Source: Candidatus Moraniibacteriota bacterium | GTDB taxonomy: Bacteria; Patescibacteriota; Minisyncoccia; Moranbacterales; UBA1568 | Assembly (NCBI GenBank): GCA_023261695.1 | Contig: JAHFON010000004.1 | Location: forward strand, 1 to 55,804 | Direction of reading: 5' to 3' | DNA: 55,804 nt | Part shown: piece by piece, positions 1 through 55,804 of the stretch | How positions within the stretch are numbered: the first letter of the stretch is position 1 | Layout of the letters: every line of letters starts with the position of its first letter | Position numbers and translations under genes: made by a program | The notes under the pieces: model-generated | Seen by the model: the letters and a program-made list of their open reading frames with translations, nothing else | Told to the model about the DNA's origin: nothing | Database searches by the model: none

Positions 1-2
1 TT

Positions 3-113
3 TGGAATACTCCCTATGAATGGTTAGAGTTTTACAATTTTGAAAGAATCCATCTTACTTTAAATGGATTAACTCCCCAAGAGAAACTGGAAAGTGTCAC
101 CATTAAAGGTTGA
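3..113 (+). mobile_element. 3' end of an IS transposase gene (rve/DDE integrase-type C-terminus), truncated by the window edge
   Basis: Frame 3 reads WNTPYEWLEFYNFERIHLTLNGLTPQEKLESVTIKG with stop TGA at 111-113. The YNxxRxHxxLxGxTPxE tail is the conserved C-terminal signature of IS3/IS481-type transposases. Only 36 codons are visible. Confidence 0.5.
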
Positions 114-134
114 CTATACGAAATTGCCGTACAA

Positions 135-857
135 CTATGCCTTGATCCATTCGAAAAACAAAGCGGTGGCTTGCCGCACTTCACGAAATTCATTTCCGTT
201 CACCCGCAGACGGACCAGCGATTCCAATTTGTTGAAGAGAAAAATGCGCATCAACTTGATCGCGCTCTCGCTTACCGGAAAAGTGTTTTGAACAGAATTT
301 ATATGCTCGCCAGCCAGCACTCCACCGGCGCTCGGACTGAAAAAATGCTGTTCGCCGGAGTGAAGTTTATCACCCGACACGACGCAAACTCCGGTTTCAA
401 TCATATATCCGAGCCGCGCAAAAAGCTGAAAAAGAAACCCTTCCGCCAAAATCAACGCTTTGTCTTTATTTTTCTTTCCGGCCAAATCGTCAGTCAACGT
501 GAGATATGTCGTAAGCAATTGAAACAATTCCGCGTCAGCCTCGTCCCATTCCACCAGCCGCTCAAACATATTCACCGTTTCCAACACGCGTTTCAGAATG
601 TCCGCATCGCTTCGCAGATGAACGAAGTTTTTTTCTGCCACGGCTCCGGCAATCTTGCCCGTACCCCTTCCCTTCACAACAATCACCAGTCCCTGCATCA
701 GAGTTTCCAGCTGTCCCGCCAATTTCGCCTCCTGTTTGCGCACCCCTTTGGCCACCAGTTGCACCTTGCCTTGCTCCAATGTGTACAGCATATACAAGCG
801 GTCGGTTTCTCCCACCTCTTTTTTTTTCAAAACAATGGCGTTATAGCGAAGTTCCAT
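135..857 (-). CDS. recO: DNA repair/recombination protein RecO
   Basis: 240-aa ORF with ATG at 857. The N-terminus MELRYNAIVLKKKEVGETDRLYMLYTLEQGKVQLVAKGVRK matches the RecO OB-fold pattern, and length and layout are typical. Confidence 0.8.
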   Translation of the reverse strand: MELRYNAIVLKKKEVGETDRLYMLYTLEQGKVQLVAKGVRKQEAKLAGQLETLMQGLVIVVKGRGTGKIAGAVAEKNFVHLRSDADILKRVLETVNMFERLVEWDEADAELFQLLTTYLTLTDDLAGKKNKDKALILAEGFLFQLFARLGYMIETGVCVVSGDKLHSGEQHFFSPSAGGVLAGEHINSVQNTFPVSESAIKLMRIFLFNKLESLVRLRVNGNEFREVRQATALFFEWIKA

Positions 858-874
858 ACGGTTTTCTTATCAAC

Positions 875-3853
875 CTATCGCTTCAAAGTAAAGACAAATC
901 CTTCTCCTTCTATTTCAACCGTTTCGTTATATTCAGCATTAGCAAGATCGCCTTTTTGAACAGAAGTTGCGAGAACTTCTTTGGAAATTTCCTGTTCAAA
1001 TTTCTCAAAAACCTTTTCTTTGCCCTGATAACCAAGCGTGATACGATCTTCCACGTTGAATCCGGCTTTCTTGCGGCCTTCTTGAATAGCCCGAATAATC
1101 TCCCGCGCCTCACCTTCAAGTTTTAATTCTTCGGTGATGTTGGTATCAAGAACAATATCATTAACTAATATCTGATCAGATACAATAATTTTTTTAACAT
1201 TCAATTCTTCTGCTATAATTTCCCGCATTTCGCCTGATATTTGATATTTGATATTTGATACACTTAGCGGCTGTCTCACTTTAATTTTTGCGTCCGCGCG
1301 AAGTTTTAGACCCTGTGTGACTAAATCACGAGTGCGTTGCATTTCTTCATTCAATTTCTTATCAATCAATTCTTCTCTGACTGTCGGCCAATCGGCGAGA
1401 TGAACCGACCCGCCCGCATCACTACGTGAAGCGTTTCGGGCAGGCTCTTCCCCTATCAGATTCCTATATATCTCTTCCGCGAGAAACGGTGTAAACGGCG
1501 CCATCAGTTTCGCAAGCGTTACCAAGACATCATAAAGAGTTTGATAAGCGTTTTCTTTATCGCTATCGTCTTCCGATTTCCAGAAGCGTTTGCGCGAGCG
1601 GCGAATATACCAATTGGAAAGATTGTCAATAAATGGCGCGAGAGAACGAGCCGCGCGATTTAGTTCGTATTTCCCCAAAGAGTCGTCCGTTTCCCGTATC
1701 AGAAGTTGCAATTCGGAAAGAATCCACTTGTCCAAAATATTTTCCGAAGCCGCGCGGTCAGATTTAGATTGCCAATTATCTATATTGGCATACATCACAA
1801 AAAACGAATACGAATTCCACAACATTCTGAACATATTGCGGCTCACGTCCGTGAGCTCGTGTTCTGAAAAATTAAGATTCTCTGCCGCCACTACCGGAGA
1901 AGACAAAAGATAATAACGCAAAACATCCGCCCCGTACTTGTTTATGATTTCCCTCGGATCCGGATAATTTTGCAGTCGCTTGGACATTTTCTTGCCATTT
2001 TCCGCCAGCACTATACCATTCACGATAACGTTTTTGAAAGCGTGGCTGTCTTTGATGCTCGTCGCAATAATATGCAAATAGTAAAACCAAGCCCGTGTTT
2101 GATCCACGCCCTCCGCGATAAAATCCGCAGGAAAATTCTTTTCAAATTTCTCTTGATTCTCAAAAGGATAGTGCGCTTGCGCATACGGCATTGAGCCGGA
2201 GTCAAACCAGGTGTCCAATACATCCGGTACACGCCGCATCACACTACCACATTTTTCACACGGAAACGTAATCTGATCCACGACATGTTTGTGCAGGTCA
2301 TTTATTTTTTGCCCACTCAATTCTTCTAATTCTTTCACTACTCCAAACACTTTTATTTCTTTACATTCGCCACATTTCCATATAGGCAGAACGCTCGCCC
2401 AATATCTCTGCCGCGAAATAGACCAGTCGCGGGCGCCCGCAAGCCAATTGCCAAAACGACCCTCTTTAATATGTGACGGCGACCAATTTATTTCTTTTGC
2501 CAGTGCCAATGCCTTGTCTTTGACCTTGCCCACATTCACAAACCAAGAAGACGTCGCGTAATTGATTAGCGGTGTGTCGCATCTCCAGCAATGCGGATAG
2601 CTGTGTTCATACTTTTCTTTGGAAAAAAGTTTTCCCTCGCGCGCCAGATGTTTAATAATTCCCACATCCGTGGCTTGCGGACTTTCTTTAGGTTTTACCG
2701 ACATTCCCGCGAAATCAGTTGCTTCCTCTTTTATTGCGCCGTCCATTTTCACATGTTGAACAAACGGCAAGCTCTCTTGTTTACCAAGTTCCATATCATC
2801 CTCCCCAAATGCCGGCGCGATATGCACTATGCCGGTTCCTTCCTCCGTTGTCACAAAACCCGCCGCGTATATTTTCCAGCCGTTCTTATGATTCGCAAGC
2901 GCTGTGTCTTTGGCATAATAGTTGAACAGTGGCTTGTAGGACTTACCGACCAATGCCTCGCCAAAAAACTCGGCTATAACCTCTGGTGGCACTGGAGGAA
3001 CTTCCGTCTCCTTCAATTCTTTTACTGATGGGAATAGCTTTGCCGTATTACTCTCATATATTGATTTCGCCAAAATAAATAGATTCGCATTGCCTTTCTC
3101 ATCGTTATAACGAACTTTCACATACTCGATGTCCTTCCCCACGGCCAAAGCCACATTCCCCGGCAGTGTCCACGGCGTCGTCGTCCAAGCAAGAAGAAAT
3201 GTTTGCGGTTCATCAACAAGCTCAAACTTCGCTACCACTGAAAAATCTTTTACCATTTTATAACCCTCCGCTACTTCCGACTGCGACAAGGTAGTTTCGC
3301 ACCGCGGACAAATATGCATCACGCGATAACTTTCGTAAACTAAACCCTTGTCCCACAATTGTTTGAAGGCCCACCAAACACTCTCCATATAATCACGGTC
3401 CATCGTCTTGTACGCATCGTCCATATCAGCCCATCGCCCGAAACGACGAATAACTTTTTTCCATTCCGCGACATATTCCAACACCTTGGAACGGCATATC
3501 TCATTGAATTTTTCCACCCCCAATGTTTCAATCTCTTTTTTGCGCGTGATATCCAATTCTTTTTCCGCAATGTTCTCTATGGGTAAACCATGACAATCCC
3601 AGCCCCATTTGCGTTCCACCTGAAAACCTTTCATCGTGAAATAACGCGGCACCGTGTCCTTGATGGCGCTCGCTACGATATGTCCGTAGTGCGGCGTGCC
3701 GGTGGCAAATGGCGGCCCATCGTAAAAACTATAGCGCGGTTTGCCTGCGCGATTCGTTACCGACTTTTCAAAGATTTTATTTTCATCCCAAAACTTGAGA
3801 ATCTCTTCCTCCATCTGCGGAAAATTCATTTTGGCATCAACTTTTTTGAACAT
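875..3853 (-). CDS. ileS: Isoleucine--tRNA ligase (type 2 IleRS)
   Basis: Carries the class I aaRS signatures PHYGHIV (HIGH) and KMSKR (KMSKS), plus the conserved MNFPQMEEEILKFWDENKIFEKS N-terminus. The ORF is open to 3919, but I chose ATG 3853 (MFKKVDAKMNFPQ) so it does not overlap the upstream gene ending at 3870. Confidence 0.95.
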   Translation of the reverse strand: MFKKVDAKMNFPQMEEEILKFWDENKIFEKSVTNRAGKPRYSFYDGPPFATGTPHYGHIVASAIKDTVPRYFTMKGFQVERKWGWDCHGLPIENIAEKELDITRKKEIETLGVEKFNEICRSKVLEYVAEWKKVIRRFGRWADMDDAYKTMDRDYMESVWWAFKQLWDKGLVYESYRVMHICPRCETTLSQSEVAEGYKMVKDFSVVAKFELVDEPQTFLLAWTTTPWTLPGNVALAVGKDIEYVKVRYNDEKGNANLFILAKSIYESNTAKLFPSVKELKETEVPPVPPEVIAEFFGEALVGKSYKPLFNYYAKDTALANHKNGWKIYAAGFVTTEEGTGIVHIAPAFGEDDMELGKQESLPFVQHVKMDGAIKEEATDFAGMSVKPKESPQATDVGIIKHLAREGKLFSKEKYEHSYPHCWRCDTPLINYATSSWFVNVGKVKDKALALAKEINWSPSHIKEGRFGNWLAGARDWSISRQRYWASVLPIWKCGECKEIKVFGVVKELEELSGQKINDLHKHVVDQITFPCEKCGSVMRRVPDVLDTWFDSGSMPYAQAHYPFENQEKFEKNFPADFIAEGVDQTRAWFYYLHIIATSIKDSHAFKNVIVNGIVLAENGKKMSKRLQNYPDPREIINKYGADVLRYYLLSSPVVAAENLNFSEHELTDVSRNMFRMLWNSYSFFVMYANIDNWQSKSDRAASENILDKWILSELQLLIRETDDSLGKYELNRAARSLAPFIDNLSNWYIRRSRKRFWKSEDDSDKENAYQTLYDVLVTLAKLMAPFTPFLAEEIYRNLIGEEPARNASRSDAGGSVHLADWPTVREELIDKKLNEEMQRTRDLVTQGLKLRADAKIKVRQPLSVSNIKYQISGEMREIIAEELNVKKIIVSDQILVNDIVLDTNITEELKLEGEAREIIRAIQEGRKKAGFNVEDRITLGYQGKEKVFEKFEQEISKEVLATSVQKGDLANAEYNETVEIEGEGFVFTLKR

Positions 3854-3869
3854 ACACATATAAAAAATA

Positions 3870-4568
3870 TTAACTTCTCTCAACAGACATTTGAAGTCTG
3901 ATAAGATCTCGTACATCAAGAACTGTTATGTTTTTTTCTTGAATGAATTGCTCAGCGCCTATCGTCACGCCATTCAATGTAACCAAGAACGCCTCAACTA
4001 CATTTAGATGCTGCATAACCCCATATAAATCCCTGACTACACTCGGGCCAATCGGTTTCTTATAAGCTTTACATTGAACGATTGCTTTTTTTTCATCATT
4101 CCTAATATAAATATCCACGCCCCCATCACCAGAACCTCTTGTAACATCAGCCTGATACCCAACTTGCTTAAAAAGATGTGCCACCTCATGCTCAAATTTA
4201 TACCCATCAAGCGAAAACCAGAATTGCTCTTTTGTCCTTATAAACCATTCTTTATATTGTTCTACACTTTTTCTATAAGCTTGAATCTTTTTTTCTAGGC
4301 TTTTTAAATCATCGGTAAAGTAATGATTATTTAAAAAATATCGAGATATCGTACGAAACAGCCCCCAAAATAAAGCCGGGGCAATCCCTGATATATAAAA
4401 AAGCACAGTGGCTTCCCAATTAAAAAAATATAGAATGGTGGGAGCTAAAAGAATCAACGCCCATTTAGCGTACACCGAGGACATTTGTTCAATTTTTTCG
4501 TTTAGAGAATCAATCTTTTCAAAATCTCTTTGATCCAGATTATATTCTTGAACATCCGGTTTTTTCAT
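3870..4568 (-). CDS. Membrane-anchored Mrr-like restriction endonuclease domain protein (PD-(D/E)xK)
   Basis: The C-terminal half has the Mrr_cat pattern FEHEVAHLFKQVGY...GSGDGGVDIYI...AIVQCKAYK (E, D, QxK). The N-terminal half has hydrophobic spans (WALILLAPTILYFF, VLFYISGIAPALFWGLF) and a charged helical linker. Confidence 0.7.
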   Translation of the reverse strand: MKKPDVQEYNLDQRDFEKIDSLNEKIEQMSSVYAKWALILLAPTILYFFNWEATVLFYISGIAPALFWGLFRTISRYFLNNHYFTDDLKSLEKKIQAYRKSVEQYKEWFIRTKEQFWFSLDGYKFEHEVAHLFKQVGYQADVTRGSGDGGVDIYIRNDEKKAIVQCKAYKKPIGPSVVRDLYGVMQHLNVVEAFLVTLNGVTIGAEQFIQEKNITVLDVRDLIRLQMSVERS

Positions 4569-4644
4569 AAAACACTCTCGCTAAACTAATTTTCAGTTTG
4601 GCTATAACAACGAGGCAAATAAGAATGAACACATAGAAACTCGT

Positions 4645-5307
4645 TCATTCGACTTTCACTACCTGGCCATTTTCGAGACGTTTGAGACTATAACGATTCA
4701 GAAGCTCTTGCTCGATTTTCTTGTCGCCATGTTCTTGCCGCTTGATACGCTGGAACTTATCTGCCGCCGATAACGTCTGTTCGCTTTCCATCTTCGTCAG
4801 AAGCGATTTCTGCAGCCGATCAAAAAGAAAATTCAATTCTTTACATCGCAACTTCAAACAAACTACTGCTGGCAGATGCGGATCAAGCGGATAGAACGGC
4901 AGGCTTTCGATATCCATCCTCACTGAACTCCTGTGCCCCGTTCCTCCCACCTCTCTCTCCTCCATTTTCCCCGTTCCGCCCCTTTCTCCCATTATTCCCT
5001 TTAGCCCCACCAGTTCCGGATACATACCCTTCCAAATATCATCGCAATCCTCCTCCAGCTCTGAATTTGCTCCCATCGAAAATCCCAGGAAATCATAATA
5101 CTCTTTACTCGAATTGCGTTTCCATCCCTCAACGATATTCTGCTTCACAGAACGGGCAGAGCGATCCATCTGATCAGCGAGCGCAACCAAGGTTTTCGTT
5201 CTCGGGAACTGATGCGTCAGTCCGACGCAGTCCCATTGTAATTCCTCAGCCTTCTTGTACACCAAAAGTTCGCGGTATCCGTACGGTTTTCGAGTTGGTT
5301 TGATCAT
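4645..5307 (-). CDS. Four-helix-bundle protein (23S rRNA intervening-sequence protein / Avd-like family) with a Gly/Glu-rich insertion
   Basis: N-terminal pattern YRELLVYKKAEELQWDCVGLTHQFPRTKTLVALADQMDRSARSVKQNIVEGWKRNSSKEYYDFLGFSMGANSELE matches the family signature (FP...aDQ..RSa.Si..NI.EG). At 220 aa it is roughly twice the usual length, owing to an insert GIMGERGGTGKMEEREVGGTG and a C-terminal extension. Confidence 0.75.
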   Translation of the reverse strand: MIKPTRKPYGYRELLVYKKAEELQWDCVGLTHQFPRTKTLVALADQMDRSARSVKQNIVEGWKRNSSKEYYDFLGFSMGANSELEEDCDDIWKGMYPELVGLKGIMGERGGTGKMEEREVGGTGHRSSVRMDIESLPFYPLDPHLPAVVCLKLRCKELNFLFDRLQKSLLTKMESEQTLSAADKFQRIKRQEHGDKKIEQELLNRYSLKRLENGQVVKVE

Positions 5308-5385
5308 AAGCTAGGACAAAAGAGGCAAAGGGGAAGCAACGGGCGAAAAGGGAAGAATGGGTAAAAATCAAAGATGATAAATAAG

Positions 5386-5421
5386 AAAACAAAAAACCCT
5401 AACACAAAACTCGTGCTAAGG
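5386..5421 (-). terminator. Intrinsic terminator ending the 5390-5645 RNA candidate
   Basis: The minus strand reads CCUUAGCAC-GAGUUUU-GUGUUAGGG (9 bp including 2 G-U pairs), followed by UUUUUUGUUUU. Confidence 0.6.
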
Positions 5422-5645
5422 ACCCTGAACATAGTCGACGGGTGGTACCACCTTGCTTCGATTCGGCCAAAACCGAATCCTTATTTTATGCGCTGTCACG
5501 GGCGCTGTCCGCTTGTAGCGGATACCCGGCAGAGTCTACGGCCAAAAGGCTTTCTTTCTGCGGCTCGGCACGAGATACGTATAAGCGGATTTTCGTGCCG
5601 AAGGAGTGATATCTCCATACTTTGGAAGGGACTCCGCCATCACCT
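5390..5645 (-). ncRNA. Candidate structured non-coding RNA or long 5' leader, class unknown
   Basis: This 380-nt gap has no credible ORF. On the minus strand there is a promoter-like TTGATC (5681-5676), an 18-nt spacer and TACAAT (5657-5652). At least five local hairpins follow: CGGCACGA/TCGTGCCG (5566-5600), GATTCGG/CCGAATC (5460-5479), CCGC/GCGG (5509-5521), GCGC/GCGC (5490-5505), and the 12-nt palindrome GGTGGTACCACC (5441-5452). The element ends in a 9-bp stem plus U-tract intrinsic terminator (5386-5421). Confidence 0.5.
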
Positions 5646-5688
5646 TTCAAAATTGTATAATCACTATAACACAAAGATCAACGAATAA

Positions 5689-6252
5689 TCAATATTCCCA
5701 CACCACTTCCGTACACGAACCTTTCTTTGGATACCAGCCGGTGGCCGAGCGACCGGGAGCTTCGTTGGTCAAAATACCGTGCAACTGTTCCAGCGGATCA
5801 CCATGCGAAACAACAATCACTTTTTTTCCGGCATATTTTTCTCGCATATCATCAAGAAAACTTTTCAACCGACCGCGCATATCAATAAAACTTTCAATGC
5901 CGTCCGCCGGATCAGGACTGATGCGCTCTTCCGCGTCCGGATATTTTTTCAGAAGTTCCCGCTGGGCTTTTTCGTTAAATACGCCAAATCCCGCTTCACG
6001 TAAACGTTCATCAAATTTTACTTGCAATCCGGTTGCGGAAGCTATTATTTCCGAAGTTTCTTGGGTGCGCCGCAAGGGCGAACTGAAAATAACATCCGCA
6101 TCAACCCCAGAGAGGAACTTCGCGGTTTCCGCCGCTTGTTCCCGGCCGCGGGGCGTCAAAGAATACTTTTCAATTTCCGGCGAAGAATTAAGAATGGAAC
6201 GAATATTATTCTCCGCCTCTCCGTGTCTGACGAGATAAAATGTGATTTCCAT
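5689..6252 (-). CDS. Histidine phosphatase family protein (phosphoglycerate mutase-like)
   Basis: Contains the LVRHGEAENN catalytic RHG motif near the N-terminus and VVSHG later. The 187-aa length is typical of the family. Confidence 0.85.
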   Translation of the reverse strand: MEITFYLVRHGEAENNIRSILNSSPEIEKYSLTPRGREQAAETAKFLSGVDADVIFSSPLRRTQETSEIIASATGLQVKFDERLREAGFGVFNEKAQRELLKKYPDAEERISPDPADGIESFIDMRGRLKSFLDDMREKYAGKKVIVVSHGDPLEQLHGILTNEAPGRSATGWYPKKGSCTEVVWEY

Positions 6253-6261
6253 AAACCTGAA

Positions 6262-6408
6262 TTAGTGCGCGAAGCGATACACATCCGCGCTCGCCGCAAT
6301 AATAAAAAACAGCGCAACCAAACCGACTGTTTTCACCACAAAATAAACCAGCGCCTCGTCCCAACTCAATTTTCTTTTATATTTGTTTTTGTATTTGTGT
6401 TTGGACAT
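6262..6408 (-). CDS. Small (48 aa) single-pass membrane protein; below the ORF-track cutoff
   Basis: Hand translation gives MSKHKYKNKYKRKLSWDEALVYFVVKTVGLVALFFIIAASADVYRFAH. Its ATG (6408-6406) overlaps the TAA stop of the upstream aldolase-family gene as TAATG, which suggests translational coupling. It has a basic N-terminus followed by one hydrophobic helix. Confidence 0.5.
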   Translation of the reverse strand: MSKHKYKNKYKRKLSWDEALVYFVVKTVGLVALFFIIAASADVYRFAH

Positions 6409-7001
6409 TATATTTGCTTGAAAATATTCAGAAGAATATCACCCGCCTCATCTAAAGTTTTGCCCCAACTAACTATGCCTCCCTCGTGGCCGCCCATCAC
6501 AAGGATCTTGTTGTCGCCCGCGTTCAATCTTTCTAATATTTTTTTGATTTCGTCCACCATTTTCAGAGTTCCAAATTCCGCATTTTTATCCGTTGTGGGC
6601 ACTTGGTCCATAAGCTTCTCCCAGAGTTTCAAATTGTGAATATGGATCACCGCATTGGTTTCCGGCGCGCCTTCATAAATTATAGCGTGGGATAAAGATT
6701 CCGAGGATGCTTTAATCGGTCCCCTGCAAGTCAGGCTGTTTTTCGCGAAATCATAATCCTCCACCAGACAATAATGATTTTCATTGAGCTGATCCAAACC
6801 GCCGGTTCCCGAACCGGAAATTATAAAATTATTGCTTCTCTCCCTGATACTGATATTGCCAAAACCAATGCCGTCGCAAATTCCAATTAATCCCAAGTGA
6901 TGTAATTTCTGCCGCCACTCATTGATCTCGCTAAGCCTGACCATTGGGATTGGCTGGCTCTGTATCAGATGACAATCAAATTTAATAAGACCTTCGTCCA
7001 T
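6408..7001 (-). CDS. Class II aldolase/adducin-domain protein (MtnB-like dehydratase/aldolase family)
   Basis: The 197-aa ORF contains GNISIRE...FIISGSGTG...SSESLSHAIIYE...AVIHIH, the pattern of the class II aldolase/adducin N-terminal domain. It lies directly downstream of the MtnA-family gene. Confidence 0.7.
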   Translation of the reverse strand: MDEGLIKFDCHLIQSQPIPMVRLSEINEWRQKLHHLGLIGICDGIGFGNISIRERSNNFIISGSGTGGLDQLNENHYCLVEDYDFAKNSLTCRGPIKASSESLSHAIIYEGAPETNAVIHIHNLKLWEKLMDQVPTTDKNAEFGTLKMVDEIKKILERLNAGDNKILVMGGHEGGIVSWGKTLDEAGDILLNIFKQI

Positions 7002-7033
7002 AACTTTAGTTTAGAGTTTGCGGTTTGCAGTTT

Positions 7034-8140
7034 TTAGCTTTTGTGTTCCGGATACAAATTAAGAATACTTTTTGCGTTAGCTTTGCAAATACCCCTCTCC
7101 GTGATCAACTCTGTGATATATTTCGCCGGAGTAACGTCAAATCCGTAATTGGCCGCGGGACTACCCTTGGGAGTAATTAAAACTTTCTCAACCCTGCCAT
7201 TGTGCAACCCATCCATATAAACCACTTCTTCGGATCCCCTTTCCTCAATGGGTATTTCTTTCACCCCATCCCGCATCTTCCAATCAAAAGTGGAAGACGG
7301 CAAAGCGACATAAAATGGCACTCCGTTAGCCTTAGCCGAGAGCGCTTTCAGGTAAGTGCCGATTTTATTCGCCACATCGCCGGTATAAGTAGTCCGATCC
7401 GTCCCCACAATGCACATATCCACCATTTTATGTTGCATCAAATGCCCGCCCACATTGTCCGCGATAATATGATGCGGCACGCCATGGTTCAGCAATTCCC
7501 AAGCGGTAAGTTTCGCCCCCTGACTTCTCGGCCGAGTTTCATCCACCCAAATATGCACTTTAATGCCGGCATCGTGCGCCGCGTAAATGGGAGCGGTCGC
7601 GGATCCATAGTCAACAAACGCCAGCCACCCCGCGTTACAATGAGTCAAGATGTTAACCGGTGCTCCTTTTTTCCTGCGGCTGATTGCCTTGATTATTTTC
7701 AGCCCGTGCTCTCCGATCATTCTGCAGTATTCCGCGTCCTCATCGGCAATATTGTTTGCCGTCTCAAAAGCAATTTTTATTTTATCCGCGATATTCTTTG
7801 ACTGCTTTATAGCGTTTAATTGCCGATCAACCGCCCAGGCGAGATTAACGGCGGTAGGTCTCGTGTTTTTCAGCTGCTTACCGGCGCGCGCCATAAAAGC
7901 ATTAAAATTATTTTTCGGCGCTTGGAGCGATGCCAGATACATTCCGTAACCGGCCGTGGCGCCTATCAGACCCGCGCCTCTCACATGCATATCTTTTATC
8001 GCTTGAGCCGCATCCTCAACGAACTTCAAGTTTTCCACGACAAATTTATGCGGGAGACTCCTTTGGTCAATGATCTGAATGACTCTTTTATCATTTTTCT
8101 TAACCCAGATCGTGCGATAATGTTTTCCTTTGATATTCAT
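7034..8140 (-). CDS. eIF-2B alpha/beta/delta-family sugar-phosphate isomerase (S-methyl-5-thioribose-1-P isomerase MtnA or ribose-1,5-bisphosphate isomerase)
   Basis: N-terminus ...IQIIDQRSLPHKFVVENLKFVEDAAQAIKDMHVRGAGLIGATAGYGM, plus TRPTAVNL, THCNAG and VGTDR motifs, are typical of the MtnA/e2b2 family. Confidence 0.85.
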   Translation of the reverse strand: MNIKGKHYRTIWVKKNDKRVIQIIDQRSLPHKFVVENLKFVEDAAQAIKDMHVRGAGLIGATAGYGMYLASLQAPKNNFNAFMARAGKQLKNTRPTAVNLAWAVDRQLNAIKQSKNIADKIKIAFETANNIADEDAEYCRMIGEHGLKIIKAISRRKKGAPVNILTHCNAGWLAFVDYGSATAPIYAAHDAGIKVHIWVDETRPRSQGAKLTAWELLNHGVPHHIIADNVGGHLMQHKMVDMCIVGTDRTTYTGDVANKIGTYLKALSAKANGVPFYVALPSSTFDWKMRDGVKEIPIEERGSEEVVYMDGLHNGRVEKVLITPKGSPAANYGFDVTPAKYITELITERGICKANAKSILNLYPEHKS

Positions 8141-8290
8141 AAAAAAACCAAGTATTTTGGTTACGCGTCACGCTACACCGTGTGTTTCTATCGTAACATA
8201 AAATGGAAACCAGAAAAAGAAAGAGCGGGATTGCAAAAAATTGCTATTCCGCGGCAATTTCGCTAGAGTGAAAGAAGAAATTCATAAATT

Positions 8291-8737
8291 ATGCCAGTCA
8301 TAGCGGTAAACAAACGAGCCGGTTTTGATTATACCCTCGGGGAACATTACGAGGCCGGTTTGGTATTGACCGGCGCGGAAGTAAAATCCGTGAAAACCGG
8401 CCACGCCAGTCTCAAAGGCAGTTTCGTCACCGTCAAAGGAAACGAGCTCTATCTGACTAACTCTCTCATACCGCGCTACGCGCACAGCCACCGCGACACC
8501 AAGCATGACGACTCCCGCCCCCGTAAACTTTTACTTCGCAAACGAGAAATCCGCTCTTTAATCGGAAAAGCCCGCGTGGAAGGCTTGACATTGGTGCCTC
8601 TTTGCTTGTACACTAAGAAGCAACTTGTCAAGCTGGAATTTGCCGTAGGCAAAGGCAAGAAGGCTTACGATAAACGTTCCGCCATCAGTCAACGAGAAAC
8701 GAAAAGAAGGATAGAAAGGGCCCTGCGGGCGCATTAG
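8291..8737 (+). CDS. smpB: SsrA-binding protein SmpB
   Basis: The 148-aa ORF reads NKRAGFDYTLGEHYEAGLVLTGAEVKSVK...RPRKLLLRKREI...GLTLVPLCLY...KLEFAVGKGKKAYDKR, the canonical SmpB pattern. It sits immediately upstream of the tmRNA. Confidence 0.95.
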   Translation: MPVIAVNKRAGFDYTLGEHYEAGLVLTGAEVKSVKTGHASLKGSFVTVKGNELYLTNSLIPRYAHSHRDTKHDDSRPRKLLLRKREIRSLIGKARVEGLTLVPLCLYTKKQLVKLEFAVGKGKKAYDKRSAISQRETKRRIERALRAH

Positions 8738-8801
8738 ACAATTACGCACTCCGTGTTTGCAAGAGAGGGCTCACCCCACGCTCTTGCGAAGCAAGTAGTG
8801 C

Positions 8802-9204
8802 GGGGTTGTTTAGTTTCGACAGGATGTACTTTCAAAATACGCAAGCCGACCTCGGTGGTATGGTCGCTAATCTCGCCATCACGATGATAAATGCAAATTT
8901 CATCACCAAAGCAAAGAACGCATTCGCGCAAGCGTTTGCCCCGTCTTTCGCTCCTGCTCTCGCCTAATTTACTTTAGCGAGTAGCCATCAGACTTCTGAT
9001 TCCCGGTAAGAAATCTCTGGTGCCATAATATCGGGACGACCGAAGAATTTATTTTTCTTTCTTCTTCCCAGTCGTATGCGAAAGGAAAAATTGCCAGAGC
9101 ATTTTGTTTGCTTTTTACCTCAGGCATTTACATAAAGCGGACTAGGCTTGTAGAATATTTTGAAAAAACATTTTTGGACATGGGTGCGATTCCCATCAAC
9201 TCCA
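8802..9204 (+). ncRNA. ssrA: tmRNA (SsrA)
   Basis: The 5' end is GGGGUUGUUUAGUUUCGACAGGAU. The 3' end is GGACAUGGGUGCGAUUCCCAUCAACUCCA, a T-arm plus acceptor strand. The acceptor stem GGGGUUG/CAACUCC includes the G3-U alanine identity pair. The tag ORF GCA...TAA (8893-8967) encodes ANFITKAKNAFAQAFAPSFAPALA. The 3' CCA is not encoded; the genome reads A-CAA after the stem. Confidence 0.92.
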
Positions 9205-9236
9205 CAAATTTTTTAGTTCGCAATCACAATTAAAAA

Positions 9237-9785
9237 ATGAGACGAAGACGTCACAACAGACCGAAACCCAAAGCGCAAGTTAAAATACGTTCGCGAGTCA
9301 ACGAACAAATCACCGCGCCCAATGTGGTAGTCATTGATGTCAATGGCGAAAACCGCGGAGCGATGGACATTGCGGCGGCTTTGGCGCTGGCCAAAGAACA
9401 AGAAGCCGATCTGATTGAAGTTTCTCCCCTGGCCGTGCCTCCGGTGTGCAAGATCACCGACTTCGGCAAACTCCAGTATCGCCAGGCCAAACAAGAAAGA
9501 CAGGCCAAGACCAAACAAAAACAGGTTGAAACCAAGGGTATTCGCATCGGTTTTCGCACCGACACTCACGATCTCTTGTTCAAAAAAACGCAGGCGGAAA
9601 AATTTCTTTCCAAGGGCAACAAAGTGCGCGTGGAAATAGTCCTGCGCGGACGCGAAAAAGCTATGTACAATAAAGCCAAAGAGAACCTCCAACAATTCTT
9701 GAAAAATATCAGCATCCCCCATCGCTTTGAAGAAGAAGTCAAGCGCGGCCCCATGGGATTTACCGCTCTCATCATTTCAGAATAG
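9237..9785 (+). CDS. infC: Translation initiation factor IF-3
   Basis: RVNEQITAPNVVVIDVNGENRGAMDIAAALALAKEQEADLIEVSP...PVCKITDFGKLQYRQ matches the IF-3 N- and C-domain pattern. The conserved infC-rpmI-rplT gene order is present. Confidence 0.93.
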   Translation: MRRRRHNRPKPKAQVKIRSRVNEQITAPNVVVIDVNGENRGAMDIAAALALAKEQEADLIEVSPLAVPPVCKITDFGKLQYRQAKQERQAKTKQKQVETKGIRIGFRTDTHDLLFKKTQAEKFLSKGNKVRVEIVLRGREKAMYNKAKENLQQFLKNISIPHRFEEEVKRGPMGFTALIISE

Positions 9786-9813
9786 TGAATTTTAATAAAT
9801 TTAAGAAAACGGT

Positions 9814-10011
9814 ATGCCAAAACTCAAAACCAGAAAATCACTTGTCAAAAAAATCCGGGTTACCGGCAGCGGAAAATTAAAAACTCGCGCCACGGGACAG
9901 AATCATTATAATTCGCGTGATCGCGGCAGTCAGACTCGCGCAAAACGTATGAACCACGATGTTTACCCGGCGGTCGCCAAAAGCATCAAAAGAGCTATGC
10001 CGAGTACTTAA
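9814..10011 (+). CDS. rpmI: 50S ribosomal protein L35
   Basis: MPKLKTRKSLVKKIRVTGSGKLKTRATGQNH is the canonical L35 N-terminus. The ORF is 65 aa. Confidence 0.93.
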   Translation: MPKLKTRKSLVKKIRVTGSGKLKTRATGQNHYNSRDRGSQTRAKRMNHDVYPAVAKSIKRAMPST

Positions 10012-10081
10012 AATAAAATCGGGTATCCGAATTTTTCTCTACATTCCTCCAATAATTTAATTCCTAATCCAGCTTTCTTTT

Positions 10082-10426
10082 ATGACCAGAATCAAACGCG
10101 GCACGATGACCAAAAAACGCCATAAGAACGTTCTTCAAGACGCCAAAGGCTATCGTTGGGGACGCAAAAACCTTTTTAGAAAAGCTAAAGAGGCCCTGAT
10201 CAAGGCCGGTAAGTACGCTTACCGCGACCGACGCGCCAAAAAGCGCGATTTCCGCAGACTTTGGATCACGCGCCTCAATACTGCTTTGCGTCTGCATCAA
10301 ATGACGTACCGCGAATTTATCGCGCTAGAAAAATCAAAAAATGTTGCTCTGGATCGCAAGGTGCTCTCACAGCTGGCGACAGAAAACCCGGATGTCTTTG
10401 CCAAATTCATAGAGTCCGTAAGATAG
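10082..10426 (+). CDS. rplT: 50S ribosomal protein L20
   Basis: MTRIKRGTMTKKRHKNVLQDAKGYRWGRKNLFRKAKEALIKAGKYAYRDRRAKKRDFRRLWITRLN is the canonical L20 sequence. Confidence 0.95.
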   Translation: MTRIKRGTMTKKRHKNVLQDAKGYRWGRKNLFRKAKEALIKAGKYAYRDRRAKKRDFRRLWITRLNTALRLHQMTYREFIALEKSKNVALDRKVLSQLATENPDVFAKFIESVR

Positions 10427-10476
10427 ATTGCGTGAATGTCGTAATAGTACACCTGCCTTTTTCAACTTCAACCAAT

Positions 10477-10509
10477 AAAAACTCCCGGTCATATTTTCCG
10501 GGAGTTTTT
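10477..10509. terminator. Bidirectional intrinsic terminator between rplT (+) and the VanZ-like gene (-)
   Basis: AAAAACTCCCGG-tcatatttt-CCGGGAGTTTTT is a perfect GC-rich stem flanked by an A-tract and a T-tract. Confidence 0.8.
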
Positions 10510-10914
10510 GTGATGAATATACGACATCAGAAAAATGAACGCCCCTGCCAGCAAAATGCCCGAGCCATCTATCAGTACATCGCTTACTTTAGCTCCGCGA
10601 TAAGGCACGAAAAGCTGGTGTAATTCGTCAGAAACTCCATAAAGCAGGGAAAAGACGCCAGCGCCAAGTAAAATATTTTTGAAACTTTTCAAAGGGAAAA
10701 TCACCCGGACAAAACGCACTGCAAGAAACATCAGTACAGCGTATTCCAGCACATGCGCCCCCTTGCGTTCCATATAATAGATCAGTGTCGGTTCAAATTG
10801 ATTTTCACTGCCGGGCAACGAAGAAAAAAAGAAAATTACCGTCATCCAAAACAAAAGCCCCAGGCCGCGCACCACAATCAGAGATGGCCGAAAGATTATC
10901 TTCATAAACTTCAT
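10489..10914 (-). CDS. VanZ-like family membrane protein
   Basis: The 141-aa ORF has four hydrophobic spans, with KGAHVLEYAVLMFL and SDELHQLFVPYRGAKVSDVLIDGSGILLG matching VanZ-like motifs. Confidence 0.7.
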   Translation of the reverse strand: MKFMKIIFRPSLIVVRGLGLLFWMTVIFFFSSLPGSENQFEPTLIYYMERKGAHVLEYAVLMFLAVRFVRVIFPLKSFKNILLGAGVFSLLYGVSDELHQLFVPYRGAKVSDVLIDGSGILLAGAFIFLMSYIHHKNSRKI

Positions 10915-11023
10915 TTCTTGTTCGTCCGTTCTCCGAGCGCTTTGATCAGTTCAAAAAAAGCGTAAAATGGCAACCAGAGCCACAGCGTTTTTTTCACAAA
11001 ATTATCAATACTTTGGTTCAAAT

Positions 11024-11749
11024 TCATATTTGAGGTTCGCGAAAGCAATTCTCCGCAATTTCATAAATAACGTCCTTTTTTTCCACGACCACCATCCATT
11101 TTTCTTTTTGGGCGACGGATTTGAGATTCTGGTTAGGATTGAAGGCAATTGGGTGTTCCACCAGCTTCAGAAAGCTGATGTCTGATTCTGTATCTCCCAC
11201 GCCGTATGAATCCGTGAAAGTCAGTTGGTGTTCGCGCATATATTTTTCTACCACGGAGCCTTTGTTTCTGGAGGGTTCAAATTGCGCTATACCAGTATAA
11301 CGGTTTTCACCATCCAGCGCATACACGCTTCCACATACATAATCAAAATTTAGATAACGCGAATTGTATTCTTCCACCACTTCCATAGGCGAACCGGAAA
11401 CCGCGATCAGGTGATAACCTTCAGCGCGAAATTTTTTAATAAGTTTTTCCGCAAAAATATAAGTGCGTTTGGCGTGAAACGGCACCACTATACGACTGGC
11501 TTCCAGCACATCCGCCTGCGTACACCCCTTGATATGCTTTGCATAAAGTTCCACCAGCGCTTTACGATAATCTTCATACGTCCCCTCATGCTCCAACCAA
11601 TTCGTATAAATTTCCGTCAGGGTATTGCGCACTTCCGTAGGAAAAATTTTCATCCAGGCCAATTCGTTGATCAGCTCAAAATGAAGATTCTTCCTGAAAA
11701 TTGTGCCATCAATATCAAACACGGCTATCTTATTCTTTTGTGTATGCAT
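11024..11749 (-). CDS. HAD-superfamily hydrolase (subfamily IB, phosphoserine-phosphatase-like)
   Basis: HAD motif I is present as IAVFDIDGTIF. It also has VSGSP (motif II-like) and GVGDTESD (motif IV). Confidence 0.8.
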   Translation of the reverse strand: MHTQKNKIAVFDIDGTIFRKNLHFELINELAWMKIFPTEVRNTLTEIYTNWLEHEGTYEDYRKALVELYAKHIKGCTQADVLEASRIVVPFHAKRTYIFAEKLIKKFRAEGYHLIAVSGSPMEVVEEYNSRYLNFDYVCGSVYALDGENRYTGIAQFEPSRNKGSVVEKYMREHQLTFTDSYGVGDTESDISFLKLVEHPIAFNPNQNLKSVAQKEKWMVVVEKKDVIYEIAENCFREPQI

Positions 11750-11802
11750 AACTCTTTCTTTAATCTATCTCCATTGTACTCGCTCTTTGACAAAGGGCAA
11801 AT

Positions 11803-12288
11803 CTAGTGAATTTTCCCAGCAATTTCAAAAGAAGCAATACCAAAAGCGACCGCGACGTTGAGCGAATTCTTCTTTCCACGCATAGGGATTTCAATCACTG
11901 AGTCGCACTGTTTGAGTATTTTTTTGTCCAAACCCAATACTTCATTACCGACCAGTAGGGCTACTTTGAGTTTCGGTTTGTAAATCCTGTAATCCAAACT
12001 TTTCTTAGATTGTTCCAACGCTACAATCCCAAAACCCTCTCGCTTAAGTTGATTCAAAAGCGGCTTAAGCCGGGCTCGCTTTTCCCATACAACATTCTTC
12101 TCCGCCCCCAGTGCAGTTTTGGCCAAAGTTTTGTGCGCTGGCGTGAGATACACATCTTGCGCTATATAGGGTGTTTGCGTATAACCGGTTAAAAAAATTT
12201 TCTCCGCCCCTGCGCCGTCCGCCGTTCGAAACATTGCCCCTACGTTATAAGCGCTGCGGATATTGTGAAAGATGACGATAAAAGACAT
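11803..12288 (-). CDS. SpoU/TrmH-family RNA 2'-O-methyltransferase
   Basis: SPOUT motifs are present: NIRSAYNVGAMFRTADGAG, LLVGNEVLGL and IEIPMRGKKNSLNVAVAFGIASFEI. The ORF is 161 aa. Confidence 0.85.
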   Translation of the reverse strand: MSFIVIFHNIRSAYNVGAMFRTADGAGAEKIFLTGYTQTPYIAQDVYLTPAHKTLAKTALGAEKNVVWEKRARLKPLLNQLKREGFGIVALEQSKKSLDYRIYKPKLKVALLVGNEVLGLDKKILKQCDSVIEIPMRGKKNSLNVAVAFGIASFEIAGKIH

Positions 12289-12306
12289 ACTCTCATACTC
12301 ACTTAA

Positions 12307-13332
12307 TCATTTAGAGGTTTCGCCGCTCAATGATGTATCGGGTTTGCTAAAAATCTCTCTCCCCGTCTCCCACATCGCCGGATAATATTTTTTTGTCTTC
12401 AGCCAATACCACCATTCTCCGCCCCAAAGATAAGCCTCGGAAAAACCGACGCGTTTAACGTAGTCCACATTTTCTTTCAATTTTGTTTCATCCATCGTGC
12501 GAAATTGTTCCGCAAGCGGCACATCCGCTATCTGCATGGAAACCCACGGCTCGGCTTGCAATTCTATTACAATAAAGTGCTCCTGACCCGTAATCAATCG
12601 CGTCAGCCACTCTTTGGCTTTGAAAAAATTCGGTCCGACCGGATAAGTGAAATACCCAATGCCGCTTTTGTAAATATGCCGATACAGCGTGGTGCCGAAA
12701 ATATCACCACGCGCCGCCGCCTGAAACCACAGTGACAATTCTCCGCTATCCGTGAGCAATATCGGGCGCGTCACATCCAAGCTTTTGACCAACGCTATTT
12801 CCTGATCCAAAAAATTTTTATCAAACGCCGGACAGACACCAAAAAAAGTCAGGAATGGCTCATTTTCGACTTGCCACACTGACACGGTGGAATTATCTTT
12901 ATACCTTTCTACAGTTTTGTCTATAAAATTAAGCAAAGCCAATTTTCTCTTGTCTTCACTCTCATTGGCCCAAGCGGGAATGTGACATTCCGGCCAGCGC
13001 GGTACCCTTTGCCCGACGACCAAAATAATTTGTACACCGCGTTTTTTGGCTTCCGCAAGTTGCCAATCCATGGCGTCAAAGTCGTATTGTCCGGGGACTT
13101 TTTCTACCAGATCCCAATAGACAGGTAGACGCAATTTTTTCACTCCCATATCATCCAGCAAGGCGATGTACGTCTCTCGCCAATCCAGCCCGAGTTCTTC
13201 AGCATAGCGCGCCGAAAACGTCATACCAAACTTCACGTCTTCACGCACAATGGGGCTGGGCAGATTGAAATATCCGAAGACCAATAAAATTACTATTGTG
13301 ATCGCGAGCAGAATCAATCCAAAAAATTTCAT
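12307..13332 (-). CDS. Membrane-anchored glycoside hydrolase-like TIM-barrel protein (clan GH-A-like)
   Basis: It has an N-terminal transmembrane helix (FGLILLAITIVILLVF). WQVENEPF is a typical clan GH-A acid/base NEP motif, and a later ELQAEPW is a candidate nucleophile strand. The GH family was not assigned. Confidence 0.6.
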   Translation of the reverse strand: MKFFGLILLAITIVILLVFGYFNLPSPIVREDVKFGMTFSARYAEELGLDWRETYIALLDDMGVKKLRLPVYWDLVEKVPGQYDFDAMDWQLAEAKKRGVQIILVVGQRVPRWPECHIPAWANESEDKRKLALLNFIDKTVERYKDNSTVSVWQVENEPFLTFFGVCPAFDKNFLDQEIALVKSLDVTRPILLTDSGELSLWFQAAARGDIFGTTLYRHIYKSGIGYFTYPVGPNFFKAKEWLTRLITGQEHFIVIELQAEPWVSMQIADVPLAEQFRTMDETKLKENVDYVKRVGFSEAYLWGGEWWYWLKTKKYYPAMWETGREIFSKPDTSLSGETSK

Positions 13333-14273
13333 ATGAGAAGCAGTTTAATTCCACTCGTGGCAAAAATCCATAATCCCAGACTGATAAACGCGATGGCAGA
13401 TGCCCTCTGAAACCAATCCCAGAAAAACAATCTCTCGCCGAACACTTTCGGATAACGCAAAGAAAGTGGAAAAACTAAGGCCAGTAGAAATACATATTGT
13501 ATTCCGGAAAGCGCCTGCACAAAAGAAATCGGTCCCAGAAATGTCGCGTAAGTGATGAGAAAACCCGCCGCTCCTCCGCAAATTTTATTGATAACAAAAA
13601 CCCACCCCGTGTGCCGCAAAGGTTTTGAAGCCATTGAAAATTGCTTGAGGGCCTCCAGAATTTGTGCGCGAAATACCGGCACCGTAAACAGACTCAACCC
13701 CGCCGCAAACATACCGATTCGCGACCATACGAAACCGCTTATGAAATTGGAATTCGCGCGTGCGTATCCGTACTTCAGTAGCAAAAGAGACACGCCTATG
13801 GTAATGCCGGCCGCGATAACTTTGACTGAAACATTCTCACCGCGCTTGAGAGGCAAATCAAAAGAAATGAGAAATCCGCCGCTTATGAGAAGCAATAATG
13901 CCAAAATATGCATCAGTGTGAAACTCTCTTCCGCAAAAGCGCCCGGTAAAAAAACGGCCGACAAGGCCGTCACAGAAACTACAGTTCCCAGCAAGGGCGA
14001 AGCACGGGAAATTTCCCAGCGTTGAACAGAAAAATAAAAAACCAAAAGACCGTACAAAAACAACATTCCCGATAACAAAAAAAGTCCCGTGGTTTGCCAG
14101 CCGAAAAACCGAAAACCGAAAGGCATAAACAGCAAGGCGAAAAGACTGAAAAGAGAAACAAAAAAAGCGTAGACTGCCGGCGCTTTGATATGACCCGCCA
14201 AAAGATATTTATCAATAAGCGCCGTCACGGCGTTAAAAAAATATCCAGTCAAAGTCACTGCCATCCAGAGCAT
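13329..14273 (-). CDS. Polytopic membrane protein (about 10 TM, DMT/EamA-like topology)
   Basis: The 314-aa ORF is almost entirely hydrophobic helices. Its ATGA overlaps the downstream gene. The family call is tentative. Confidence 0.6.
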   Translation of the reverse strand: MLWMAVTLTGYFFNAVTALIDKYLLAGHIKAPAVYAFFVSLFSLFALLFMPFGFRFFGWQTTGLFLLSGMLFLYGLLVFYFSVQRWEISRASPLLGTVVSVTALSAVFLPGAFAEESFTLMHILALLLLISGGFLISFDLPLKRGENVSVKVIAAGITIGVSLLLLKYGYARANSNFISGFVWSRIGMFAAGLSLFTVPVFRAQILEALKQFSMASKPLRHTGWVFVINKICGGAAGFLITYATFLGPISFVQALSGIQYVFLLALVFPLSLRYPKVFGERLFFWDWFQRASAIAFISLGLWIFATSGIKLLLI

Positions 14274-14284
14274 AAAAATCAGTT

Positions 14285-15256
14285 TTATTCATCTGCTAGC
14301 TCCTGAAAATACATATCCACGTCGCTGATCCACTTTTTGACGCTTTCCCGGCTGTGCCCACTGCAACTGAATCCACACTTCCAGATAATCATTTTTTCCG
14401 GAGTGTTGAGTTTCTGCGAATTAATCAGTGTGTCAAGACGCTTAGCCACCGTTGCCACGGCATCCTGGCGACTGTTGAAACAGGTATGTCCGCCCGACCC
14501 CATCATTCGGCGTATACCTCTGTATCCCCAATAATTGAAACAATCCTGCCCATTCAGAACCGGCACGCGCTTGCCCCAATTGCTCTCTTTTTTGGCAATG
14601 CCGATCAGAAAAGCGGTTGTCAAACGATCGTGTTCAAAAATATAAGGAAGCATTTCCTCAATGGGGTAGCCCTTGACTATCTTTTTGATATTGTCTTTGT
14701 ATTCCAGATCGGCGGCTTCATTGAAATACTCAAGAAAAATATCCGATCCGCTGTCATAAGATGGTTGCGCGTTTATATTTTCTTCGGACGGGACCGTGTT
14801 GGTAGTTGTTTGCAAAGTAGCGGTAACTTGTTCAGGATTTTGCAAACTGGCAAAAACCCCTGGCCCAAAAAAATGCTCCATAAACGCCATAGAGATTATG
14901 CCAAAAGCCACACCTCCGATTAAAGAGCCGTACAGCATCTTGTGAGGAGCCAGATTAGGAATACAACGCGCAATAATCCGTTTTGTACGACGATTATATA
15001 ATTCGCATTTGCGCCACAAACGCCACAAAGTGTCCCGCGTCGCTCGTTCTTTAATCTGTGAAAAAAATGCGCGCTTCCCTTTCTGCGCACCGTCTAGCAT
15101 CCGCTTGCCGGAAACCAGAAATCGGCGCGGCAATACCCGCTCCCGCCGATAAGAAGAGGACTCGACACTTCTGCTTGGAGCCGCTATATCCAGCGCCAGC
15201 CCGCGCCTCTGCAAAGCCCGCGCAAATTGATTAGGATGCGAAAGTGATGATTTCAT
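14285..15256 (-). CDS. Membrane-anchored hypothetical protein, possible lysozyme/transglycosylase-like ectodomain
   Basis: It has a basic N-terminal tail, one transmembrane helix (LYGSLIGGVAFGIISMAF), and an ectodomain with IGIAKKESNWG (an SLT-like E-S motif). The functional call is weak. Confidence 0.55.
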   Translation of the reverse strand: MKSSLSHPNQFARALQRRGLALDIAAPSRSVESSSYRRERVLPRRFLVSGKRMLDGAQKGKRAFFSQIKERATRDTLWRLWRKCELYNRRTKRIIARCIPNLAPHKMLYGSLIGGVAFGIISMAFMEHFFGPGVFASLQNPEQVTATLQTTTNTVPSEENINAQPSYDSGSDIFLEYFNEAADLEYKDNIKKIVKGYPIEEMLPYIFEHDRLTTAFLIGIAKKESNWGKRVPVLNGQDCFNYWGYRGIRRMMGSGGHTCFNSRQDAVATVAKRLDTLINSQKLNTPEKMIIWKCGFSCSGHSRESVKKWISDVDMYFQELADE

Positions 15257-15261
15257 GAAAG

Positions 15262-15663
15262 TTATTTTTGTGTTTCAGCAGATTCTAGGCTGATATTGGC
15301 TTTTTCTGCAAAAAATTTCTTGACGTCCGGCTCTCCGATAAAGCATTTGCCTGCGGCATAAACAAATGGTACTCCCATACCTTCCGGCTGGATACCGCAA
15401 ACTTTCGCTCGCCTGCCAAGTTCACCGGCATTGGTTTGATTATTCCAAACTTCCTTTTTTTCAAAAGAAAATTTGTCGGCAATATTGTACTGGGTAAGAA
15501 ACTCGTTTATGACTTTGCAATGCGGACAGCCTTCTCCATAATAATACACGATAGCGTCAGGATTATCCACCGGCGTCTTTTCTTCCTGAAGTCCCCAAAA
15601 AACCAAACCCAACACCGCCGCCAGACCGCAAAAAAGAATAATTATTGTTTTTTTATCTAACAT
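15262..15663 (-). CDS. Membrane-anchored glutaredoxin/thioredoxin-fold protein (CPHC)
   Basis: An N-terminal transmembrane helix is followed by YYYGEGCPHCKVINEF, a CxxC redox motif. The ORF is 133 aa. Confidence 0.75.
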   Translation of the reverse strand: MLDKKTIIILFCGLAAVLGLVFWGLQEEKTPVDNPDAIVYYYGEGCPHCKVINEFLTQYNIADKFSFEKKEVWNNQTNAGELGRRAKVCGIQPEGMGVPFVYAAGKCFIGEPDVKKFFAEKANISLESAETQK

Positions 15664-16556
15664 AAAGTTTCAGCGCTTGATATTATTGTAGCACGATTTT
15701 CACGTTTCAGCCACACAAAAATCCCCCCTGCTAAACAAAACACTACAAAAGCAAATATTTGACTCAAAGTAAAAATACCCCAAAATAATCCCAGTTGCGG
15801 ATCCGGTTCGCGGAAAAATTCTACGCAGAAACGCGCCAGAGAGTAAAAGGCCAGATAGGCGCAAGTCAAGGCGCCCGAAAATGGCAGTTTCTTGCGCAAA
15901 AACAGCAGTAAAATAAAAATAACTGCTCCTTCCAAAAAAGCTTCATACAAAGCGGACGGGTGTCGCAAAGTTCCTAGCGGAGCTACTGCCGGAAACACCA
16001 TTCCCCACCCCCGCTCCGTGATCCTGCCGTACAACTCCAGATTGAAAAAATTTCCCAAACGGCCAAAAAATGTCGTGATAGGCGCTAAAAACACCGCAAA
16101 GTCCGCCACTTCCCAAAAGGCCAGAGTTGTCCGTTGAAAATATTTTCTTTGGGAACGCGTGAACCAATACAGTACCAACGCTACGCCCATCAACCCACCA
16201 TAATAGCTCATTCCAGAAATGCCTACCCAGACTCCGCGTTCAAAATCATAAGGCAATAATATTTTTAATGGAGCCTGCCAAAAAACTTCCCCGTTATAAA
16301 AAAGCGCGTAACCGATATGGCCGCCCAGCAAAGCGCCAAAAAAAATGAAGATGAATAAATCAAAAATACACTCTGTGGAACAAGGGGCATCGCCTCGACG
16401 CGCTAACCAAAGCGCGAACAGGAGGGCTACGAAAAACCCTGCCAAAAAAAACACAGCGTACCAGTAAATTGCAAAAAATCCGAACTGAAAAGCAATCGGA
16501 TCCAGCGTCGCCGGAAGATTCTGCCACCAGCTAATCAGACCGCCCATTGTATTCAT
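15657..16556 (-). CDS. lgt: Prolipoprotein diacylglyceryl transferase
   Basis: IAFQFGFFAIYWYAVFFLAGF, YYGGLMG, FFGRLGNFFNLELYGR and HPSALYEAFLEG are the characteristic Lgt motifs. Confidence 0.9.
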   Translation of the reverse strand: MNTMGGLISWWQNLPATLDPIAFQFGFFAIYWYAVFFLAGFFVALLFALWLARRGDAPCSTECIFDLFIFIFFGALLGGHIGYALFYNGEVFWQAPLKILLPYDFERGVWVGISGMSYYGGLMGVALVLYWFTRSQRKYFQRTTLAFWEVADFAVFLAPITTFFGRLGNFFNLELYGRITERGWGMVFPAVAPLGTLRHPSALYEAFLEGAVIFILLLFLRKKLPFSGALTCAYLAFYSLARFCVEFFREPDPQLGLFWGIFTLSQIFAFVVFCLAGGIFVWLKRENRATIISSAETLC

Positions 16557-17598
16557 TCAATTGATCACGAAATTCAATGTTATAAATTTCGCCCAATGCC
16601 AAAAAGAGAGAGACGATGATCGGTCCCATTACAAATCCAGGTAAACCGAAAAGCGATATCCCGCCCAATGTGGCAAAAAATACCATCAATGGATGCATCT
16701 GCGTGTCTTTGCCTACCAGCTTGGGTTTCAAAGTGTTATCAATCACGGAAATAACACCGATACCTACGACCAAAATGAGAATACCTTGCCAGACATTCCC
16801 CAATAACAGCATAATCACACCTACCGGAATCCAAACAATGGCCGCTCCGATCATAGGAATAATTGAGAAAAACATCATCGCCAACCCCCAGATGGCCGCG
16901 GACGGCACACCGGCAATCCAAAAGGCGATACCACCCAAAAAGCCCTGTATAACTCCCACCACGATAGTACCTTTGAGCGTCGCCCGACTAATGGAAGTGA
17001 ATTTTTGAATGAGCAACTGGTCGTGTTCGTTGCGCAAAGGACTGAGCATCATTAAATATTTCAACAGCCGCTTGCCGTCAATCAGAAAATAAAACAGTGT
17101 AAAAAACATCACAAAAACCCAGAAAGCAAAATGCGTGATTCCTTGATAGACCACCTGAAGCAAACCCAAAGCGTTTTGACTAAACTGTCTGATGTCATCC
17201 AAAATATGCGTCTGATTCAATGTTTGAACATCAAAGAAAACATTAGAGTACGGCAAAGAACGTATCGCCTCAATAACTTGATTGATGATCCGCTCTAGCG
17301 CAGACTCTTCGCCCAGCGTGTGATACAGACTATTCGCTTCCACTATCGCAAAGCTCAATATCAAAAAGACCGGAGTGACAATAATCACTACGGCCAACAA
17401 ACACGTCAAAAGCGCACTCCAAGCTTTGCGGCCGCGCGTCCATTTTTCAAACCTATTATAGGAACCCCTGAAAAGATTGGCTAAGATAGACGCGGCCACG
17501 ATAGCCGTCAGAAACGGTTGAAAAATAAAAAACACCACCGTTCCCACCACCAATAAAATCAAAAAAAAGAAATAGACATTAAACGAGCGCAATTGCAT
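16531..17598 (-). CDS. AI-2E family transporter (PerM/UPF0118)
   Basis: The 355-aa polytopic protein has the family-typical C-terminal block IPMIGAAIVWIPV...DNTLKPKLVG...HPLMVFFATLGG...G. Confidence 0.8.
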   Translation of the reverse strand: MQLRSFNVYFFFLILLVVGTVVFFIFQPFLTAIVAASILANLFRGSYNRFEKWTRGRKAWSALLTCLLAVVIIVTPVFLILSFAIVEANSLYHTLGEESALERIINQVIEAIRSLPYSNVFFDVQTLNQTHILDDIRQFSQNALGLLQVVYQGITHFAFWVFVMFFTLFYFLIDGKRLLKYLMMLSPLRNEHDQLLIQKFTSISRATLKGTIVVGVIQGFLGGIAFWIAGVPSAAIWGLAMMFFSIIPMIGAAIVWIPVGVIMLLLGNVWQGILILVVGIGVISVIDNTLKPKLVGKDTQMHPLMVFFATLGGISLFGLPGFVMGPIIVSLFLALGEIYNIEFRDQLNEYNGRSD

Positions 17599-17662
17599 AG
17601 GTTTTTCTAATGTGCTTTAAGTATAGCACTCGCTCCGATTTTTGCCAGTTTAGGACAAAAGG

Positions 17663-18724
17663 TTACTCCATCACTCCCCCGCCCAAACAATACTCACCGT
17701 CATACAGAACCGCGAATTGACCGGGAGCGATGCCGCGATCTTTTTCTTGAAACTTCACCCGCAGGCGGTTATTTTCCAAATATTCAATTTCCGCCGGATA
17801 CATCTTCGCCCCGTGGCGCACCTTGACCGACAATGCCTTTTTTTCAGGCGGTGTACCGGAAATCCAATTACATCCGGAAACCCCAAGTTCATAGCGCGCC
17901 GGCATTTCGTCGCGACCGGCTCTGGAAATGAATATCTCATTGGTTTTTATATTTTTAGCCGCCACATACCATGGGCCGCCGGAGAGATGAATGCCCCGGC
18001 GCTGGCCGACCGTGAAATACCAGAATCCGTTATGTTCGCCCAAAACTTTTTGCGTTTCGTATTCAATCAGTTTCCCCGGCCGCTTGCCCAAGTGATGTTC
18101 CAAAAATTTATCAAAAGGAATTTTCCCCAAAAAACAGATTCCCTGACTATCCTTGCGTTTGGCGTTGGGCAGAGCGAATTGTTCCGCAAGTTTTCTCACT
18201 TCATTTTTTTTAAAATCCCCGATCGGAAAAAGTGCTCTTGCGATCTGGGCCTGCGAAAGCTGCGAAAGAAAGTATGTTTGATCTTTGATCGGATCCGGCG
18301 ACATCTTGAGAAAAGTTGTGCCGTCTTTTTCTTCAACCCGCGCGTAGTGCCCCGTCGCAATTTTGTCGTATTCATTACCCACACAATCATAGAACGCGCC
18401 GAATTTAATCCGTGCATTACACAACATATCGGGATTCGGCGTACGCCCAGCCCGCGCCTCGGAAATAGTGTGATCGATTATTCGCTCTTTATATTCCAGT
18501 TGAAACGGCACAACCTGAAGCGGCACTTGCGCCTGTTCACACACCACGCGAACATATTTCAAATCATCTTCCCACGGACACTCGCCCAAGGAAGACAACT
18601 CATCTTCCAGCCAAATTTTGAGATAAAAAGCGGTAAGTTCGTGCCCTTCCTCCCTCAAAAGACGCAAAGCCACAGAGCTATCCACCCCGCCTGATATCAA
18701 TACCGCGATATTCATATGTGCCAT
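17663..18724 (-). CDS. mnmA: tRNA 2-thiouridine(34) synthase MnmA
   Basis: It has the PP-loop IAVLISGGVDSSVAL, plus TPNPDMLCN, KIATGHYAR, KDQTYFL and DSQGICF motifs. Confidence 0.93.
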   Translation of the reverse strand: MAHMNIAVLISGGVDSSVALRLLREEGHELTAFYLKIWLEDELSSLGECPWEDDLKYVRVVCEQAQVPLQVVPFQLEYKERIIDHTISEARAGRTPNPDMLCNARIKFGAFYDCVGNEYDKIATGHYARVEEKDGTTFLKMSPDPIKDQTYFLSQLSQAQIARALFPIGDFKKNEVRKLAEQFALPNAKRKDSQGICFLGKIPFDKFLEHHLGKRPGKLIEYETQKVLGEHNGFWYFTVGQRRGIHLSGGPWYVAAKNIKTNEIFISRAGRDEMPARYELGVSGCNWISGTPPEKKALSVKVRHGAKMYPAEIEYLENNRLRVKFQEKDRGIAPGQFAVLYDGEYCLGGGVME

Positions 18725-18814
18725 CTCATAGTGTTCCTCAGCATAGGATATTTCGACGAAAAATGGAAGTTGTGGACTCTTTTTATTCTCATAATGATTT
18801 TCGGATCGGAAACG

Positions 18815-18863
18815 AAAAAAGCTCGCAATCTGTTACCACGTAATGTAATAGCGGATCGCGAGC
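18815..18863 (-). terminator. Intrinsic terminator closing the minus-strand defence-like operon
   Basis: The minus strand reads GCUCGCGAUC, a 23-nt loop, then GAUUGCGAGC (10 bp with one G-U pair), followed by UUUUUU. It lies about 115 nt downstream of the 97-aa ORF stop. Confidence 0.6.
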
Positions 18864-18977
18864 TCTTAAACTCGGAATTCCTTTCAGGATGCCCTTTGAG
18901 GCATTTAGTTATTCGGTTGTAATTGCATTATAGCATTGATTAAAAAATCTCCACAAGGACTGGGGTTGTGCATAAGT

Positions 18978-19271
18978 TTATTTAGGCTCTAAAAGCTTCT
19001 CGGCCGGAGATAGGCCATCAAGCAATTTGTGTGGAAAATAATTCCAAGCATCAGTAACCAGCTCGAACACATTACTTAATTCCGAAGCGTCTCCGCCACG
19101 ATCAAACATAGCCACGACTTTCATCATATCATCGTTGTCTTCCTCGTTATAAATGGCGTCCCGAACATGATCCAAAGTGAAATCACTCTCGGTCTCCTTG
19201 AGCATATCCAAAAGCTCCTGCTCAATTTCTTTCCTGCGTTCTAAAATTTGCTGTTGGGATTCGGATTGCAT
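18978..19271 (-). CDS. Small, highly acidic hypothetical protein (97 aa)
   Basis: Hand count gives 24 Asp/Glu against 10 Lys/Arg, including an EEDNDD run. The C-terminus reads WNYFPHKLLDGLSPAEKLLEPK. It is the last gene of the operon, 54 nt after the GHKL gene. I recognise no family. Confidence 0.65.
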   Translation of the reverse strand: MQSESQQQILERRKEIEQELLDMLKETESDFTLDHVRDAIYNEEDNDDMMKVVAMFDRGGDASELSNVFELVTDAWNYFPHKLLDGLSPAEKLLEPK

Positions 19272-19325
19272 AGATTATATTACTGCGCTCTCGCTTGGGC
19301 TGGCGAAATTTTTGGCGTTGCCATT

Positions 19326-20885
19326 TTAAGAACTAAAATCCAATCCGAACATGTCATGAAGCAGTTTTTCAACAATTGAGCGGTAATCTTCTATCTGTGG
19401 ATCAGTAATGTTCGGGGTTGCTCGCTGGTGTATCAGATCGCATCTCAATTTATAATAATGATTTATCTTCTGAATTGTCGCTTGATCAATGTTGATATGT
19501 TTTATTACCTCTCTTTCAACATCAATTCTATTTTCTGCGATATTTTTGAATGTTTGATTTCCGATATTCTTTTCATTTACCAAAAATTCTTTGTAAGCAA
19601 TTTCAATGGTACTATCTAAAATAATTAAACCGATTCGATTTTTTTGAGTTAAGGGAAGTTTTGAAAAAATATCCACGGCCATAATGCTTTCTAATAAGCC
19701 GGCTGTCCATGGTTTTTGAGCAACAATAGCGGCGTTTGCATTCGCAACTTTTTGATGCCACTTTTGTTTACTTGCCGGAGGGGTTGGAAGATAGCTTTTC
19801 GGAATGCTAGTTATTGTGTCTAATTTTTCAGCGACAACATGACCAGTTTTGTGCGGAAATACATTAATATCCCAGCTACCCTGCAAGCTACGAGAAACTT
19901 GGGCATATCTTTTTGTTACATCAATAATGCTTTGCCGGAGAGCCTGAAACACTGGGTGCTTTAAATTAATACCAGATTTACTACTGTCCCATGGCATATC
20001 TCGTGACTGCCCTTTAATATTTACGATGGTTCTTGCGAGAGAAATATTGTAATGAGGATTTCCAATCATACCAGATGAGAACCCCATTGAAAAATCGGTC
20101 AACGCACGGGCGACAAGTCGACTATTACAATACACGAAAACCCCATAGGAATTATCTGGATCCCCAGGATGATCAATTAAACCGGACAAAATCTCAACAT
20201 CCACCTTCCGATCTTCAATTGGAATTTGAGCCGTGAATTTTGTAGGATAAAGATTTGGAGGATATGACCATTGATCATCAAAATTAACTCCAGCTAACTT
20301 ATCGCCATTTACCTTAATTATGGCACCACGATCTAAAAATTTAGCGTATACTTCTGAAAGATGTTTTTTGAAGTTGGTTATTTCATCGGAGGTTAGCTGG
20401 ACTCTTAATTTATTCAGTTCGATCAAAGTAGTATATGGGCTTAACTCTGTTTGAGCTTCAGTATAAGGTAACTGCCAACTATGATCTTGGGCAATCCAGT
20501 GTTCATCAAATTTTACAGTAAAGGTTTTTGCTTTCTCAAATCTCGAATGAATCGCAATATTTTCAGCAAGAGCGATAACGGCTCGTTTACTACCGACGCC
20601 GAAATAACCAATGACATCATCACTGATTTCGTTGCTTGTTTTTCCCGGGCTAACGATGTGATCTAATTTTGATTCTTCAATTCCGCCTGCATTATCCTCT
20701 ATAGAAAGAGTTTGTTGTCTATCGTCAGCAACTATTTTTATTTCTAAGTCTGATCTTTTTCGTTTCGACCAAAGATCAATTGCATTATCAATTAACTCAC
20801 ATAAAGATCGTTTCAAGTCATACTCTGAAATGATTGACAAAAATATTCTTTTTTCTGGTGTTGCGTCTAGTATTTTCGAAGTCAT
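19326..20885 (-). CDS. GHKL-superfamily (MORC/MutL/HATPase_c_3-like) ATPase with C-terminal HEPN-like (Rx4H) domain
   Basis: Bergerat-fold motifs are present: E30-LIDN34-AID (N box), D64-NAGGI (G1) and G93-YFGVGSK (G2). The C-terminal roughly 100 aa is helical and carries YYKLRCDLIHQR (R481-x4-H486, codons 19445-19428), the HEPN RNase signature. The gene is AT-rich; the 60-nt line at 19441 has 16/60 G+C. Confidence 0.7.
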   Translation of the reverse strand: MTSKILDATPEKRIFLSIISEYDLKRSLCELIDNAIDLWSKRKRSDLEIKIVADDRQQTLSIEDNAGGIEESKLDHIVSPGKTSNEISDDVIGYFGVGSKRAVIALAENIAIHSRFEKAKTFTVKFDEHWIAQDHSWQLPYTEAQTELSPYTTLIELNKLRVQLTSDEITNFKKHLSEVYAKFLDRGAIIKVNGDKLAGVNFDDQWSYPPNLYPTKFTAQIPIEDRKVDVEILSGLIDHPGDPDNSYGVFVYCNSRLVARALTDFSMGFSSGMIGNPHYNISLARTIVNIKGQSRDMPWDSSKSGINLKHPVFQALRQSIIDVTKRYAQVSRSLQGSWDINVFPHKTGHVVAEKLDTITSIPKSYLPTPPASKQKWHQKVANANAAIVAQKPWTAGLLESIMAVDIFSKLPLTQKNRIGLIILDSTIEIAYKEFLVNEKNIGNQTFKNIAENRIDVEREVIKHINIDQATIQKINHYYKLRCDLIHQRATPNITDPQIEDYRSIVEKLLHDMFGLDFSS

Positions 20886-20900
20886 AAATTTGTATTGCGT

Positions 20901-21917
20901 TTACTCTTTTATTCGATATTCGCCCGATTCTAATTTAGACACAATTTCTCTAGTGTATACATTAAAGGTTGTAAACGCAGCACCTTTTAATGGCTCATCT
21001 TTTATTTTAAGAAACTTTTTCTTAATGTTTTTATCTACCCCTTTCACGTCATCAATGGTCTTTATGAATACATTTGGCTCATTGCGTAATAAGAACCACT
21101 CTTTATCAGTATCTTTGCTTTTATCCAACATCTCTAAATCCTGTCGTGTCATTTTAGGAAATAGATAGTAGAATTTTTTATCGTAGAAATAATACTTGGT
21201 GAGGAACATTTCGCCAACTGCAATATGGCCTGCTCGTTGAGACCCATCGGTAAAATTTCTTCTGCTTCTCCCAGCATATTTTATAACATAATTATCCTTT
21301 ATTATTGTTGATCTCTTTTTTGCAAACTCTTTCCAGTCTCCGTTGTAAAATTGCTGAAACTTTGCATTAAAAAACTCATGCATCTTTTCGAGGTATTCAT
21401 CCACATAAGCAGAAAATGCCTTCGGGTCGTGATATCGCTTGAGCAAATCCTTCACGACCGCCAGATCGTCGGTGATTAGATATTTACCTCTCTCTACCTT
21501 TGAAGCAAAGTAGGCCATGCCGAATAAATCTGGCTGGATTCTTTGTCTGCCTTTTTTGAGATAGTAAACGCCGACCACGCCGTTTTTCACGGCGCCAAGA
21601 GCGTGATGAAATCTCTGATATAAAGCATTTCCGCCGGAATTCCTGTTGAGTGCATCGGTGCCTTCGAGAGCAAGCACTGGTTTCTTATCGATTTCTTTGC
21701 CGTTCAATCCGTCAACCCACTTCTCGTCGACGTACCACGCCGCATCACACGAACCGTAGGAGACACCATTAAACCCGAATGTGAGGCCGCCTTCGGAGAA
21801 CGGCTTTTGGTCCTCGTTACTGCTCTGAGGGAAAATGCGAAGCTTTACGCCACTCGTCTCGTGTCCGAGGTAGTCGATGATTTCTCTTTTTATTATTTCG
21901 TCACTTGAGTAGGCCAT
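20901..21917 (-). CDS. Hypothetical protein (338 aa), possible second nuclease/specificity subunit of the RM core
   Basis: A clean ATG lies 1 nt after the upstream stop (TAA-T-ATG). No motif is confidently recognised; the candidate acidic cluster is CDAAWYVDE...PVLALEGTDAL. The C-terminal half is Lys-rich. G+C drops sharply inside the ORF near 21,400. Confidence 0.6.
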   Translation of the reverse strand: MAYSSDEIIKREIIDYLGHETSGVKLRIFPQSSNEDQKPFSEGGLTFGFNGVSYGSCDAAWYVDEKWVDGLNGKEIDKKPVLALEGTDALNRNSGGNALYQRFHHALGAVKNGVVGVYYLKKGRQRIQPDLFGMAYFASKVERGKYLITDDLAVVKDLLKRYHDPKAFSAYVDEYLEKMHEFFNAKFQQFYNGDWKEFAKKRSTIIKDNYVIKYAGRSRRNFTDGSQRAGHIAVGEMFLTKYYFYDKKFYYLFPKMTRQDLEMLDKSKDTDKEWFLLRNEPNVFIKTIDDVKGVDKNIKKKFLKIKDEPLKGAAFTTFNVYTREIVSKLESGEYRIKE

Positions 21918-21918
21918 A

Positions 21919-23001
21919 TTATAGGGATTTAATTTTTTCTAATATTGCCTCGGTTTCAAGCCCAAGGACGAAACTGACGAGGTCCGACTCTTTGTTTATT
22001 TCCTCGTCCTTAACTTCAAGATAGAACCGTTTGAGCTCATCGTTCGTAAGATTTGCAATCAGATAGAACTTTATGTAATTTCCGATCCAGACAGTGTATT
22101 TCTCACGGGACAAGGAATTCTTTGGTTCGTATTTTGCTTCAGGAAGTGTGATCTTTATCTTGTAATCGGAATCAAGCGTGATCAGACCGAAATAATCCTT
22201 TGACGGTTTTGCTTTGGTCGGGCAGATTTCAAAGCCCCGATCAAAGAGTCCGGTATTGAGATATTTCTCCAATTGCTTGGTCATGACGACTGTCCCGGTC
22301 TTTGCTTCACCTACGATGAAATCGTGCGTTACGTGTCCTGCATCAGACTTGACTTGATTTTTGAAATTCCGGATGAGCGCCAGCTCAATCATATGGAAAC
22401 CCTCGCTCGGCAGATATCCGTAGTTGCTTATTTTGGTGATAATTTCGCCGAGTCCATAACCAGCAAAATCCGGCGATCCAATGGCGTGGGCAAGCGGAAT
22501 CTGGTTCTCGACAATGAAGCCGAGATGTCTGAAATATTCACCGGCAAGGTACTCCATGAACGGTTCCATGCCGTTGCCTTGCTTGCTGGTCTCGATTCTT
22601 TGGATAATGTAGTTTTCACGGTTCTTGAGCGAGACGAATTTTGCCCGAAGCATCTCATTCAGTTTTTCTTCGGATTTAAACTCGACAGGAACGATCAATT
22701 TGTCGCCCTCAAAAAGATATTCCTTTGCACGGGAGAGAATAAAAGGTGTGTTCTTTAAAACGCCATTGTCAAAAATACCCGAAACGAATTTGTAGTTGAA
22801 GGCGTTGTAGAAAAGCTTCATTAAACCCTTGGGAGTGAACGGATAAATTGGGTTCTCAAGATATCCGGCACCGGTGATGCTACTGTAGATAAAAGCATCT
22901 TTGGCTGGCATCTTCACGGCCTTGCCCAGTTCAGTCTCGACAATCTCAAAACTAAAATTGGCTTTAAATATTTTGAAAAAATCTTCTTTGTGTATTTCCA
23001 T
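21919..23001 (-). CDS. PD-(D/E)xK-type nuclease, candidate restriction endonuclease
   Basis: The layout is core helix, PD, then ExK: EPFMEYLAGEYFRHLGFIVENQ ... IGSPDFAGYG ... HDFIVGEAKTG. The ORF-track start at 23094 is a TTG lying inside the upstream gene. I use ATG 23001 (MEIHKEDFF), 4 nt after the upstream TAA. Confidence 0.65.
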   Translation of the reverse strand: MEIHKEDFFKIFKANFSFEIVETELGKAVKMPAKDAFIYSSITGAGYLENPIYPFTPKGLMKLFYNAFNYKFVSGIFDNGVLKNTPFILSRAKEYLFEGDKLIVPVEFKSEEKLNEMLRAKFVSLKNRENYIIQRIETSKQGNGMEPFMEYLAGEYFRHLGFIVENQIPLAHAIGSPDFAGYGLGEIITKISNYGYLPSEGFHMIELALIRNFKNQVKSDAGHVTHDFIVGEAKTGTVVMTKQLEKYLNTGLFDRGFEICPTKAKPSKDYFGLITLDSDYKIKITLPEAKYEPKNSLSREKYTVWIGNYIKFYLIANLTNDELKRFYLEVKDEEINKESDLVSFVLGLETEAILEKIKSL

Positions 23002-23005
23002 ATGT

Positions 23006-24619
23006 TTAAATGCGTTCAAATTTAAATAATGCTTGTTGAGCAAACTTGTTGCTTTTCTGGGCGGTATCGTGTAAAAGTTTGGTGATGCGCTCAATATTTA
23101 GCTTTTCATGGTTTGCTACCTGAGCTCCGTCAAAAATTTTACTGATCACCATACCAACAAAAAGATCGTACCCCTTATTGAGATTAAAAAGCTTCCCGTT
23201 GTGCTCGCCCAAGTATTCAGTAATTTCGTTGGCAACCTCTTCAGGTGAGACAGTCTTTTTATTTGATATTTTTGTTTCCTTTTTTCGGTTCTTAAACGTG
23301 ACGTAGAAATCGGACTTGGGAGAGAACTTCGCCCAATTTTTGTTATAAGGACTGCCGAACGTGTCGTAAGACGAGATGTCAACAAGTTCCATGCCGCTGT
23401 CTCTGATTAGCTCTGCTAAGCTAACCCAAATCCTCAAGTCTTTATTCTGGAATGCGAGCGTGAAATAAGCATCTTTCTTAAGAACCCTCGAAACCTCGCT
23501 GATAAAAGATGCCAGCTGGTTGTTATATTCGTTCAAACCTTTGTTCTGAACTGGATTGATGATGACTTCTTTCTCGATATCAAATTCTTTTTCAAGCCAG
23601 CAATTCCAGATGTACGATAGCTCTGAATATTGGATCGTATCGCCGTAAGGCGGATCGGTGATGAGATAGTCCACACTTCCCGGATCAATCTCGATCATTT
23701 TGAGCGACGATTTGTTATAAACTTTCGCTTCTTGATCCTTGATTTTGTTTCGGTCGGCTCTTTCAGCAACAACCTCTTTGGCCGTCTTTACGTTGTTGAA
23801 TCGATCCATAAATCTCCACCAGACGTTCTCCTCGATAAAGTCATCAGGAATCCAAAAATTATTTACACCAAGAGGACGGACGTTTTCAGCCTTGAGCTTG
23901 CTGACGTGAAGCAGTGTGTTGGTAAAAGCCAACATGAACAGATTGCGATGCTTGAGTGGCAAATCGTGAATAGCGTTGTAGAGCATGGCCAGAGACAGAA
24001 TGTTGCGTTTCGTGAACATATCCGACACCTTCTTCACGCCCTTATAAGAAAAACGGTCTTTGTAGAATTTATTCGGAAAATTCTTGTCCGGATACTTTAA
24101 ATCTTTGGGGAAGCGTACCGACGGCTCGAGGTCATTCTTTGAAAGAGTGACTTTCCGTTTGTTTCGGAAATTCTCGTCTGCGATGACTGCGTTATAGTCT
24201 TTACTATTTTTCTTGCCCAAAATCGTATAGAGGATGTACTTATCCTTCGTCTTGTAGATCTTCATTATTTTTTCGCTGACAGCTTTTTCGATTTTTCCGA
24301 ACTCCTCGTCAAATGATTCCGGATTATGTTTTATATCCAAAGAATTTTTAGCCAGAAAAGCGGCGAACGGATTGAGGTCGTAGCCGACGAATTTACGGCC
24401 AGCGAGCACAGACTGCAAACCGATGATTCCACTACCGCAAAACGGGTCCAAGACAAGATGACCTTTCTTGGAATATTTATCGACGTATCGATCAATCACG
24501 AACCATGGCTTGCGTGACCAGTACTTGTGGAGTTTTGCAAGCTTAGAATATCTGCGATCGTGATCAATGCTGTTCACGTCAACGAGATTATTTACGATTT
24601 TTGGCAATGTTAACGACAT
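23006..24619 (-). CDS. DNA methyltransferase, DPPY type (N6-adenine/N4-cytosine family), with a large insert between motifs I and IV
   Basis: HKYWSRKPW...LVLDPFCGSGIIG (AdoMet motif I) lies at about residue 60. DYLITDPPYGD (catalytic motif IV) lies at about residue 325. The roughly 260 aa between them is the presumed target-recognition domain. Confidence 0.85.
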   Translation of the reverse strand: MSLTLPKIVNNLVDVNSIDHDRRYSKLAKLHKYWSRKPWFVIDRYVDKYSKKGHLVLDPFCGSGIIGLQSVLAGRKFVGYDLNPFAAFLAKNSLDIKHNPESFDEEFGKIEKAVSEKIMKIYKTKDKYILYTILGKKNSKDYNAVIADENFRNKRKVTLSKNDLEPSVRFPKDLKYPDKNFPNKFYKDRFSYKGVKKVSDMFTKRNILSLAMLYNAIHDLPLKHRNLFMLAFTNTLLHVSKLKAENVRPLGVNNFWIPDDFIEENVWWRFMDRFNNVKTAKEVVAERADRNKIKDQEAKVYNKSSLKMIEIDPGSVDYLITDPPYGDTIQYSELSYIWNCWLEKEFDIEKEVIINPVQNKGLNEYNNQLASFISEVSRVLKKDAYFTLAFQNKDLRIWVSLAELIRDSGMELVDISSYDTFGSPYNKNWAKFSPKSDFYVTFKNRKKETKISNKKTVSPEEVANEITEYLGEHNGKLFNLNKGYDLFVGMVISKIFDGAQVANHEKLNIERITKLLHDTAQKSNKFAQQALFKFERI

Positions 24620-24620
24620 G

Positions 24621-25643
24621 TTATTTCTTTTGGAAAATTAAGCAGTAGTGATGAAGGATGTTGCTTGCCCATGCGGCCGGATAACCATATGGCGCAAGAC
24701 CAACCTTATCCTGTATCCAAATTTTCTCATCTTTAAGCACGTACTTTTTCGAAAGAATTCGTGCTAAGTCCCAGGCCAATGGATACATCGTGCCTTCTTT
24801 TTTTACGTTCTTCACAATGACCACCAAGTAACTGCCGTTCTTGAGTAGGTCGTAGATGTCAAAATAAATCTTGGCGACTCTTTCAAGGAATACTTCGTAA
24901 TTATCGACATTGCCCAAGTCCTCTTCGTGCTCTGAGTAATTAACATCAAAGCCGTTCTTGGTGCGCTTAGTGCGGAAATCCTTCGTGCTTCGGTTTAGAA
25001 CATTCCAATACGGAGGCGACGAGATAGAGAAGGCCATCTTCGGCAAATCGAGTTTTTTGATGTTCTCGGCATTCTCGTTGAAAATACTCTTTTTGAATTC
25101 GGGAGTTCTCTTCAGTGACAGATCGTAGTATTTTTTGTTTAGTTCGATTCCATACCCGATGCGGCCAGTACGCTTGCAAGCAACAAGGGTACTTCCAATG
25201 CCACAGAATGGGTCCAAAACATTCTCTCCTTTTTTTGTGAAAAATTTCACAAAGTCCTCAATCATTGTTGGGGAGTATGTCGCCGGATGATCCTGCGTGT
25301 TCGATGAAATTTCTCTCTCTTCCTTTAAATCTTTCTGTAGAGCATTGAAAATAAACCAACTACAGCTGAATTTTATCCACTCTTTGCCCGTCAGTTCATT
25401 CAACGGATTGGAAAGGTCATAAGCACCATCTTCGGGGTTGATCAGGATCGCATTTGCATTATCAAGCTCGCCGCCGGGGTTATATAAAGCGACTTCATCC
25501 CATCTTTCCAAAAAATGATCTGGAATCAGATTCTTTTTGGTTTTTAGAAATTCAGCGAGCTTCTTTTTTGCTTGCTTGTTTTTTTTCTCGTCCGGAACTG
25601 GGACGACCTGCTTTTTATCTTTGAGGTAAAAATAATTTTTCAT
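24621..25643 (-). CDS. DNA methyltransferase, SPPY type (N4-cytosine/N6-adenine family), motif I before motif IV
   Basis: DHPATYSP...VLDPFCGIGST (motif I) is followed by FSISSPPYWN (motif IV), with a C-terminal IWIQDK...HHYCLIFQK block. The stop and next start are spaced TAA-C-ATG. Confidence 0.85.
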   Translation of the reverse strand: MKNYFYLKDKKQVVPVPDEKKNKQAKKKLAEFLKTKKNLIPDHFLERWDEVALYNPGGELDNANAILINPEDGAYDLSNPLNELTGKEWIKFSCSWFIFNALQKDLKEEREISSNTQDHPATYSPTMIEDFVKFFTKKGENVLDPFCGIGSTLVACKRTGRIGYGIELNKKYYDLSLKRTPEFKKSIFNENAENIKKLDLPKMAFSISSPPYWNVLNRSTKDFRTKRTKNGFDVNYSEHEEDLGNVDNYEVFLERVAKIYFDIYDLLKNGSYLVVIVKNVKKEGTMYPLAWDLARILSKKYVLKDEKIWIQDKVGLAPYGYPAAWASNILHHYCLIFQKK

Positions 25644-25654
25644 ATACTAACAAG

Positions 25655-26317
25655 TTATATTAGATTTCCATCCTTGAAGCTAAAATAGCTGTTTCTCGTA
25701 ACAATAATATGATCAATCACTTCTATACCCAAAATTAAACCCGCTTCTGTTAGCTGTTTGGTTGTAGCCAAGTCTTCCTCTGACGGTTCTGGGTCTTCAG
25801 AGGGATGATTGTGGGCAATAATAACCTGCGCAGCCAGATGCCGAACAGCTGGCTCGAATACTTCTCGCGGATGGACAAGATTGGTGTTAAGTGATCCGAC
25901 CGAAACGACCTCCCGTTTAATCTCTTGATTTCTGGAATCCAAAAAGAAAATAACGAAATGTTCTTTTTTATTGTCACGAATATCTTTGAGTTCGTTCCAA
26001 ACATCCTGGGGGGATAAAAGCAGAATTGATTTCTTGTTTTGTAAATGCCGACGACCAAGTTCAAAGCAGGCGACAATCTCGGAGGCCTTTGCGCTACCAA
26101 GACCAAATGTATTTTTCAATTCTTTGACTGAAGCCTTAGCCAAACCTGCACCGCTGAATTTCCTTAAAATCTTACCGGATAACTCAACAACATTGATGCC
26201 CTCGCTTCCTGTTCGTAAAAGAATCGCCAAAAGTTCCGAATCCGAAAGCCGCTCGGGACCGTACTTTTCGAGTTTCTCTCTTGGCCTATCAACTTTTGGC
26301 AAATCTTTTATTTTCAT
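25655..26317 (-). CDS. radC: RadC-family JAB/MPN domain protein
   Basis: The N-terminus reads RPREKLEKYGPERLSDSELLAILLRTGSEG (HhH region). The JAMM motif AHNHPSEDPEPSEEDLATTKQL is present. The 220-aa length is canonical. Confidence 0.85.
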   Translation of the reverse strand: MKIKDLPKVDRPREKLEKYGPERLSDSELLAILLRTGSEGINVVELSGKILRKFSGAGLAKASVKELKNTFGLGSAKASEIVACFELGRRHLQNKKSILLLSPQDVWNELKDIRDNKKEHFVIFFLDSRNQEIKREVVSVGSLNTNLVHPREVFEPAVRHLAAQVIIAHNHPSEDPEPSEEDLATTKQLTEAGLILGIEVIDHIIVTRNSYFSFKDGNLI

Positions 26318-26321
26318 AAAT

Positions 26322-27593
26322 TTACTTTACTAAGTCTTCAAGCAACCATTTCCATAGTGGCTTGAACTGTATGGTTTTTCCATCCTTCTTGACTTCGCGC
26401 TCTTCGTCCCATGTCAGCACGGTAAGTTTATTAACTTTCAATTCCTCGCTTGCTTCAAATAATGCTTTTGTCTCACGTTGTTCCACGTCGGAATTTCTCA
26501 AATCGTAGCAAACTTGAATAAGTTCAGATGTCTGGTAACCATTACGGATTGCAAAGTCAACCTCTCGACCGTTGCGAGTCTTGTAATAAAACAATTCCCG
26601 GTTCGGCTCAAAACATTTTTTCACCAGTTCGGTAAAAACCAGATTCTCCATGAGTTTGCCATTGTCGGGAGAATGTTGAACAGCCTTAGATGTGACGAAG
26701 CCGTTATCAACCGTGTAAATCTTTTTTGGCGAGCGGAGACGTTCACCGGCTTTTGCGGAAAAACCGGAGAGAGAAAATACAACGTACGCTTCTTCAAGAT
26801 ATTTAAGATACCGCTCAAGGGTCACGCCGCTTTTAAATTTCAAAATATTCGCGAGCTTCCGGAAACTGTATTGATTAGAAACATTATTTATCAAGTATGA
26901 GCCGAGCTGGTCTATTTGCTCGGAAAAACGAACCTTGTGGCGCTTTACAACGTCCTTAAATAACAATGCGTCAAAGAGTACATCCAAATAACCCCGCGGA
27001 TGTTGATTTTTTATCACCACTTCCGGAAAGCCGCCGAACGCCATGTATTGTTCGAGCAACTTCAACAGTTCTGATTTTTGATCAAGCTGGGAAAAGTTTT
27101 TAGCTTTGAGAAATTCGTGAAAATCGAATGGCAATATTTCTATCGGCAGATGTCTTCCGGTCAAATGGGTCGCAAGTTCCATCGACAAAAGATTGGCGTT
27201 TGATCCGGTTAGCACGAGATTATACCCTCCTCGATGCAGACGGTTGGCAAACAACTCCCAGCCCTTTAGGTTTTGTATTTCATCAAACAAAACAAACTTA
27301 GTATCTCCGTAGAACCGATGCAATTCGTCCGTTAGTGCATATAAGTCTAATTTCTCTCCCACCAAACCCGGGTCATCAAAATTGAAGTAGGCAAATTTTT
27401 GGTCTTTGAGCATCATGAGAGAAAAAACCGATTTGCCGGCGCGACGTGGACCGAGAATGACTTTTATCAAATCTGAAGACATCCACTTGGGCGCATCTTT
27501 CAGCTTCGTCCTCTCCACATAATCCAAACCAGCTAGGGCTTCTTTCTCCCCGTTTTGCTTGGATATTAGCTCTTGTAACTTGCTTTTTTGCAT
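26322..27593 (-). CDS. AAA-family ATPase with DUF4143-type C-terminal domain
   Basis: Walker A is ILGPRRAGKSVF and Walker B is FVLFDEIQN. The C-terminal portion (EVDFAI...) is typical of the archaeal/CPR ATPase-DUF4143 family. It is the first gene of the co-directional block. Confidence 0.75.
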   Translation of the reverse strand: MQKSKLQELISKQNGEKEALAGLDYVERTKLKDAPKWMSSDLIKVILGPRRAGKSVFSLMMLKDQKFAYFNFDDPGLVGEKLDLYALTDELHRFYGDTKFVLFDEIQNLKGWELFANRLHRGGYNLVLTGSNANLLSMELATHLTGRHLPIEILPFDFHEFLKAKNFSQLDQKSELLKLLEQYMAFGGFPEVVIKNQHPRGYLDVLFDALLFKDVVKRHKVRFSEQIDQLGSYLINNVSNQYSFRKLANILKFKSGVTLERYLKYLEEAYVVFSLSGFSAKAGERLRSPKKIYTVDNGFVTSKAVQHSPDNGKLMENLVFTELVKKCFEPNRELFYYKTRNGREVDFAIRNGYQTSELIQVCYDLRNSDVEQRETKALFEASEELKVNKLTVLTWDEEREVKKDGKTIQFKPLWKWLLEDLVK

Positions 27594-27644
27594 AGTATTT
27601 TAATCATATTAAGCATTATTTGCCTTTTTTGCTCATTACAAGTA

Positions 27645-28655
27645 TTATAGTATGCATAAAAGGGAAATACAAGAGGTGTCCTGATGCTTCATAAGAAATT
27701 CCTCTATGCTTTTTTCTACCGCTTCAACATTATGGCATTGCATCAATTGCGCGCGCAATTCTTTAGCTTGTGGAAAATGATTCGCATACGCCTGATAATG
27801 TTTTTTCATCAATTCAAAACCTTTCATATTTCCCCAGACTTCTTCAAATAACTTCGTGTGTTCAACGGCAACACGTAATTTTTCTTCTACTGTTACGTTC
27901 TGCTTTTCCTTGTCAAACAGCCACGGATTGCCGAATATCGCGCGGCCGAGCATCACCCCGTCACAACCAGTTTCACGTACTTTGCTTTCCGCGTCGGCAA
28001 GATCTGTCACATCGCCATTGCCGATGATAAGAGTGCCGCTCCCCCGCGCAATCTCCACGGCTCTCCTTAATCTCTCCCAGCGCGCCGGCACTTGGGACAT
28101 TTCTTTTTTGGTGCGCGCATGCACCGTAATCGCCGCGGGTTTTGCTTCCATTAGATTTGGAAGCCAGGTTTCTAAATTATCTTCGTTGAATCCGAGACGC
28201 GTCTTTACAGAAATAGGCAATTCCTTACCGGCCGCCTTTGATCCTTCACGCGTGGCAATTATCAATTGTTTCGCCAGTTCCGGGTTTCGCATACACATCG
28301 CTCCCGCGCCCTGTTTCATCACGTTTTTATCCGGGCATCCCATATTGATATCAATACCATCAAAACCCAGTTCAGTCACAAGTTTCGCCGCTAAAAACAT
28401 TTTCTCGGGATGCGCCGTAAAAAGTTGTGTGACTATAGGCCGCTCACTTTCGGTAAACCACAAGTCACGAAGCAATGCCCATCGCCCCTGCGGATGGCAA
28501 AGTCCTTCCGCCGAAACGAATTCCGTCCAAACCACATCCGGCTTTCCATACATGGCAATCACGCGGCGAAAAACCGCGTCCGTGACATTAGCCATCGGCG
28601 CCGATACAAAAAACGGCTTCTTCAGCGTTTCCCAAAATCCGAGATGTGGCTTCAT
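27645..28655 (-). CDS. tRNA-dihydrouridine synthase (Dus family)
   Basis: FVSAPMANVTDAVFRRV, GIDINMGCP, VKTRLG and AITVHARTK are Dus/FMN TIM-barrel motifs. Confidence 0.9.
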   Translation of the reverse strand: MKPHLGFWETLKKPFFVSAPMANVTDAVFRRVIAMYGKPDVVWTEFVSAEGLCHPQGRWALLRDLWFTESERPIVTQLFTAHPEKMFLAAKLVTELGFDGIDINMGCPDKNVMKQGAGAMCMRNPELAKQLIIATREGSKAAGKELPISVKTRLGFNEDNLETWLPNLMEAKPAAITVHARTKKEMSQVPARWERLRRAVEIARGSGTLIIGNGDVTDLADAESKVRETGCDGVMLGRAIFGNPWLFDKEKQNVTVEEKLRVAVEHTKLFEEVWGNMKGFELMKKHYQAYANHFPQAKELRAQLMQCHNVEAVEKSIEEFLMKHQDTSCISLLCIL

Positions 28656-28667
28656 ATCACAAATAAC

Positions 28668-29405
28668 TCAACTAATCCGCGCCAATTCATCACGCAAAAG
28701 CATCAGCATTTCCCGCTTCAGCGTTTTCCGTACGCGAGAAAACGTATCATAGGGAAGAAGCACGTTCAGGTCTTGATTTATCACCTTGTCCGTCACATGG
28801 GTCTCAATAAATTTAATCAGGTCAGCAAAAAATATGTCTGTATCTTTGCCTGTGCGCTCTCTGATTACCTCTTCGTTATACCTAAGTCCATTCAGAAAGA
28901 AATGACGAATGTCATATACATCACGTCCGGCAATTGACTCGTGCTTATCATAGCGATCCATAAGCGCAACAAGTTTATTAGCTAGCATAGTGTCTGGTGT
29001 TTGACAAAAAATGATGCGGTCAATTTCAGAAAATCTCCGCGCTTCATAACGATTTGATTTCGGAGGCGGAAATGTAGCGTCCACTTTAAGCGTATTTCGT
29101 TCGCCCTCTTTCGCTTCATACTTCAAAAAGTATTGAAGCGCAACTTTACTCTGGTCTCGCACTATAAGCGAAAGATTCCGAAAAATTATCTCCATCCGGC
29201 GGCGCGTCTCTGGAATATCTTTTTTTTCCCCCGTAAAATCAAAGTCAAGATCTACAGAAAAGCGGTCAAGAAGTCCAAGCATCGCAGCGCATGTTCCTCC
29301 TTTGAACGCAATTCTACTCGCAATAAAAGCGTCATCGCTTATCCCTGTAAGCGTTCGGAATAGCCATGCTTTATGAATTGCGTCTTTTGGGTTTGGAAGA
29401 ATCAT
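28668..29405 (-). CDS. AbiEii/AbiGii-family nucleotidyltransferase toxin (type IV TA / abortive infection)
   Basis: FKGGTCAAMLGLLDRFSVDLDFDF is the hallmark NTase motif of the AbiEii (DUF1814) family. It sits directly downstream of an AbiEi-like gene. Confidence 0.8.
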   Translation of the reverse strand: MILPNPKDAIHKAWLFRTLTGISDDAFIASRIAFKGGTCAAMLGLLDRFSVDLDFDFTGEKKDIPETRRRMEIIFRNLSLIVRDQSKVALQYFLKYEAKEGERNTLKVDATFPPPKSNRYEARRFSEIDRIIFCQTPDTMLANKLVALMDRYDKHESIAGRDVYDIRHFFLNGLRYNEEVIRERTGKDTDIFFADLIKFIETHVTDKVINQDLNVLLPYDTFSRVRKTLKREMLMLLRDELARIS

Positions 29406-29416
29406 GGCAGTTGTTT

Positions 29417-30067
29417 CTATATTCGCTGGGTATATCGTTCTGGGGTAAGCGGATACCCGACGTGCTCTTGCAAGGATTTTACTTTTTCCCAGTCAACAAG
29501 AGCGGCGCCATCAAGATAAATATGGCGGTGAAAATACAGGATGTCGGCAACGGCGCGCTCGACAGATGCTTTGCGAACACCGTTAACCTCCGTCACAATC
29601 CCGTCAGATTGATATAAAAACTTATCAGCAAGTTTGCGCGAAAGGTAGCGGCTATCCCCGACAGAAAAATGTTTAGTCGCCATCCCCACCAAAGTCACGG
29701 CGGAAAGCGTTTGCTGGATGATTCCATTCTCAATAAGGATTGTCTCCGTGCTCACATACGCATACCCGTGAAGCGCCTTGATACCAAGAAGAAGCCGATC
29801 AACTTCTCCAATCGGTTTGATAGCATAAAATCCTTTATAGATACGGAACAAAAGCCCCTGCCGTACATATCGCTTGAGCGTGGTATAAAGCGTGTTGCTG
29901 TTTTGGATTCCCCACAAGTTCGCCAGGTCTTTCGTATGAAAAATCATCTCTCCAATTTTTGCTAAATCAGAAAACCGCTTCAAATATTGGCTTTTTGACC
30001 CAACCTTTACGCCTATGCTTCTATTTGTGATTGTTTTATCTGTACTCATAAGTACAGGATAAATCAT
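29417..30067 (-). CDS. AbiEi-family antitoxin/transcriptional regulator
   Basis: The N-terminal wHTH-like block FHTKDLANLWGIQNSNTLYTTLKRYVRQGLLFRIYKGFYAI is typical of AbiEi. It is paired with AbiEii with an 11-nt gap. Confidence 0.75.
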   Translation of the reverse strand: MIYPVLMSTDKTITNRSIGVKVGSKSQYLKRFSDLAKIGEMIFHTKDLANLWGIQNSNTLYTTLKRYVRQGLLFRIYKGFYAIKPIGEVDRLLLGIKALHGYAYVSTETILIENGIIQQTLSAVTLVGMATKHFSVGDSRYLSRKLADKFLYQSDGIVTEVNGVRKASVERAVADILYFHRHIYLDGAALVDWEKVKSLQEHVGYPLTPERYTQRI

Positions 30068-30131
30068 TTAAGCTGCAAAGTCAAGTTTGCTTTTTATATT
30101 TTATACGCCAACGAGTGGATAAGATAAAAGC

Positions 30132-30165
30132 TTGACAAGAGAGAGAGAGAGAGAGAGAGTAAAAT
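30132..30165 (+). promoter_or_regulatory. Sigma-70-like promoter with a dinucleotide-repeat spacer
   Basis: TTGACA (30132-30137) is followed by a 22-nt spacer made entirely of (AG)11, then TAAAAT (30160-30165). It lies 70 nt upstream of the 593-aa ORF. The spacer is 4-5 nt longer than the 17-18 nt optimum. Confidence 0.6.
30138..30159. repeat. (AG)11 microsatellite (polypurine/polypyrimidine mirror repeat)
   Basis: Counted directly: 11 perfect AG units between the -35 and -10 hexamers. Confidence 0.98.
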
Positions 30166-30234
30166 GCGGTTAAAGTTGGAGAGGATTTTTTGTTGTTTCA
30201 TTGTTTCAATATTAATCAGTAATCTAAAAAAATT

Positions 30235-32016
30235 ATGTTAAAGTCTCCGGAACAATTTGATTTTTCTAAAAAACAAGATCAACAAAAGTTTGATAGATTA
30301 CCAGTAGAAGAGAAAGGGTCTGTTGCGGAGGAAGCATTTGATGAAGCGGCTTTAATAAACAACATGGTTGCTAACGATTTGTGCGGTAGTTATACGGTAG
30401 CTGATAGAATTGTAGAGAAACTAAAATCAAATAAGGGTTTTTCTGCAGAAGTCGCTAATAAGGCTGTAGAAACAGCACAAAAGATTGACGATGAATTAAT
30501 GGAAGTTAAGTTTAACAAATCCGAAATAGAGACGTCATTGAAACGCATTTCTAAAAAAAAGAAAGAATTGTTGGATGCATCTAAATTTTTTGTTTCCGAT
30601 TGTCACGAGGCTAGCAGGGCTGTTTTTTTAGAACATCTTTCGCAAATATATCCGGAATTAGTAACTATAGCCAGCCAAATAGAAGAAGACAAACTTATTC
30701 CTTTCTCTTCAGAAGATTGGAAACAAAACAAACAACGATCTGATGAAAACTATACGCTATTGCGAGAAAAAATAATCTCGTTGGCTTCAAACATTGAAGA
30801 ACGTTTATCTTTGACATTGGCATTAAATGCTCTTGATAATTTAGATAGGCGTGCCTGGAATCCTATGATGGCAAGCTCTCCGGCAGAATTTGTTAAAGCA
30901 GTAAGTAATATGGGGCTAAAAAAATATTTCAAAAAAGAGATAAACTATAAGACCTATAATGAGTATGATCTTGATACCACACAATATCATTTTGATTGGT
31001 GGGATAGTGAGATAATGCACAAACTGATTAAAAAAGTAGGGTTATTGAATAAAGAAGATGCAGGAAAATATATAGGTTACTTTGAACAACTGGTATCATT
31101 AAAAGACGAAGAGGAAAAATTAAACAAAAGAAAAGAAAATTTACAAAAAAAAAGAGATGTCCAGCGTTCTTTGTGCACTCTTGGTTTTAACTTAGGAATA
31201 TTAAATGAAAAATCATGGGCGGCGGGATTTATTGATAACGATGAATCGCGACGCATAAAAGACTTGGTATTTGATGAAAAAGAACAACTAGTAGCATACA
31301 TTAAAAGTGTTTCTAATCATAGCGCGGCGTTTAGCGGATCTGGCGGGTCGGAATATGGCACCAAAATTGTGGTTTTTAGAGATAATCCAAGCAACCAAGT
31401 TTCTGAATATGTGAAATGGCGAGACGCCTACAGCGCGAGCAGGGATAATCCCGCATTAGATTTTGATAAAATTGAAATTGCCGGAATTACAGCTGATACT
31501 GTAAGCGTTCATTTATTTACTCAAGGATCGCATATTCACACAATTGAGTTTCCATTAAAGAAATCAGCAAAAAAGGAGAGGGTTGTTTTTAGTGAAGAAG
31601 AATCTGAAAAATGGCTGGGTGATTACAAAAAAATTGAAGAAGAAACGAGGAAATCAAGTGGCATAAAAGGTTTTATGCCAGTATATGTAGATCTTAAATA
31701 TTACGAAGGCCCCTCCCTTGCTGTCGGGGAGGATACGTCCAGGATGATTCCTTACCGCGAACCAATGGTTCTTAATCGCAAAGTGAATGAAAAGTTGGGA
31801 ATAGGCACGTTTGTTGTTATGTCCCAGATTGATCATGATATGTGGAAAGGAAAAGAATTCAGATATGAGGGCTGGGGCATTGATCGATCTGGCAAGAAAA
31901 CAAGATTATTCCTGCAAAACGCCTATGAGGATCAATTGCGTGGCAGCAGCAGAGTTGCTATTGATGTTACTGCCGAAGAGCTCTTTGAGCGTATGCAAAA
32001 AGAATTAGAGAAATAA
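30235..32016 (+). CDS. Hypothetical protein (593 aa), no recognised domain
   Basis: A long clean ORF in an AT-rich segment; the line at 30241 has 16/60 G+C. The N-terminal half looks helical or coiled-coil (charged heptad-like runs) and the C-terminal half looks beta-rich. There is no signal peptide, no transmembrane helix and no catalytic motif that I recognise. Confidence 0.7.
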   Translation: MLKSPEQFDFSKKQDQQKFDRLPVEEKGSVAEEAFDEAALINNMVANDLCGSYTVADRIVEKLKSNKGFSAEVANKAVETAQKIDDELMEVKFNKSEIETSLKRISKKKKELLDASKFFVSDCHEASRAVFLEHLSQIYPELVTIASQIEEDKLIPFSSEDWKQNKQRSDENYTLLREKIISLASNIEERLSLTLALNALDNLDRRAWNPMMASSPAEFVKAVSNMGLKKYFKKEINYKTYNEYDLDTTQYHFDWWDSEIMHKLIKKVGLLNKEDAGKYIGYFEQLVSLKDEEEKLNKRKENLQKKRDVQRSLCTLGFNLGILNEKSWAAGFIDNDESRRIKDLVFDEKEQLVAYIKSVSNHSAAFSGSGGSEYGTKIVVFRDNPSNQVSEYVKWRDAYSASRDNPALDFDKIEIAGITADTVSVHLFTQGSHIHTIEFPLKKSAKKERVVFSEEESEKWLGDYKKIEEETRKSSGIKGFMPVYVDLKYYEGPSLAVGEDTSRMIPYREPMVLNRKVNEKLGIGTFVVMSQIDHDMWKGKEFRYEGWGIDRSGKKTRLFLQNAYEDQLRGSSRVAIDVTAEELFERMQKELEK

Positions 32017-32033
32017 CATTAAACTAATTCGTT

Positions 32034-32471
32034 ATGAAAAACTTCGAAAGACCGGAAATTGGTACAAAGAAATCTAAAAAGCCTGTTGATAGTGGAAAAG
32101 AAAAACAAGAACAGACAAGTTTTAAAATCCTGATTGTGGATGATCAAGCTGGTCTTTATAGTTTCGGGAGAAATAAAAATGTCATACTGGCTGAAAATAC
32201 CACAGAGGCGGAACAGCACCTTAAATCTGGCGGATTTGATGTTGTACTATTGGATGGACACCTTGACCAAAATGATGTTTTTGAGAATGGTCCGGATGCG
32301 CTTACGCATTGGATAGAGGAAGGGGTAAGTCTCCCTCCAGTTTTTATGATGTCTGCCGATGAAAAAATGCAACAGAAAGGCATTGAAGCTGGAGCGAAAG
32401 GAGCTATCAAAAAATCTCTTCTTCATTCAGGAGACATAGCAGAGATAGAAAAAGCTGTAAAAGCATTGTAA
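32034..32471 (+). CDS. Stand-alone response-regulator receiver (REC/CheY-like) domain protein
   Basis: KILIVDDQ (acidic pocket), DVVLLDGHL (phospho-acceptor Asp context), PPVFMMSAD and GAKGAIKK fit the REC fold. There is no output domain and no histidine kinase in the window. Confidence 0.75.
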   Translation: MKNFERPEIGTKKSKKPVDSGKEKQEQTSFKILIVDDQAGLYSFGRNKNVILAENTTEAEQHLKSGGFDVVLLDGHLDQNDVFENGPDALTHWIEEGVSLPPVFMMSADEKMQQKGIEAGAKGAIKKSLLHSGDIAEIEKAVKAL

Positions 32472-32546
32472 TATAAAATGACAGGAGTTCTTTAGCGTGG
32501 TTTCTTTTTGTTGTCATAACCCATGACAGCAAAGGAGGTAATTCCA

Positions 32547-32918
32547 ATGCCAGTTCTTACTGAATCGGAAGTGAGAAAACTTATTGACCAAATTGGCCCG
32601 CACATTGACAGTTGTTACGATCACACCTATCCTCCGCAATTTCCGGAAGGCAGGCAAAATGTTTGTGCCGTAAAACGATTGGCGGAGGACGGCGACAATT
32701 ATGGATATGACACTATTTATGTGGTGTGGAGAACTTCAGATGATCAAGTCAAATATCGCGAGATTTTAAATTCCAAAAGCGATAAAGACTATCTTCACAT
32801 TGAAGCGATCCGTGTAGACAATGGTTCTTTAGTGGTAGAAGTTGGGAGTGGCGGATCGTTCAGTGGGCATCCGTGGAAACTGACGTACCAAATTCCGTTG
32901 CAAAGTCTCTACTTATAA
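32547..32918 (+). CDS. Hypothetical protein (about 123 aa)
   Basis: A strong Shine-Dalgarno sequence AAGGAGG (32532-32538) lies 8 nt before ATG 32547 (MPVLTESEV). The ORF track starts at 32523. By eye there is weak resemblance to the C-terminal part of the 593-aa protein. Confidence 0.65.
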   Translation: MPVLTESEVRKLIDQIGPHIDSCYDHTYPPQFPEGRQNVCAVKRLAEDGDNYGYDTIYVVWRTSDDQVKYREILNSKSDKDYLHIEAIRVDNGSLVVEVGSGGSFSGHPWKLTYQIPLQSLYL

Positions 32919-32960
32919 TCTTTTCCAATGCGTATTTCTTGTCAGAAATAAAAGCCATCA

Positions 32961-32998
32961 GCGCCGACGAAGGATAATGCCATCGTCGGCGCTTTTAA
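32961..32998 (+). terminator. Intrinsic terminator of the orphan three-gene unit
   Basis: GCGCCGACGA, a 12-nt loop, then TCGTCGGCGC (10 bp, perfect), followed by TTTTAATT. Confidence 0.85.
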
Positions 32999-33085
32999 TT
33001 ATTTATTTTGGAAGCTCGGATTCCCGCTTTCGCGGGAATGATAGAGAGCTTGTTAGAAGTGGCTTCATTGTAAAAAAATTTCAAT

Positions 33086-33145
33086 TTGACATTCTTTTTA
33101 TTCCTATGTTATTCTAATTCGGACAATTTGAGTCTGAATTAGAAT
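33086..33145 (+). promoter_or_regulatory. suf operon promoter with candidate Rrf2 operator
   Basis: TTGACA (33086-33091), a 17-18 nt spacer, then TTATTC/TATTCT. A perfect 10-bp inverted repeat ATTCTAATTC (33111-33120), 15 nt, GAATTAGAAT (33136-33145) overlaps the -10 and abuts the Rrf2 ATG. Confidence 0.55.
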
Positions 33146-33553
33146 ATGAAAATTTCAAAAAGGGCTTATTATGGCCTGCGCGCCGTGGTAGCTCTCGCGC
33201 AAACCAACCAAGCCCTGTCCATTCACACGCTCGCGGAAACGGAGAAACTGCCTCAAGATTATTTGGAAAAGATTCTCCAGAATTTACGTAAGGCTGACAT
33301 ACTAAAATCCAAAAAGGGCATTGCTGGGGGCTATGTTTTGGCGCGCGCCGCAAAAAATATCAGCGTTTGGAATGTAATTTCCCAGCTTGACGGGCCAATC
33401 AAAACATTCTCTTCCATCAAAGGCTCTCTCCCCTGCCTGCAAGTCAGCCATTGCCAGACGAACGAGGTATGGAGAATGCTCGAGCAGAAGATAGAGAAAA
33501 CTCTCTCCGACATTTCTATCGCCAATCTTATTCCAAAAAATATTTCTCGCTAA
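33146..33553 (+). CDS. Rrf2-family transcriptional regulator (IscR/SufR-like role)
   Basis: MKISKRAYYGLRAVVALAQ...LSIHTLAETEKLPQDYLEKILQNLRKADILKSKKGIAGGYVLAR is the canonical Rrf2 wHTH. It is the first gene of the suf cluster. Confidence 0.9.
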   Translation: MKISKRAYYGLRAVVALAQTNQALSIHTLAETEKLPQDYLEKILQNLRKADILKSKKGIAGGYVLARAAKNISVWNVISQLDGPIKTFSSIKGSLPCLQVSHCQTNEVWRMLEQKIEKTLSDISIANLIPKNISR

Positions 33554-33560
33554 ACCGCCT

Positions 33561-34274
33561 ATGATTTCCATAAAAAATCTTTCTGTCTCCATCGAGGGCA
33601 AAAAAATCCTCAATGATATCTCGTTTGATTTCAAGACTGGCAAAACCTACGCGCTGATGGGTCCCAATGGTTCCGGCAAATCCACATTCGCCAGCGCCAT
33701 TATGGGACATCCCGACATCAGTTACTCCAGCGCGTCCAAAATACTCTTTGATAAGAGAAATATAAAAAACCTCTCCGCGGATAAGCGAGCTAATCTGGGG
33801 ATTTTCTTGTCTTTTCAAACACCGCTGGAACTTCCGGGCGTAAGCGTTTTCGCCCTTCTGCGGCTGGCGCTGGAGAAAAAAATAACGCCGATCGCTTTGC
33901 GTGAAAAGATCAAAGTTTACGCCGCCGAACTGCATATCAAAGAAGAACTGCTGAAGCGGTCGCTTAATGACGGATTTTCCGGCGGAGAAAAGAAAAAATT
34001 GGAAGCTCTGCAAGCGGTAATGCTTACACCCCGCTTCGCGCTTTTTGATGAAATTGATACTGGCGTGGACACGGACGCCATAAAAATTATCGCGCGCTTT
34101 TTGAAAAAATATCTGTCACCCAAAACCACTTCCGTGTTTATCACTCATTCAACGCGATTTATGCGTTATACGCAACCGCAAGAAGTACTGGTAATAAAAG
34201 ACGGTCGCCTCGTAAAAACCGGAAAAGATACATTGGCCAAAAAAATTGAAAGGGATGGTTTTAAAAATTTATGA
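33561..34274 (+). CDS. sufC: Fe-S cluster assembly ATPase SufC
   Basis: Walker A is GPNGSGKST. The ABC signature FSGGEKKK and Walker B ALFDEIDTGVD are present. Position and length are typical. Confidence 0.93.
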   Translation: MISIKNLSVSIEGKKILNDISFDFKTGKTYALMGPNGSGKSTFASAIMGHPDISYSSASKILFDKRNIKNLSADKRANLGIFLSFQTPLELPGVSVFALLRLALEKKITPIALREKIKVYAAELHIKEELLKRSLNDGFSGGEKKKLEALQAVMLTPRFALFDEIDTGVDTDAIKIIARFLKKYLSPKTTSVFITHSTRFMRYTQPQEVLVIKDGRLVKTGKDTLAKKIERDGFKNL

Positions 34275-35596
34275 TTCAAACCAAAATCGGGCTTAATAAA
34301 AAAATTGTCGCTGAAATTTCGCGCATCAAAAACGAACCTGAATGGATGCGCGAATTTCGTATCCGGGCTTACGATATTTTCCAAAAAAAACCTATGCCCA
34401 GCTGGGGAGCCGATCTCTCCAAAATTGATTTCAACTCCATTACTTATTACCTCAAAGCCGCCGACAAATCCACAACGTGGCAAAGTTTGCCCCAAGAAAT
34501 CAAAGAAACTTATGATCGCATCGGCGTGCCGGAAGCAGAGAAAAAATTTCTAGCCGGCGTTTCGGCGCAATATGAATCAGAAGCGGTCTACAATAGCATT
34601 AAGCGCGAACTGAACAAACAAGGTGTTATTTTTTGCGATATGGATACAGCCGTAAAAAAATATCCCCAGCTCGTGCAAAAATATTTGGGCACGCTCGTTC
34701 CTTTTCATGACAACAAATTTTCCGCGCTCAATTCCGCCGTCTGGTCGGGCGGATCATTTCTCTACATTCCTCGCGGGGTGAAAGTGAAATTGCCCTTGCA
34801 AGCTTATTTCCGCATCAACACCAAGTCTTTCGGACAATTTGAACGCACGCTCATCATCGCGGAAGAAGGTAGTTTCGCGCATTACCTGGAAGGTTGCACC
34901 GCGCCGATTTACAAAGAGCAATCACTGCACGCGGCCGTGGTGGAAATCTTCGTCAAAAAAAATGCTCACGTCCGTTACACCACCGTGCAAAATTGGAGCA
35001 AAAATATTTACAATCTCGTTACCAAACGCGCCCGCGCCGATGAGAACGCGGTAATGGAATGGGTGGACTGCAATATCGGATCGGGCGTAACTATGAAATA
35101 TCCTGCCGTATATTTGGCCGGGCGCGGAGCTACGGGCACGATGCTCTCAATAGCTTACGCGGGGAAAAACCAACACCAGGACGCCGGAGCCAAAATGCTA
35201 CACCTCGCACCCGACACCACTTCGCGCGTGATTGCTAAATCCGTCGCCAAGAGTGGCGGACGCGCTACCTATCGCGGGTTAGTAAACATTTCTCCGGGCG
35301 CCATAAACGCAAAAGCGTCTGTCACTTGCGATACACTCCTGCTGGACGGCAAGTCCCGCTCCGATACTTACCCCGTTATGAATATTAAGGAAGAGAGCGC
35401 TATTTTTGAACACGAGGCATCGGTGGAAAAAATCAGTGAAGAAAAACTTTTCTATCTCGCGGCGCGCGGCATCCCAAAAGAAGACGCCTTAGGCTTGCTG
35501 GTCAATGGTTTCATTGATCCGGTCGCCAAGAAAATTCCTCTGGAATATTCCATAGAACTGAGCAGACTCATCAATATGGAAATGGAAAAAATATGA
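34271..35596 (+). CDS. sufB: Fe-S cluster assembly scaffold SufB
   Basis: The 441-aa ORF has typical SufB beta-helix blocks: FERTLIIAEEGS...YLEGCTAP, HAAVVE, and YAGKNQHQDAGAKM...SRVIAKSVAK..G...YRGLV. Confidence 0.93.
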   Translation: MIQTKIGLNKKIVAEISRIKNEPEWMREFRIRAYDIFQKKPMPSWGADLSKIDFNSITYYLKAADKSTTWQSLPQEIKETYDRIGVPEAEKKFLAGVSAQYESEAVYNSIKRELNKQGVIFCDMDTAVKKYPQLVQKYLGTLVPFHDNKFSALNSAVWSGGSFLYIPRGVKVKLPLQAYFRINTKSFGQFERTLIIAEEGSFAHYLEGCTAPIYKEQSLHAAVVEIFVKKNAHVRYTTVQNWSKNIYNLVTKRARADENAVMEWVDCNIGSGVTMKYPAVYLAGRGATGTMLSIAYAGKNQHQDAGAKMLHLAPDTTSRVIAKSVAKSGGRATYRGLVNISPGAINAKASVTCDTLLLDGKSRSDTYPVMNIKEESAIFEHEASVEKISEEKLFYLAARGIPKEDALGLLVNGFIDPVAKKIPLEYSIELSRLINMEMEKI

Positions 35597-36213
35597 AATG
35601 TATTGACATCACTGCTGACAAACGCAAAACTTACACCCTCCGAAAAAATGAGCGGTGCGTTTTCTTGATGTTTAATCGCTCCGGAGAAATAACTTTTGAA
35701 TTGGCTGGCATCGGCGCGGAAGCGCGGATCTTTGCTTTTTTCATCGGCACAAAAAATGTTAAAGGGGCGCTTTCCATCACCCAAAAACATCTGGCCGCGC
35801 GCACCGCTTCGCGCGCGCTTATCAAAAATGTTTTGTTTGACGAATCGGAATGTGACTGCGCCGGTCTGATAAATGTCAACAAACAAGCGCGGGAAAGCGA
35901 TGTTTCCCAAGAAATTCGTTCTCTTCTCCTCTCGCCTCTCGCAAGAGTCTCGGCAAAACCGGCGCTGGAAATTTTCGCCAACGATATAAAATGCCGGCAC
36001 GCGGCCACCGCCGGCGCTCTCAATCCGGAAGCTCTTTTCTTCACCAGAGCGCGCGGCTTGTCCTTATCGCAAGCAGAAAATCTGCTGGCTTGCGGATTTA
36101 TCCAGTCTTCCCTAGATGAAATGCAAAAATATGTTTCTTCCGAAAACAATGAAAAAATATTAAACCTGGAATCAAGAATAAAAGAAACCCTTACAAGAAA
36201 AAAAGTGCTATGA
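35593..36213 (+). CDS. sufD: SufD-family protein, short form (206 aa)
   Basis: It occupies the position between sufB and sufS. The SufB/D C-terminal pattern is present: KPALEIFANDIKCRHAATAGALNPEALFFTRARGLSLSQAENLLACGF. It lacks the usual N-terminal extension. Confidence 0.75.
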   Translation: MKCIDITADKRKTYTLRKNERCVFLMFNRSGEITFELAGIGAEARIFAFFIGTKNVKGALSITQKHLAARTASRALIKNVLFDESECDCAGLINVNKQARESDVSQEIRSLLLSPLARVSAKPALEIFANDIKCRHAATAGALNPEALFFTRARGLSLSQAENLLACGFIQSSLDEMQKYVSSENNEKILNLESRIKETLTRKKVL

Positions 36214-37439
36214 ACACATCTGAAATTAAAACCCGATTTCCTATTTTCCAACATCATCCGGAGTTAGTTTATCTGGATTCCGCCGCCACGTCTCTCAAGC
36301 CGCAGACAGTGATTGACGCTGAAAGAGAATACCTGGAAGAATATTCCACCAATGTCGGCAGAGGACTTTATCCGCTGGCCGAAAAGGCCACGGAAAAATT
36401 TGAAGCCGTGCGGGAGAAAGTAGCGCGCCATATTAAAGCCGCAGGTTCCCAAGAAATAATTTTCACTTCCAGCACCACCGGCTCTATTAACTTGGCCGCT
36501 GACTTGCTTAATCACACGGTCAATAACGGCGACAATCTGATAATCACGGCGATGGAACATCACTCCAACTTTCTGCCGTGGCAAGAATTAGTCCGGCAAA
36601 AAAATGCCGATTTACGCGTTGCGCCTCTCACGCAGACAGGAGAACTGGATTTGGGAATATTACAAAATTTGGTGGACGCGCGCACTAAAATCGTGGCTTT
36701 CACGGCGGTTTCCAACGTACTCGGAACTATCAATCCGGTACAAGAAATCGTTACAATTATAAAAAATATAAATCCGCACACTCTCATACTGGTTGACGCC
36801 GCCCAAGCTACCGGCTCTATACCGCTGGATGTCACCAGGTGGAACGCCGACCTAGTAGCTTTTTCGGCGCATAAAATGTTTGGACCCACCGGAGTCGGTG
36901 TCTTGTACGGAAAAAGTCATCTGCTGGAAAAATTGCGTCCGGTAACTTTTGGAGGCAATATGGTGCTGGATGTCGGACAGGCAAGCGAGACTATTTACAA
37001 AGAAGCTCCCACTCGTTTTGAAGCAGGCACGCCCAATATCGGAGGGGTTATTGCTTTGGGCGCGGCGCTGGATTATATTGAAAACCTCGGACCAGCCAAC
37101 ATCCGCGGCCACGAAAAAAATCTCACCGACCACGCCCTCAAACGTTTGCAAGAAACTTTCAGAAACGACATTAGAATTATCGGCCCAATAAATCCGGAAA
37201 GGCACGGGAGCATCATCTCTTTCGCGTTGAATGGAATTCATCCGCACGATATCGCGCATTTGCTGGGAGAAAAAAACATTTGCATACGCGCCGGCCATCA
37301 TTGCGCCGCGCCATTACATCGCGCGCTCGGATTGGACGCCACCACCCGTATCAGTTTTTCTGTTTATAACAATGAAGATGATGTGGAAAAATTGATCGGC
37401 GTCCTTAAAGAAATCCAAAAAATGTTTCTGATGAAATAA
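36210..37439 (+). CDS. sufS: Cysteine desulfurase SufS (class V aminotransferase, group II)
   Basis: YLDSAATSLKP, the PLP-lysine context AFSAHKMFGPTGVGVLYG, and the catalytic-Cys loop RAGHHCAAPL are all present. Confidence 0.93.
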   Translation: MNTSEIKTRFPIFQHHPELVYLDSAATSLKPQTVIDAEREYLEEYSTNVGRGLYPLAEKATEKFEAVREKVARHIKAAGSQEIIFTSSTTGSINLAADLLNHTVNNGDNLIITAMEHHSNFLPWQELVRQKNADLRVAPLTQTGELDLGILQNLVDARTKIVAFTAVSNVLGTINPVQEIVTIIKNINPHTLILVDAAQATGSIPLDVTRWNADLVAFSAHKMFGPTGVGVLYGKSHLLEKLRPVTFGGNMVLDVGQASETIYKEAPTRFEAGTPNIGGVIALGAALDYIENLGPANIRGHEKNLTDHALKRLQETFRNDIRIIGPINPERHGSIISFALNGIHPHDIAHLLGEKNICIRAGHHCAAPLHRALGLDATTRISFSVYNNEDDVEKLIGVLKEIQKMFLMK

Positions 37440-37467
37440 TTTTGGCTTTTATCCATCTACTATCTAT

Positions 37468-37833
37468 ATGTCACTTTATCAAGACTGCATCCTGGATCAT
37501 TATCGCAACCCCCGCAATCACGGGACGCTCCTCCGCGCCACTCATCGCGCGTCGACTAATAATCCCGTCTGCGGAGACAAACTTCAAATGGACTTAATCG
37601 TCAAAAATGATATTATTGAAGATGCGCGGTTTTCCGGTGCGGGTTGCGCAATCTCGCAAGCTTCCGCCTCTCTGCTTACGGAGACGCTAAAGAAAAAAAC
37701 CTCTGCTGACGCGCGGGCTATAAAGCCGGCGGATATTCTCAAATTACTGGGAGTGCCGCTGTCTCCCAATAGACTAAAGTGCGGTCTTTTGTCTCTGGAA
37801 ACACTCAAAAAAGCTTTAAATAATAAAATGTAA
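37468..37833 (+). CDS. sufU: SUF-system NifU-family scaffold/sulfur acceptor SufU
   Basis: LYQDCILDHYRNPRNHG..., NPVCGD and FSGAGCAISQASAS are SufU/IscU-type motifs. The ORF is 121 aa. Confidence 0.9.
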   Translation: MSLYQDCILDHYRNPRNHGTLLRATHRASTNNPVCGDKLQMDLIVKNDIIEDARFSGAGCAISQASASLLTETLKKKTSADARAIKPADILKLLGVPLSPNRLKCGLLSLETLKKALNNKM

Positions 37834-37837
37834 AATT

Positions 37838-38110
37838 ATGTCGCAGTGGAAAAATGAAGCTAAACCAAGCGGGCCTGTCAAATTAAACAACGGTTGGACT
37901 GTGGAAGTAGATTCTAATGTTTGTATCGGCGCCGCTCCCTGCACCGCGATGGCTCCCGGCACGTTCGCGCTGGACGACAACGGCAAAGCGGCTATTTTGT
38001 CCTCCGTGGATCAAGACGACAAAGAAACTATCCTCAACGCCGCGCGCGCTTGTCCCGTTTCCGCGATCATCATCAAAGACGAAACCGGCAAAGTGATTTT
38101 TCCGGAATAG
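37838..38110 (+). CDS. Small single-cluster ferredoxin
   Basis: CIGAAPCTAMAPGTF ... ACPVSAI is the pattern of 3Fe-4S/4Fe-4S single-cluster ferredoxins. The ORF is 90 aa. Confidence 0.8.
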   Translation: MSQWKNEAKPSGPVKLNNGWTVEVDSNVCIGAAPCTAMAPGTFALDDNGKAAILSSVDQDDKETILNAARACPVSAIIIKDETGKVIFPE

Positions 38111-38117
38111 CCTATCT

Positions 38118-38435
38118 ATGCCAAAAAAGAAATCCCCTCTTGAAAACCAGGTGCGAGCAAAACTCAAACTCGTGCTTGACCCGGAATTGGGCGTGTCTAT
38201 TTTGGATATGGGTTTGATTTATGAAATTCTGACTGATCAAACAGGTACGTGCGTCATCACTATGACATTGACTACCGCCGGGTGTCCGCTTTTTGGACAA
38301 ATTCAAAAAGAGATAGAAGATCGCTTGCTGGAAATTCCGGAAATCAACGAAGTAAAAATTGATCTTGTCTTTGATCCGCCGTGGACTTTAGATAAAATGA
38401 CCCCCGAAGCCAAAGCAGAGCTCGGCATAGAATAA
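38118..38435 (+). CDS. DUF59/SufT-like Fe-S assembly protein
   Basis: VLDPELGVSILDMGLIYEI...ITMTLTTAGCPL...DPPW is the canonical DUF59 (MIP18-like) pattern. It is the last gene of the suf cluster. Confidence 0.85.
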   Translation: MPKKKSPLENQVRAKLKLVLDPELGVSILDMGLIYEILTDQTGTCVITMTLTTAGCPLFGQIQKEIEDRLLEIPEINEVKIDLVFDPPWTLDKMTPEAKAELGIE

Positions 38436-38463
38436 AAAATCCTCGCTTAACGCGAAGATTTTT

Positions 38464-39351
38464 TTATTTATATTTCTCTATCAAATTTTGGAGCGCTTTC
38501 CGGTCCGGCTTCATTTTATAAAGCGGCGCATCTCCGGCGCGCGTAAGCGTTTCGTACGTCGGTCTGCCTTCACTCTGATAGATAATCCCTAGCGCCAGAC
38601 GTTCCAGATCAAAAGCGATATCCAACGCTTGAGACTTATCAGTCTGGTCATAGTTTTCATCCACATAATATGTTTTTTCCTTGAACCACTGATAGGTGTT
38701 TTGTTTATTGAACACCACGCAGGGCTGGAGAATATCCACCAGCGCGTAACCCTTGTGTCTGATCGCCGCTTTGACAATCTCTTTGGCTTGCGTAACATCT
38801 CCAGAAAAAACGCGCGCCACAAATGTCGCTCCAAGCGCGAGCGCTACCGCAAGCGGATTAAACGGCTCTACGATAACACCTTCCGTTTGTATGGGATTTT
38901 TCAAACCTTTTTCACTGGTCGGTGAAGCTTGCCCCTTGGTCAAGCCGTAGATCATATTGTTATGCACAATATTGACGATGTCCGGATTGCGGCGAATCGT
39001 ATGCAAAAAATGGTTTCCCCCTTCGCCGTAAGTATCGCCGTCGCCGCTTTCAGCAATAACCGTCAAGCGCGGATTGGCAACCTTGATGGCGATGGCCGGA
39101 GGCAAAGCGCGGCCGTGCAGACCGTTGAAATAATTCACGCGCAAATAGTGCGGGGCTTTGGCGGCCTGACCGATGCCGGAACAAATGACGACGTTTTGCG
39201 GCGGTATATCCAGCTCCGCCAGTGCCACCTTCACAATATTGAGAATCGGAAAATTGCCGCACCCGGGACACCAGGCCAGATCCGTACTTTTCGGCATGTC
39301 ATATATTTTTTTATCTAACATATACTTTATATTCCATTTAGAGCGCCTCAT
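38464..39351 (-). CDS. 2-oxoacid:ferredoxin oxidoreductase, beta (TPP-binding) subunit
   Basis: [11 protein letters not shown] and the TPP motif [12 protein letters not shown] are present. It overlaps the alpha-subunit gene by 14 nt. Confidence 0.9.
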
Positions 39352-41059
39352 CCAATAAAATTTGTTTTAATTTTTGAACAACTTCTTCTACCGAAAACGG
39401 GGCTCCGTCGTATTTTAAAATATTCTTCGTAATTTTCACTCCGTATTCCAGTTTCAAAAGATTGGCAAATTGTCCGGAAGAGTTATTTTCCAAAACTATG
39501 ATTTTTTTCTTGGCAAAAAGTTTTTTCGCGTTTTTGGGAAGCGGGTAAACCTGGGCAAAATGCAAACCGGCTACATCGTCACCGGCCAAAATTCGCAAAG
39601 CCTCTTGCACGACACCAAAATTTGATCCCCAACATATAATCAGCGTTTTGGATTTTTTTACGTCGCCGATTTCTGAGGGTTTTAGTGCTTCATCACAAGC
39701 GCCAAAAATTTTTCTTAGACGCTTCTCGTGCATCGCTACACGCGTGCCGGCGTTTTCTGTAATATGCGCTTCTTCGTCGTGCTCATCGCTATCCACTCCC
39801 ACCAGCCCTTCTCCATAGTCCGGAACACCGCGCGGAGAAATGCCGTCTTTAGTTAGGGTATAGCGTTTATAGTCAGCCATCGTTTTAACAATATGGTTTT
39901 TGAATTTAACATTTTGCAAAATATTTTTAGGCAAATTTGTCACGGAATCCAAAAAGTGTTGGTCCGTCAAAATAAAAACCGGCATTTGATATTTATCCGC
40001 GATATAAAAAGCTTGTTGTGTAACAAAAAAAGCCTCTGCGGGAGTACCGGGCGCAAAAATAGCGCGGGGAAATTCTCCGTGCCCGGAATGCAAAACTAGA
40101 TTAAGATCTCCTTGTTCCGTACGCGTCGGCAATCCCGTGGCCGGTCCTGGCCGCTGGCCGATATGCACTACTATCGGCGTTTCAATCATTCCGGATAAAC
40201 TTATCCCTTCCGTCATTAAATCAAAGCCGCCGCCCGATGTGGTCACAATAGCCCGCGCGCCCGCGTACCACGCTCCCAGCCCCTGATTGATTGCCGCGAT
40301 CTCATCTTCCGCCTGATCCACCACCACGTCGAAATTTTTTCCCTGTTGCGCGAGAAAAGTCAGCAGTCCCGTACCGGGCGACATCGGATAAGACGAGATA
40401 TAATTACAACCCGCGGCCAGCGCGCCTAATCCCAGCGCCTCCGTCCCATCCAACAATATCTCGTCCGCCACAGCTTTGTCCTTAACCAGATGCACTTCAA
40501 TGCCCTCATGATAAGCAAGATGCTTGCCAAACGCGTACCCTTTGCGCGCGGCTTCAATATTTTTTTGCACCACCGCCTCTCCTTTGCGCGCAAAATGCTC
40601 CCGCAAATATGTTTCAAAAATCTCTTCGTCCGCCCCCAGTAACCCCAGTGCGACCCCTACCGTCACCGTACTCGTATAAATCGGGTTGCCAAGTTCTCTC
40701 ACGAATTGCGCAAACGGAACGTTCACGATATGACATTCACCGGATACTTTGCAAACTTTCTCGCGTTCACCGAACAAAATAGTATTTTCCGTGATACGCT
40801 CCTGCAAATGAGGTATCACATCCCGATCCATCGCGAACAGAAAATCAATGCGCTTTACGAACGCGCTTTGTTTTTTATCGGTAATCCGAATAGACGTGGA
40901 GTTGCTTCCGCCGCGGATGCGCGACATATATTCTTTGCACGCGAACACATTATAGCCCTCGCGCTTCAGCACCGCGACCAAGAGCGCTTCAACGGTCTGC
41001 ACACCCTGTCCCGCCGCCCCGCCCAATACCAAAGAAATATCCCCAGAAAAACGTTTCAT
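39338..41059 (-). CDS. 2-oxoacid:ferredoxin oxidoreductase, alpha subunit (gamma-alpha fusion)
   Basis: The N-terminal gamma-type domain reads [11 protein letters not shown]. It is followed by the POR_N-type alpha domain ([13 protein letters not shown] ... [20 protein letters not shown]). Confidence 0.88.
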
Positions 41060-41108
41060 ATCCTCTTTTTATTTGTCTGTTTGTTCGCTGCAAGATAAAA
41101 TCAAAAAA

Positions 41109-41309
41109 TTATTCTTTTTCCAGCTCTTTCTTGACCACTTCAAATTCGTTTTCCACTTCCTTGAGGCGCGCGCGGCTTATCTTGATCAGTGCCGCGCCTT
41201 CTTTGATTTTTTCCAAACCTTTTTCCACGTCCACTTCTTCCTGATTGTCAAACCAGTTAATAATCTCCTGCACTTTTTTCAAAGATTCACTAAGATTCTG
41301 TTTTGGCAT
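41109..41309 (-). CDS. xseB: Exodeoxyribonuclease VII small subunit
   Basis: The 66-aa helical protein contains LSESLKKVQEIINWFDNQEEVDVEKGLEKIKEGAALIK, the typical XseB sequence. It lies directly downstream of xseA. Confidence 0.85.
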   Translation of the reverse strand: MPKQNLSESLKKVQEIINWFDNQEEVDVEKGLEKIKEGAALIKISRARLKEVENEFEVVKKELEKE

Positions 41310-41331
41310 ATTGTTTTAAATAAAAATCTGA

Positions 41332-42597
41332 TTATGGAATAATTTTTTCCACTCTGGCTTGAAGTTTCCCGCGAGAAAGCTGTATACCGAGTATATCACC
41401 AATCGCGGTTTCTGAAACATCTTTGATAATTTTCTCGCCTTTGCGTATCAGGCCGTATCCCAATTTCAAAACACGTTTCGGATCATACTGCTTTAGTCGC
41501 TCCTCGCAATGAAACAGTTTTTGGGAAGCCTTTTCTTGCATCGCAATAAATTTCTGCCGGAGATTCTTCTGTTCCTCATTGAGACCTGTAAACTGATGTC
41601 GCACGATTGACTGGGTAAAAACTAGCTTCCCTGAAATATCCTGCCGCAATGTCACGATGAGCTCTCTAAATGTCCGTAAATGCGAAAGCAGGACCTCGCC
41701 ATCTAAAGCAAGCTCGTTCTTCACTCCGAAAAACTGCTCGCGAAAACGCGCTGGGAGCTGATGCCGGAAATGCTCCACGAATTGCCGCGCCTCATCCCAG
41801 TGATAACGAAGCGTTTTGGCGGTGGCGGTGGGCGTGGAAACCATCACGTCGGCAACGAGCGAAGCCAACGTCACGTCTTTTTCGTGCCCCACGCCCAGAA
41901 GCGTCGGGATTTTTGATTTCGCCACTTCACGCGCCAGTGCCTCGTTGTTAAACGCCTGCAGGCTCTCCAGACTACCGCCGCCGCGCGTTATCACCAATAC
42001 GTCGTACTGTTTAAAGCGTCGATTAAAAAAACGAATGGCTGAAATAATTTCCAAAACCGCCCTTTTGCCTTCCACGCTAGTCGGACAAAAATGCACATGG
42101 AAACCTTGTGCGCCGAGATTCATCGTGAAATCACCGATGGCCGCGCCTTGTTCGGAAGTGATAAGCGCGATGCGTTCTGGAAGTTCCGGCAATATTCTTT
42201 TACGTTCCATTGCAAACAGTCCCTCCAGCTCCAGTTTCAACTTGAGCGCATCATAGGCTTTTTTCAACGCTCCTTCGCCAAACAATTCAATGACGCCCAC
42301 CTTCAGACTCAACCGTCCGTTTGGCTTGTAAATCTCCGGTACTCCCTCCACGATAATTTCATCACCGACTGCGATATGCACACCGGAAATTTCATATTGG
42401 TTGCGGAAGATGAGGCAATTCAAAGTACTTTCGTCTTTTTTATCTTTGAGAGTAAAGTATACGACGCGCTCGCGCGCATCCACATTGGATACCTCTCCTT
42501 GCACACGCGCCGCCATACCCGAGAGCTCCAAGTTTAACTCATCCAGAAATTGACTAACTGAAAGATTGCCAGTAACTAGTGATGCGTCTTGAATCAT
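41332..42597 (-). CDS. xseA: Exodeoxyribonuclease VII large subunit
   Basis: It has an N-terminal OB fold (VQGEVSNVDARERVVYFTLKD), ITSEQGAAIGDF, VLVITRGGGSLE and GVGHEKDVTLA motifs. The ORF-track start at 42606 is TTG. I use ATG 42597 (MIQDAS). Confidence 0.9.
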   Translation of the reverse strand: MIQDASLVTGNLSVSQFLDELNLELSGMAARVQGEVSNVDARERVVYFTLKDKKDESTLNCLIFRNQYEISGVHIAVGDEIIVEGVPEIYKPNGRLSLKVGVIELFGEGALKKAYDALKLKLELEGLFAMERKRILPELPERIALITSEQGAAIGDFTMNLGAQGFHVHFCPTSVEGKRAVLEIISAIRFFNRRFKQYDVLVITRGGGSLESLQAFNNEALAREVAKSKIPTLLGVGHEKDVTLASLVADVMVSTPTATAKTLRYHWDEARQFVEHFRHQLPARFREQFFGVKNELALDGEVLLSHLRTFRELIVTLRQDISGKLVFTQSIVRHQFTGLNEEQKNLRQKFIAMQEKASQKLFHCEERLKQYDPKRVLKLGYGLIRKGEKIIKDVSETAIGDILGIQLSRGKLQARVEKIIP

Positions 42598-42611
42598 ATA
42601 TCTCAATTATA

Positions 42612-42645
42612 TAACACAAAAGCCCCGCTTTGTATTGCGAGGCTT
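42612..42645 (-). terminator. Intrinsic terminator after the DsbA-like gene
   Basis: The minus strand reads AAGCCUCGC-AAUACAAA-GCGGGGCUU (9 bp including one wobble pair), followed by UUUGUGUU. Confidence 0.55.
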
Positions 42646-42662
42646 GGACAACTTTCAAATTT

Positions 42663-43484
42663 TTATTTTAGATACTTATCAATGATTTCTTTAAAGTTAT
42701 TGATCGGCACAGCACCCACGATTCTCTCTCCCGTGACGGTACCGTCAGCATTTAACGCGCCGATAATGAAACTGGGGGTGCCGGAGATACCCGCCGTACT
42801 TCCGTCTTCAATGTCTTTGGCGATTTCCTGTTTCACCGCGTCAGTGGATGCACAAGCGTTGACGGTTATCGGATTGGCTCCTGTCTTTCGGATTAATTCA
42901 TCCAGTTTACCGGCTGGAAGCCCCTTGCCGTTTGCCTGCGTGCCTTCATATAACGCTTTTCCAAAACTAAAATACGCTTTATCGCCTTTTTCTTTGCGCA
43001 CGCATTCAGCCACTCCCGCTTCCATAGTGGCATTCGGGTCATGGAATGAAAGCGGGAAATCGCGAAAGGCAAGCACCGCCTTCCCCGTATCAACATAATC
43101 TTTCACCAACTGGTCAAACGTCTCCTGATGAAAACGTTTGCAAAACGGGCATTCATAATCGCTAAATTCCACAATCGCCACTTTCGCCTTTTTTCTATCG
43201 CCCAGCACCGGATCATCATCCAGAGAAGTGGTAGCGCTGGTGTCTTCTTTAGCGGGCACATTCGGCGCGGTCTGCGCCGTATCTTTGGCAGTGGTGGGAT
43301 TTTTCGGCGCCAATGTTTGTGAAACCGCCACGATAGAGCCGGCAATAATCAAACCCGCCAAAAGAATCGCGCCCGCCACCAACATCGCGTCTTTCCCGAA
43401 TTTTTCTGTCTCTTTTATTTCTCCCCAATTCTCTATTGTCTCTTCTTTTTTCTCATTTTTAAGATCAGCCAGATCGCCTTCCAT
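42663..43484 (-). CDS. Membrane-anchored DsbA-family thiol:disulfide oxidoreductase
   Basis: It has an N-terminal transmembrane helix, a low-complexity linker, and a thioredoxin fold with FSDYECPFCKRFH (CxxC). Confidence 0.85.
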   Translation of the reverse strand: MEGDLADLKNEKKEETIENWGEIKETEKFGKDAMLVAGAILLAGLIIAGSIVAVSQTLAPKNPTTAKDTAQTAPNVPAKEDTSATTSLDDDPVLGDRKKAKVAIVEFSDYECPFCKRFHQETFDQLVKDYVDTGKAVLAFRDFPLSFHDPNATMEAGVAECVRKEKGDKAYFSFGKALYEGTQANGKGLPAGKLDELIRKTGANPITVNACASTDAVKQEIAKDIEDGSTAGISGTPSFIIGALNADGTVTGERIVGAVPINNFKEIIDKYLK

Positions 43485-43548
43485 ACTTTATAATGTATCA
43501 ATAAATTACCGCTCTATTATAACAGATAAGCTAGTCTCAACAAAATAC

Positions 43549-44808
43549 CTACATAAACCTCAAAGCCGCCGGATGAAAAATCAAAAGATAGCCCAGAATC
43601 AGCATCAGTACGCCGCCGATTAGATTAGACCACTTTGAATAAGCTTGAGTGAGATGCAATTTGTCAAAACCCCACAGCGCCAATCCGAACACCAAAAAAT
43701 CATCTATCATATAAAAGAAAATGTAATCCGCCATATATCCTTGCGTTTGCCAAAAATTCAAATTGTTTAATTCAATGATCTTAGTAAACGCCTGCGGAAT
43801 CCCGATAGAGCAGGCGAACTCAATGATATTGACTGAAAACGCCAAGGCCACCACTCCGACCGCCGTCAGCCAAGTAAAAGGTTCGTGCGCCAACTTTTTG
43901 ATGCGGCCGGAAATTTTTGCCCGCCCCTCCAAATCCACCACTTGGCAGGTTCCGTCTGATTTGTACCACTCATACAAGAAAAACACCCCGCCCCCCACTG
44001 CCAGCACTCCCACAAGCGGCGTAACCACTCTGTCCAAACCGACAAAATCCCAAGCCGTGAACCAGACATTCAAAATCAGATAGTACATCACGGTTTCTGC
44101 CAGAATGAATAGTCCCGCCACCGTCCACATCCTCCGGCGCGATCCCATTTGAATCAGCACGATAAGAAATGTCACCAACACCCACATCGCGCACGGATTA
44201 AAGCCGTCAATCAATCCCAAAAGCCCCGACAATACCGGCAGAGAATACTGCATCGCATCAATCGTAATACTTGTAAAAGGAATCATTACCATAAGCGGCT
44301 CCGCTCCAGGCATAGTACAAATGCCGGTTTCACTATCGCAAACCGCACCCTTCGTCCTTTCTATTTCGCTTGCACGGCCGGATAAAAGCCCCACTATACC
44401 CACAGGCAGTCGCCCTTTATTCGCGTCAATTAAATTTTCTATGCGCCGACCGGTTGTTTTCTCCGAATCAAAGCCTTGAATCACTGAAGCGCCTATCACG
44501 GTAATCGGCGTGGCTTTGGAAAGTTTTTGCGCGGAAGTAAAATGATTAAACAATTCTTTTCCTTCTTGCGTGTCAATATCAATAAAACGCACATTCAAGT
44601 CATTTCTTAACAAAACTAAATTTTCCAAATAACTTTTTTCCGCCTGACAGTGCGCGCAATCCAAACGTTCAAAAACCTCCACCAGTATTTTACTTTCTTG
44701 CTCATTGGGCACCGTCTCCGCGTAAGAGGTGGGCGAGAAAATCAAAAAGCCAGAGCCCAAAATGAGTAAGAATAACCAGCCGCTGCATATTTTCATCATT
44801 CGCATCAT
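43549..44808 (-). CDS. Thioredoxin/glutaredoxin-like domain fused to a CcdA/DsbD-type transmembrane electron-transfer domain
   Basis: Following a signal-like N-terminus MMRMMKICSGWLFLLILGSGFLIF is FERLDCAHCQAEK (CxxC). A polytopic domain then carries LIDGFNPCAMWVL (the CcdA/DsbD NPC motif). The ORF is open to 45003, but that extension overlaps the divergent ABC gene region, so I use ATG 44808. Confidence 0.75.
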   Translation of the reverse strand: MMRMMKICSGWLFLLILGSGFLIFSPTSYAETVPNEQESKILVEVFERLDCAHCQAEKSYLENLVLLRNDLNVRFIDIDTQEGKELFNHFTSAQKLSKATPITVIGASVIQGFDSEKTTGRRIENLIDANKGRLPVGIVGLLSGRASEIERTKGAVCDSETGICTMPGAEPLMVMIPFTSITIDAMQYSLPVLSGLLGLIDGFNPCAMWVLVTFLIVLIQMGSRRRMWTVAGLFILAETVMYYLILNVWFTAWDFVGLDRVVTPLVGVLAVGGGVFFLYEWYKSDGTCQVVDLEGRAKISGRIKKLAHEPFTWLTAVGVVALAFSVNIIEFACSIGIPQAFTKIIELNNLNFWQTQGYMADYIFFYMIDDFLVFGLALWGFDKLHLTQAYSKWSNLIGGVLMLILGYLLIFHPAALRFM

Positions 44809-45017
44809 AAACGCAAGAAAAATAATCCTAAAAGCGTCAATATAATGACCTCCACAGCTCCCAACGCCACAAAAATCAGAGAGGATTTTTTCATAAAAAG
44901 ATTTCAGCAACTTGCACTGTATTGTAACGCATACCGCCCGCGTAAGGCAACTTGTGCCAGATTTTATCGGCACAAGTGAAAAGTATGTTATCATACAAAG
45001 CAAATAGCCACAAAAAA

Positions 45018-46325
45018 ATGAGTGATCCGATTATCGTCATAGACAAGTTGCGCGTCATCTACAACCAAGGCAAGTCCAACGAAATGCGCGCGCTGGAAGA
45101 AATCAGCCTGACTATCTATCCTCACGAATACGTGATCATCTACGGGCCTTCCGGTTGCGGAAAGTCTTCTTTGCTCTATTCAATTTCCGGCCTGCAGTCC
45201 CCCACATACGGCGACGTCCTGATTCAAGGCACGTCCATTGCCAAAATGACACGCCAGGAAGAACTGGAACTGCATCAGACGAAAATTGGTATGGTTTTTC
45301 AGGCATTCTATCTTATTTCCTCCATCAATATTTTAGAAAACGTCTGTCTGCCAAAAATTTTTTGCGGCATCTCTCCGAGTGAGCGCAAACAATCCGGCGT
45401 CCAACTGATGCGCCGTTTCAATATCGTGGAACAAGCCGACAAATTCCCCAGCCAGCTTTCCGGCGGGCAAAAACAGCGCGTCGCCATCGCGCGTGCTCTC
45501 ATCAATAATCCGGAAATTATCCTGGCCGATGAACCAGTGGGCAATTTGGACAGCGAGAGCGCAGAAAATGTGCTCAAAATTCTTAAGGAGCTGAATGAGA
45601 TTGACAAAAAAACCATCATTCTGGTCACCCATAATCCGGAACATCTCATATACGCCGACCGTGTTATTCATATGAAAGACGGTTACGTCATAAAAGAAGA
45701 AGTTTTTACAGAAAAACGCCCCGCCGAAGCAACCAGTAAAAAAGGCGAAGAAAAAGAGGATGCGGAATCACTGGAACTCAAAATGCTTATGGCGTCTTTC
45801 AAAGGTCTTCTGCCGCAACAGGTGAATATGCTTCTGGTACCATTCAAAGCCAAACAGCTTCTGTCGCACCTCTTGTCTGAATTAAACGGAGAACAGGTGA
45901 GTATGGCCGAGGCTTTTCTCAAAGAATTGCTTTTCAAAAATATTGACGCGCCGACATTTTCCAGTCGACTTGACCTAGACTTAGACGACGGCGGCGCCGG
46001 CTGGAACAAACTGCGCTCTCGTTCGTTCGCCAAACGTGTTTCTCTGATTCTTGATCAAGCCCAAAAACTCAAAAATGAAACAAGTGATGGCGTGCTATCT
46101 CTGGCTCAATATCTGATCAATCATTTTCACCTTAATCTTTCTTCTGATCAGGAATTTCGTCTCCAGGCGGTATTGAAACTCCGTTTGGCAAACCAAATTG
46201 GACAAATTGAACTGCAAAAGCGTCTGGACAAGTCAATGACGGCAGGCGGTGTCGGCCTGCATAAAATCACTGCCGAAAAAGTCGTCCGCGAAGTAGAAAT
46301 TATTATGTTACTCAAATACTCTTAA
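45018..46325 (+). CDS. ABC transporter ATP-binding protein (MacB/LolD-type) with about 220-aa C-terminal extension
   Basis: Walker A is GPSGCGKSS, the signature is LSGGQKQR, and Walker B is ILADEP. Residues after about 235 have no recognised domain. The start is taken at ATG 45018 (MSDPIIVIDKL). Confidence 0.85.
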   Translation: MSDPIIVIDKLRVIYNQGKSNEMRALEEISLTIYPHEYVIIYGPSGCGKSSLLYSISGLQSPTYGDVLIQGTSIAKMTRQEELELHQTKIGMVFQAFYLISSINILENVCLPKIFCGISPSERKQSGVQLMRRFNIVEQADKFPSQLSGGQKQRVAIARALINNPEIILADEPVGNLDSESAENVLKILKELNEIDKKTIILVTHNPEHLIYADRVIHMKDGYVIKEEVFTEKRPAEATSKKGEEKEDAESLELKMLMASFKGLLPQQVNMLLVPFKAKQLLSHLLSELNGEQVSMAEAFLKELLFKNIDAPTFSSRLDLDLDDGGAGWNKLRSRSFAKRVSLILDQAQKLKNETSDGVLSLAQYLINHFHLNLSSDQEFRLQAVLKLRLANQIGQIELQKRLDKSMTAGGVGLHKITAEKVVREVEIIMLLKYS

Positions 46326-46328
46326 TCT

Positions 46329-47525
46329 ATGAGATTCTTGGACTTATTAAAACTGGCGCTCCGGATGTTCAAAGCGCGCACCATGCGCACCCTCCTCACG
46401 ATTCTCGGTATGGGCATTGGAATCGCCGCGATTGTTTTTCTTGTGTCTTTCGGCTATGGCTTGCAACGAACCTTACTTCAAAAAATCACTACTTCCGATG
46501 CGCTGGTCACTTTAGATGTTTCGCTTGGCAAAACAGAAAATGGTGAAACTTTGAACGAGACCGCCATTGAAAAACTCAAAGTCCTGCCCGATGTGGTACA
46601 GATCACTCCAGTACTGGAATTGGCCAGCCAAGTAAAATTAAATGACATCACGCTGGACGCGCGCTCCGTCAGTTCTACTGCCGATCTCTTTAAAGATGAG
46701 GGGTTGCGCATTGAACACGGCCGGTTCTTTGCAAAAGACGAGACACAAAATATTGTCGTCGCTTCGGCCATGACAAAAGTTTTCAATGTTCCACCGGAAG
46801 AAATACTGGGGAAAACCATCAAACTCACATTGTTTCAAAACGACTCTGCCAATCAAACAAATAGCAAGATTTCTTACGAACCAAAAAACAACTACACCAT
46901 CGTCGGCATAGTTTCAAATGAAGAAAATATCCTGTACCTTTCTTTAGACTCGCTCGTTAATTTCCCCCTAACCAACTACACTAAACTGAAAGTCAAATGT
47001 TCTTCAACCAAAACGCTGGACCAAGTGAAAAAAACCATAGAAGAACAGGGTTTCGCGGTGTCATCTGTGTCGGAAACCATTGACCAGGCCAACAAAGTCT
47101 TTCGGGTTGTTCAAATTGTGCTGATGGTGTTCGGTTTAATCGCTCTTATGGTATCCGCCATCGGTATGTTTAACACAATGACCATCGCGCTTTTGGAACG
47201 CACGGAAGAAATCGGAATTATGAAAGCCATCGGCGCGTCACGTCTCGACATTTCAATGATGTTCATTATGGAATCAACGCTGATGGGGTTTTTAGGCGCT
47301 TTGGGCGGAGTTGTTTTGGGCTACGTTGAAGGCAAGGTATTAAATATTCTGATCAATTTGATAGCCAGTCGCTTTGGCGGAGAAGCAGTTGATCTTTTCT
47401 ATAGCCCGACTTGGTTTATTTCCACCGTCATTATTTTCGGCGCGTTCGTAGGACTTTTGACCGGCATTTTTCCGGCGCGCAAAGCCTCCCACATTGACGC
47501 GCTGGAGGCTTTGCGTTACAAATAA
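46329..47525 (+). CDS. ABC transporter permease (FtsX/MacB-like)
   Basis: The layout is an N-terminal transmembrane helix, a large periplasmic domain, then a C-terminal FtsX-type 3-TM bundle (ERTEEIGIMKAIGA...). It is paired with the upstream ATPase. Confidence 0.85.
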   Translation: MRFLDLLKLALRMFKARTMRTLLTILGMGIGIAAIVFLVSFGYGLQRTLLQKITTSDALVTLDVSLGKTENGETLNETAIEKLKVLPDVVQITPVLELASQVKLNDITLDARSVSSTADLFKDEGLRIEHGRFFAKDETQNIVVASAMTKVFNVPPEEILGKTIKLTLFQNDSANQTNSKISYEPKNNYTIVGIVSNEENILYLSLDSLVNFPLTNYTKLKVKCSSTKTLDQVKKTIEEQGFAVSSVSETIDQANKVFRVVQIVLMVFGLIALMVSAIGMFNTMTIALLERTEEIGIMKAIGASRLDISMMFIMESTLMGFLGALGGVVLGYVEGKVLNILINLIASRFGGEAVDLFYSPTWFISTVIIFGAFVGLLTGIFPARKASHIDALEALRYK

Positions 47526-47528
47526 AAA

Positions 47529-49001
47529 TCAGATAATCTTTTTCTCTTTTTCGCCGGATTTTCGTTCCGGTGACGCGGTGTCCCGCGGCATACTGTCATA
47601 CCTTTTGATGCGCGCTTCGTCCATTCTCAAACGTGCTTCCAGTGTTTCAATTTCTTGTTCTTCGCGCCGCACTAACCGTAAAACCCAAAATAATACTCCC
47701 CCAAAAATCCCAAAAAGAATCAGCCCCGCGCCGATAAGATAGAAAAAAGAATTGCCAATGTCTCGCGTCTTGTTTTGCCAGACATTCCAAAAATTATCCA
47801 GCGTTCCTCTTTTTTGTAATTCATCGCATTTCTTTAAATAAACCTCCAGAGAATTTTCCGCCACAAACACATCATTGCTCTCTCTTACTGCTCTGCGAAA
47901 ATCGTCTACCGCCTTGTCGCAATGTCCTGAAGTAAAATTTTGGAATCCCTGCTTAAAACGCTGACCAAATACCCCGGAAACCAAAGGGACATCGGCTTCC
48001 TGTGCCGCCGTCTTGATCAGGGCGATCGGTAAAGCGAACGCGAAGTTATCTCCTTGCGCGCGGTTTAACTCATTAGTTTGAAAAGTAATGATACCGGTTA
48101 CATCGCCAGATTCGTTAAAGAGCGGCCCGCCACTGGAACCGGCAGATACTTTGGCATCGGTTTGAAATATCTTAAAATCGCGATTCGCGGTCTGCCTAAT
48201 CGCGCTGATGACTCCTTGTGTAAAGGTTGCTTCAGAAGGACTGTTTTTGTTTAATTCAGCTGTAGCTGGAAAACCGAAAATATAAGCTTTCTTTCCGACA
48301 GCCAGTTCCTCTGCGTCACCCAAAGAAAGCGCCGGTAAACGCGTTTCTTCAATTTTCAGTAAAGCAAAATCTTTATCGTCTTCCAAAAAAGCGTCGTTCA
48401 ACGAAACTATCTCCGCGGGAAAACCTTCTTTCAATAAATCTTCCGCGTTTCTTTTTTCAGAATTGGGACGCAGAACAACGACTTTGCTCTCTAATGAAAA
48501 AATGCTGTGTTCAATGACATACTTGATCACTTGCTTGCTGAAACTGTTATCCGTTTCCGATTGGATAAAATCTTGCATCTCCGCATCGGAAAGAAAAAGC
48601 GCGTTCTCATACAGCGCTGACAGGGCATTTTCTGAAGCGAGCGTTTGTTTGACGGTTTCTTGAGAAACCACGTGCGCGCTGGTCGCTATATATCCGTTCG
48701 GATGAATAATAAATCCGCTTCCCATTATATACTCATTCACCGGCACTTCCGTGTATACATCCGGCACAACGGCCACCAAATGCTTACGTATATCCACTTT
48801 AATCTTGGGGATTTTGGCTGAACCAGTAATGTGCTCACCAATTCTGACGATGGAAGGTTTCACTAAATCCGCCAGAGCCTCTTGCGGTAAAGGCGCTTGT
48901 GCCGCAGCTAAAGGAATCATCCTCACCGCAAATCCGTCCGAAACGCAAAAAATTAATATTGCGAAAAAAAATAAAGAAAAATATACGCCGCGCAATGACA
49001 T
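47529..49001 (-). CDS. Trypsin-like (S1C/HtrA-type) serine protease with C-terminal membrane anchor
   Basis: TSAHVV (His), DFALLKI (Asp) and SAGSSGGPLFN (Ser) form the catalytic triad context. It has an N-terminal signal and a late transmembrane helix FFYLIGAGLILFGIFGGVLFWVL followed by a charged tail. Confidence 0.85.
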   Translation of the reverse strand: MSLRGVYFSLFFFAILIFCVSDGFAVRMIPLAAAQAPLPQEALADLVKPSIVRIGEHITGSAKIPKIKVDIRKHLVAVVPDVYTEVPVNEYIMGSGFIIHPNGYIATSAHVVSQETVKQTLASENALSALYENALFLSDAEMQDFIQSETDNSFSKQVIKYVIEHSIFSLESKVVVLRPNSEKRNAEDLLKEGFPAEIVSLNDAFLEDDKDFALLKIEETRLPALSLGDAEELAVGKKAYIFGFPATAELNKNSPSEATFTQGVISAIRQTANRDFKIFQTDAKVSAGSSGGPLFNESGDVTGIITFQTNELNRAQGDNFAFALPIALIKTAAQEADVPLVSGVFGQRFKQGFQNFTSGHCDKAVDDFRRAVRESNDVFVAENSLEVYLKKCDELQKRGTLDNFWNVWQNKTRDIGNSFFYLIGAGLILFGIFGGVLFWVLRLVRREEQEIETLEARLRMDEARIKRYDSMPRDTASPERKSGEKEKKII

Positions 49002-49023
49002 ATCACATCAAATATAACGCCAA

Positions 49024-49758
49024 TTATTTTTCCAAAATTTCCACATTGAGCACGCGTATCGGTGTGACTGGAGATGAATTTTCTCCAGACGCGTTCTGCT
49101 TTACTTCGGCAGTAGCAATTTTGTCAACTACTTCCAATCCCGAAACCACTTCGCCAAATATCACATAATTGGGCGGCAGAGAGTTGTCCTGCTGCATAAT
49201 GAAAAATTGACTGCCGTTGGTATTCGGTCCGGAGTTGGCCATCGCCAAAGTGCCGCGCGCGTACTTTCCGTTAAATTTCTCGTCGGCAAATTTGTATCCC
49301 GGACCGCCACTGCCCGTCCCTTCCGGATCTCCGCCTTGAATCATAAAATCTTTGATGACGCGATGAAAAACCGTGCCGTCATAAAATTTTTCGCGAGCCA
49401 AGAAAACAAAATTGTTGACTGTAATCGGAGTTTCTTCGGCAGTCAGTTGCACGACAATATCCCCCGCGCTTGTTTTTAGCGTGGCCGTGTATTTTTTGTT
49501 TTTATCAATCGTCATTTGCGGGGGCGTTGGATACATTTTTTTATTGGTTACTGGGGGCTGATTATTAGACTGCTTAACTGGCGGGGCTTGGGACGTTGTT
49601 TCTTTGGATTTTTCCGGCGCAACATTTTGTTGTCCGCCAGAGTCAGAATAAAACGTAAGCGCGTCTTGTTTCTTGGTTTGACGAATCTCTTGAGTAGCAC
49701 AACCGGAAAGCAATATCGCGCCGACAACCAAAAACGCTCCGAAAAATTTCTTGCGCAT
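49024..49758 (-). CDS. Cyclophilin-type peptidyl-prolyl isomerase, lipoprotein
   Basis: The lipobox reads ILLSGCATQ. FHRVIKDFMIQGGDP, MANSGPNTNGSQFFI are cyclophilin motifs. ATG 49758 (MRKKFFGAF) is preferred over the ORF start at 49812. Confidence 0.9.
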   Translation of the reverse strand: MRKKFFGAFLVVGAILLSGCATQEIRQTKKQDALTFYSDSGGQQNVAPEKSKETTSQAPPVKQSNNQPPVTNKKMYPTPPQMTIDKNKKYTATLKTSAGDIVVQLTAEETPITVNNFVFLAREKFYDGTVFHRVIKDFMIQGGDPEGTGSGGPGYKFADEKFNGKYARGTLAMANSGPNTNGSQFFIMQQDNSLPPNYVIFGEVVSGLEVVDKIATAEVKQNASGENSSPVTPIRVLNVEILEK

Positions 49759-49822
49759 ATTTTTACACTCACTCGTTTCCTTTAGTATACATAACATTGA
49801 GATAAAACGCACGACCCAAGTG

Positions 49823-49851
49823 TTGACTTTGCGCTTTTTCTGCGCTATAAT
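49823..49851 (+). promoter_or_regulatory. Near-consensus sigma-70 promoter
   Basis: TTGACT (49823-49828), exactly 17 nt, then TATAAT (49846-49851). Confidence 0.7.
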
Positions 49852-49866
49852 GAATACGTTGAAGCA

Positions 49867-49925
49867 TTGAGAAACGAAAAACGGGTGAGGGCGTTATCGT
49901 CTGCAACCCGTTTTTTATTTCTCAA
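49867..49925 (+). terminator. Long hairpin / intrinsic-terminator-like element about 10 nt downstream of the predicted TSS
   Basis: TTGAGAAACGAAAAACGGGT, a 19-nt loop, then ACCCGTTTTTTATTTCTCAA gives 20 paired positions with 2 mismatches. The inner part is a classic A-tract/stem/T-tract terminator. It precedes the small ORF at 49995 by 70 nt. Confidence 0.55.
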
Positions 49926-49994
49926 ACTGTGCTCAACAAAGCCCAAAGGTCGAGTTGGGTAAGTTCATTAAATAAAAATTAACATAAAAAAATT

Positions 49995-50195
49995 ATGGAA
50001 ACTCCCATGGTAGAGGAATCGCCCGCAGAAACAGGTACTGGGTCTACTTGTTCTCCGGGAGAAGGATCTCAATGTCCAGACTGCGTAAAAACAAAGCAAG
50101 AGACAGCCCAAAACGAGGAAATTAGTTTAGCGTTTTTGCTGGCTCTCGTGCCTATAATCAGCCTGACTTTCTTTGGCCAGCTAGGTCTTTTGTAA
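49995..50195 (+). CDS. Small Cys-containing membrane peptide (66 aa), hypothetical
   Basis: METPMVEESPAETGTGSTCSPGEGSQCPDCVKTKQETAQNEE is followed by one hydrophobic helix ISLAFLLALVPIISLTFFGQLGLL. It is bracketed by a strong promoter upstream and a 12-bp terminator downstream. No Shine-Dalgarno sequence is seen. Confidence 0.45.
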   Translation: METPMVEESPAETGTGSTCSPGEGSQCPDCVKTKQETAQNEEISLAFLLALVPIISLTFFGQLGLL

Positions 50196-50217
50196 AAAAA
50201 GAAAAGTAGGTCAAAAT

Positions 50218-50252
50218 AAATACACTACGCTCAAAACGTAGTGTATTTTATT
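50218..50252. terminator. Bidirectional intrinsic terminator between convergent genes
   Basis: AAATACACTACG-ctcaaaa-CGTAGTGTATTT is a 12-bp perfect stem flanked by A and T runs. Confidence 0.8.
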
Positions 50253-50263
50253 TGTTGTATGAC

Positions 50264-52951
50264 TTACGCATTTATCTCTCTTGAAAGAAGCCTGTACAGA
50301 AAACTTGCCGCAAAGAGAGAAAGTGCCGCGCTCAAAAGAATGCGAAAGGTAAACAGCAAAGATGCCGGGATGTATGAAACCAAAGCCGCCAGATATTTGC
50401 GCTCGCCTTGCAGCGGTCCTTGGGCAATATCCTGAGTTTTCAGCTCCACTTGAATAGCGGACGAAAGGTTGATTTCCGTGGATTCAAAGGGGGAAACGTC
50501 CCAAATGTCCAAAAGAGCGCGCCGGGTTTCTTGGGATTGAGAAACTTGAGCTAGTAATCCGACATTATAAATCTCGCCCGGAAACTTGTTGGCAGTAAAA
50601 GTAATTTCACCCGGCGCGCTTTCATCTACTATTTCTCCATCCACTCGCCACTCTCGCCGTGTAGTCTCTTTATCTTTGAGGAAGCTCGGAACAAACACGG
50701 CTTGAAAACCAGACTGACTGCCGGAATCCGCCTGAAAAATACTAGCGCTCTTGTCGTCGCACAATCCGCCAGGACAATCGGTACCGCTGGCGACATTTCT
50801 ATATTGACCTAATAATTTAGGCCAAACAATTCTCTCATCTAAAGACTTAATAGACACTAGCGGTTGCACGATATTGAAAACGCGGGAGAGCGTGATGGTA
50901 TTACCGGTGAGCGTATCATTGGCGGTTACAACCACGGTATAGGTATCGCCCACATTCCCGGTAACGGGGAAAAAATTCACTTCATTTTGCATAGTATCTC
51001 CTGGGTCAGAACACTCTTCAGAAACATATTTGCGCGAACACACCAGCGGCGCGCCATTAATCGTCCAGTGGAAATTGGACAAACCGCTCTTATCAATCTT
51101 CAATCCGATAACCTCGTTTTTAATAATCCGGCACACAGCGCGATCCAGAGCATCTTGATTACAAATAGAATCTGCCGAGAGAGCCACTTTCATTCTCGTT
51201 CCGTCGATAGGATCAACCCGATAAGCCGTGATTTTCTTACCGCTGGAAGTAAATTTTACAATGACATCGCTCCGACCGCTACGACTGGCTCCGCTAGCAA
51301 AATTTTCATTCGCTTTAACCTTAAAACGCAGATAGCCAGTACCGTTTGTTAAATAGCTCTCAAAAGTTGTGAAAAGCTTGGTGCGGTCGTCCGGGTCTTT
51401 CAGTTTATCAGACATATCCAGTTTCACTTTGATGCTATCTAAAGCATTGCCCTTAGTATTGCCTAACAGTCCGTTGTCTTGCAAAATTTTAGTGATATCC
51501 TTTTTTTCGCTAAAATTTATACTGCTGCTGATTTCCACCGTCCAATCAAAAAGCGTATCCGTAAGCTGACGTTGCGCATTGCTGACGGAGGCCTGCGCTA
51601 TCACGATATCGCCCGCTTTGTCTGTCGTTTCATCGTTCACCGGGTTGTCAGGAATAGAGGAAACCCCCACTTCCAAGTTAGTCGCCTGTCCGCCTTGCGT
51701 CGGATCCACGATATTTTTTTCAATACAATCATTCAGATCAAGGGCGGCAGTCGGAATTTCAACATTGTAGCCTTTAATATTTTCCGTGTAAGAGCCTTTC
51801 CCGCTAACAGGGCAATCATTTTTGGAAAATGCCCACATAATCATAAAAGAAGAGTTGTCATGTTTGGTCGGTATCATTGAGGTTCCTTCTATAGCTACGC
51901 CGACCATGTCCCCAACACCATAATTCCAAGTAAATGTCTGACGTCCCAGTCCGACCACATTGGCTTCATCCTTATTACCGTTATCCGCAGTGTCCGGATC
52001 TTTCGGATCCGTACCCCAAAACTCTTCTTCGCTCAATCCAAAAGTTCCGTCGCCACTTGCAGGAACTCGCGGAAAAAGATGCTCGCAAATTGCATTGGAG
52101 CCAGAAGACGTACTCGTAGAACAAGAGGTTAAAGCGGAAGCGGCGGCACACGTGGTCACCGTTTCTGGATCAGCCACACAATACGGACTGCCCTCATTGC
52201 AAAACGGAGCGTTAGAAGAACATGTTGGAAGGCCGGAAATAGAACATTTGGTAATATCATCAGCCTCAACCACCATACACACCGGAGAAGTGCCAGTCGG
52301 ACAAGAGAAAGATGTTTCGGAAGAATTTTCCACCAACTCATAATTTATGCCAGAATCCGCATCGTGCACATAACAATAATCGTGAGATGTATTTTCTTTG
52401 TGATCACCGCCTAATTTAGCTTTATATCCGTCATCATCAGAATCTACAGAATCTGAGTCGTACTTCTCCTCAGGAATCGCCGTAGCGCTATCATAACCGT
52501 TTTGAGCAATCATCTTGGCCGCTTCTATTTTCCAATCCTCTATGGTAATTTTTCCGTCATTATCCCTATCGCATTGTACTTTCGTATCATCGCTGGGAAA
52601 ATTATTCCGCTTACAACCCTCGCGTTCCAGATACCAAGTGTAATACAAAGACTCCCCGGGGTTGGAAAAATAAATAGGAAAGGCTTTGGCGGAAATTTTT
52701 TCTCCTTCTTTCGGATCACTGGGACTGAAAAAAAGCGACATCTCCGGGGCTTGTTTTTTGGTATCGGAAACGTTAAAATTTTCGCCTTGGTTGCGTATTG
52801 ACCCTAGATTCAAATGATAACGACGTTCCAGTGTGGCGGCGATGCTTGAGGCCGAAGGCAGAGCCAGTACCGGCAAGACACTCTCTGTAAAAATTCCCAG
52901 GGTTAAAAAAATAACTAGAGTGGTTCTAAATTTCTGAAAAAATAAGCGCAT
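50264..52951 (-). CDS. Large secreted, C-terminally anchored Cys-rich surface protein (895 aa)
   Basis: ATG 52951 gives the signal peptide MRLFFQKFRTTLVIFLTLGIFTESVLPVLALPSASS. It has an EF-hand/dockerin-like loop DRDNDGKITIED and a Cys-rich block (SFSCPTGTSPVCMVV...CSISGLPTCSSNAPFCNEGSPYCVADPETVTTCAAA...). The C-terminal transmembrane helix is IPASLLFTFRILLSAALSLFAASFLY. The ORF-track extension to 53194 overlaps the upstream gene and is rejected. Confidence 0.8.
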   Translation of the reverse strand: MRLFFQKFRTTLVIFLTLGIFTESVLPVLALPSASSIAATLERRYHLNLGSIRNQGENFNVSDTKKQAPEMSLFFSPSDPKEGEKISAKAFPIYFSNPGESLYYTWYLEREGCKRNNFPSDDTKVQCDRDNDGKITIEDWKIEAAKMIAQNGYDSATAIPEEKYDSDSVDSDDDGYKAKLGGDHKENTSHDYCYVHDADSGINYELVENSSETSFSCPTGTSPVCMVVEADDITKCSISGLPTCSSNAPFCNEGSPYCVADPETVTTCAAASALTSCSTSTSSGSNAICEHLFPRVPASGDGTFGLSEEEFWGTDPKDPDTADNGNKDEANVVGLGRQTFTWNYGVGDMVGVAIEGTSMIPTKHDNSSFMIMWAFSKNDCPVSGKGSYTENIKGYNVEIPTAALDLNDCIEKNIVDPTQGGQATNLEVGVSSIPDNPVNDETTDKAGDIVIAQASVSNAQRQLTDTLFDWTVEISSSINFSEKKDITKILQDNGLLGNTKGNALDSIKVKLDMSDKLKDPDDRTKLFTTFESYLTNGTGYLRFKVKANENFASGASRSGRSDVIVKFTSSGKKITAYRVDPIDGTRMKVALSADSICNQDALDRAVCRIIKNEVIGLKIDKSGLSNFHWTINGAPLVCSRKYVSEECSDPGDTMQNEVNFFPVTGNVGDTYTVVVTANDTLTGNTITLSRVFNIVQPLVSIKSLDERIVWPKLLGQYRNVASGTDCPGGLCDDKSASIFQADSGSQSGFQAVFVPSFLKDKETTRREWRVDGEIVDESAPGEITFTANKFPGEIYNVGLLAQVSQSQETRRALLDIWDVSPFESTEINLSSAIQVELKTQDIAQGPLQGERKYLAALVSYIPASLLFTFRILLSAALSLFAASFLYRLLSREINA

Positions 52952-52971
52952 ACCCGGTAGTACAACTAATT

Positions 52972-53634
52972 CTAACGAAACGCGAGAAAAAAAACATCTG
53001 TCAAGAGAAAAAACAACCAGCTGGCCGCCAGAGAATACCAAATGGACTCTGAACGATACGCGATAAATCCGGAGAGCGGACAAAAAATAATCAGCGGCAC
53101 CACTTGCCAAGAAACAGATTGGCCCATAAAAATCAGTCCCAAGAAAAGCGCTGTCTGAACCGCGATGGCCCACATCCCAAATTCCCGCAACCAAAACAAT
53201 TGTACAAACCCGCGGAAAAATACTTCGTAGAGCAACGCTACAAACACCGTCAGCGTTAATTCATACAGCGCGAACCACACAAAACTCCTCTCTACCGCCG
53301 CGGGAAAAACGTATTGCGCGCGAAAATCTGGAAAAATGAAAGCCAGCAAGATTATAATAGCCACAGCCAGCACGACCGACACGATCCCAAAAAAAACGCC
53401 TGCCTGCATATTTCCCGTTTGCCAGCCAATCTCTTCCAGAGACTCTTTCAGCACCATTTTACTATACAAAACGGGAATTACCAAGAAAAAAACGCTGGCC
53501 ACGATAAATCCCTGGAGCACCGGGCTGAAGTTATCGCTTTTGGGGAAAATTTCCGAAAAAACCAGAGAAAAAATCACCAGCAATCCCGTCACGATAAACC
53601 GCCGATTTTTTACCAATATCTCTAACATACTCAT
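52972..53634 (-). CDS. CPBP (CAAX-protease)-like polytopic membrane protein lacking the catalytic histidines
   Basis: The topology and the LLYEVFFRGFV block resemble CPBP motif 1 (EExxxR, here YExxxR). The whole 220-aa sequence contains no His, so the FxxxH and HxxxN/D motifs are absent. Confidence 0.5.
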   Translation of the reverse strand: MSMLEILVKNRRFIVTGLLVIFSLVFSEIFPKSDNFSPVLQGFIVASVFFLVIPVLYSKMVLKESLEEIGWQTGNMQAGVFFGIVSVVLAVAIIILLAFIFPDFRAQYVFPAAVERSFVWFALYELTLTVFVALLYEVFFRGFVQLFWLREFGMWAIAVQTALFLGLIFMGQSVSWQVVPLIIFCPLSGFIAYRSESIWYSLAASWLFFLLTDVFFLAFR

Positions 53635-53650
53635 ATTTTTTTATTCCGTA

Positions 53651-54124
53651 CTACGCATACGCGTAAGTTTCTTCTTTTGCTTGCTCATCGGCTTCTTTTT
53701 TGGCTTTTTTGTAGGCCCGCCGCGCCATAAAATAAAGCAAAATAACCATCGCCGTTTCAATCGGCAGAAGATCCAATCCGAAAAGCATTTCTGCTAGTCC
53801 AAATAAAATCACCACCAGTCCGCGTGTTACCTGCATGTTCATTTTTTTATTTTTAGAAGACCTGTCAAATATCACCAAAAGAATCCAGATCAGAAAAGTC
53901 AAACAAAGAGTGACGACAGTCCCAATAGCTGGCAGAGAGCCGATACCTATAAAATCTAACAGGTCTTTCAGAATGGCAATCATCCCCACTCCGAAATAAA
54001 GAAGTGCGGACGGTTTCTCTCCGGTAAATGTAGGTTTTTTTGTTTGCTTATCCGCCATTTTTTTGCGTACGGCTCGCCCTGCTTGCCGCGCCCGTTGCAA
54101 AGTGTTCATAGATGAAGTCGTCAT
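53651..54124 (-). CDS. Hypothetical polytopic membrane protein with basic termini
   Basis: Three or four hydrophobic helices are flanked by Lys/Arg-rich N- and C-termini. The ORF-track start at 54181 is TTG. ATG 54124 (MTTSSMN) or 54058 (MADKQ) is more likely. It lies directly downstream of the VirB4-like gene. Confidence 0.6.
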   Translation of the reverse strand: MTTSSMNTLQRARQAGRAVRKKMADKQTKKPTFTGEKPSALLYFGVGMIAILKDLLDFIGIGSLPAIGTVVTLCLTFLIWILLVIFDRSSKNKKMNMQVTRGLVVILFGLAEMLFGLDLLPIETAMVILLYFMARRAYKKAKKEADEQAKEETYAYA

Positions 54125-54164
54125 AGCCAAACACTTAAAAAATTTTCTTATTTCTTGCCCCTCT

Positions 54165-55804
54165 CTATTGTCCCGTATCAAACTCCCGTTTCGCTTGTTC
54201 TATTTCCAAAAGTTGCCGCGGATCGGAAGTGATAATCTGATCTTCGCTGTAAGAAGCCACTACTTTGATGGCGGCGTGTTTGGAACCGGCGAAAAAAATG
54301 CCCTCGCCCACGTTACTCTCCAACAAAAGAAACTTCTCGTGATCCGTAAGATAAAATGTTTCCGCCACGATATCAATAGAAGACGGCGACTGGCGAAGCA
54401 AAAATTGCATGGAAGAGTTTGTGATAATCGGCTTGCCGTAGCGCGAAGCCGCAAAGTCTCCGATGTCCTGCGTGATAGTCGTCAGCCCCGTGTAATATTT
54501 GCGGCAACGCTTGGCAATGCCAAACAAAAAAGCCGCGGCATCGTCGTTTTGCATCATCACCCACGCCTCGTCCACCACAACGATGCGCTTTTGCATACGG
54601 GCGCGCATTTCGTTCCAGACAAATTGCAATATAATATACATCGCGATTGGCCGCAGTTCCGCTTCCAGATCGCGAATGTTGAAAACCACCAATTGATTGT
54701 TCATTTCCATATTGGTCTGCTTGTTGAGAAATCCGCCGAAAATTCCCTCCGTGTAACGCTCCAGACGCGCCGCCAGAGATTCAGCGCCTTCCATATTTTG
54801 AAGGACGGCGTATAAGTCTGACATTGTCGGAAACGACGACGGCGTGAGCGCGGAAAAATCGCTTCTTTCGGTAATATCCCGGACGGCGTAGGCTTCTCGA
54901 ATCGCCCGATCAATAATGGAGTCTTCTTCCGGAGAAACGGCTCCCAACATCAGATGCAAAAGTCCGATTAAGTTGGCAATGGCATTGCGGAAAATACCCT
55001 CGCTGTCTTCATCGCCTTTATTGGTTGGCAAGTCAAAAGGGTTGAGATGAATATTGGAGTTCAGCGACATCTGAAGAAACGTGCCACCCACCGCTTCGCA
55101 AAGATGTTTGTATTCATTTTCCGGATCAATGATCATCACGCTCGTGCCAAACATCATAGAGCGCAGTATTTCCAGTTTCACAGTGTAACTTTTACCGGCG
55201 CCGGACTTGGCAAATACCACCATATTGGCATTTTCCATCTGAAAACGGTCAAAAAGAACCAAACTGTTGTTATGGCGATTGATGCCGTAGAGAATACCCT
55301 GATTGGAAGAAAGATCGGATGAAACGAAAGGAAATGTTGTGGAGAGCGGCTCGGTATTGAGGTTATTCGCCACATCCAAAGTGTCATTGGCGAGCGGGCG
55401 CGTGGAAGCGAAACCCTGATCCATCCGCATCACGGCTGGTTTGATATAAACGAGCTGGGCTTCCAAAATAGCTTCCACTGCTTGGCATTTTTGATTCAAG
55501 TCTTTCTCGTCATGGCCGTAAAGAGTGATATACAAACCGAAACGGAAAAACTTTTCCGTGCCTTGCTGTAATTTGTCGCGCAGTCCTTCAATATCTTCCA
55601 GCGCGGTTTCCAATATCGGATCGCGTATCTTGCCGTCCTCCGATTCAATATGAATTTGCGACTGCACCTGCGTGGATGACTTGCGCAGATTTTTCAATAT
55701 CTCCCCCGTATCAATCGGGTGCATAAAAATCGCTATATCCATCGCCAAGTCAATATTGATAATCGGCGAAAACCAATTAGTGGAGAGGTAACGCGGATAG
55801 GCGA
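54165..55804 (-). CDS. VirB4/TrbE/TraC-like type IV secretion ATPase (5' end outside the window)
   Basis: Walker A is FAKSGAGKSYT and Walker B is RIVVVDEAW. TITQDIGDF and LLLESNVGEGIF blocks are typical of VirB4-family ATPases. The reading frame stays open to the window edge (AYPRYLSTNWFSPIINIDLAMDIA...), so the gene is truncated. Confidence 0.85.
   Translation of the reverse strand, partial: AYPRYLSTNWFSPIINIDLAMDIAIFMHPIDTGEILKNLRKSSTQVQSQIHIESEDGKIRDPILETALEDIEGLRDKLQQGTEKFFRFGLYITLYGHDEKDLNQKCQAVEAILEAQLVYIKPAVMRMDQGFASTRPLANDTLDVANNLNTEPLSTTFPFVSSDLSSNQGILYGINRHNNSLVLFDRFQMENANMVVFAKSGAGKSYTVKLEILRSMMFGTSVMIIDPENEYKHLCEAVGGTFLQMSLNSNIHLNPFDLPTNKGDEDSEGIFRNAIANLIGLLHLMLGAVSPEEDSIIDRAIREAYAVRDITERSDFSALTPSSFPTMSDLYAVLQNMEGAESLAARLERYTEGIFGGFLNKQTNMEMNNQLVVFNIRDLEAELRPIAMYIILQFVWNEMRARMQKRIVVVDEAWVMMQNDDAAAFLFGIAKRCRKYYTGLTTITQDIGDFAASRYGKPIITNSSMQFLLRQSPSSIDIVAETFYLTDHEKFLLLESNVGEGIFFAGSKHAAIKVVASYSEDQIITSDPRQLLEIEQAKREFDTGQ

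Follow-up and report, generated by a model that had tools for sequence, protein, structure and literature searches.

Do the eight minus-strand genes between positions 18978 and 27593 of the window, that is, the whole 55,804-nt stretch of DNA analyzed here, encode a single defense system, or are they several systems that happen to share a direction of transcription? The sequence-only reading had favored the former, in the shape of methylation-based discrimination coupled via an AAA ATPase, RadC, an orphan protein and an acidic protein to an abortive GHKL–HEPN arm. Our analysis instead favors, with a probability of about 0.68, a composite defense island of independently mobile modules, which brings together a restriction–modification (RM) cassette and a portable GHKL–HEPN gene with a predicted RNase arm. 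In order of transcription, the features are:

26322..27593, minus strand: AAA_14 + DUF4143 ATPase, 423 aa (Pfam AAA_14 2.4e-28, DUF4143 1.7e-24; PADLOC PDC-S01 4.2e-103)
25655..26317, minus strand: RadC (JAB/MPN) protein, 220 aa (Pfam RadC 1.1e-41; NCBIfam NF000642 5.4e-69, equivalog, 232 bits)
24621..25643, minus strand: M1, DNA methyltransferase with an SPPY motif IV, 340 aa, first gene of the cassette (Pfam N6_N4_Mtase 1.1e-23; PADLOC MTase_II 6.4e-30)
23006..24619, minus strand: M2, DNA methyltransferase with a DPPY motif IV, 537 aa (Pfam N6_N4_Mtase 5.9e-18; PADLOC MTase_II 2.5e-51)
21919..23001, minus strand: R360, predicted restriction-endonuclease subunit with a canonical PD-(D/E)xK site, 360 aa
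20901..21917, minus strand: R338, predicted second restriction-endonuclease subunit, resembling the BsmI N-terminal (bottom-strand) nicking domain, 338 aa
19326..20885, minus strand: GHKL (paraMORC-like) ATPase fused to a predicted C-terminal HEPN RNase domain, 519 aa, appended 3′ of the RM cassette (HATPase_c_3 1.2e-13)
18978..19271, minus strand: acidic protein, 97 aa (pI 4.3; 24 D+E versus 10 K+R)
18815..18863, minus strand: intrinsic terminator 3′ of the acidic gene

Packing and co-occurrence of the eight genes

All eight ORFs were confirmed at these coordinates, along with the intergenic gaps of 4, 11, 1, 4, 1, 15 and 54 nt and the TAA-N-ATG junctions at M1/M2 (TAACATG) and R360/R338 (TAATATG). 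The terminator, skipped by a simple scanner because of its long loop, folds in RNAfold into a hairpin of −27.6 kcal/mol that is followed by six U residues (UUUUUU), and no minus-strand terminator-like site is found in any intergenic gap between 18978 and 27593. In these respects, as in its domain assignments (upheld by Pfam, NCBIfam and invariant motifs) and in placing the block in a defense island, the sequence-only reading was accurate. The co-direction of the genes with gaps of 1–54 nt, the single strong terminator past the last of them and the recurrence of RadC upstream of the cassette could all be taken in favor of one integrated system. However, the genes belong to a minus-strand run of 22 co-directional genes (10489–30067), which goes on beyond the block with dus and then the AbiEii-containing pair at spacings of 51, 12 and 11 nt; similar packing also extends into the housekeeping genes downstream of the block, and the median co-directional gap of the entire window is 17 nt. 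Thus, tight packing is not peculiar to the eight genes and does not delimit a unit.

The co-occurrence data already contradict the eight-gene-system model: the GHKL, acidic and AAA genes occur in none of the 39 RM-cassette loci (from a set of 43) with enough flanking sequence to judge; R360, R338, the AAA ATPase and the acidic gene occur in none of 80 GHKL loci; and neither the GHKL gene nor the RM cassette is present in any of 80 acidic-gene loci. Moreover, GC3 varies across the block as a mosaic, and the supposed orphan is accounted for as a nuclease subunit. We therefore hold a single integrated system to be the least probable of the explanations weighed here. The want of conserved linkage between the GHKL and acidic genes and this methyltransferase/nuclease set refutes it in part, as does the fact that individual parts of the set belong to kinds described before.

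The AAA_14/DUF4143 gene, seen in none of the 80 GHKL loci and none of the 43 RM loci, is a separate single-gene candidate defense module (PDC-S01) outside the RM cassette. RadC is a separate module too, being a recurrent but optional upstream neighbor of the cassette: 8 of the 39 cassette loci have a RadC or RadC-like gene immediately 5′ of M1. At one locus (L210) RadC is fused to an m5C methyltransferase, and at another (L169) an 89%-identical RadC adjoins the acidic gene with no RM gene in between. The 97-aa protein is acidic as had been described, but not a partner of GHKL–HEPN as had been proposed: by profile HMM its family is absent from the 80 GHKL loci and the 43 RM loci, and GHKL is in turn absent from the 80 acidic-gene loci. 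These loci are almost all from Patescibacteria, and the genes upstream of the acidic gene (274 homologs) include RM, PD-ExK, Fic, AbiEii, HerA and others. The family thus extends throughout the Patescibacteria, closing defense-type operons of many kinds, and it would constitute a lineage-wide boundary of variable islands in these bacteria.

An RM cassette with a predicted two-subunit nuclease

The first module of the proposed island would be a Type IIS/IIT RM system comprising M1, M2, R360 and R338 (20901–25643). These four genes occur together in all 39 judged public loci, spanning bacteria and archaea, in a mostly constant order and often with recombinases adjacent. M1, whose motif IV reads SISSPPYW, is 58–86% identical at all RM loci with sufficient flanking sequence; M2, with the motif IV LITDPPYG, is the second methyltransferase and presumably acts on the opposite strand of an asymmetric site, such that each of the two would protect one strand. 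In other genomes the slot 3′ of the cassette is taken by other accessory ATPases or nucleases (AAA_13, SMC_N and GmrSD). At the locus L083 it holds an AAA_13 ATPase, a member of the Pfam family that includes PrrC.

R360 was assigned an internal ATG start at 23001, the longest ORF being one from a TTG at 23094 that would overlap M2. It has no sequence match in Pfam, PADLOC, NCBIfam or PDB, and neither it nor R338 displays sequence-level similarity to any solved restriction endonuclease. Nevertheless, the earlier call of a PD-ExK nuclease holds: R360 has 364 homologs, P177-D178…E232-x-K234 is invariant in 32 of these, and a Foldseek search with its AF2 model (pLDDT 83) recovers as best matches the PD-(D/E)xK-type folds of 3dnx (probability 1.0), CdiA-CT and Bax1. 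These are generic PD-(D/E)xK folds only, and BsmI, including its C-terminal domain, was not matched in that search. R360 adjoins R338 in all loci judged.

The latter gene, with 542 homologs, none of them annotated, had been listed as an orphan, a label that must now be dropped. Its AF2 model (pLDDT 92.4, pTM 0.90) retrieves BsmI as the top four PDB matches in Foldseek (E 1.3e-5, probability 1.00, TM 0.45), followed by BbvCI and then the BspD6I small subunit, and D58, E85 and Q101-R102 are invariant across its homologs, pointing to a second catalytic endonuclease subunit. Hence, as judged from the models, R338 and R360 resemble the halves of a BsmI-type Type IIS enzyme split into a heterodimer, and each strand would have its own methyltransferase. 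In such a heterodimer R338 (D…E…QR) and R360 (PD…ExK) would each nick one strand, making it effectively a split BsmI.

A proposed portable GHKL–HEPN gene

In the GHKL–HEPN protein the Bergerat-fold motifs (E30/N34, D64-x-G67-G68 and G93-x-x-G96-x-G98) are invariant. The Rx4H signature previously noted at its C-terminus is confirmed, with R481-x4-H486 invariant in 24 homologs, and E428-x3-K432 is conserved. HEPN_RiboL-PSP (PF18735) is matched in 4 of these 24 homologs (best E 6.9e-6), whereas PF09509 (Ymh) is matched in none of them at E ≤ 1. The protein from the window itself has no significant match to a Pfam HEPN model, a profile of the C-terminal region yielded no match in PDB, and a possible S5/transducer domain is indicated among the members by a single Morc6_S5 match (E 0.028). 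The family, with 555 full-length homologs of 45–90% identity in bacteria and archaea, is absent from PADLOC v2 and has no family-level NCBIfam model. Its GC3 (0.29 in the window and 0.27–0.30 in relatives), set against 0.45–0.52 in the adjacent RM genes, indicates, as far as base composition can, a separate acquisition.

Genes for the closest relatives (80–100% identity) lie directly 3′ of five unrelated, non-homologous RM systems at distances of 1–95 nt: the M1-M2-R360-R338 cassette; an N6_N4 methyltransferase with a MutH-like protein; an EcoRI-type methyltransferase with GmrSD_N/HNH; a RadC-m5C methyltransferase with NgoFVII and Vsr; and a Type ISP system with a FokI-domain protein. Of the seven closest relatives examined, five share the direction of the last RM gene and always stand at its 3′ end, and more distant members occur in dndBCDE clusters and in Type I RM, BglII-, BamHI- and Mrr-type loci. 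No gene cluster is common to the 74 loci (of 80) with a called GHKL ORF, and an RM or dnd gene lies within two genes in only about one-quarter to one-third of these species-level loci (raw share), so that the coupling to RM may be facultative or only positional. Other loci lie among housekeeping or mobile-element genes; for example, in P0019 the gene has a TraG-like gene on one side and a recombinase on the other, and in P0011 it follows SieB, with no RM gene near in either case. The part of the earlier model that survives is hence the tie of GHKL–HEPN to RM systems, five of which stand directly upstream of it, with a possible abortive RNase arm, and not the embedding of this arm in one eight-gene unit.

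We accordingly propose, by analogy with PrrC beside EcoprrI, that the GHKL–HEPN gene might be a portable accessory that inserts 3′ of many unrelated DNA-modification-based immune systems as a second line of defense. The GHKL ATPase would act as an ATP-driven dimerization switch, keeping the HEPN RNase inactive as long as neither infection nor a failure of restriction is sensed; once either is, paired HEPN domains would cut tRNA or mRNA, thereby aborting the infection. An unlikely but not negligible alternative is that the protein is a fully autonomous single-gene sensor–effector, like VcSduA/Shedu type I-D but with HEPN as the nuclease, whose adjacency to RM genes reflects only the clustering of genes in islands, or "embedding" at sites that tolerate insertion, without functional cross-talk. 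The absence of a conserved partner across 74 loci, the many loci lacking a nearby RM gene and the differing base composition all favor it, and specific contacts of a near-identical protein with five non-homologous RM systems are implausible; there is precedent both for independent defense genes embedded in other systems (bioRxiv 10.1101/2024.01.29.577857) and, in VcSduA, for single-gene GHKL–nuclease defense (PMC12137116). However, the regular placement of the closest relatives behind RM operons exceeds what loose co-location would give, and members that recur in Type I and dnd loci point to DNA-modification systems in particular.

A very improbable alternative would have the protein work on DNA as a MORC/MutL-like clamp that aids the restriction enzyme, for example by looping recognition to cleavage sites, as was proposed for paraMORCs in 2008 (PMC2292703), with HEPN as a non-catalytic nucleic-acid-binding module. 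The GHKL core is indeed of the HATPase_c_3 type common to MORC and MutL, and the association with Vsr, m5C methyltransferase and endonuclease genes recalls that of MORC/paraMORC (PMC2292703). Yet the Rx4H and Ex3K signatures remain invariant over 45–100% identity, favoring an active RNase, the RM cassette is complete and widespread in the absence of GHKL–HEPN, and there is no helicase partner.

Relation to known systems

The BsmI-type enzymes offer the closest parallel to the nuclease. R338 is nearest in structure to BsmI (Foldseek probability 1.0) and shares the unusual D…E…QR arrangement of its bottom-strand site, 90-PD-X17-E-X12-QR-123 (PMC11889245), while R360 has a canonical PD…ExK as in the top-strand domain. 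BsmI and Mva1269I are Type IIS monomers that carry two active sites each, whereas the nuclease predicted here is two polypeptides of near-equal size (360 + 338 aa versus the single 676-aa chain of BsmI); BsmI-type enzymes are regarded as fused ancestral heterodimers (PMC11889245). In the heterodimers with which BsrDI and BtsI cleave, one subunit is large and the other small (PMC1950550), unlike the near-equal R360 and R338. The presence of two methyltransferases with R338/R360, as an asymmetric site expects, parallels BsmI/Mva1269I and the heterodimeric BsrDI, BtsI and BbvCI.

The architecture of the GHKL–HEPN protein, part of a composition that the sequence-only reading did not recognize, has a published precedent: paraMORC1–5 were described by Iyer et al. 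2008 (PMC2292703), and paraMORC (GHKL)–Ymh HEPN fusions in RM neighborhoods were reported as proposed PrrC/RloC analogs (Anantharaman et al. 2013, PMC3710099). Like these, the present gene lies within RM operons, is laterally mobile and would, by prediction, serve as a second line of defense in the manner of PrrC, an idea of 2013 that it would fit by analogy, though with another HEPN family (PF18735, RiboL-PSP type, rather than PF09509). It further differs in lacking an SFII helicase or Z1-type partner, and members of its family are also found in dnd clusters and by themselves on mobile elements. In the PrrC–EcoprrI/RloC model a latent suicide RNase is freed when restriction is compromised (PMC3710099). 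The shared elements are an NTPase domain fused to a C-terminal HEPN RNase and a gene in or beside an RM locus; however, the NTPase here has a GHKL fold rather than an ABC/Rad50-like one, and in place of one specific Type Ic partner the present gene is associated with dnd systems as well as with those of Types I and II. VcSduA of Shedu type I-D (the former paraMORC3) is likewise one polypeptide, with a GHKL ATPase at its N-terminus and a nuclease effector at its C-terminus, and experiments have shown that its anti-phage activity depends on the ATPase residues as well as on those of the nuclease (PMC12137116). Its effector is a DUF4263 PD-(D/E)xK DNase, as opposed to the predicted HEPN RNase of the present family, and it restricts phage directly without abortive infection, unlike the mode proposed here for GHKL–HEPN.

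The eight-gene block and its packing

The block at 18978-27593 is a modular defence island rather than one eight-gene system. The sequence-only reading had joined all eight genes into a single methylation-discrimination system with the GHKL-HEPN protein as its RNase (abortive) arm; the defence island stands, while the single system is dissolved by co-occurrence across loci. In order of transcription, the genes are:

up to 27593, minus strand: AAA_14/DUF4143 ATPase, 423 aa
25655-26317, minus strand: RadC
24621-25643, minus strand: M1, SPPY DNA methyltransferase, 340 aa
23006-24619, minus strand: M2, DPPY DNA methyltransferase, 537 aa
21919-23001, minus strand: R360, putative nuclease subunit
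20901-21917, minus strand: R338, putative nuclease subunit
19326-20885, minus strand: GHKL-HEPN protein, 519 aa
18978-19271, minus strand: acidic protein, 97 aa

The ORF check recovered all eight ORFs at these positions, separated by 4, 11, 1, 4, 1, 15 and 54 nt, with a TAA-N-ATG arrangement at two junctions; the start of R360 is the ATG at 23001 only, and a longer ORF from a TTG would run into M2. Folding of the hairpin at 18815-18863 yields -27.6 kcal/mol, and a U6 tract comes after it. Together with Pfam, PADLOC, NCBIfam and the fold energy, these checks confirm the ORFs, gaps, terminator and domain calls first proposed. The block is not set apart by its packing: the minus-strand co-directional run spans 22 consecutive genes (10489-30067), including the housekeeping genes lgt, an AI-2E permease, mnmA and dus, and the median co-directional gap in the window is 17 nt. 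Hence, operon-like spacing cannot define a unit here, and in this genome the distance between genes says little about functional units; the general lesson for streamlined CPR genomes is that dense co-directional packing is not evidence of a functional unit.

An RNA-element search of the window found no Rfam family or tRNA inside the block, the sole RNA match being a tmRNA at 8802-9207 on the plus strand (Rfam RF00023, 107 bits; ARAGORN tag peptide ANFITKAKNAFAQAFAPSFAPALA). The stretch at 28668-30067 (minus) holds a 245-aa AbiEii protein (PF08843) and, upstream of it, a 216-aa gene with no Pfam match on record, whose type pairs with AbiEii-like genes in Patescibacteria loci carrying the acidic gene (L141, L154, L169 and L178; L-numbers denote loci from genome scans with GHKL-HEPN, R338 or the acidic protein). 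At the strand switch, 30235-32016 (plus) is a 593-aa ORF with no Pfam match on record, in a markedly AT-rich stretch (GC 0.34-0.38) of positive GC skew.

Pfam, PADLOC and NCBIfam agree on AAA_14 plus DUF4143, RadC (an NCBIfam equivalog), the two N6_N4 methyltransferases and the HATPase_c_3 GHKL domain. Run on the eight proteins, PADLOC gave PDC-S01 for the AAA ATPase (PDLC04787, 4.2e-103 over residues 24-420 of the 423), making it a candidate independent single-gene defence; the remaining matches were just generic ones to MTase_II, mad2 and PglX, and PADLOC v2 had none for R360, R338, GHKL-HEPN or the acidic protein. Two described systems were rejected because their other signature components are missing from the eight proteins: MADS, for which mad2 matches (8e-9, 9e-13) fall on methyltransferase domains only and mad1 and mad3-8 are absent, and BREX, for which PglXI (1e-46) likewise covers a methyltransferase domain only and PglZ, BrxC, BrxL and others are absent. 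PADLOC gave no match to the set as a whole. PDB sequence searches with single proteins and with profiles of GHKL-HEPN, R360, R338 and the HEPN region returned nothing useful, and neither R338 nor R360 has a sequence-level match there.

A conserved restriction-modification cassette with a putative split nuclease

The core of the island is the cassette M1-M2-R360-R338 (20901-25643). A scan with R338, one genome per species, yielded 43 loci, and in all 39 with enough flank to judge, M1, M2, R360 and R338 occur together, mostly in the same order. The hosts comprise Patescibacteria, Omnitrophota, Bacteroidota, Firmicutes, Cyanobacteria-like Gastranaerophilales and DPANN archaea, and the neighbours are often serine or tyrosine recombinases. 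The AAA ATPase and the GHKL and acidic genes are absent from all 39, which argues against the eight genes as a conserved unit. As a phage-borne element the cassette was rejected: 2.9 million viral contigs gave 2 matches, so it is not mainly phage-borne.

The two presumed nuclease subunits belong to unannotated families (542 homologues of R338 and 364 of R360, at 50-92% identity) for which Pfam, PADLOC and NCBIfam hold no models. R338, originally set down as an orphan, can be read as a nuclease subunit: its AlphaFold model (pLDDT 92.4, pTM 0.90) has as its four best PDB fold matches the 2025 BsmI structures (E 1.3e-5, probability 1.00, TM 0.45), behind which come BbvCI and the BspD6I small subunit, and D58, E85 and Q101-R102 are invariant in the homologue alignment. 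The fold search with R360 gave matches to a generic PD-(D/E)xK-type core only; in its alignment P177-D178, E232 and K234 are invariant. BsmI, regarded as a fused ancestral heterodimer, cuts the bottom strand with a variant site, 90-PD-X17-E-X12-QR-123, and the top strand with a canonical one, 527-PD-X17-E-X-K-548 (PMC11889245). Its two unlike catalytic sites, PD...ExK and PD...E...QR, are paralleled by R360 and R338, respectively, although the spacers differ from X17/X12 and X17 in BsmI, being X26/X15 in R338 and X53 in R360.

Type IIS/IIT systems with a two-site or heterodimeric nuclease are accompanied by a pair of DNA methyltransferases, separate or fused, which M1 and M2 match: both are N6_N4_Mtase proteins (SPPY and DPPY) and co-occur with both R genes in 39/39 loci. 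Based on the BsmI-like fold of R338 and the invariant site residues of both subunits, the cassette can therefore be read as a Type IIS/IIT system, effectively a split BsmI, with a heterodimeric nuclease bearing two active sites and one methyltransferase per strand, each of which would cover one strand of an asymmetric site; we infer heterodimer formation, the strand assignment and the nature of the recognition site alike. Two widespread families of hypothetical proteins would thus newly gain annotation as a putative split BsmI-type restriction enzyme, and might supply natural nicking enzymes with strand specificity as well as a new asymmetric specificity.

The slot directly 3' of the cassette varies among genomes. 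It is occupied by AAA_13 (792 aa) or SMC_N (929-960 aa) ATPases, GmrSD, unknown proteins of 1052-1156 aa or integrases, and in the window by GHKL-HEPN (occupants: L081:11034-14504; L083:11038-13416, the 792-aa AAA_13 protein; L089-L091, ~11019-13901; L102:9189-11087). As other genomes place other accessory proteins here, the variable slot fits a layered-defence layout. A HEPN profile did not match the large proteins of this slot, and the L083 AAA_13 protein lacks the Rx4-6H motif; hence, they give no sign of being PrrC-like nucleases.

On the 5' side, RadC lies directly upstream of M1 in 8 of the 39 cassette loci (L081, L082, L086, L090-L092, L096 and L104), in some overlapping it by a few bases, and L210 (2742-4478) has a RadC-m5C methyltransferase fusion within an RM operon whose last gene is again GHKL-HEPN. 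The link of RadC to RM may therefore be real, if optional.

The GHKL-HEPN gene and the acidic gene as separate elements

GHKL-HEPN has 555 full-length homologues (45-90% identity) spread over many bacterial and archaeal phyla. HATPase_c_3 and HATPase_c matched all 24 members searched, with invariant Bergerat motifs (E30/N34, D64-x-G67-G68, G93-x-x-G96-x-G98), and a model of the S5-fold transducer that comes after GHKL in paraMORC-HEPN proteins (Morc6_S5) matched one of the 24 weakly (E 0.028). In the C-terminal domain R481-x4-H486 is invariant and E428-x3-K432 nearly so (K432 without exception, E428 in 90% of members or more); PF18735 (HEPN_RiboL-PSP) matched 4/24 homologues (best E 6.9e-6) and PF09509 (Ymh) 0/24 at E <= 1. 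The window protein is thus a putative HEPN protein on the strength of its motifs and homologues. These proteins delineate a new RiboL-PSP-type GHKL-HEPN family with no PADLOC v2 match and no family-level NCBIfam model, and a literature search turned up no experiments on a defence protein of the GHKL-HEPN type. A phage-borne origin was rejected here too, 2.9 million viral contigs giving 2 full-length matches; the gene is not mainly phage-borne.

All-against-all clustering of neighbours across 80 species-level loci uncovered no shared partner of GHKL-HEPN. R338, R360, the AAA ATPase and the acidic gene were found in none of the 80, so the conserved linkage of the GHKL gene to this particular methyltransferase and nuclease set does not hold. 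The common thread among the closest relatives is instead that five different RM systems stand directly upstream of the gene, a striking regularity in the raw neighbourhood counts:

Genes directly upstream of GHKL-HEPN in the window and its closest relatives
Window: BsmI-like cassette, 15 nt
84% relatives: N6_N4 MTase and MutH-like pair, 23-24 nt
86% relative: EcoRI-type MTase and GmrSD_N/HNH pair, 29 nt
81% relative: RadC-m5C MTase fusion, NgoFVII-type REase and Vsr, 1 nt
80% relative: Type ISP enzyme and FokI-domain protein, 95 nt

Of two further close relatives, one follows SieB and one sits between mobile-element genes. Distant members occur at Type I RM, BglII/BamHI/Mrr and, once, HerA-NurA-MTase loci, often near integrases; homologues of ~40-44% identity also lie in or beside six dndBCDE phosphorothioation clusters (L048, L057, L058, L060, L062, L074), and the association therefore reaches beyond methylation-based systems. 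The window gene has a GC3 of 0.29 (GC 0.367), where the four RM genes have a GC3 of 0.45-0.52 and the whole window has a GC of 0.443, and GC3 is 0.27-0.30 in all relatives examined; this composition indicates that the gene was acquired apart from the cassette and suggests a recent transfer from a donor of ~35% GC. GHKL-HEPN is a separate portable gene that behaves as a tail module of DNA-modification-based immunity.

The acidic protein (pI 4.3) has 274 homologues, its genome loci being almost exclusively patescibacterial, with 60-93% identity across CPR classes and a conserved motif DAWNYFPHKxLxGLSPAE (L124-L203). A role as antitoxin or partner of GHKL-HEPN was rejected: tblastn and a family HMM gave no match to it across 80 GHKL loci, and conversely neither GHKL-HEPN nor the cassette occurs in 80 acidic-gene loci. 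As a rule it closes variable, tightly packed co-directional operons rich in PD-(D/E)xK, Fic, m5C MTase, AbiEii, HerA and Type I/III restriction genes, and also forms the C-terminal domain of ~300-aa TPR proteins; in L169 an 89%-identical RadC directly precedes it with no RM genes in between. On the upstream side, many matches have a contig end no more than 1 kb away. Found throughout the lineage, this patescibacterial gene borders variable islands and is no partner of GHKL; it may flag where a variable-island hotspot ends.

Likely working of GHKL-HEPN and relation to known systems

Since a near-identical protein follows five unrelated RM systems, coupling through specific protein contacts is unlikely; it is more plausible that GHKL-HEPN senses a signal common to RM systems, of which DNA ends, anti-restriction factors and DNA lacking modification are examples. 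HEPN pairing, and with it RNA cleavage, would be gated by the GHKL domains as ATP drives them to dimerise. Taken furthest, GHKL-HEPN would be a promiscuous "guardian" cassette, the near-identical form plugging behind any DNA-modification-based immunity (Type II, IIS, IIG, Type I, dnd), to which we give a probability of roughly one in five. Such a guardian would have to read a common signal because partners so different cannot be contacted specifically: it would sense restriction that is underway or has failed, candidate cues being DNA ends, anti-restriction DNA mimics and DNA that lacks modification, upon which the ATP-gated HEPN RNase would fire. A fully autonomous GHKL-HEPN protein, acting independently of whichever system precedes it, is given about the same odds as the guardian; the missing shared partner and the relatives outside RM loci favour it, the recurrent RM systems upstream do not. 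If the guardian reading were true, epigenetic immunity would have a second layer that is generic and transferable, working also in ultra-small Patescibacteria and DPANN archaea. As a compact single gene, GHKL-HEPN makes the long-standing prediction of paraMORC-HEPN as a PrrC analogue directly testable, and it offers a test case for layered immunity that PADLOC v2 and the family-level NCBIfam models do not cover.

Among characterized proteins, VcSduA fuses GHKL to PD-(D/E)xK, and its anti-phage activity needs both ATPase and nuclease residues (PMC12137116). The prokaryotic MORC RM systems (Iyer 2008) feature a superfamily II helicase and/or a Z1-type link, whereas the window block has no helicase and 74 GHKL-HEPN loci hold no conserved helicase partner. 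PrrC and RloC carry an N-terminal ABC (Rad50/SbcC-like) ATPase; GHKL-HEPN instead has a GHKL fold with no ABC/AAA_13 match at its N-terminus, so that the analogy would be functional only. For paraMORC GHKL ATPases from RM neighbourhoods, the HEPN domain fused at the C-terminus has been proposed to form an independent PrrC/RloC analogue, with a predicted role as a latent RNase in a second line of defence (PMC3710099; paraMORC background in PMC2292703). The paraMORC-HEPN proteins (Anantharaman 2013) have a HEPN domain of the Ymh family, replaced here by PF18735, and share with GHKL-HEPN the N-terminal GHKL domain with intact Bergerat motifs, the C-terminal Rx4-6H HEPN domain and the RM neighbourhoods, seen here upstream of the closest relatives and, with dnd, flanking distant members. 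In both architecture and context, GHKL-HEPN agrees with this published paraMORC-HEPN prediction, which is the most likely account of its working.

Follow-up and report, generated by a model that had tools for sequence, protein, structure and literature searches.

A GHKL-S5-HEPN protein encoded behind a DNA methyltransferase module: domain architecture, genomic context and a proposed ATP-gated ribonuclease function

Described ATPase-nuclease fusions and the gene under study

Fusions of a paraMORC ATPase to a Ymh-type HEPN domain have been predicted by comparative genomics in restriction-modification (R-M) neighbourhoods and were proposed to be analogues of PrrC and RloC (Anantharaman et al. 2013, PMC3710099). 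In PrrC and RloC, an N-terminal NTPase regulates a C-terminal HEPN RNase, and the protein serves as an R-M-linked suicidal back-up. Among experimental precedents for effectors gated by a GHKL domain, the best is VcSduA, a paraMORC3 protein of Shedu type I-D, in which phage defence needs both the GHKL residue E27 and the nuclease (PMC12137116).

We analysed a window of 55,804 nucleotides, by which we mean the whole stretch of DNA examined, and compared one of its genes with these systems (Table 1). The gene resembles the Ymh-paraMORC fusions (PMC3710099, PMC2292703) in its GHKL-S5-HEPN domain order, its location, in the window and at part of the other loci, in or next to R-M genes and its sporadic lateral spread, and the same logic can be predicted for it, namely an ATPase-regulated RNase analogous to PrrC/RloC. 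It differs in its HEPN domain, which has no Ymh match and for which HEPN_RiboL-PSP is the nearest Pfam family. PF09509 was not among the Pfam families matched at E<=1 in 39 members, and TIGR02391 gave no NCBIfam match. As judged by family HMM, the HEPN clade appears different from the Ymh type of the described fusions. The earlier note on this DNA had pointed to a compact sensor-effector architecture of a GHKL ATPase and a putative RNase; the fusion itself stands, with RNase activity and a sensor role as predictions, but its kind is not new, since paraMORC-HEPN fusions have been known since 2013 (PMC3710099).

VcSduA is likewise encoded by a single gene and has a GHKL domain at its N-terminus, a clamp-like domain in the middle and a nuclease as its C-terminal effector (PMC12137116). 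Its effector, however, is a PD-(D/E)xK DNase (DUF4263) and the host is not killed, whereas the present protein carries a predicted HEPN RNase and has no PADLOC Shedu match. PrrC and RloC use an ABC/Rad50-like P-loop ATPase in place of GHKL and belong to other HEPN families, and PrrC is paired with a single dedicated type Ic R-M system, in contrast to the many unrelated R-M types, or none, found beside the gene studied here. The protein is therefore a functional analogue of PrrC/RloC only and does not belong to that group.

Table 1. Features of the GHKL-S5-HEPN gene and of the module upstream of it
Feature	Coordinates	Strand	Details and basis
N6/N4 DNA methyltransferase	24621-25643	-	Pfam and PADLOC MTase_II
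N6/N4 DNA methyltransferase	23006-24619	-	Pfam and PADLOC MTase_II
Orphan ORF, presumed endonuclease subunit	21919-23001	-	Same-strand module
Orphan ORF (338 aa), presumed endonuclease subunit	20901-21917	-	Same-strand module
GHKL-S5-HEPN protein, complete gene	19326..20885	-	519 aa; stop codon 19326-19328; ORF list and translation
Conserved N-terminal strap and GHKL (Bergerat-fold) ATPase domain, residues 1-185	20331..20885	-	Pfam, conservation, PDB profile matches
Motif I ELIDNAID	20775-20798	-	GHKL domain
Motif II DNAGGI	20679-20696	-	GHKL domain
Motif III GYFGVGSK	20586-20609	-	GHKL domain
S5-like middle (transducer) domain, residues 186-384	19734..20330	-	Foldseek; alignment to S5 of MORC4/MORC3
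Invariant MPWxSSK with K303	19977-19997	-	S5-like domain
HEPN domain, residues 385-519	19329..19733	-	AF2 model, Foldseek, sub-threshold Pfam in homologues, conservation
Helix-2 motif D424-S425...K432-E433	19587-19616	-	HEPN domain
R481-x4-H486, end of helix 3	19428-19445	-	HEPN domain

The reading frame and its motifs were as the earlier note had reported them: the minus-strand translation places ELIDNAID at residues 30-37, DNAGGI at 64-69, GYFGVGSK at 93-100 and KLRCDLIHQR at 479-488, and R481 and H486 were numbered correctly. A homologue search returned 425 clusters, nearly all of them full-length proteins of about 517 aa. In public records the protein carries only the labels 'ATP-binding protein' or 'hypothetical'. 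Searches of PADLOC-DB v2.0.0, which includes Shedu, MzaB, Hma and PrrC-like families, gave no family at E<=0.01, and NCBIfam MzaB scored only 22.6 bits (cutoff 850). The only PHROGs match was phrog_20521, an unannotated GHKL family, over residues 2-194, and a PDB sequence search with the single protein found nothing. A literature search on GHKL, HATPase_c_3 or MORC together with HEPN found no experimental study of the family. The nearest GHKL relatives outside it (haloarchaeal plasmids, Pf phage PfAC20, Microvirga and Deinococcus) matched no Pfam domain in their C-terminal part and did not match the family HEPN profile.

Three domains and the conservation of their key residues

The N-terminal assignment to the GHKL ATPases, made in the earlier note from motifs, is supported far beyond chance. 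Pfam HATPase_c_3 matched residues 22-147 (E=1.2e-13, 51.7 bits, cutoff 25) and HATPase_c also scored above its gathering threshold (E=3.4e-8, 34.3 bits, cutoff 26.4), so that the family HMMs accompany all three superfamily motifs, ExxxNxxD (I), DxGxG (II) and GxxGxG (III). Residues E30, D33, N34, D37, D64, G68, G93, G96, G98 and K100 were kept in 97-100% of homologues (n=74). In the PDB profile search, the best matches were MORC4 (9e-7) and MORC3 (1.3e-4), both ranking above Hsp90, and a second aligned stretch corresponded to the S5 region of the same two proteins. Foldseek with the full model aligned 360-410 columns to the N and M domains of TRAP1/Hsp90 and to the MORC2 ATPase (TMt 0.50) with E-values of about 1e-12. 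Pfam Morc6_S5 was reached below threshold in 2 of 39 homologues, and the middle domain also carries a MORC-like YGVFxYCNxRLI motif in addition to the invariant lysine motif, whose K303 is the putative gamma-phosphate lysine. These findings support residues 1-384 as a MORC/Hsp90-like GHKL domain followed by an S5-like middle domain, the order that defines MORC and paraMORC proteins. The two-part fusion of ATPase and RNase proposed earlier therefore keeps both its halves but gains a domain between them, which makes three parts.

The protein shares its GHKL and S5-like module with eukaryotic MORC2, MORC3 and MORC4 and with Hsp90/TRAP1, and its S5 motif resembles the 'YHNNRLI' of MORC proteins; it differs from them in having no CW, coiled-coil, chromatin-reader or Hsp90 C-terminal domain, with HEPN in their place. 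The C-terminus also has no RE-fold, TIR or HxH domain by Pfam and Foldseek, unlike paraMORC3-5. Sacsin likewise joins Hsp90-like GHKL-S5 modules to a HEPN domain at its C-terminus (3o10, TM 0.60-0.62 by Foldseek), but it is a eukaryotic protein of 4,579 aa that also contains UbL and DnaJ domains, and its HEPN is of the HEPN-T type and partly non-catalytic. An ancestral relation to sacsin was considered and set aside because MORC outranks sacsin and Hsp90 by profile and the NCBIfam sacsin match is below threshold. A sensor histidine kinase is out of keeping with the protein: Pfam gave no HisKA-type match, GHKL stands at the N-terminus, and NCBIfam kinase models scored 15-24 bits against cutoffs of 430-800.

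The C-terminal domain was modelled by AF2 with a pLDDT of 95.2 in the canonical topology of a HEPN four-helix bundle, with helix 1 at 392-409, helix 2 at 415-438, two short insert helices, helix 3 at 468-486 and helix 4 at 495-513. An acidic residue in helix 2, a helical insert between helices 2 and 3 and an Rx4H that ends helix 3 define HEPN domains, and the model fits this definition exactly (PMC3710099). When the model was compared with the PDB by Foldseek, every match with a probability of at least 0.7 was a HEPN domain, at weak E-values of 0.25-2, and HEPN proteins made up 29 of the top 50 matches. The HEPN matches included 2hsb (TM 0.64/0.68, probability 0.99), 1wol, 2q00, HepT, the sacsin HEPN and Csm6. 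A comparison with viral structures (BFVD) was uninformative.

Pfam found no HEPN match in the full window protein and only a spurious bPH_2 in the C-terminal 131 residues at E<=10, and a PDB sequence search with the HEPN-domain profile found nothing. Among 39 homologues, however, seven matched HEPN_RiboL-PSP at E<=1, below threshold, with residues ~420-510 covering profile positions 100-186; the best scored 26.8 and 26.5 bits, with E-values down to 5.6e-6, against a gathering threshold of 28.4 bits. This family (PF18735, of the AbiD/AbiF-related HEPN clade) is the nearest one to the C-terminal 90 residues, among them the Rx4H helix, but every score stays below its threshold, and neither its L-PSP domain nor its ParB operon is found here.

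Taken by itself, the Rx4H string has no significance: 0.66 matches are expected by chance from the composition of the protein (about 2 for Rx4-6H), and a second, unconserved match occurs at R458. The meaning of R481 and H486 comes instead from conservation and fold. Neither residue varied among 39 homologues with identities down to 46%, and in the 74 full-length homologues, which reach down to 35% identity, R481 was kept in 72 and H486 in 68, together with D424 in helix 2 (71/74) and E433 (66/74). The same R, H and helix-2 residues were invariant in a second architecture, in which HEPN is joined to a wHTH-like domain without GHKL, and this argues for a catalytic constraint and not for a structural one specific to GHKL. 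A separate GHKL gene beside the HEPN-wHTH relatives, as in a split system, was looked for and not found. In a six-member subclade, H486 is replaced by Y or F and the helix-2 motif is lost, so loss of the catalytic dyad need not entail loss of the HEPN fold.

The earlier note had made its HEPN reading depend on the fold of the C-terminal domain and on the conservation of R481 and H486, and both held when the structural model, Foldseek and homologue profiles were consulted. Its placing of the two residues on helix 4 has to be corrected, as they lie at the end of helix 3 in the AlphaFold model, as in all HEPNs.

Genomic neighbourhood, distribution and composition

The upstream same-strand module (20901..25643) ends 15 nt before the start of the GHKL-HEPN gene, and its two orphan ORFs matched nothing in Pfam, NCBIfam, PHROGs or PDB. 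No other GHKL-HEPN locus has these upstream neighbours. Clustering of 605 neighbour ORFs from 80 loci revealed no conserved partner gene, with a maximum of 8 of 80 loci, and the methyltransferase and orphan genes are thus context and no obligate partner. Downstream of the gene, an acidic 97-aa ORF (18978-19271) was considered as an antitoxin; this reading was dropped because the ORF occurs in no other locus and has no family match.

Among the closest relatives, the gene repeatedly takes the last place behind type II R-M modules that are unrelated to one another. It follows methyltransferase and endonuclease genes with gaps of 1-29 nt in the window and in three further loci (L009, L012 and L014); besides the window, 5 of about 10 other close relatives had the gene in an R-M neighbourhood. 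The layout of L014, RhuM-DOC followed by R-M genes and an ATPase-HEPN gene, is the one described for PrrC-like HEPNs (PMC3710099). Over the whole set, crude motif detection placed a methyltransferase-motif ORF within three genes on either side in 21 of the 80 loci, and about 8 more had Dnd genes; by these crude criteria about two thirds of the loci have no adjacent modification system. Neighbours elsewhere included EcoRV/Dcm/Vsr, BglII/Dam, Dnd genes, TIR/SIR2/Abi_C, a relaxase/integrase element and TA genes. Loci with no R-M genes nearby included P0095, which lies on a mobilisable element, P0071 and P0033.

The family occurs in about 103 of 185,579 species representatives and is patchy over bacteria, CPR and archaea. 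The gene has 36.7% G+C and a GC3 of 29%, compared with 41-43% and 45-52% in the four upstream genes (two orphan ORFs and two methyltransferases) and a G+C content of 48-49% in the flanking mnmA and dusB. The low GC3 relative to the neighbours and the patchy distribution point to a foreign origin, and the gene was most likely acquired horizontally, separately from its neighbours. The greater AT-richness relative to the upstream methyltransferases that had been remarked on earlier is real, and the counts given for it, 16/60 in the line at 19441 and 31/60 in the line at 21421, are exact; the latter line, however, falls in the 338-aa orphan ORF and in no methyltransferase gene.

Proposed mechanism and alternative explanations

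We propose that the protein is a self-contained unit in which an ATP-gated MORC-type clamp controls a HEPN RNase, acting in abortive-infection defence as a mobile add-on to R-M systems, and we consider this reading fairly probable. The active site of a HEPN RNase is shared between the two subunits of a dimer, and GHKL ATPases pair up via their N-termini once ATP is bound. By analogy, the MORC/paraMORC-type GHKL domain and the S5-like transducer would form an ATP-driven dimerising clamp, and the HEPN domain would be a metal-independent endoribonuclease with R481, H486 and the helix-2 residues D424/E433 as its catalytic residues. Since the HEPN site would lie across the dimer and ATP would drive GHKL dimerisation, the ATPase cycle would most likely govern how the two HEPN domains pair or become exposed. 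An infection-related cue would trigger this cycle and so switch on RNA cleavage, and the resulting arrest of translation would amount to a defence of the abortive-infection type. The gene would travel as mobile cargo, often as the final gene of modification modules, either type II R-M or Dnd, that are unrelated to one another; there its product would add a second, RNA-level layer of defence.

A guardian of the PrrC/RloC style would be a more specific version of this explanation. The protein would be kept inactive by touching the methyltransferase-endonuclease complex encoded next to it, and a phage anti-restriction factor that disables this complex would free its nuclease to cleave anticodons or other RNA. 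The tight last-gene position behind different type II R-M modules and the layout of L014 speak for it, and this role was proposed for the paraMORC-Ymh fusions (Anantharaman et al. 2013, PMC3710099). The partner systems are, however, unrelated to one another (N6/N4, Dcm/NgoFVII, EcoRI-MTase/HNH and MutH-like), and it is hard to see how one protein could be held by specific contacts with all of them. Many loci lack R-M genes in the vicinity, no neighbour is conserved, and mere co-location in defence islands would look alike. We regard such a guardian as unlikely.

A looser arrangement, more speculative and rather improbable, would need no specific partner. The ATP-gated HEPN RNase could be attached 3' of essentially any type II R-M or Dnd operon, whether in bacteria, CPR or archaea, and would fire when the first-line system is overwhelmed or inhibited, with the MORC-like clamp responding to a general cue, for instance DNA that is unmethylated or cleaved. 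If true, a DNA-sensing MORC clamp would be tied directly to RNA-level suicide, a coupling not known from any GHKL protein.

In the classical paraMORC idea, the protein would instead be a DNA-level accessory of the R-M system: the clamp would loop or remodel DNA for the endonuclease, and the HEPN fold would only dimerise or bind nucleic acid. Hsp90 and MutL carry constitutive dimerisation domains at their C-termini, and the position of the HEPN domain matches theirs. DNA looping was proposed for MORC and paraMORC proteins in R-M operons (Iyer et al. 2008, PMC2292703), the catalytic histidine is missing in one subclade, and the HEPN domain of human sacsin is non-catalytic. Near-invariance of R481, H486 and the acidic and polar helix-2 residues, over the family and in the architecture that has no GHKL domain, nevertheless exceeds what a mere dimerisation surface requires, and the many loci without R-M genes also count against an R-M accessory, which we judge decidedly unlikely. 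A housekeeping chaperone resembling a mini-sacsin or HtpG, or a signalling histidine kinase, is very improbable: NCBIfam gave weak matches to the sacsin ATP-binding domain (32 bits, cutoff 50) and to sensor kinases, Hsp90/TRAP1 head the Foldseek list and sacsin too joins such modules with HEPN, but the family is rare and patchy, with genes that lie in defence islands or on mobile elements and have a foreign composition, is closer to MORC by profile and has no HisKA/DHp, receiver, DnaJ or client-binding domain.

If the proposed ATP-gated clamp-RNase is active, it would be a compact single-gene defence candidate overlooked by current defence-system catalogues. It would offer a tractable case for the 2013 prediction that GHKL/paraMORC modules gate HEPN RNases, with parallels in PrrC/RloC and in the recently validated GHKL-DNase Shedu protein VcSduA, and would throw light on the way in which effectors are linked to MORC-type clamps. 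That the gene recurs behind unrelated R-M operons provides a natural test of whether it forms a layered back-up defence or is co-located cargo.

Domain architecture of the GHKL-HEPN protein

The earlier note had described the protein as a GHKL ATPase directly fused to a C-terminal HEPN-like Rx4H domain. In the translated ORF, the ATP-binding boxes that it had named, ELIDNAID, DNAGGI and GYFGVGSK, began at residues 30, 64 and 93, and KLRCDLIHQR began at 479, so that its numbering of R481 and H486 is correct. The GHKL signature is beyond chance, two Pfam models having exceeded their gathering thresholds: HATPase_c_3 (E=1.2e-13, 51.7 bits) and HATPase_c (34.3 bits). Among the 74 full-length homologues, the most distant of which share 35% identity, E30, D33, N34, D37, D64, G67/68, G93, F95, G96, G98, K100 and R101 were 97-100% conserved; judged from these ATP-motif residues, the family looks ATPase-competent.

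The full-length AlphaFold model had a mean pLDDT of 85, and Foldseek aligned ~360-410 of its columns to TRAP1/Hsp90 N+M and the MORC2 ATPase (E ~1e-12). When the family profile was compared with PDB sequences, MORC4 (9e-7) and MORC3 (1.3e-4) ranked first, and the family motif YGVFxYCNxRLI aligned to FGIMMYHNNRLI of MORC in the S5 region. Morc6_S5 matched two homologues below threshold. K303, in the invariant family motif MPWxSSK, may correspond to the lysine that contacts the gamma-phosphate in GHKL+S5 enzymes. Both domains of the proposed fusion were found, but an S5-like domain separates them, and the protein very probably has a three-domain GHKL-S5-HEPN architecture.

A protein with this R and H content should contain 0.66 Rx4H and about 2 Rx4-6H matches by chance alone, and a further, unconserved match of this type occurs at R458; an Rx4H string would by itself be weak evidence. 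The HEPN domain was identified by four lines of evidence: its model, Foldseek, Pfam matches in homologues and R/H conservation. In the separate domain model (pLDDT 95.2), helices 1 and 2, the latter carrying D424, S425, K432 and E433, were followed by a pair of short insert helices; helix 3 then closed with R481...H486 and was connected by a loop to helix 4. In the HEPN definition of Anantharaman et al. 2013 (PMC3710099), helix 3 closes with the Rx4-6H motif, helix 2 carries an acidic residue, and an insert separates these two helices; the model agrees on all three points. The motif thus ends helix 3 instead of lying on the helix-4 face named earlier, the exposure of R481/H486 being judged from secondary-structure position alone.

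HEPN proteins made up 29 of the top 50 PDB hits of this model in Foldseek, including 4nqf, the HepT toxins 7bxo/5yep/6m6u, 1wol, 2q00, TT1696, TM0613, MtlR/YggD, 2hsb (TM 0.64/0.68, probability 0.99), the sacsin HEPN 3o10 and Csm6 5yjc. All hits with a probability of at least 0.7 were HEPN, and non-HEPN hits had TM scores of ~0.2-0.3. E-values for the HEPN hits were weak (0.25-2), a common outcome with small helical bundles. A Pfam scan of the window protein gave no HEPN match; HEPN_RiboL-PSP (PF18735) was matched by 7 of 39 homologues over residues ~420-510 (profile positions 100-186 of 191; best E 5.6e-6), always below the gathering score of 28.4 bits, the highest score being 26.8. In a set of 39 homologues reaching down to 46% identity, R481 and H486 did not vary, and down to 35% identity they were kept in 72/74 and 68/74, respectively. 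The sequence features noted earlier are confirmed, and their interpretation as a C-terminal HEPN domain is supported with minor corrections; neither of the two outcomes named in the earlier note as refuting it, a fold other than HEPN or a lack of R/H conservation among homologues, was seen.

Searched by HMMER against 1.84 billion cluster representatives, the HEPN-domain profile returned only 361 proteins. Besides GHKL fusions and fragments, these included a ~240-aa architecture (P0184, P0185, P0191, P0192, P0196, P0200, P0210 and others), in which an N-terminal HEPN is followed by a ~100-aa wHTH-like domain with no Pfam match; no GHKL gene adjoined the genes encoding it. G396, N416, R417, D424, E428, R453, R481 and H486 were invariant in both architectures. 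Conservation of the R/H dyad thus does not depend on the GHKL module, which argues for a catalytic rather than a GHKL-specific packing role.

Genomic context and distribution

Features of the window, the GHKL-HEPN protein and related loci (gap, distance to the upstream module)
Feature	Location	Strand	Details
tmRNA gene	window 8802-9205	plus	tag peptide ANFITKAKNAFAQAFAPSFAPALA
Small acidic ORF	window 18978-19271	minus	97 aa; starts 54 nt downstream of GHKL-HEPN
GHKL-HEPN ORF	window 19326..20885	minus	519 codons; gap 15 nt
GHKL ATPase + N-terminal strap	residues 1-185		highly conserved strap P10, K12, R13, S17, I18, Y22
S5-like transducer domain	residues 186-384		Foldseek, PDB profile matches
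HEPN domain	residues 385-519
Two adjacent N6/N4 DNA methyltransferases, then two orphan ORFs	window 20901-25643	minus	methyltransferases 340 + 537 aa
RadC (JAB) gene + adjoining AAA_14/DUF4143 ATPase	window 25655-27593	minus	RadC directly upstream of methyltransferases
AbiEi antitoxin / AbiEii nucleotidyltransferase toxin pair	window 28668-30067	minus	type IV TA / abortive infection; just past dusB
Orphan ORF	window 30235-32016	plus	593 aa; AT-rich (36% G+C)
Small receiver-domain protein	window 32034-32471		after 593-aa ORF
RadC-Dcm fusion	L009 2742-4478		belongs to the module upstream of GHKL-HEPN (RadC-Dcm, NgoFVII-like REase, Vsr); gap between module and GHKL-HEPN 1 nt
GHKL-HEPN locus	L012		gap 29 nt; upstream EcoRI-type MTase, GmrSD_N/HNH
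GHKL-HEPN locus, Candidatus Moranbacteria LBYD01000002.1	L014 2602-6941		closest genomic relative, 84% identity; gap 23 nt; upstream RhuM-Fic/DOC, N6/N4 MTase, MutH-like REase
HEPN + wHTH-like gene	L094 2652-3359

The GHKL-HEPN gene had a G+C content of 36.7% (GC3 29%), compared with 41-43% (GC3 45-52%) in the four upstream genes and 48-49% G+C in the flanking housekeeping genes mnmA and dusB. Its AT-richness relative to the methyltransferase genes upstream, noted earlier, held, and both 60-base line counts were exact, but the line at 21421 belongs to an orphan ORF, not to a methyltransferase gene. The upstream genes are arranged like a type II/IIS R-M system in which two methylases accompany a two-subunit endonuclease, the latter being putative here; the two orphan ORFs, of ~360 aa (likely true start ATG 23001) and 338 aa, had no match in Pfam, NCBIfam, PHROGs or PDB. 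The AAA_14/DUF4143 ATPase matched the PADLOC candidate system PDC-S01 (4e-103), and the RadC-Dcm methyltransferase fusion at L009 suggests a recurring RadC/R-M link. As AbiEi/AbiEii lies just beyond dusB, 18.9-30 kb is a composite defence island split by a housekeeping gene. The 593-aa ORF had no match in Pfam, NCBIfam or PHROGs, and its composition suggests another foreign gene. An antitoxin role was considered for the 97-aa ORF but is improbable, as the ORF had no family match and all 79 other loci lacked a counterpart.

The clustering covered 605 neighbour ORFs from 80 loci. Peptide patterns had been used to collect these loci, which do not form an unbiased sample; ORF calling was mechanical, and methyltransferases were recognised by short motifs. 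No conserved partner occurred in more than 8 loci, and the GHKL-HEPN gene is therefore self-contained. Recurring neighbours belonged to defence or modification. In a Bacteroidota subset they were DndD-like, DndE-HerA, Mrr and a DndB-HEPN_Swt1 fusion; the others were methyltransferases (N6/N4, Dam and Dcm); BglII, EcoRV, NgoFVII-like, MutH-like and HNH endonucleases, with Vsr; and TIR, SIR2, Abi_C and toxin-antitoxin pairs. One locus had a relaxase/T4CP/integrase element nearby. By a crude motif test, 21/80 loci carried a methyltransferase-like ORF within ±3 genes. Among the closest relatives, GHKL-HEPN was the final same-strand gene, placed behind type II R-M modules that are unrelated to one another. 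The R-M genes of the window did not recur at any other GHKL-HEPN locus, and the GHKL-HEPN gene differed from them in codon composition; it therefore looks like a cassette that moves independently and seems to insert into, or be kept at, the 3' ends of R-M operons preferentially.

The family comprised at least 425 clusters (90% identity), almost all of ~517 aa, and occurred in ~103 of 185,579 species representatives. It was scattered over Proteobacteria, Bacteroidota, Acidobacteriota and Planctomycetota, CPR (Moranbacteria, 84% identity; Saccharibacteria) and archaea (Methanosarcinaceae, Thermoplasmatales, Bathyarchaeia, Micrarchaeota), and was very rare on sequenced plasmids and phages.

In a six-member subclade (L069, L070, L072, L080, L084, L087), H486 was replaced by Y or F and the helix-2 motif was lost. 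Neighbour clustering recovered two conserved divergent neighbours in 5/6 of these loci, an AAA_21-type ABC ATPase and a ~334-aa protein. The same pair adjoined a subclade GHKL gene, annotated as two CDSs and seemingly split, on a Rhizobium leguminosarum plasmid (L102, CP050515.1). Including this locus, the neighbours were AAA_21/AAA_15 ABC ATPases of 720-773 aa and ~331-334-aa proteins annotated 'endonuclease'; together with the His-less protein they may form a distinct multi-gene system. More distant HATPase_c_3 proteins (L097, L098, L099, L100, L101; 441-776 aa), whose C-terminal domains had no Pfam match, came from haloarchaeal plasmids, Pseudomonas filamentous phage PfAC20, and Microvirga and Deinococcus plasmids. 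They adjoined Dam/Dcm methyltransferases, MmeI, DptF or DrmA-type helicases. In PfAC20 and Microvirga (L098, L100), a putative O-methyltransferase gene directly followed the GHKL gene (Methyltransf_35 Pfam-confirmed for PfAC20, by annotation only for Microvirga).

Relation to known systems and proposed mechanism

GHKL+S5 families paraMORC1-5 were defined in R-M systems with RE-fold, TIR or HxH C-terminal effectors (PMC2292703). Ymh-family HEPN domains are fused to paraMORC C-termini in R-M neighbourhoods and were proposed as functional analogues of PrrC and RloC (PMC3710099). The GHKL-S5-HEPN architecture is therefore not new in kind, its design principle having been in the literature since 2013. 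Unlike Ymh, the HEPN domain studied here had no PF09509/TIGR02391 signal, as compared by family HMMs alone; it was closest to the HEPN_RiboL-PSP/AbiD-AbiF-like clade without reaching the family threshold. A PADLOC scan of the protein matched no model, public records label the proteins only 'ATP-binding protein' or 'hypothetical protein', and a full-text literature search found no study of the family. We therefore place it outside PF18735, Ymh, Shedu, PrrC/RloC and sacsin, within a known kind that had been predicted computationally.

GHKL+S5 ATPases (MutL, GyrB, Hsp90, MORC) dimerise via their N-terminal domains upon ATP binding, and in HEPN RNases two Rx4-6H motifs meet across the dimer interface and together make up one composite active site. 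Here, HEPN sits where Hsp90 and MutL carry a constitutive C-terminal dimerisation domain. For the domain identities, residue conservation, gene autonomy and context that we observed, the most economical model, which we favour with moderate confidence, is an ATP-gated HEPN defence RNase, with RNase activity, gating, trigger and defence role all predicted. The ATPase cycle would be set in motion by a clamp-sensed cue or by release from a restraining interaction. The two HEPN domains would then rearrange to form an active nuclease, and its cleavage of cellular and/or phage RNA would abort infection. The lack of a conserved antitoxin-like neighbour among the loci fits intramolecular control by the ATPase module. 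A direct precedent is the experimentally validated VcSduA (paraMORC3, Shedu type I-D), whose defence activity depends on its GHKL glutamate as well as on its C-terminal nuclease (PMC12137116).

GHKL-HEPN may guard the adjacent R-M system in the way PrrC does, or may simply share its locus, and a generic DNA-state signal may conceivably be the trigger. The array at L014 has the multi-toxin R-M layout of PrrC-like HEPNs (PMC3710099), but guarding through a specific PrrC-style protein-protein hold is less likely, given that the R-M partners are of diverse types and that many loci have none. As a predicted ATP-gated defence RNase, GHKL-HEPN is a solid, testable candidate defence gene.

Follow-up and report, generated by a model that had tools for sequence, protein, structure and literature searches.

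A dinucleotide repeat forming the entire spacer of a candidate contingency-type promoter in Candidatus Moranbacteria

Phase variation by means of repeats located in the spacer between the −35 and −10 promoter elements is an established mechanism. In the hifA/hifB region of Haemophilus influenzae, (TA)9–11 forms the −35/−10 spacer (van Ham et al. 1993; PMC3899988). In Neisseria meningitidis, the spacers of porA and opc contain poly-G and poly-C tracts, respectively, while the same review includes a poly-A tract in the spacer of vlp in Mycoplasma hyorhinis, as well as fim of Bordetella pertussis (PMC3899988). The original prediction on the locus described below had invoked hif, porA and opc as precedents for spacer-repeat switching, in agreement with that review.

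The DNA analysed here, hereafter the window, is a stretch of 55,804 nucleotides (contig JAHFON010000004.1 of assembly GCA_023261695.1) from an uncultured, groundwater-type host belonging to Candidatus Moranbacteria/Moraniibacteriota (CPR, Patescibacteria). Members of the CPR are ultrasmall, mostly episymbiotic and hard to culture, and stochastic switching by promoter microsatellites is known mostly from host-adapted pathogens and mycoplasmas. Our searches of the accessible full-text literature yielded no description of phase variation through promoter repeats in CPR/Patescibacteria; what comes closest is a Gracilibacterium repeat that is hypervariable but coding (PMC6851277).

The locus of interest reads gcTTGACA-(AG)11-TAAAATgcgg, preceded in the window by aaaagcTTGACA, so that a −35-like and a −10-like hexamer directly abut a dinucleotide tract which constitutes the whole of the interval between them (Table 1). 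TRF described the tract as a repeat of period 2 with 11.0 copies and 100% matches. Every coordinate that had been assigned to this layout proved correct on direct reading and by TRF, as did those of two tandem TTGTTTCA octamers in the predicted leader (30193–30208, TRF). Likewise, the polypurine mirror-repeat nature attributed to the tract was borne out, since direct reading shows a perfect homopurine mirror repeat. The promoter hexamers and the tract lie 70 nt upstream of a gene encoding a 593-aa protein. No ORF of at least 40 aa crosses (AG)11, and the tract is therefore non-coding; an Rfam search of the tract matched no family. Within the predicted leader, an SD-like GGAGAGGA at 30178–30185 is followed by a TTG-initiated mini-ORF of 10 codons (MLFHCFNINQ and stop, 30190–30222) that overlaps both octamers. 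Ahead of the ATG at 30235 there is an A-rich stretch and no SD; the assignment of this ATG as the start was confirmed by the conservation of the N-terminus MxKSPEQFDFSK in homologues.

Table 1. Predicted features of the repeat promoter, the downstream cassette and the adjacent AbiE region (positions in the window)
Feature	Position	Strand	Basis and remarks
AAA_14/DUF4143 ATPase, PADLOC candidate defence PDC-S01	26322-27593	-	4e-103
Dus (dihydrouridine synthase)	27645-28655	-	gene order
AbiEii toxin	28668-29405	-	PF08843 1.1e-18; PADLOC 4.7e-22
AbiEi antitoxin	29417-29947 or up to 30067	-	PADLOC 4.6e-23; 176-aa start called in L001
Divergent abiE promoter, TTGACT-17-TATCCT	30084 to 30056	-	promoter scan
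-35 hexamer TTGACA	30132-30137	+	direct reading; exact lineage consensus
Perfect (AG)11 microsatellite, entire 22-nt spacer	30138-30159		TRF
GAGAGT, weak -10-like hexamer (A2, A4, T6)	30155-30160	+	in-silico unit series
-10 hexamer TAAAAT, 5/6 vs TATAAT, without TG extension	30160-30165	+	direct reading
Predicted leader	30166-30234	+	direct reading, TRF
593-aa protein gene	30235-32016	+	ORF; function not assigned by any search
Stand-alone receiver (REC) protein, 145 aa	32034-32471	+	PF00072
122/123-aa protein	32550-32918	+	own SD AAGGAGG; within 131-aa ORF
Intrinsic terminator, 11-bp GC-rich stem and T-rich tail	32960-33003	+	fold -27 kcal/mol, z-score -6.2

Such an arrangement is far beyond what chance would produce. 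Under an iid model, the expectation for a tract of this kind in the window is 1.5e-8, and (AG)11 is the only dinucleotide repeat of at least five units that the window contains; the 80 related genomes examined for comparison (1.275 Mb) contain ten dinucleotide repeats of five units and none longer. Moreover, the hexamer frequencies of the window itself give a probability of about 1.6e-6 for a single tract being directly flanked by TTGACA and by a TATAAT-like hexamer (5/6 matches or better).

To our knowledge, CPR promoters have not been well described, and the meaning of the two hexamers was approached through a census of 80 related loci (L003–L082, 1.275 Mb), which contain 501 TTGACA sites. 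TAnnnT occurred at exactly 17 nt after TTGACA in 104 of these sites, as compared with 16 sites at 16 nt and 11 sites at 18 nt, over a background of about 5–7. Among the 104 sites spaced by 17 nt, T was present at −15 in 70 and G at −14 in 64, giving a TG extension in about 65%, and TAAAAT occurs among their −10 hexamers. Moranbacteria promoters are thus E. coli-like, of the form TTGACA-N14-TGn-TAnnnT, with a very rigid spacing of 17 nt, a description that is useful for annotating Moranbacteria genomes. A small bump at 22 nt was considered as a possible promoter class in the relatives and discarded, as it is an echo of the 17-spaced promoters (TATAATAnnnT); a small bump at 12 nt is likewise an echo of them (TAnnnTATAAT). 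Since 104 of 501 TTGACA sites have TAnnnT at 17 nt, the hexamers flanking the repeat fit the lineage and appear to be bona fide lineage promoter elements, separated by 22 nt, a spacing predicted to be non-functional and not used in these bacteria. The repeat promoter is devoid of the TG extended −10 common in the lineage.

No other promoter scoring at least 9/12 with a TAnnnT −10 was detected by a promoter scan of the plus strand between abiEi and the ATG of the 593-aa gene. The sole 9/12 scorer in that interval is a weak combination derived from the tract itself, TTGACA-17-GAGAGT. Furthermore, read-through from upstream is excluded, because the upstream gene is divergent.

The consequences of changes in the number of AG units were followed in an in-silico series. 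Only n=8 and n=9, which place the hexamers 16 and 18 nt apart, respectively, give a TTGACA/TAAAAT promoter of 11/12, whereas the 11 units actually present separate them by 22 nt, 5 nt beyond the spacing of 17 nt. The latter cannot be reached in steps of 2 nt, and few promoters of the lineage have spacings of 16 or 18 nt, although both occur above background. The weak hexamer GAGAGT, composed of the 3′ end of the tract and the T of TAAAAT, stands exactly 17 nt from TTGACA only at n=11; it matches the consensus at 3/6 positions, including the critical A2 and T6, and has no TG. Hexamers with a non-T first base at 17 nt showed just a modest enrichment in the relatives (43 vs a background of about 27), the ones actually used being strong in other respects or TG-extended. 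Since such hexamers are barely enriched and those used are otherwise strong, the 11-unit allele is most likely OFF or low as judged from these comparisons; its state may be 'low' rather than 'off', because GAGAGT lies at exactly 17 nt with 11 units. It had been proposed that the loss of two or three units would lead to spacings of 18 or 16 nt and to a stronger promoter. That part of the proposal holds in the in-silico series, in which n=9 and n=8 score 11/12, but steps of 2 nt miss the optimum of 17 nt, a point that had been overlooked together with GAGAGT and the absence of TG.

Taken together, our preferred reading, to which we assign a probability of roughly 55%, is that of a contingency-type promoter in which AG slippage would move the spacing between 22 nt (OFF/low, the majority state as observed) and 18 or 16 nt (ON). 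According to it, (AG)11 would be a hypermutable microsatellite constituting the whole spacer of the sole recognisable sigma-70-type promoter of the 593-aa/REC cassette, and replication slippage would alter the tract in steps of 2 nt. With n=11 and a spacing of 22 nt, the cassette would be silent or weakly transcribed, perhaps from GAGAGT at 17 nt, while contraction to nine or eight units would bring the hexamers to 18 or 16 nt, with an 11/12 consensus, as the ON state. A clonal population would in this way carry a minority of cells expressing a horizontally acquired cassette beside AbiE. In this reading, slippage, the position of the transcription start and the influence of the number of units on expression are inferred. 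Several features of the class were found at the locus: a slippable perfect repeat (about eight or more dinucleotide units), lineage-valid hexamers around the tract, and attainable spacings of both functional and non-functional type.

The genomic setting of the promoter fits with accessory gene content. The original prediction placed the 593-aa, REC and 123-aa ORFs next to AbiE, and this is how they are found, with AbiEi and AbiEii encoded divergently upstream. The AbiE pair displays the predicted features of a type IV toxin-antitoxin and abortive-infection system, namely a nucleotidyltransferase toxin, an adjacent regulator and a palindrome. The latter, CTGTACT-N4-AGTACAG at 30040–30057, overlaps the abiE promoter in its −10/start region and is probably an operator for AbiEi; this promoter itself does not overlap (AG)11. 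Within positions 30040–30136, an inverted-repeat scan also detected an imperfect dyad formed by GTCAAGTTTGCTTTT and AAAAGCTTGAC in the two divergent −35 regions. A tblastn search of the 80 related loci found neither AbiE nor any of the three genes of the plus strand, and the PDC-S01 gene was also absent from these relatives. Since AbiE and the cassette are absent from the relatives and the region of the 593-aa gene has a GC content of 36% vs about 45% around it, the repeat promoter lies in an insertion of about 4.5 kb that is specific to the strain. The presence of an AT-rich cassette that none of the 80 relatives has at the Dus-Rrf2 locus, beside AbiE and PDC-S01, fits accessory genes and is in keeping with the contingency-type reading, and PDC-S01 and AbiE, with Dus between them, point to a small neighbourhood of defence genes.

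The best relatives of Dus, with 60–79% identity, belong to Candidatus Moranbacteria MAGs, with no representative genome of the same species, and Rrf2-SufCB lies beyond the terminator of the cassette. Rrf2 lies 0.09–4.8 kb upstream of Dus in 58 of the 80 related loci, and a Peptidase_U32 gene frequently occupies the interval. The Dus-Rrf2 gap was considered as a defence hotspot and rejected, as it ranges from 85 bp to 4.8 kb and mostly holds the Peptidase_U32 gene. Elsewhere in the window, a tmRNA gene was identified at 8802–9207 on the plus strand (Rfam, 107 bits), with the predicted tag peptide ANFITKAKNAFAQAFAPSFAPALA.

The 593-aa protein matched no Pfam, NCBIfam or PADLOC model, and a PDB sequence profile search returned nothing or coiled-coil noise. 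No relatives were detected in IMG/VR, nor any close homologue among 5.8 billion proteins; a word-index search with the protein or with a 28-sequence profile recovered the query alone, probably swamped by K/E-rich words. Exhaustive HMMER searches, by contrast, recovered 76 distant homologues with a conserved C-terminal domain spanning approximately residues 360–590. In the AF2 model (pLDDT 76), the N-terminal half forms a long coiled coil and the C-terminal domain is rich in beta structure; a Foldseek search of the PDB with this model gave no real match (TM about 0.1).

Homologue P0003, of 626 aa, is identical to the product of the L088 gene and has the N-terminus MPKSPEQFDFSK in common with the 593-aa protein. 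This N-terminal module of about 40 aa, M-x-K-SPEQFDF[SR]K..DQQKF..LP (window 30235–30360), is common to proteins of 174–626 aa, such as P0003, P0067 (477 aa), P0072 (388 aa) and P0076 (174 aa), encoded in L088, L097, L099 and L100, whose C-terminal parts are unrelated. By analogy only, such a modular architecture is reminiscent of polymorphic effector families. Five independent assemblies (L100–L104, from Hainich groundwater assemblies and MAG GCA_964366135.1) all break off 53–55 nt before the start ATG of the gene encoding P0076. These contig breaks were considered as evidence of a repeat and dismissed, as no repeat is present at the ends and 55 is a common SPAdes k; they reflect a branch of the assembly graph upstream of this gene, perhaps at a variable or invertible region. 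Among these contigs, the last ~90 nt of a gene encoding 77/81 aa are replaced by diverged sequence with a length difference of 12 nt (L100:1730–1815 vs L101/L102:1730–1827), and this gene therefore appears to have a localized variable C-terminus in contigs that are otherwise identical.

The REC gene starts 18 nt after the 593-aa gene. Its assignment relies on a PF00072 score of 32 bits against a cutoff of 30.2, together with the motifs visible in the translation: IVDD (acidic pair), LLD, MMS and IKK. No output domain or histidine kinase was detected in the cassette or its neighbourhood. The link between the 593-aa family and a receiver protein appears to be real, because homologue P0007 carries an N-terminally fused REC and has a second REC gene directly downstream. 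The position of the 123-aa gene is less clear, although it may be co-transcribed. Its product has 20 homologues with 43–71% identity, and in the two contexts examined (L105, L106) these stand alone, beside S15/PNPase and RecA, with no 593-like or REC genes; a weak hhalign match (31% probability) relates it to residues 373–442 of the 593 family, in the core of the C-terminal domain. Since its homologues stand alone elsewhere, the 123-aa gene may not belong to the unit and may be independent, merely sharing the terminator that appears to close the cassette. Hence, of the target originally proposed for the switch, the 593-aa/REC/123-aa unit, the link with REC finds support in P0007, while the inclusion of the 123-aa gene is in doubt. 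In the translations of the cassette, no signal peptide or lipobox is visible, and no DNA-binding protein was recognised with Pfam or NCBIfam.

Among the sequences upstream of homologues, that of L088 (JGI Ga0210057_1065588, a contig of 35% GC) deserves attention. Here TTGCCA (464–469) is followed by aattagtc and G9 (478–486), and then by TAAACT (487–492), with a spacer of 17 nt half of which is the G9 tract; the ATG of the 626-aa gene follows this putative promoter at a distance of about 85 nt. G or C tracts of at least 9 nt occur approximately once per 255 kb in Moranbacteria loci, so that the probability of encountering one within the ~2 kb analysed upstream of homologues is about 0.01, and its location between promoter-like hexamers at 17 nt would be less likely still. 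The G9 of L088 provides independent support for the repeat-controlled reading of the promoter, with the caveat that a second, perfect TATAAT at 510–515 allows another interpretation, in which the tract immediately precedes the −35 position of that hexamer. Four other homologue upstream regions (L089, L091, L097 and L099) showed no repeat, and that of L087 contained only a common T8.

Across the loci of relatives and the window, G tracts of 6, 7, 8, 9 and 11 nt numbered 94, 20, 0, 4 and 1, respectively, a distribution that skips 8. Poly-G tracts of at least 9 nt were considered as a contingency class in the relatives, an idea that was abandoned: two precede reverse-transcriptase genes, while the rest correspond to a terminator stem, an intergenic location and an unplaced tract in L050. 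The former two, L010:3554–3562 (G9) and L020:166–176 (G11), are located about 50 nt upstream of homologous RVT_1 genes.

With regard to the repeat number, three contigs, that of the window among them, are on record as encoding the 593-aa protein. The other two, ENA ERZ27279942 and Logan SRR14366796 (L001 and L002), both have 11 units, as consensus sequences only, and are 100% identical to the window over about 2.5–7.8 kb (7.8 kb for ENA and 2.6 kb for Logan), indicating one clone. A fourth contig, ERZ27279977, shows one mismatch in 3 kb and ends short of the tract. Variants were searched for among contigs encoding the 593-aa, AbiEi and REC proteins, all of which were clonal with 11 units or ended short of the tract, and a pattern scan of JGI metagenomes for the exact flanks separated by a gap of 6–36 nt (3–18 units) returned no matches. 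For the original prediction of a phase-variation switch, the architecture is favourable, with lineage hexamers, a sole TAnnnT promoter, strong versions at n=8 and n=9, and the G9 of L088, while the three clonal assemblies all have 11 units. Against the switch stand this single unit number in a clonal consensus set, the unreachable 17 nt, the absence of TG and the homologues without a repeat.

Alternatively, the promoter may be silenced or decaying, a purine-rich spacer of 16–18 nt having been expanded neutrally by slippage, so that a recently acquired, costly or dispensable cassette became inactivated and the population is now essentially fixed OFF. Eleven units in all assemblies, an optimum of 17 nt out of reach, four homologue upstream regions without a repeat and a fifth with a common T8, and the foreign character of the cassette, of low GC, absent from the 80 relatives and with no close homologue of its 593-aa protein, speak for such a history. 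Decay is harder to reconcile with three intact reading frames and conserved motifs, with a repeat that is still perfect, and with the G9 tract of L088, found in a homologue promoter at the functional spacing of 17 nt. We regard it as unlikely, although it is the main alternative; the physics would in any case be the same, unit number setting promoter strength, and decay differs from a contingency-type promoter only in the selection maintaining the locus.

A different possibility, and in our opinion a less probable one again, is that the length of the repeat is irrelevant. The origin of transcription might be the weak TTGACA-17-GAGAGT, a promoter with only a −10 or dependent on an activator, or an almost leaderless start at TAATCT (30220), and the tract might act as an H-DNA, curvature, insulator or protein-binding element between the divergent promoters. 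The hexamer placed at 17 nt when n=11 does contain the critical A2 and T6, the tract is a perfect homopurine mirror repeat, and the imperfect dyad of the divergent −35 regions could bind a regulator such as AbiEi. Yet GAGAGT, with 3/6 matches and no TG, belongs to a class of non-T-first hexamers barely enriched at 17 nt, the downstream candidates reach no more than 6/12 when read by eye, and the cassette has no recognised DNA-binding protein. Nor would irrelevance of the length explain the abutment of TTGACA and TAAAAT, with its chance probability of about 1.6e-6. Finally, it is very improbable that the tract is an artefact of assembly or sequencing, or low-complexity sequence arisen by chance, an idea for which only the general difficulty of assemblers with repeats can be adduced. 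Three assemblies, produced by two pipelines with different assemblers (MEGAHIT-style k141 and Logan), agree on it exactly, its 22 nt are well below k-mer and read length, and the chance expectation is 1.5e-8.

Beyond the contingency-type promoter of the window, one could speculate that promoter microsatellites are recurrent in a CPR-specific, receiver-linked family with the ~40-aa N-terminal module, in which (AG)11 and the G9 of L088 would be two independent inventions of a stochastic switch. The locus would then be the first contingency locus described in CPR, and a polymorphic system next to AbiE, similar to effectors or defence systems, would be under its control. We put this wider proposal forward as tentative, with the odds clearly against it. 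If the preferred reading of a contingency-type promoter is true, the state of the switch would be readable from metagenomic reads, a seldom available means of studying heterogeneity and bet-hedging within CPR populations, and the 593-aa/REC cassette would be flagged as costly or conditionally useful, for instance in phage defence or host interaction.

Comparison with the known systems places the locus among them while underlining its differences. In Mycoplasma mycoides, TA repeats occupy the promoter spacer of Vmm, and in M. gallisepticum GAA repeats, with a purine-rich unit, are located upstream of the vlhA promoter. Like the Moranbacteria, these are small-genome, host-dependent bacteria, in which promoter microsatellites serve for ON/OFF control. 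Nevertheless, their products are surface lipoproteins and the vlhA repeat is upstream of the promoter, not in the spacer, whereas the translations of the Moranbacteria cassette have neither signal peptide nor lipobox visible and the product appears cytoplasmic-looking rather than a surface antigen. The hif system is similar in having a dinucleotide spacer of about 9–11 units, steps of 2 nt between functional (16/18) and non-functional spacings, and divergent genes. In hif, however, the repeat lies in overlapping promoters and switches both genes, while here the abiE promoter is outside the tract and only the 593 cassette would be affected; the unit is TA in hif and AG here, the product is in our case not a known surface structure, and 11 units were found in all assemblies. 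As for porA, opc and vlp, these have homopolymers, whose steps of 1 nt make every spacing reachable, in contrast to the even spacings to which AG units are restricted. What they have in common with the locus is the principle of a promoter whose strength is determined by how long the simple repeat in its spacer is, as would be the case for (AG)11, and the G9 of L088 resembles porA directly.
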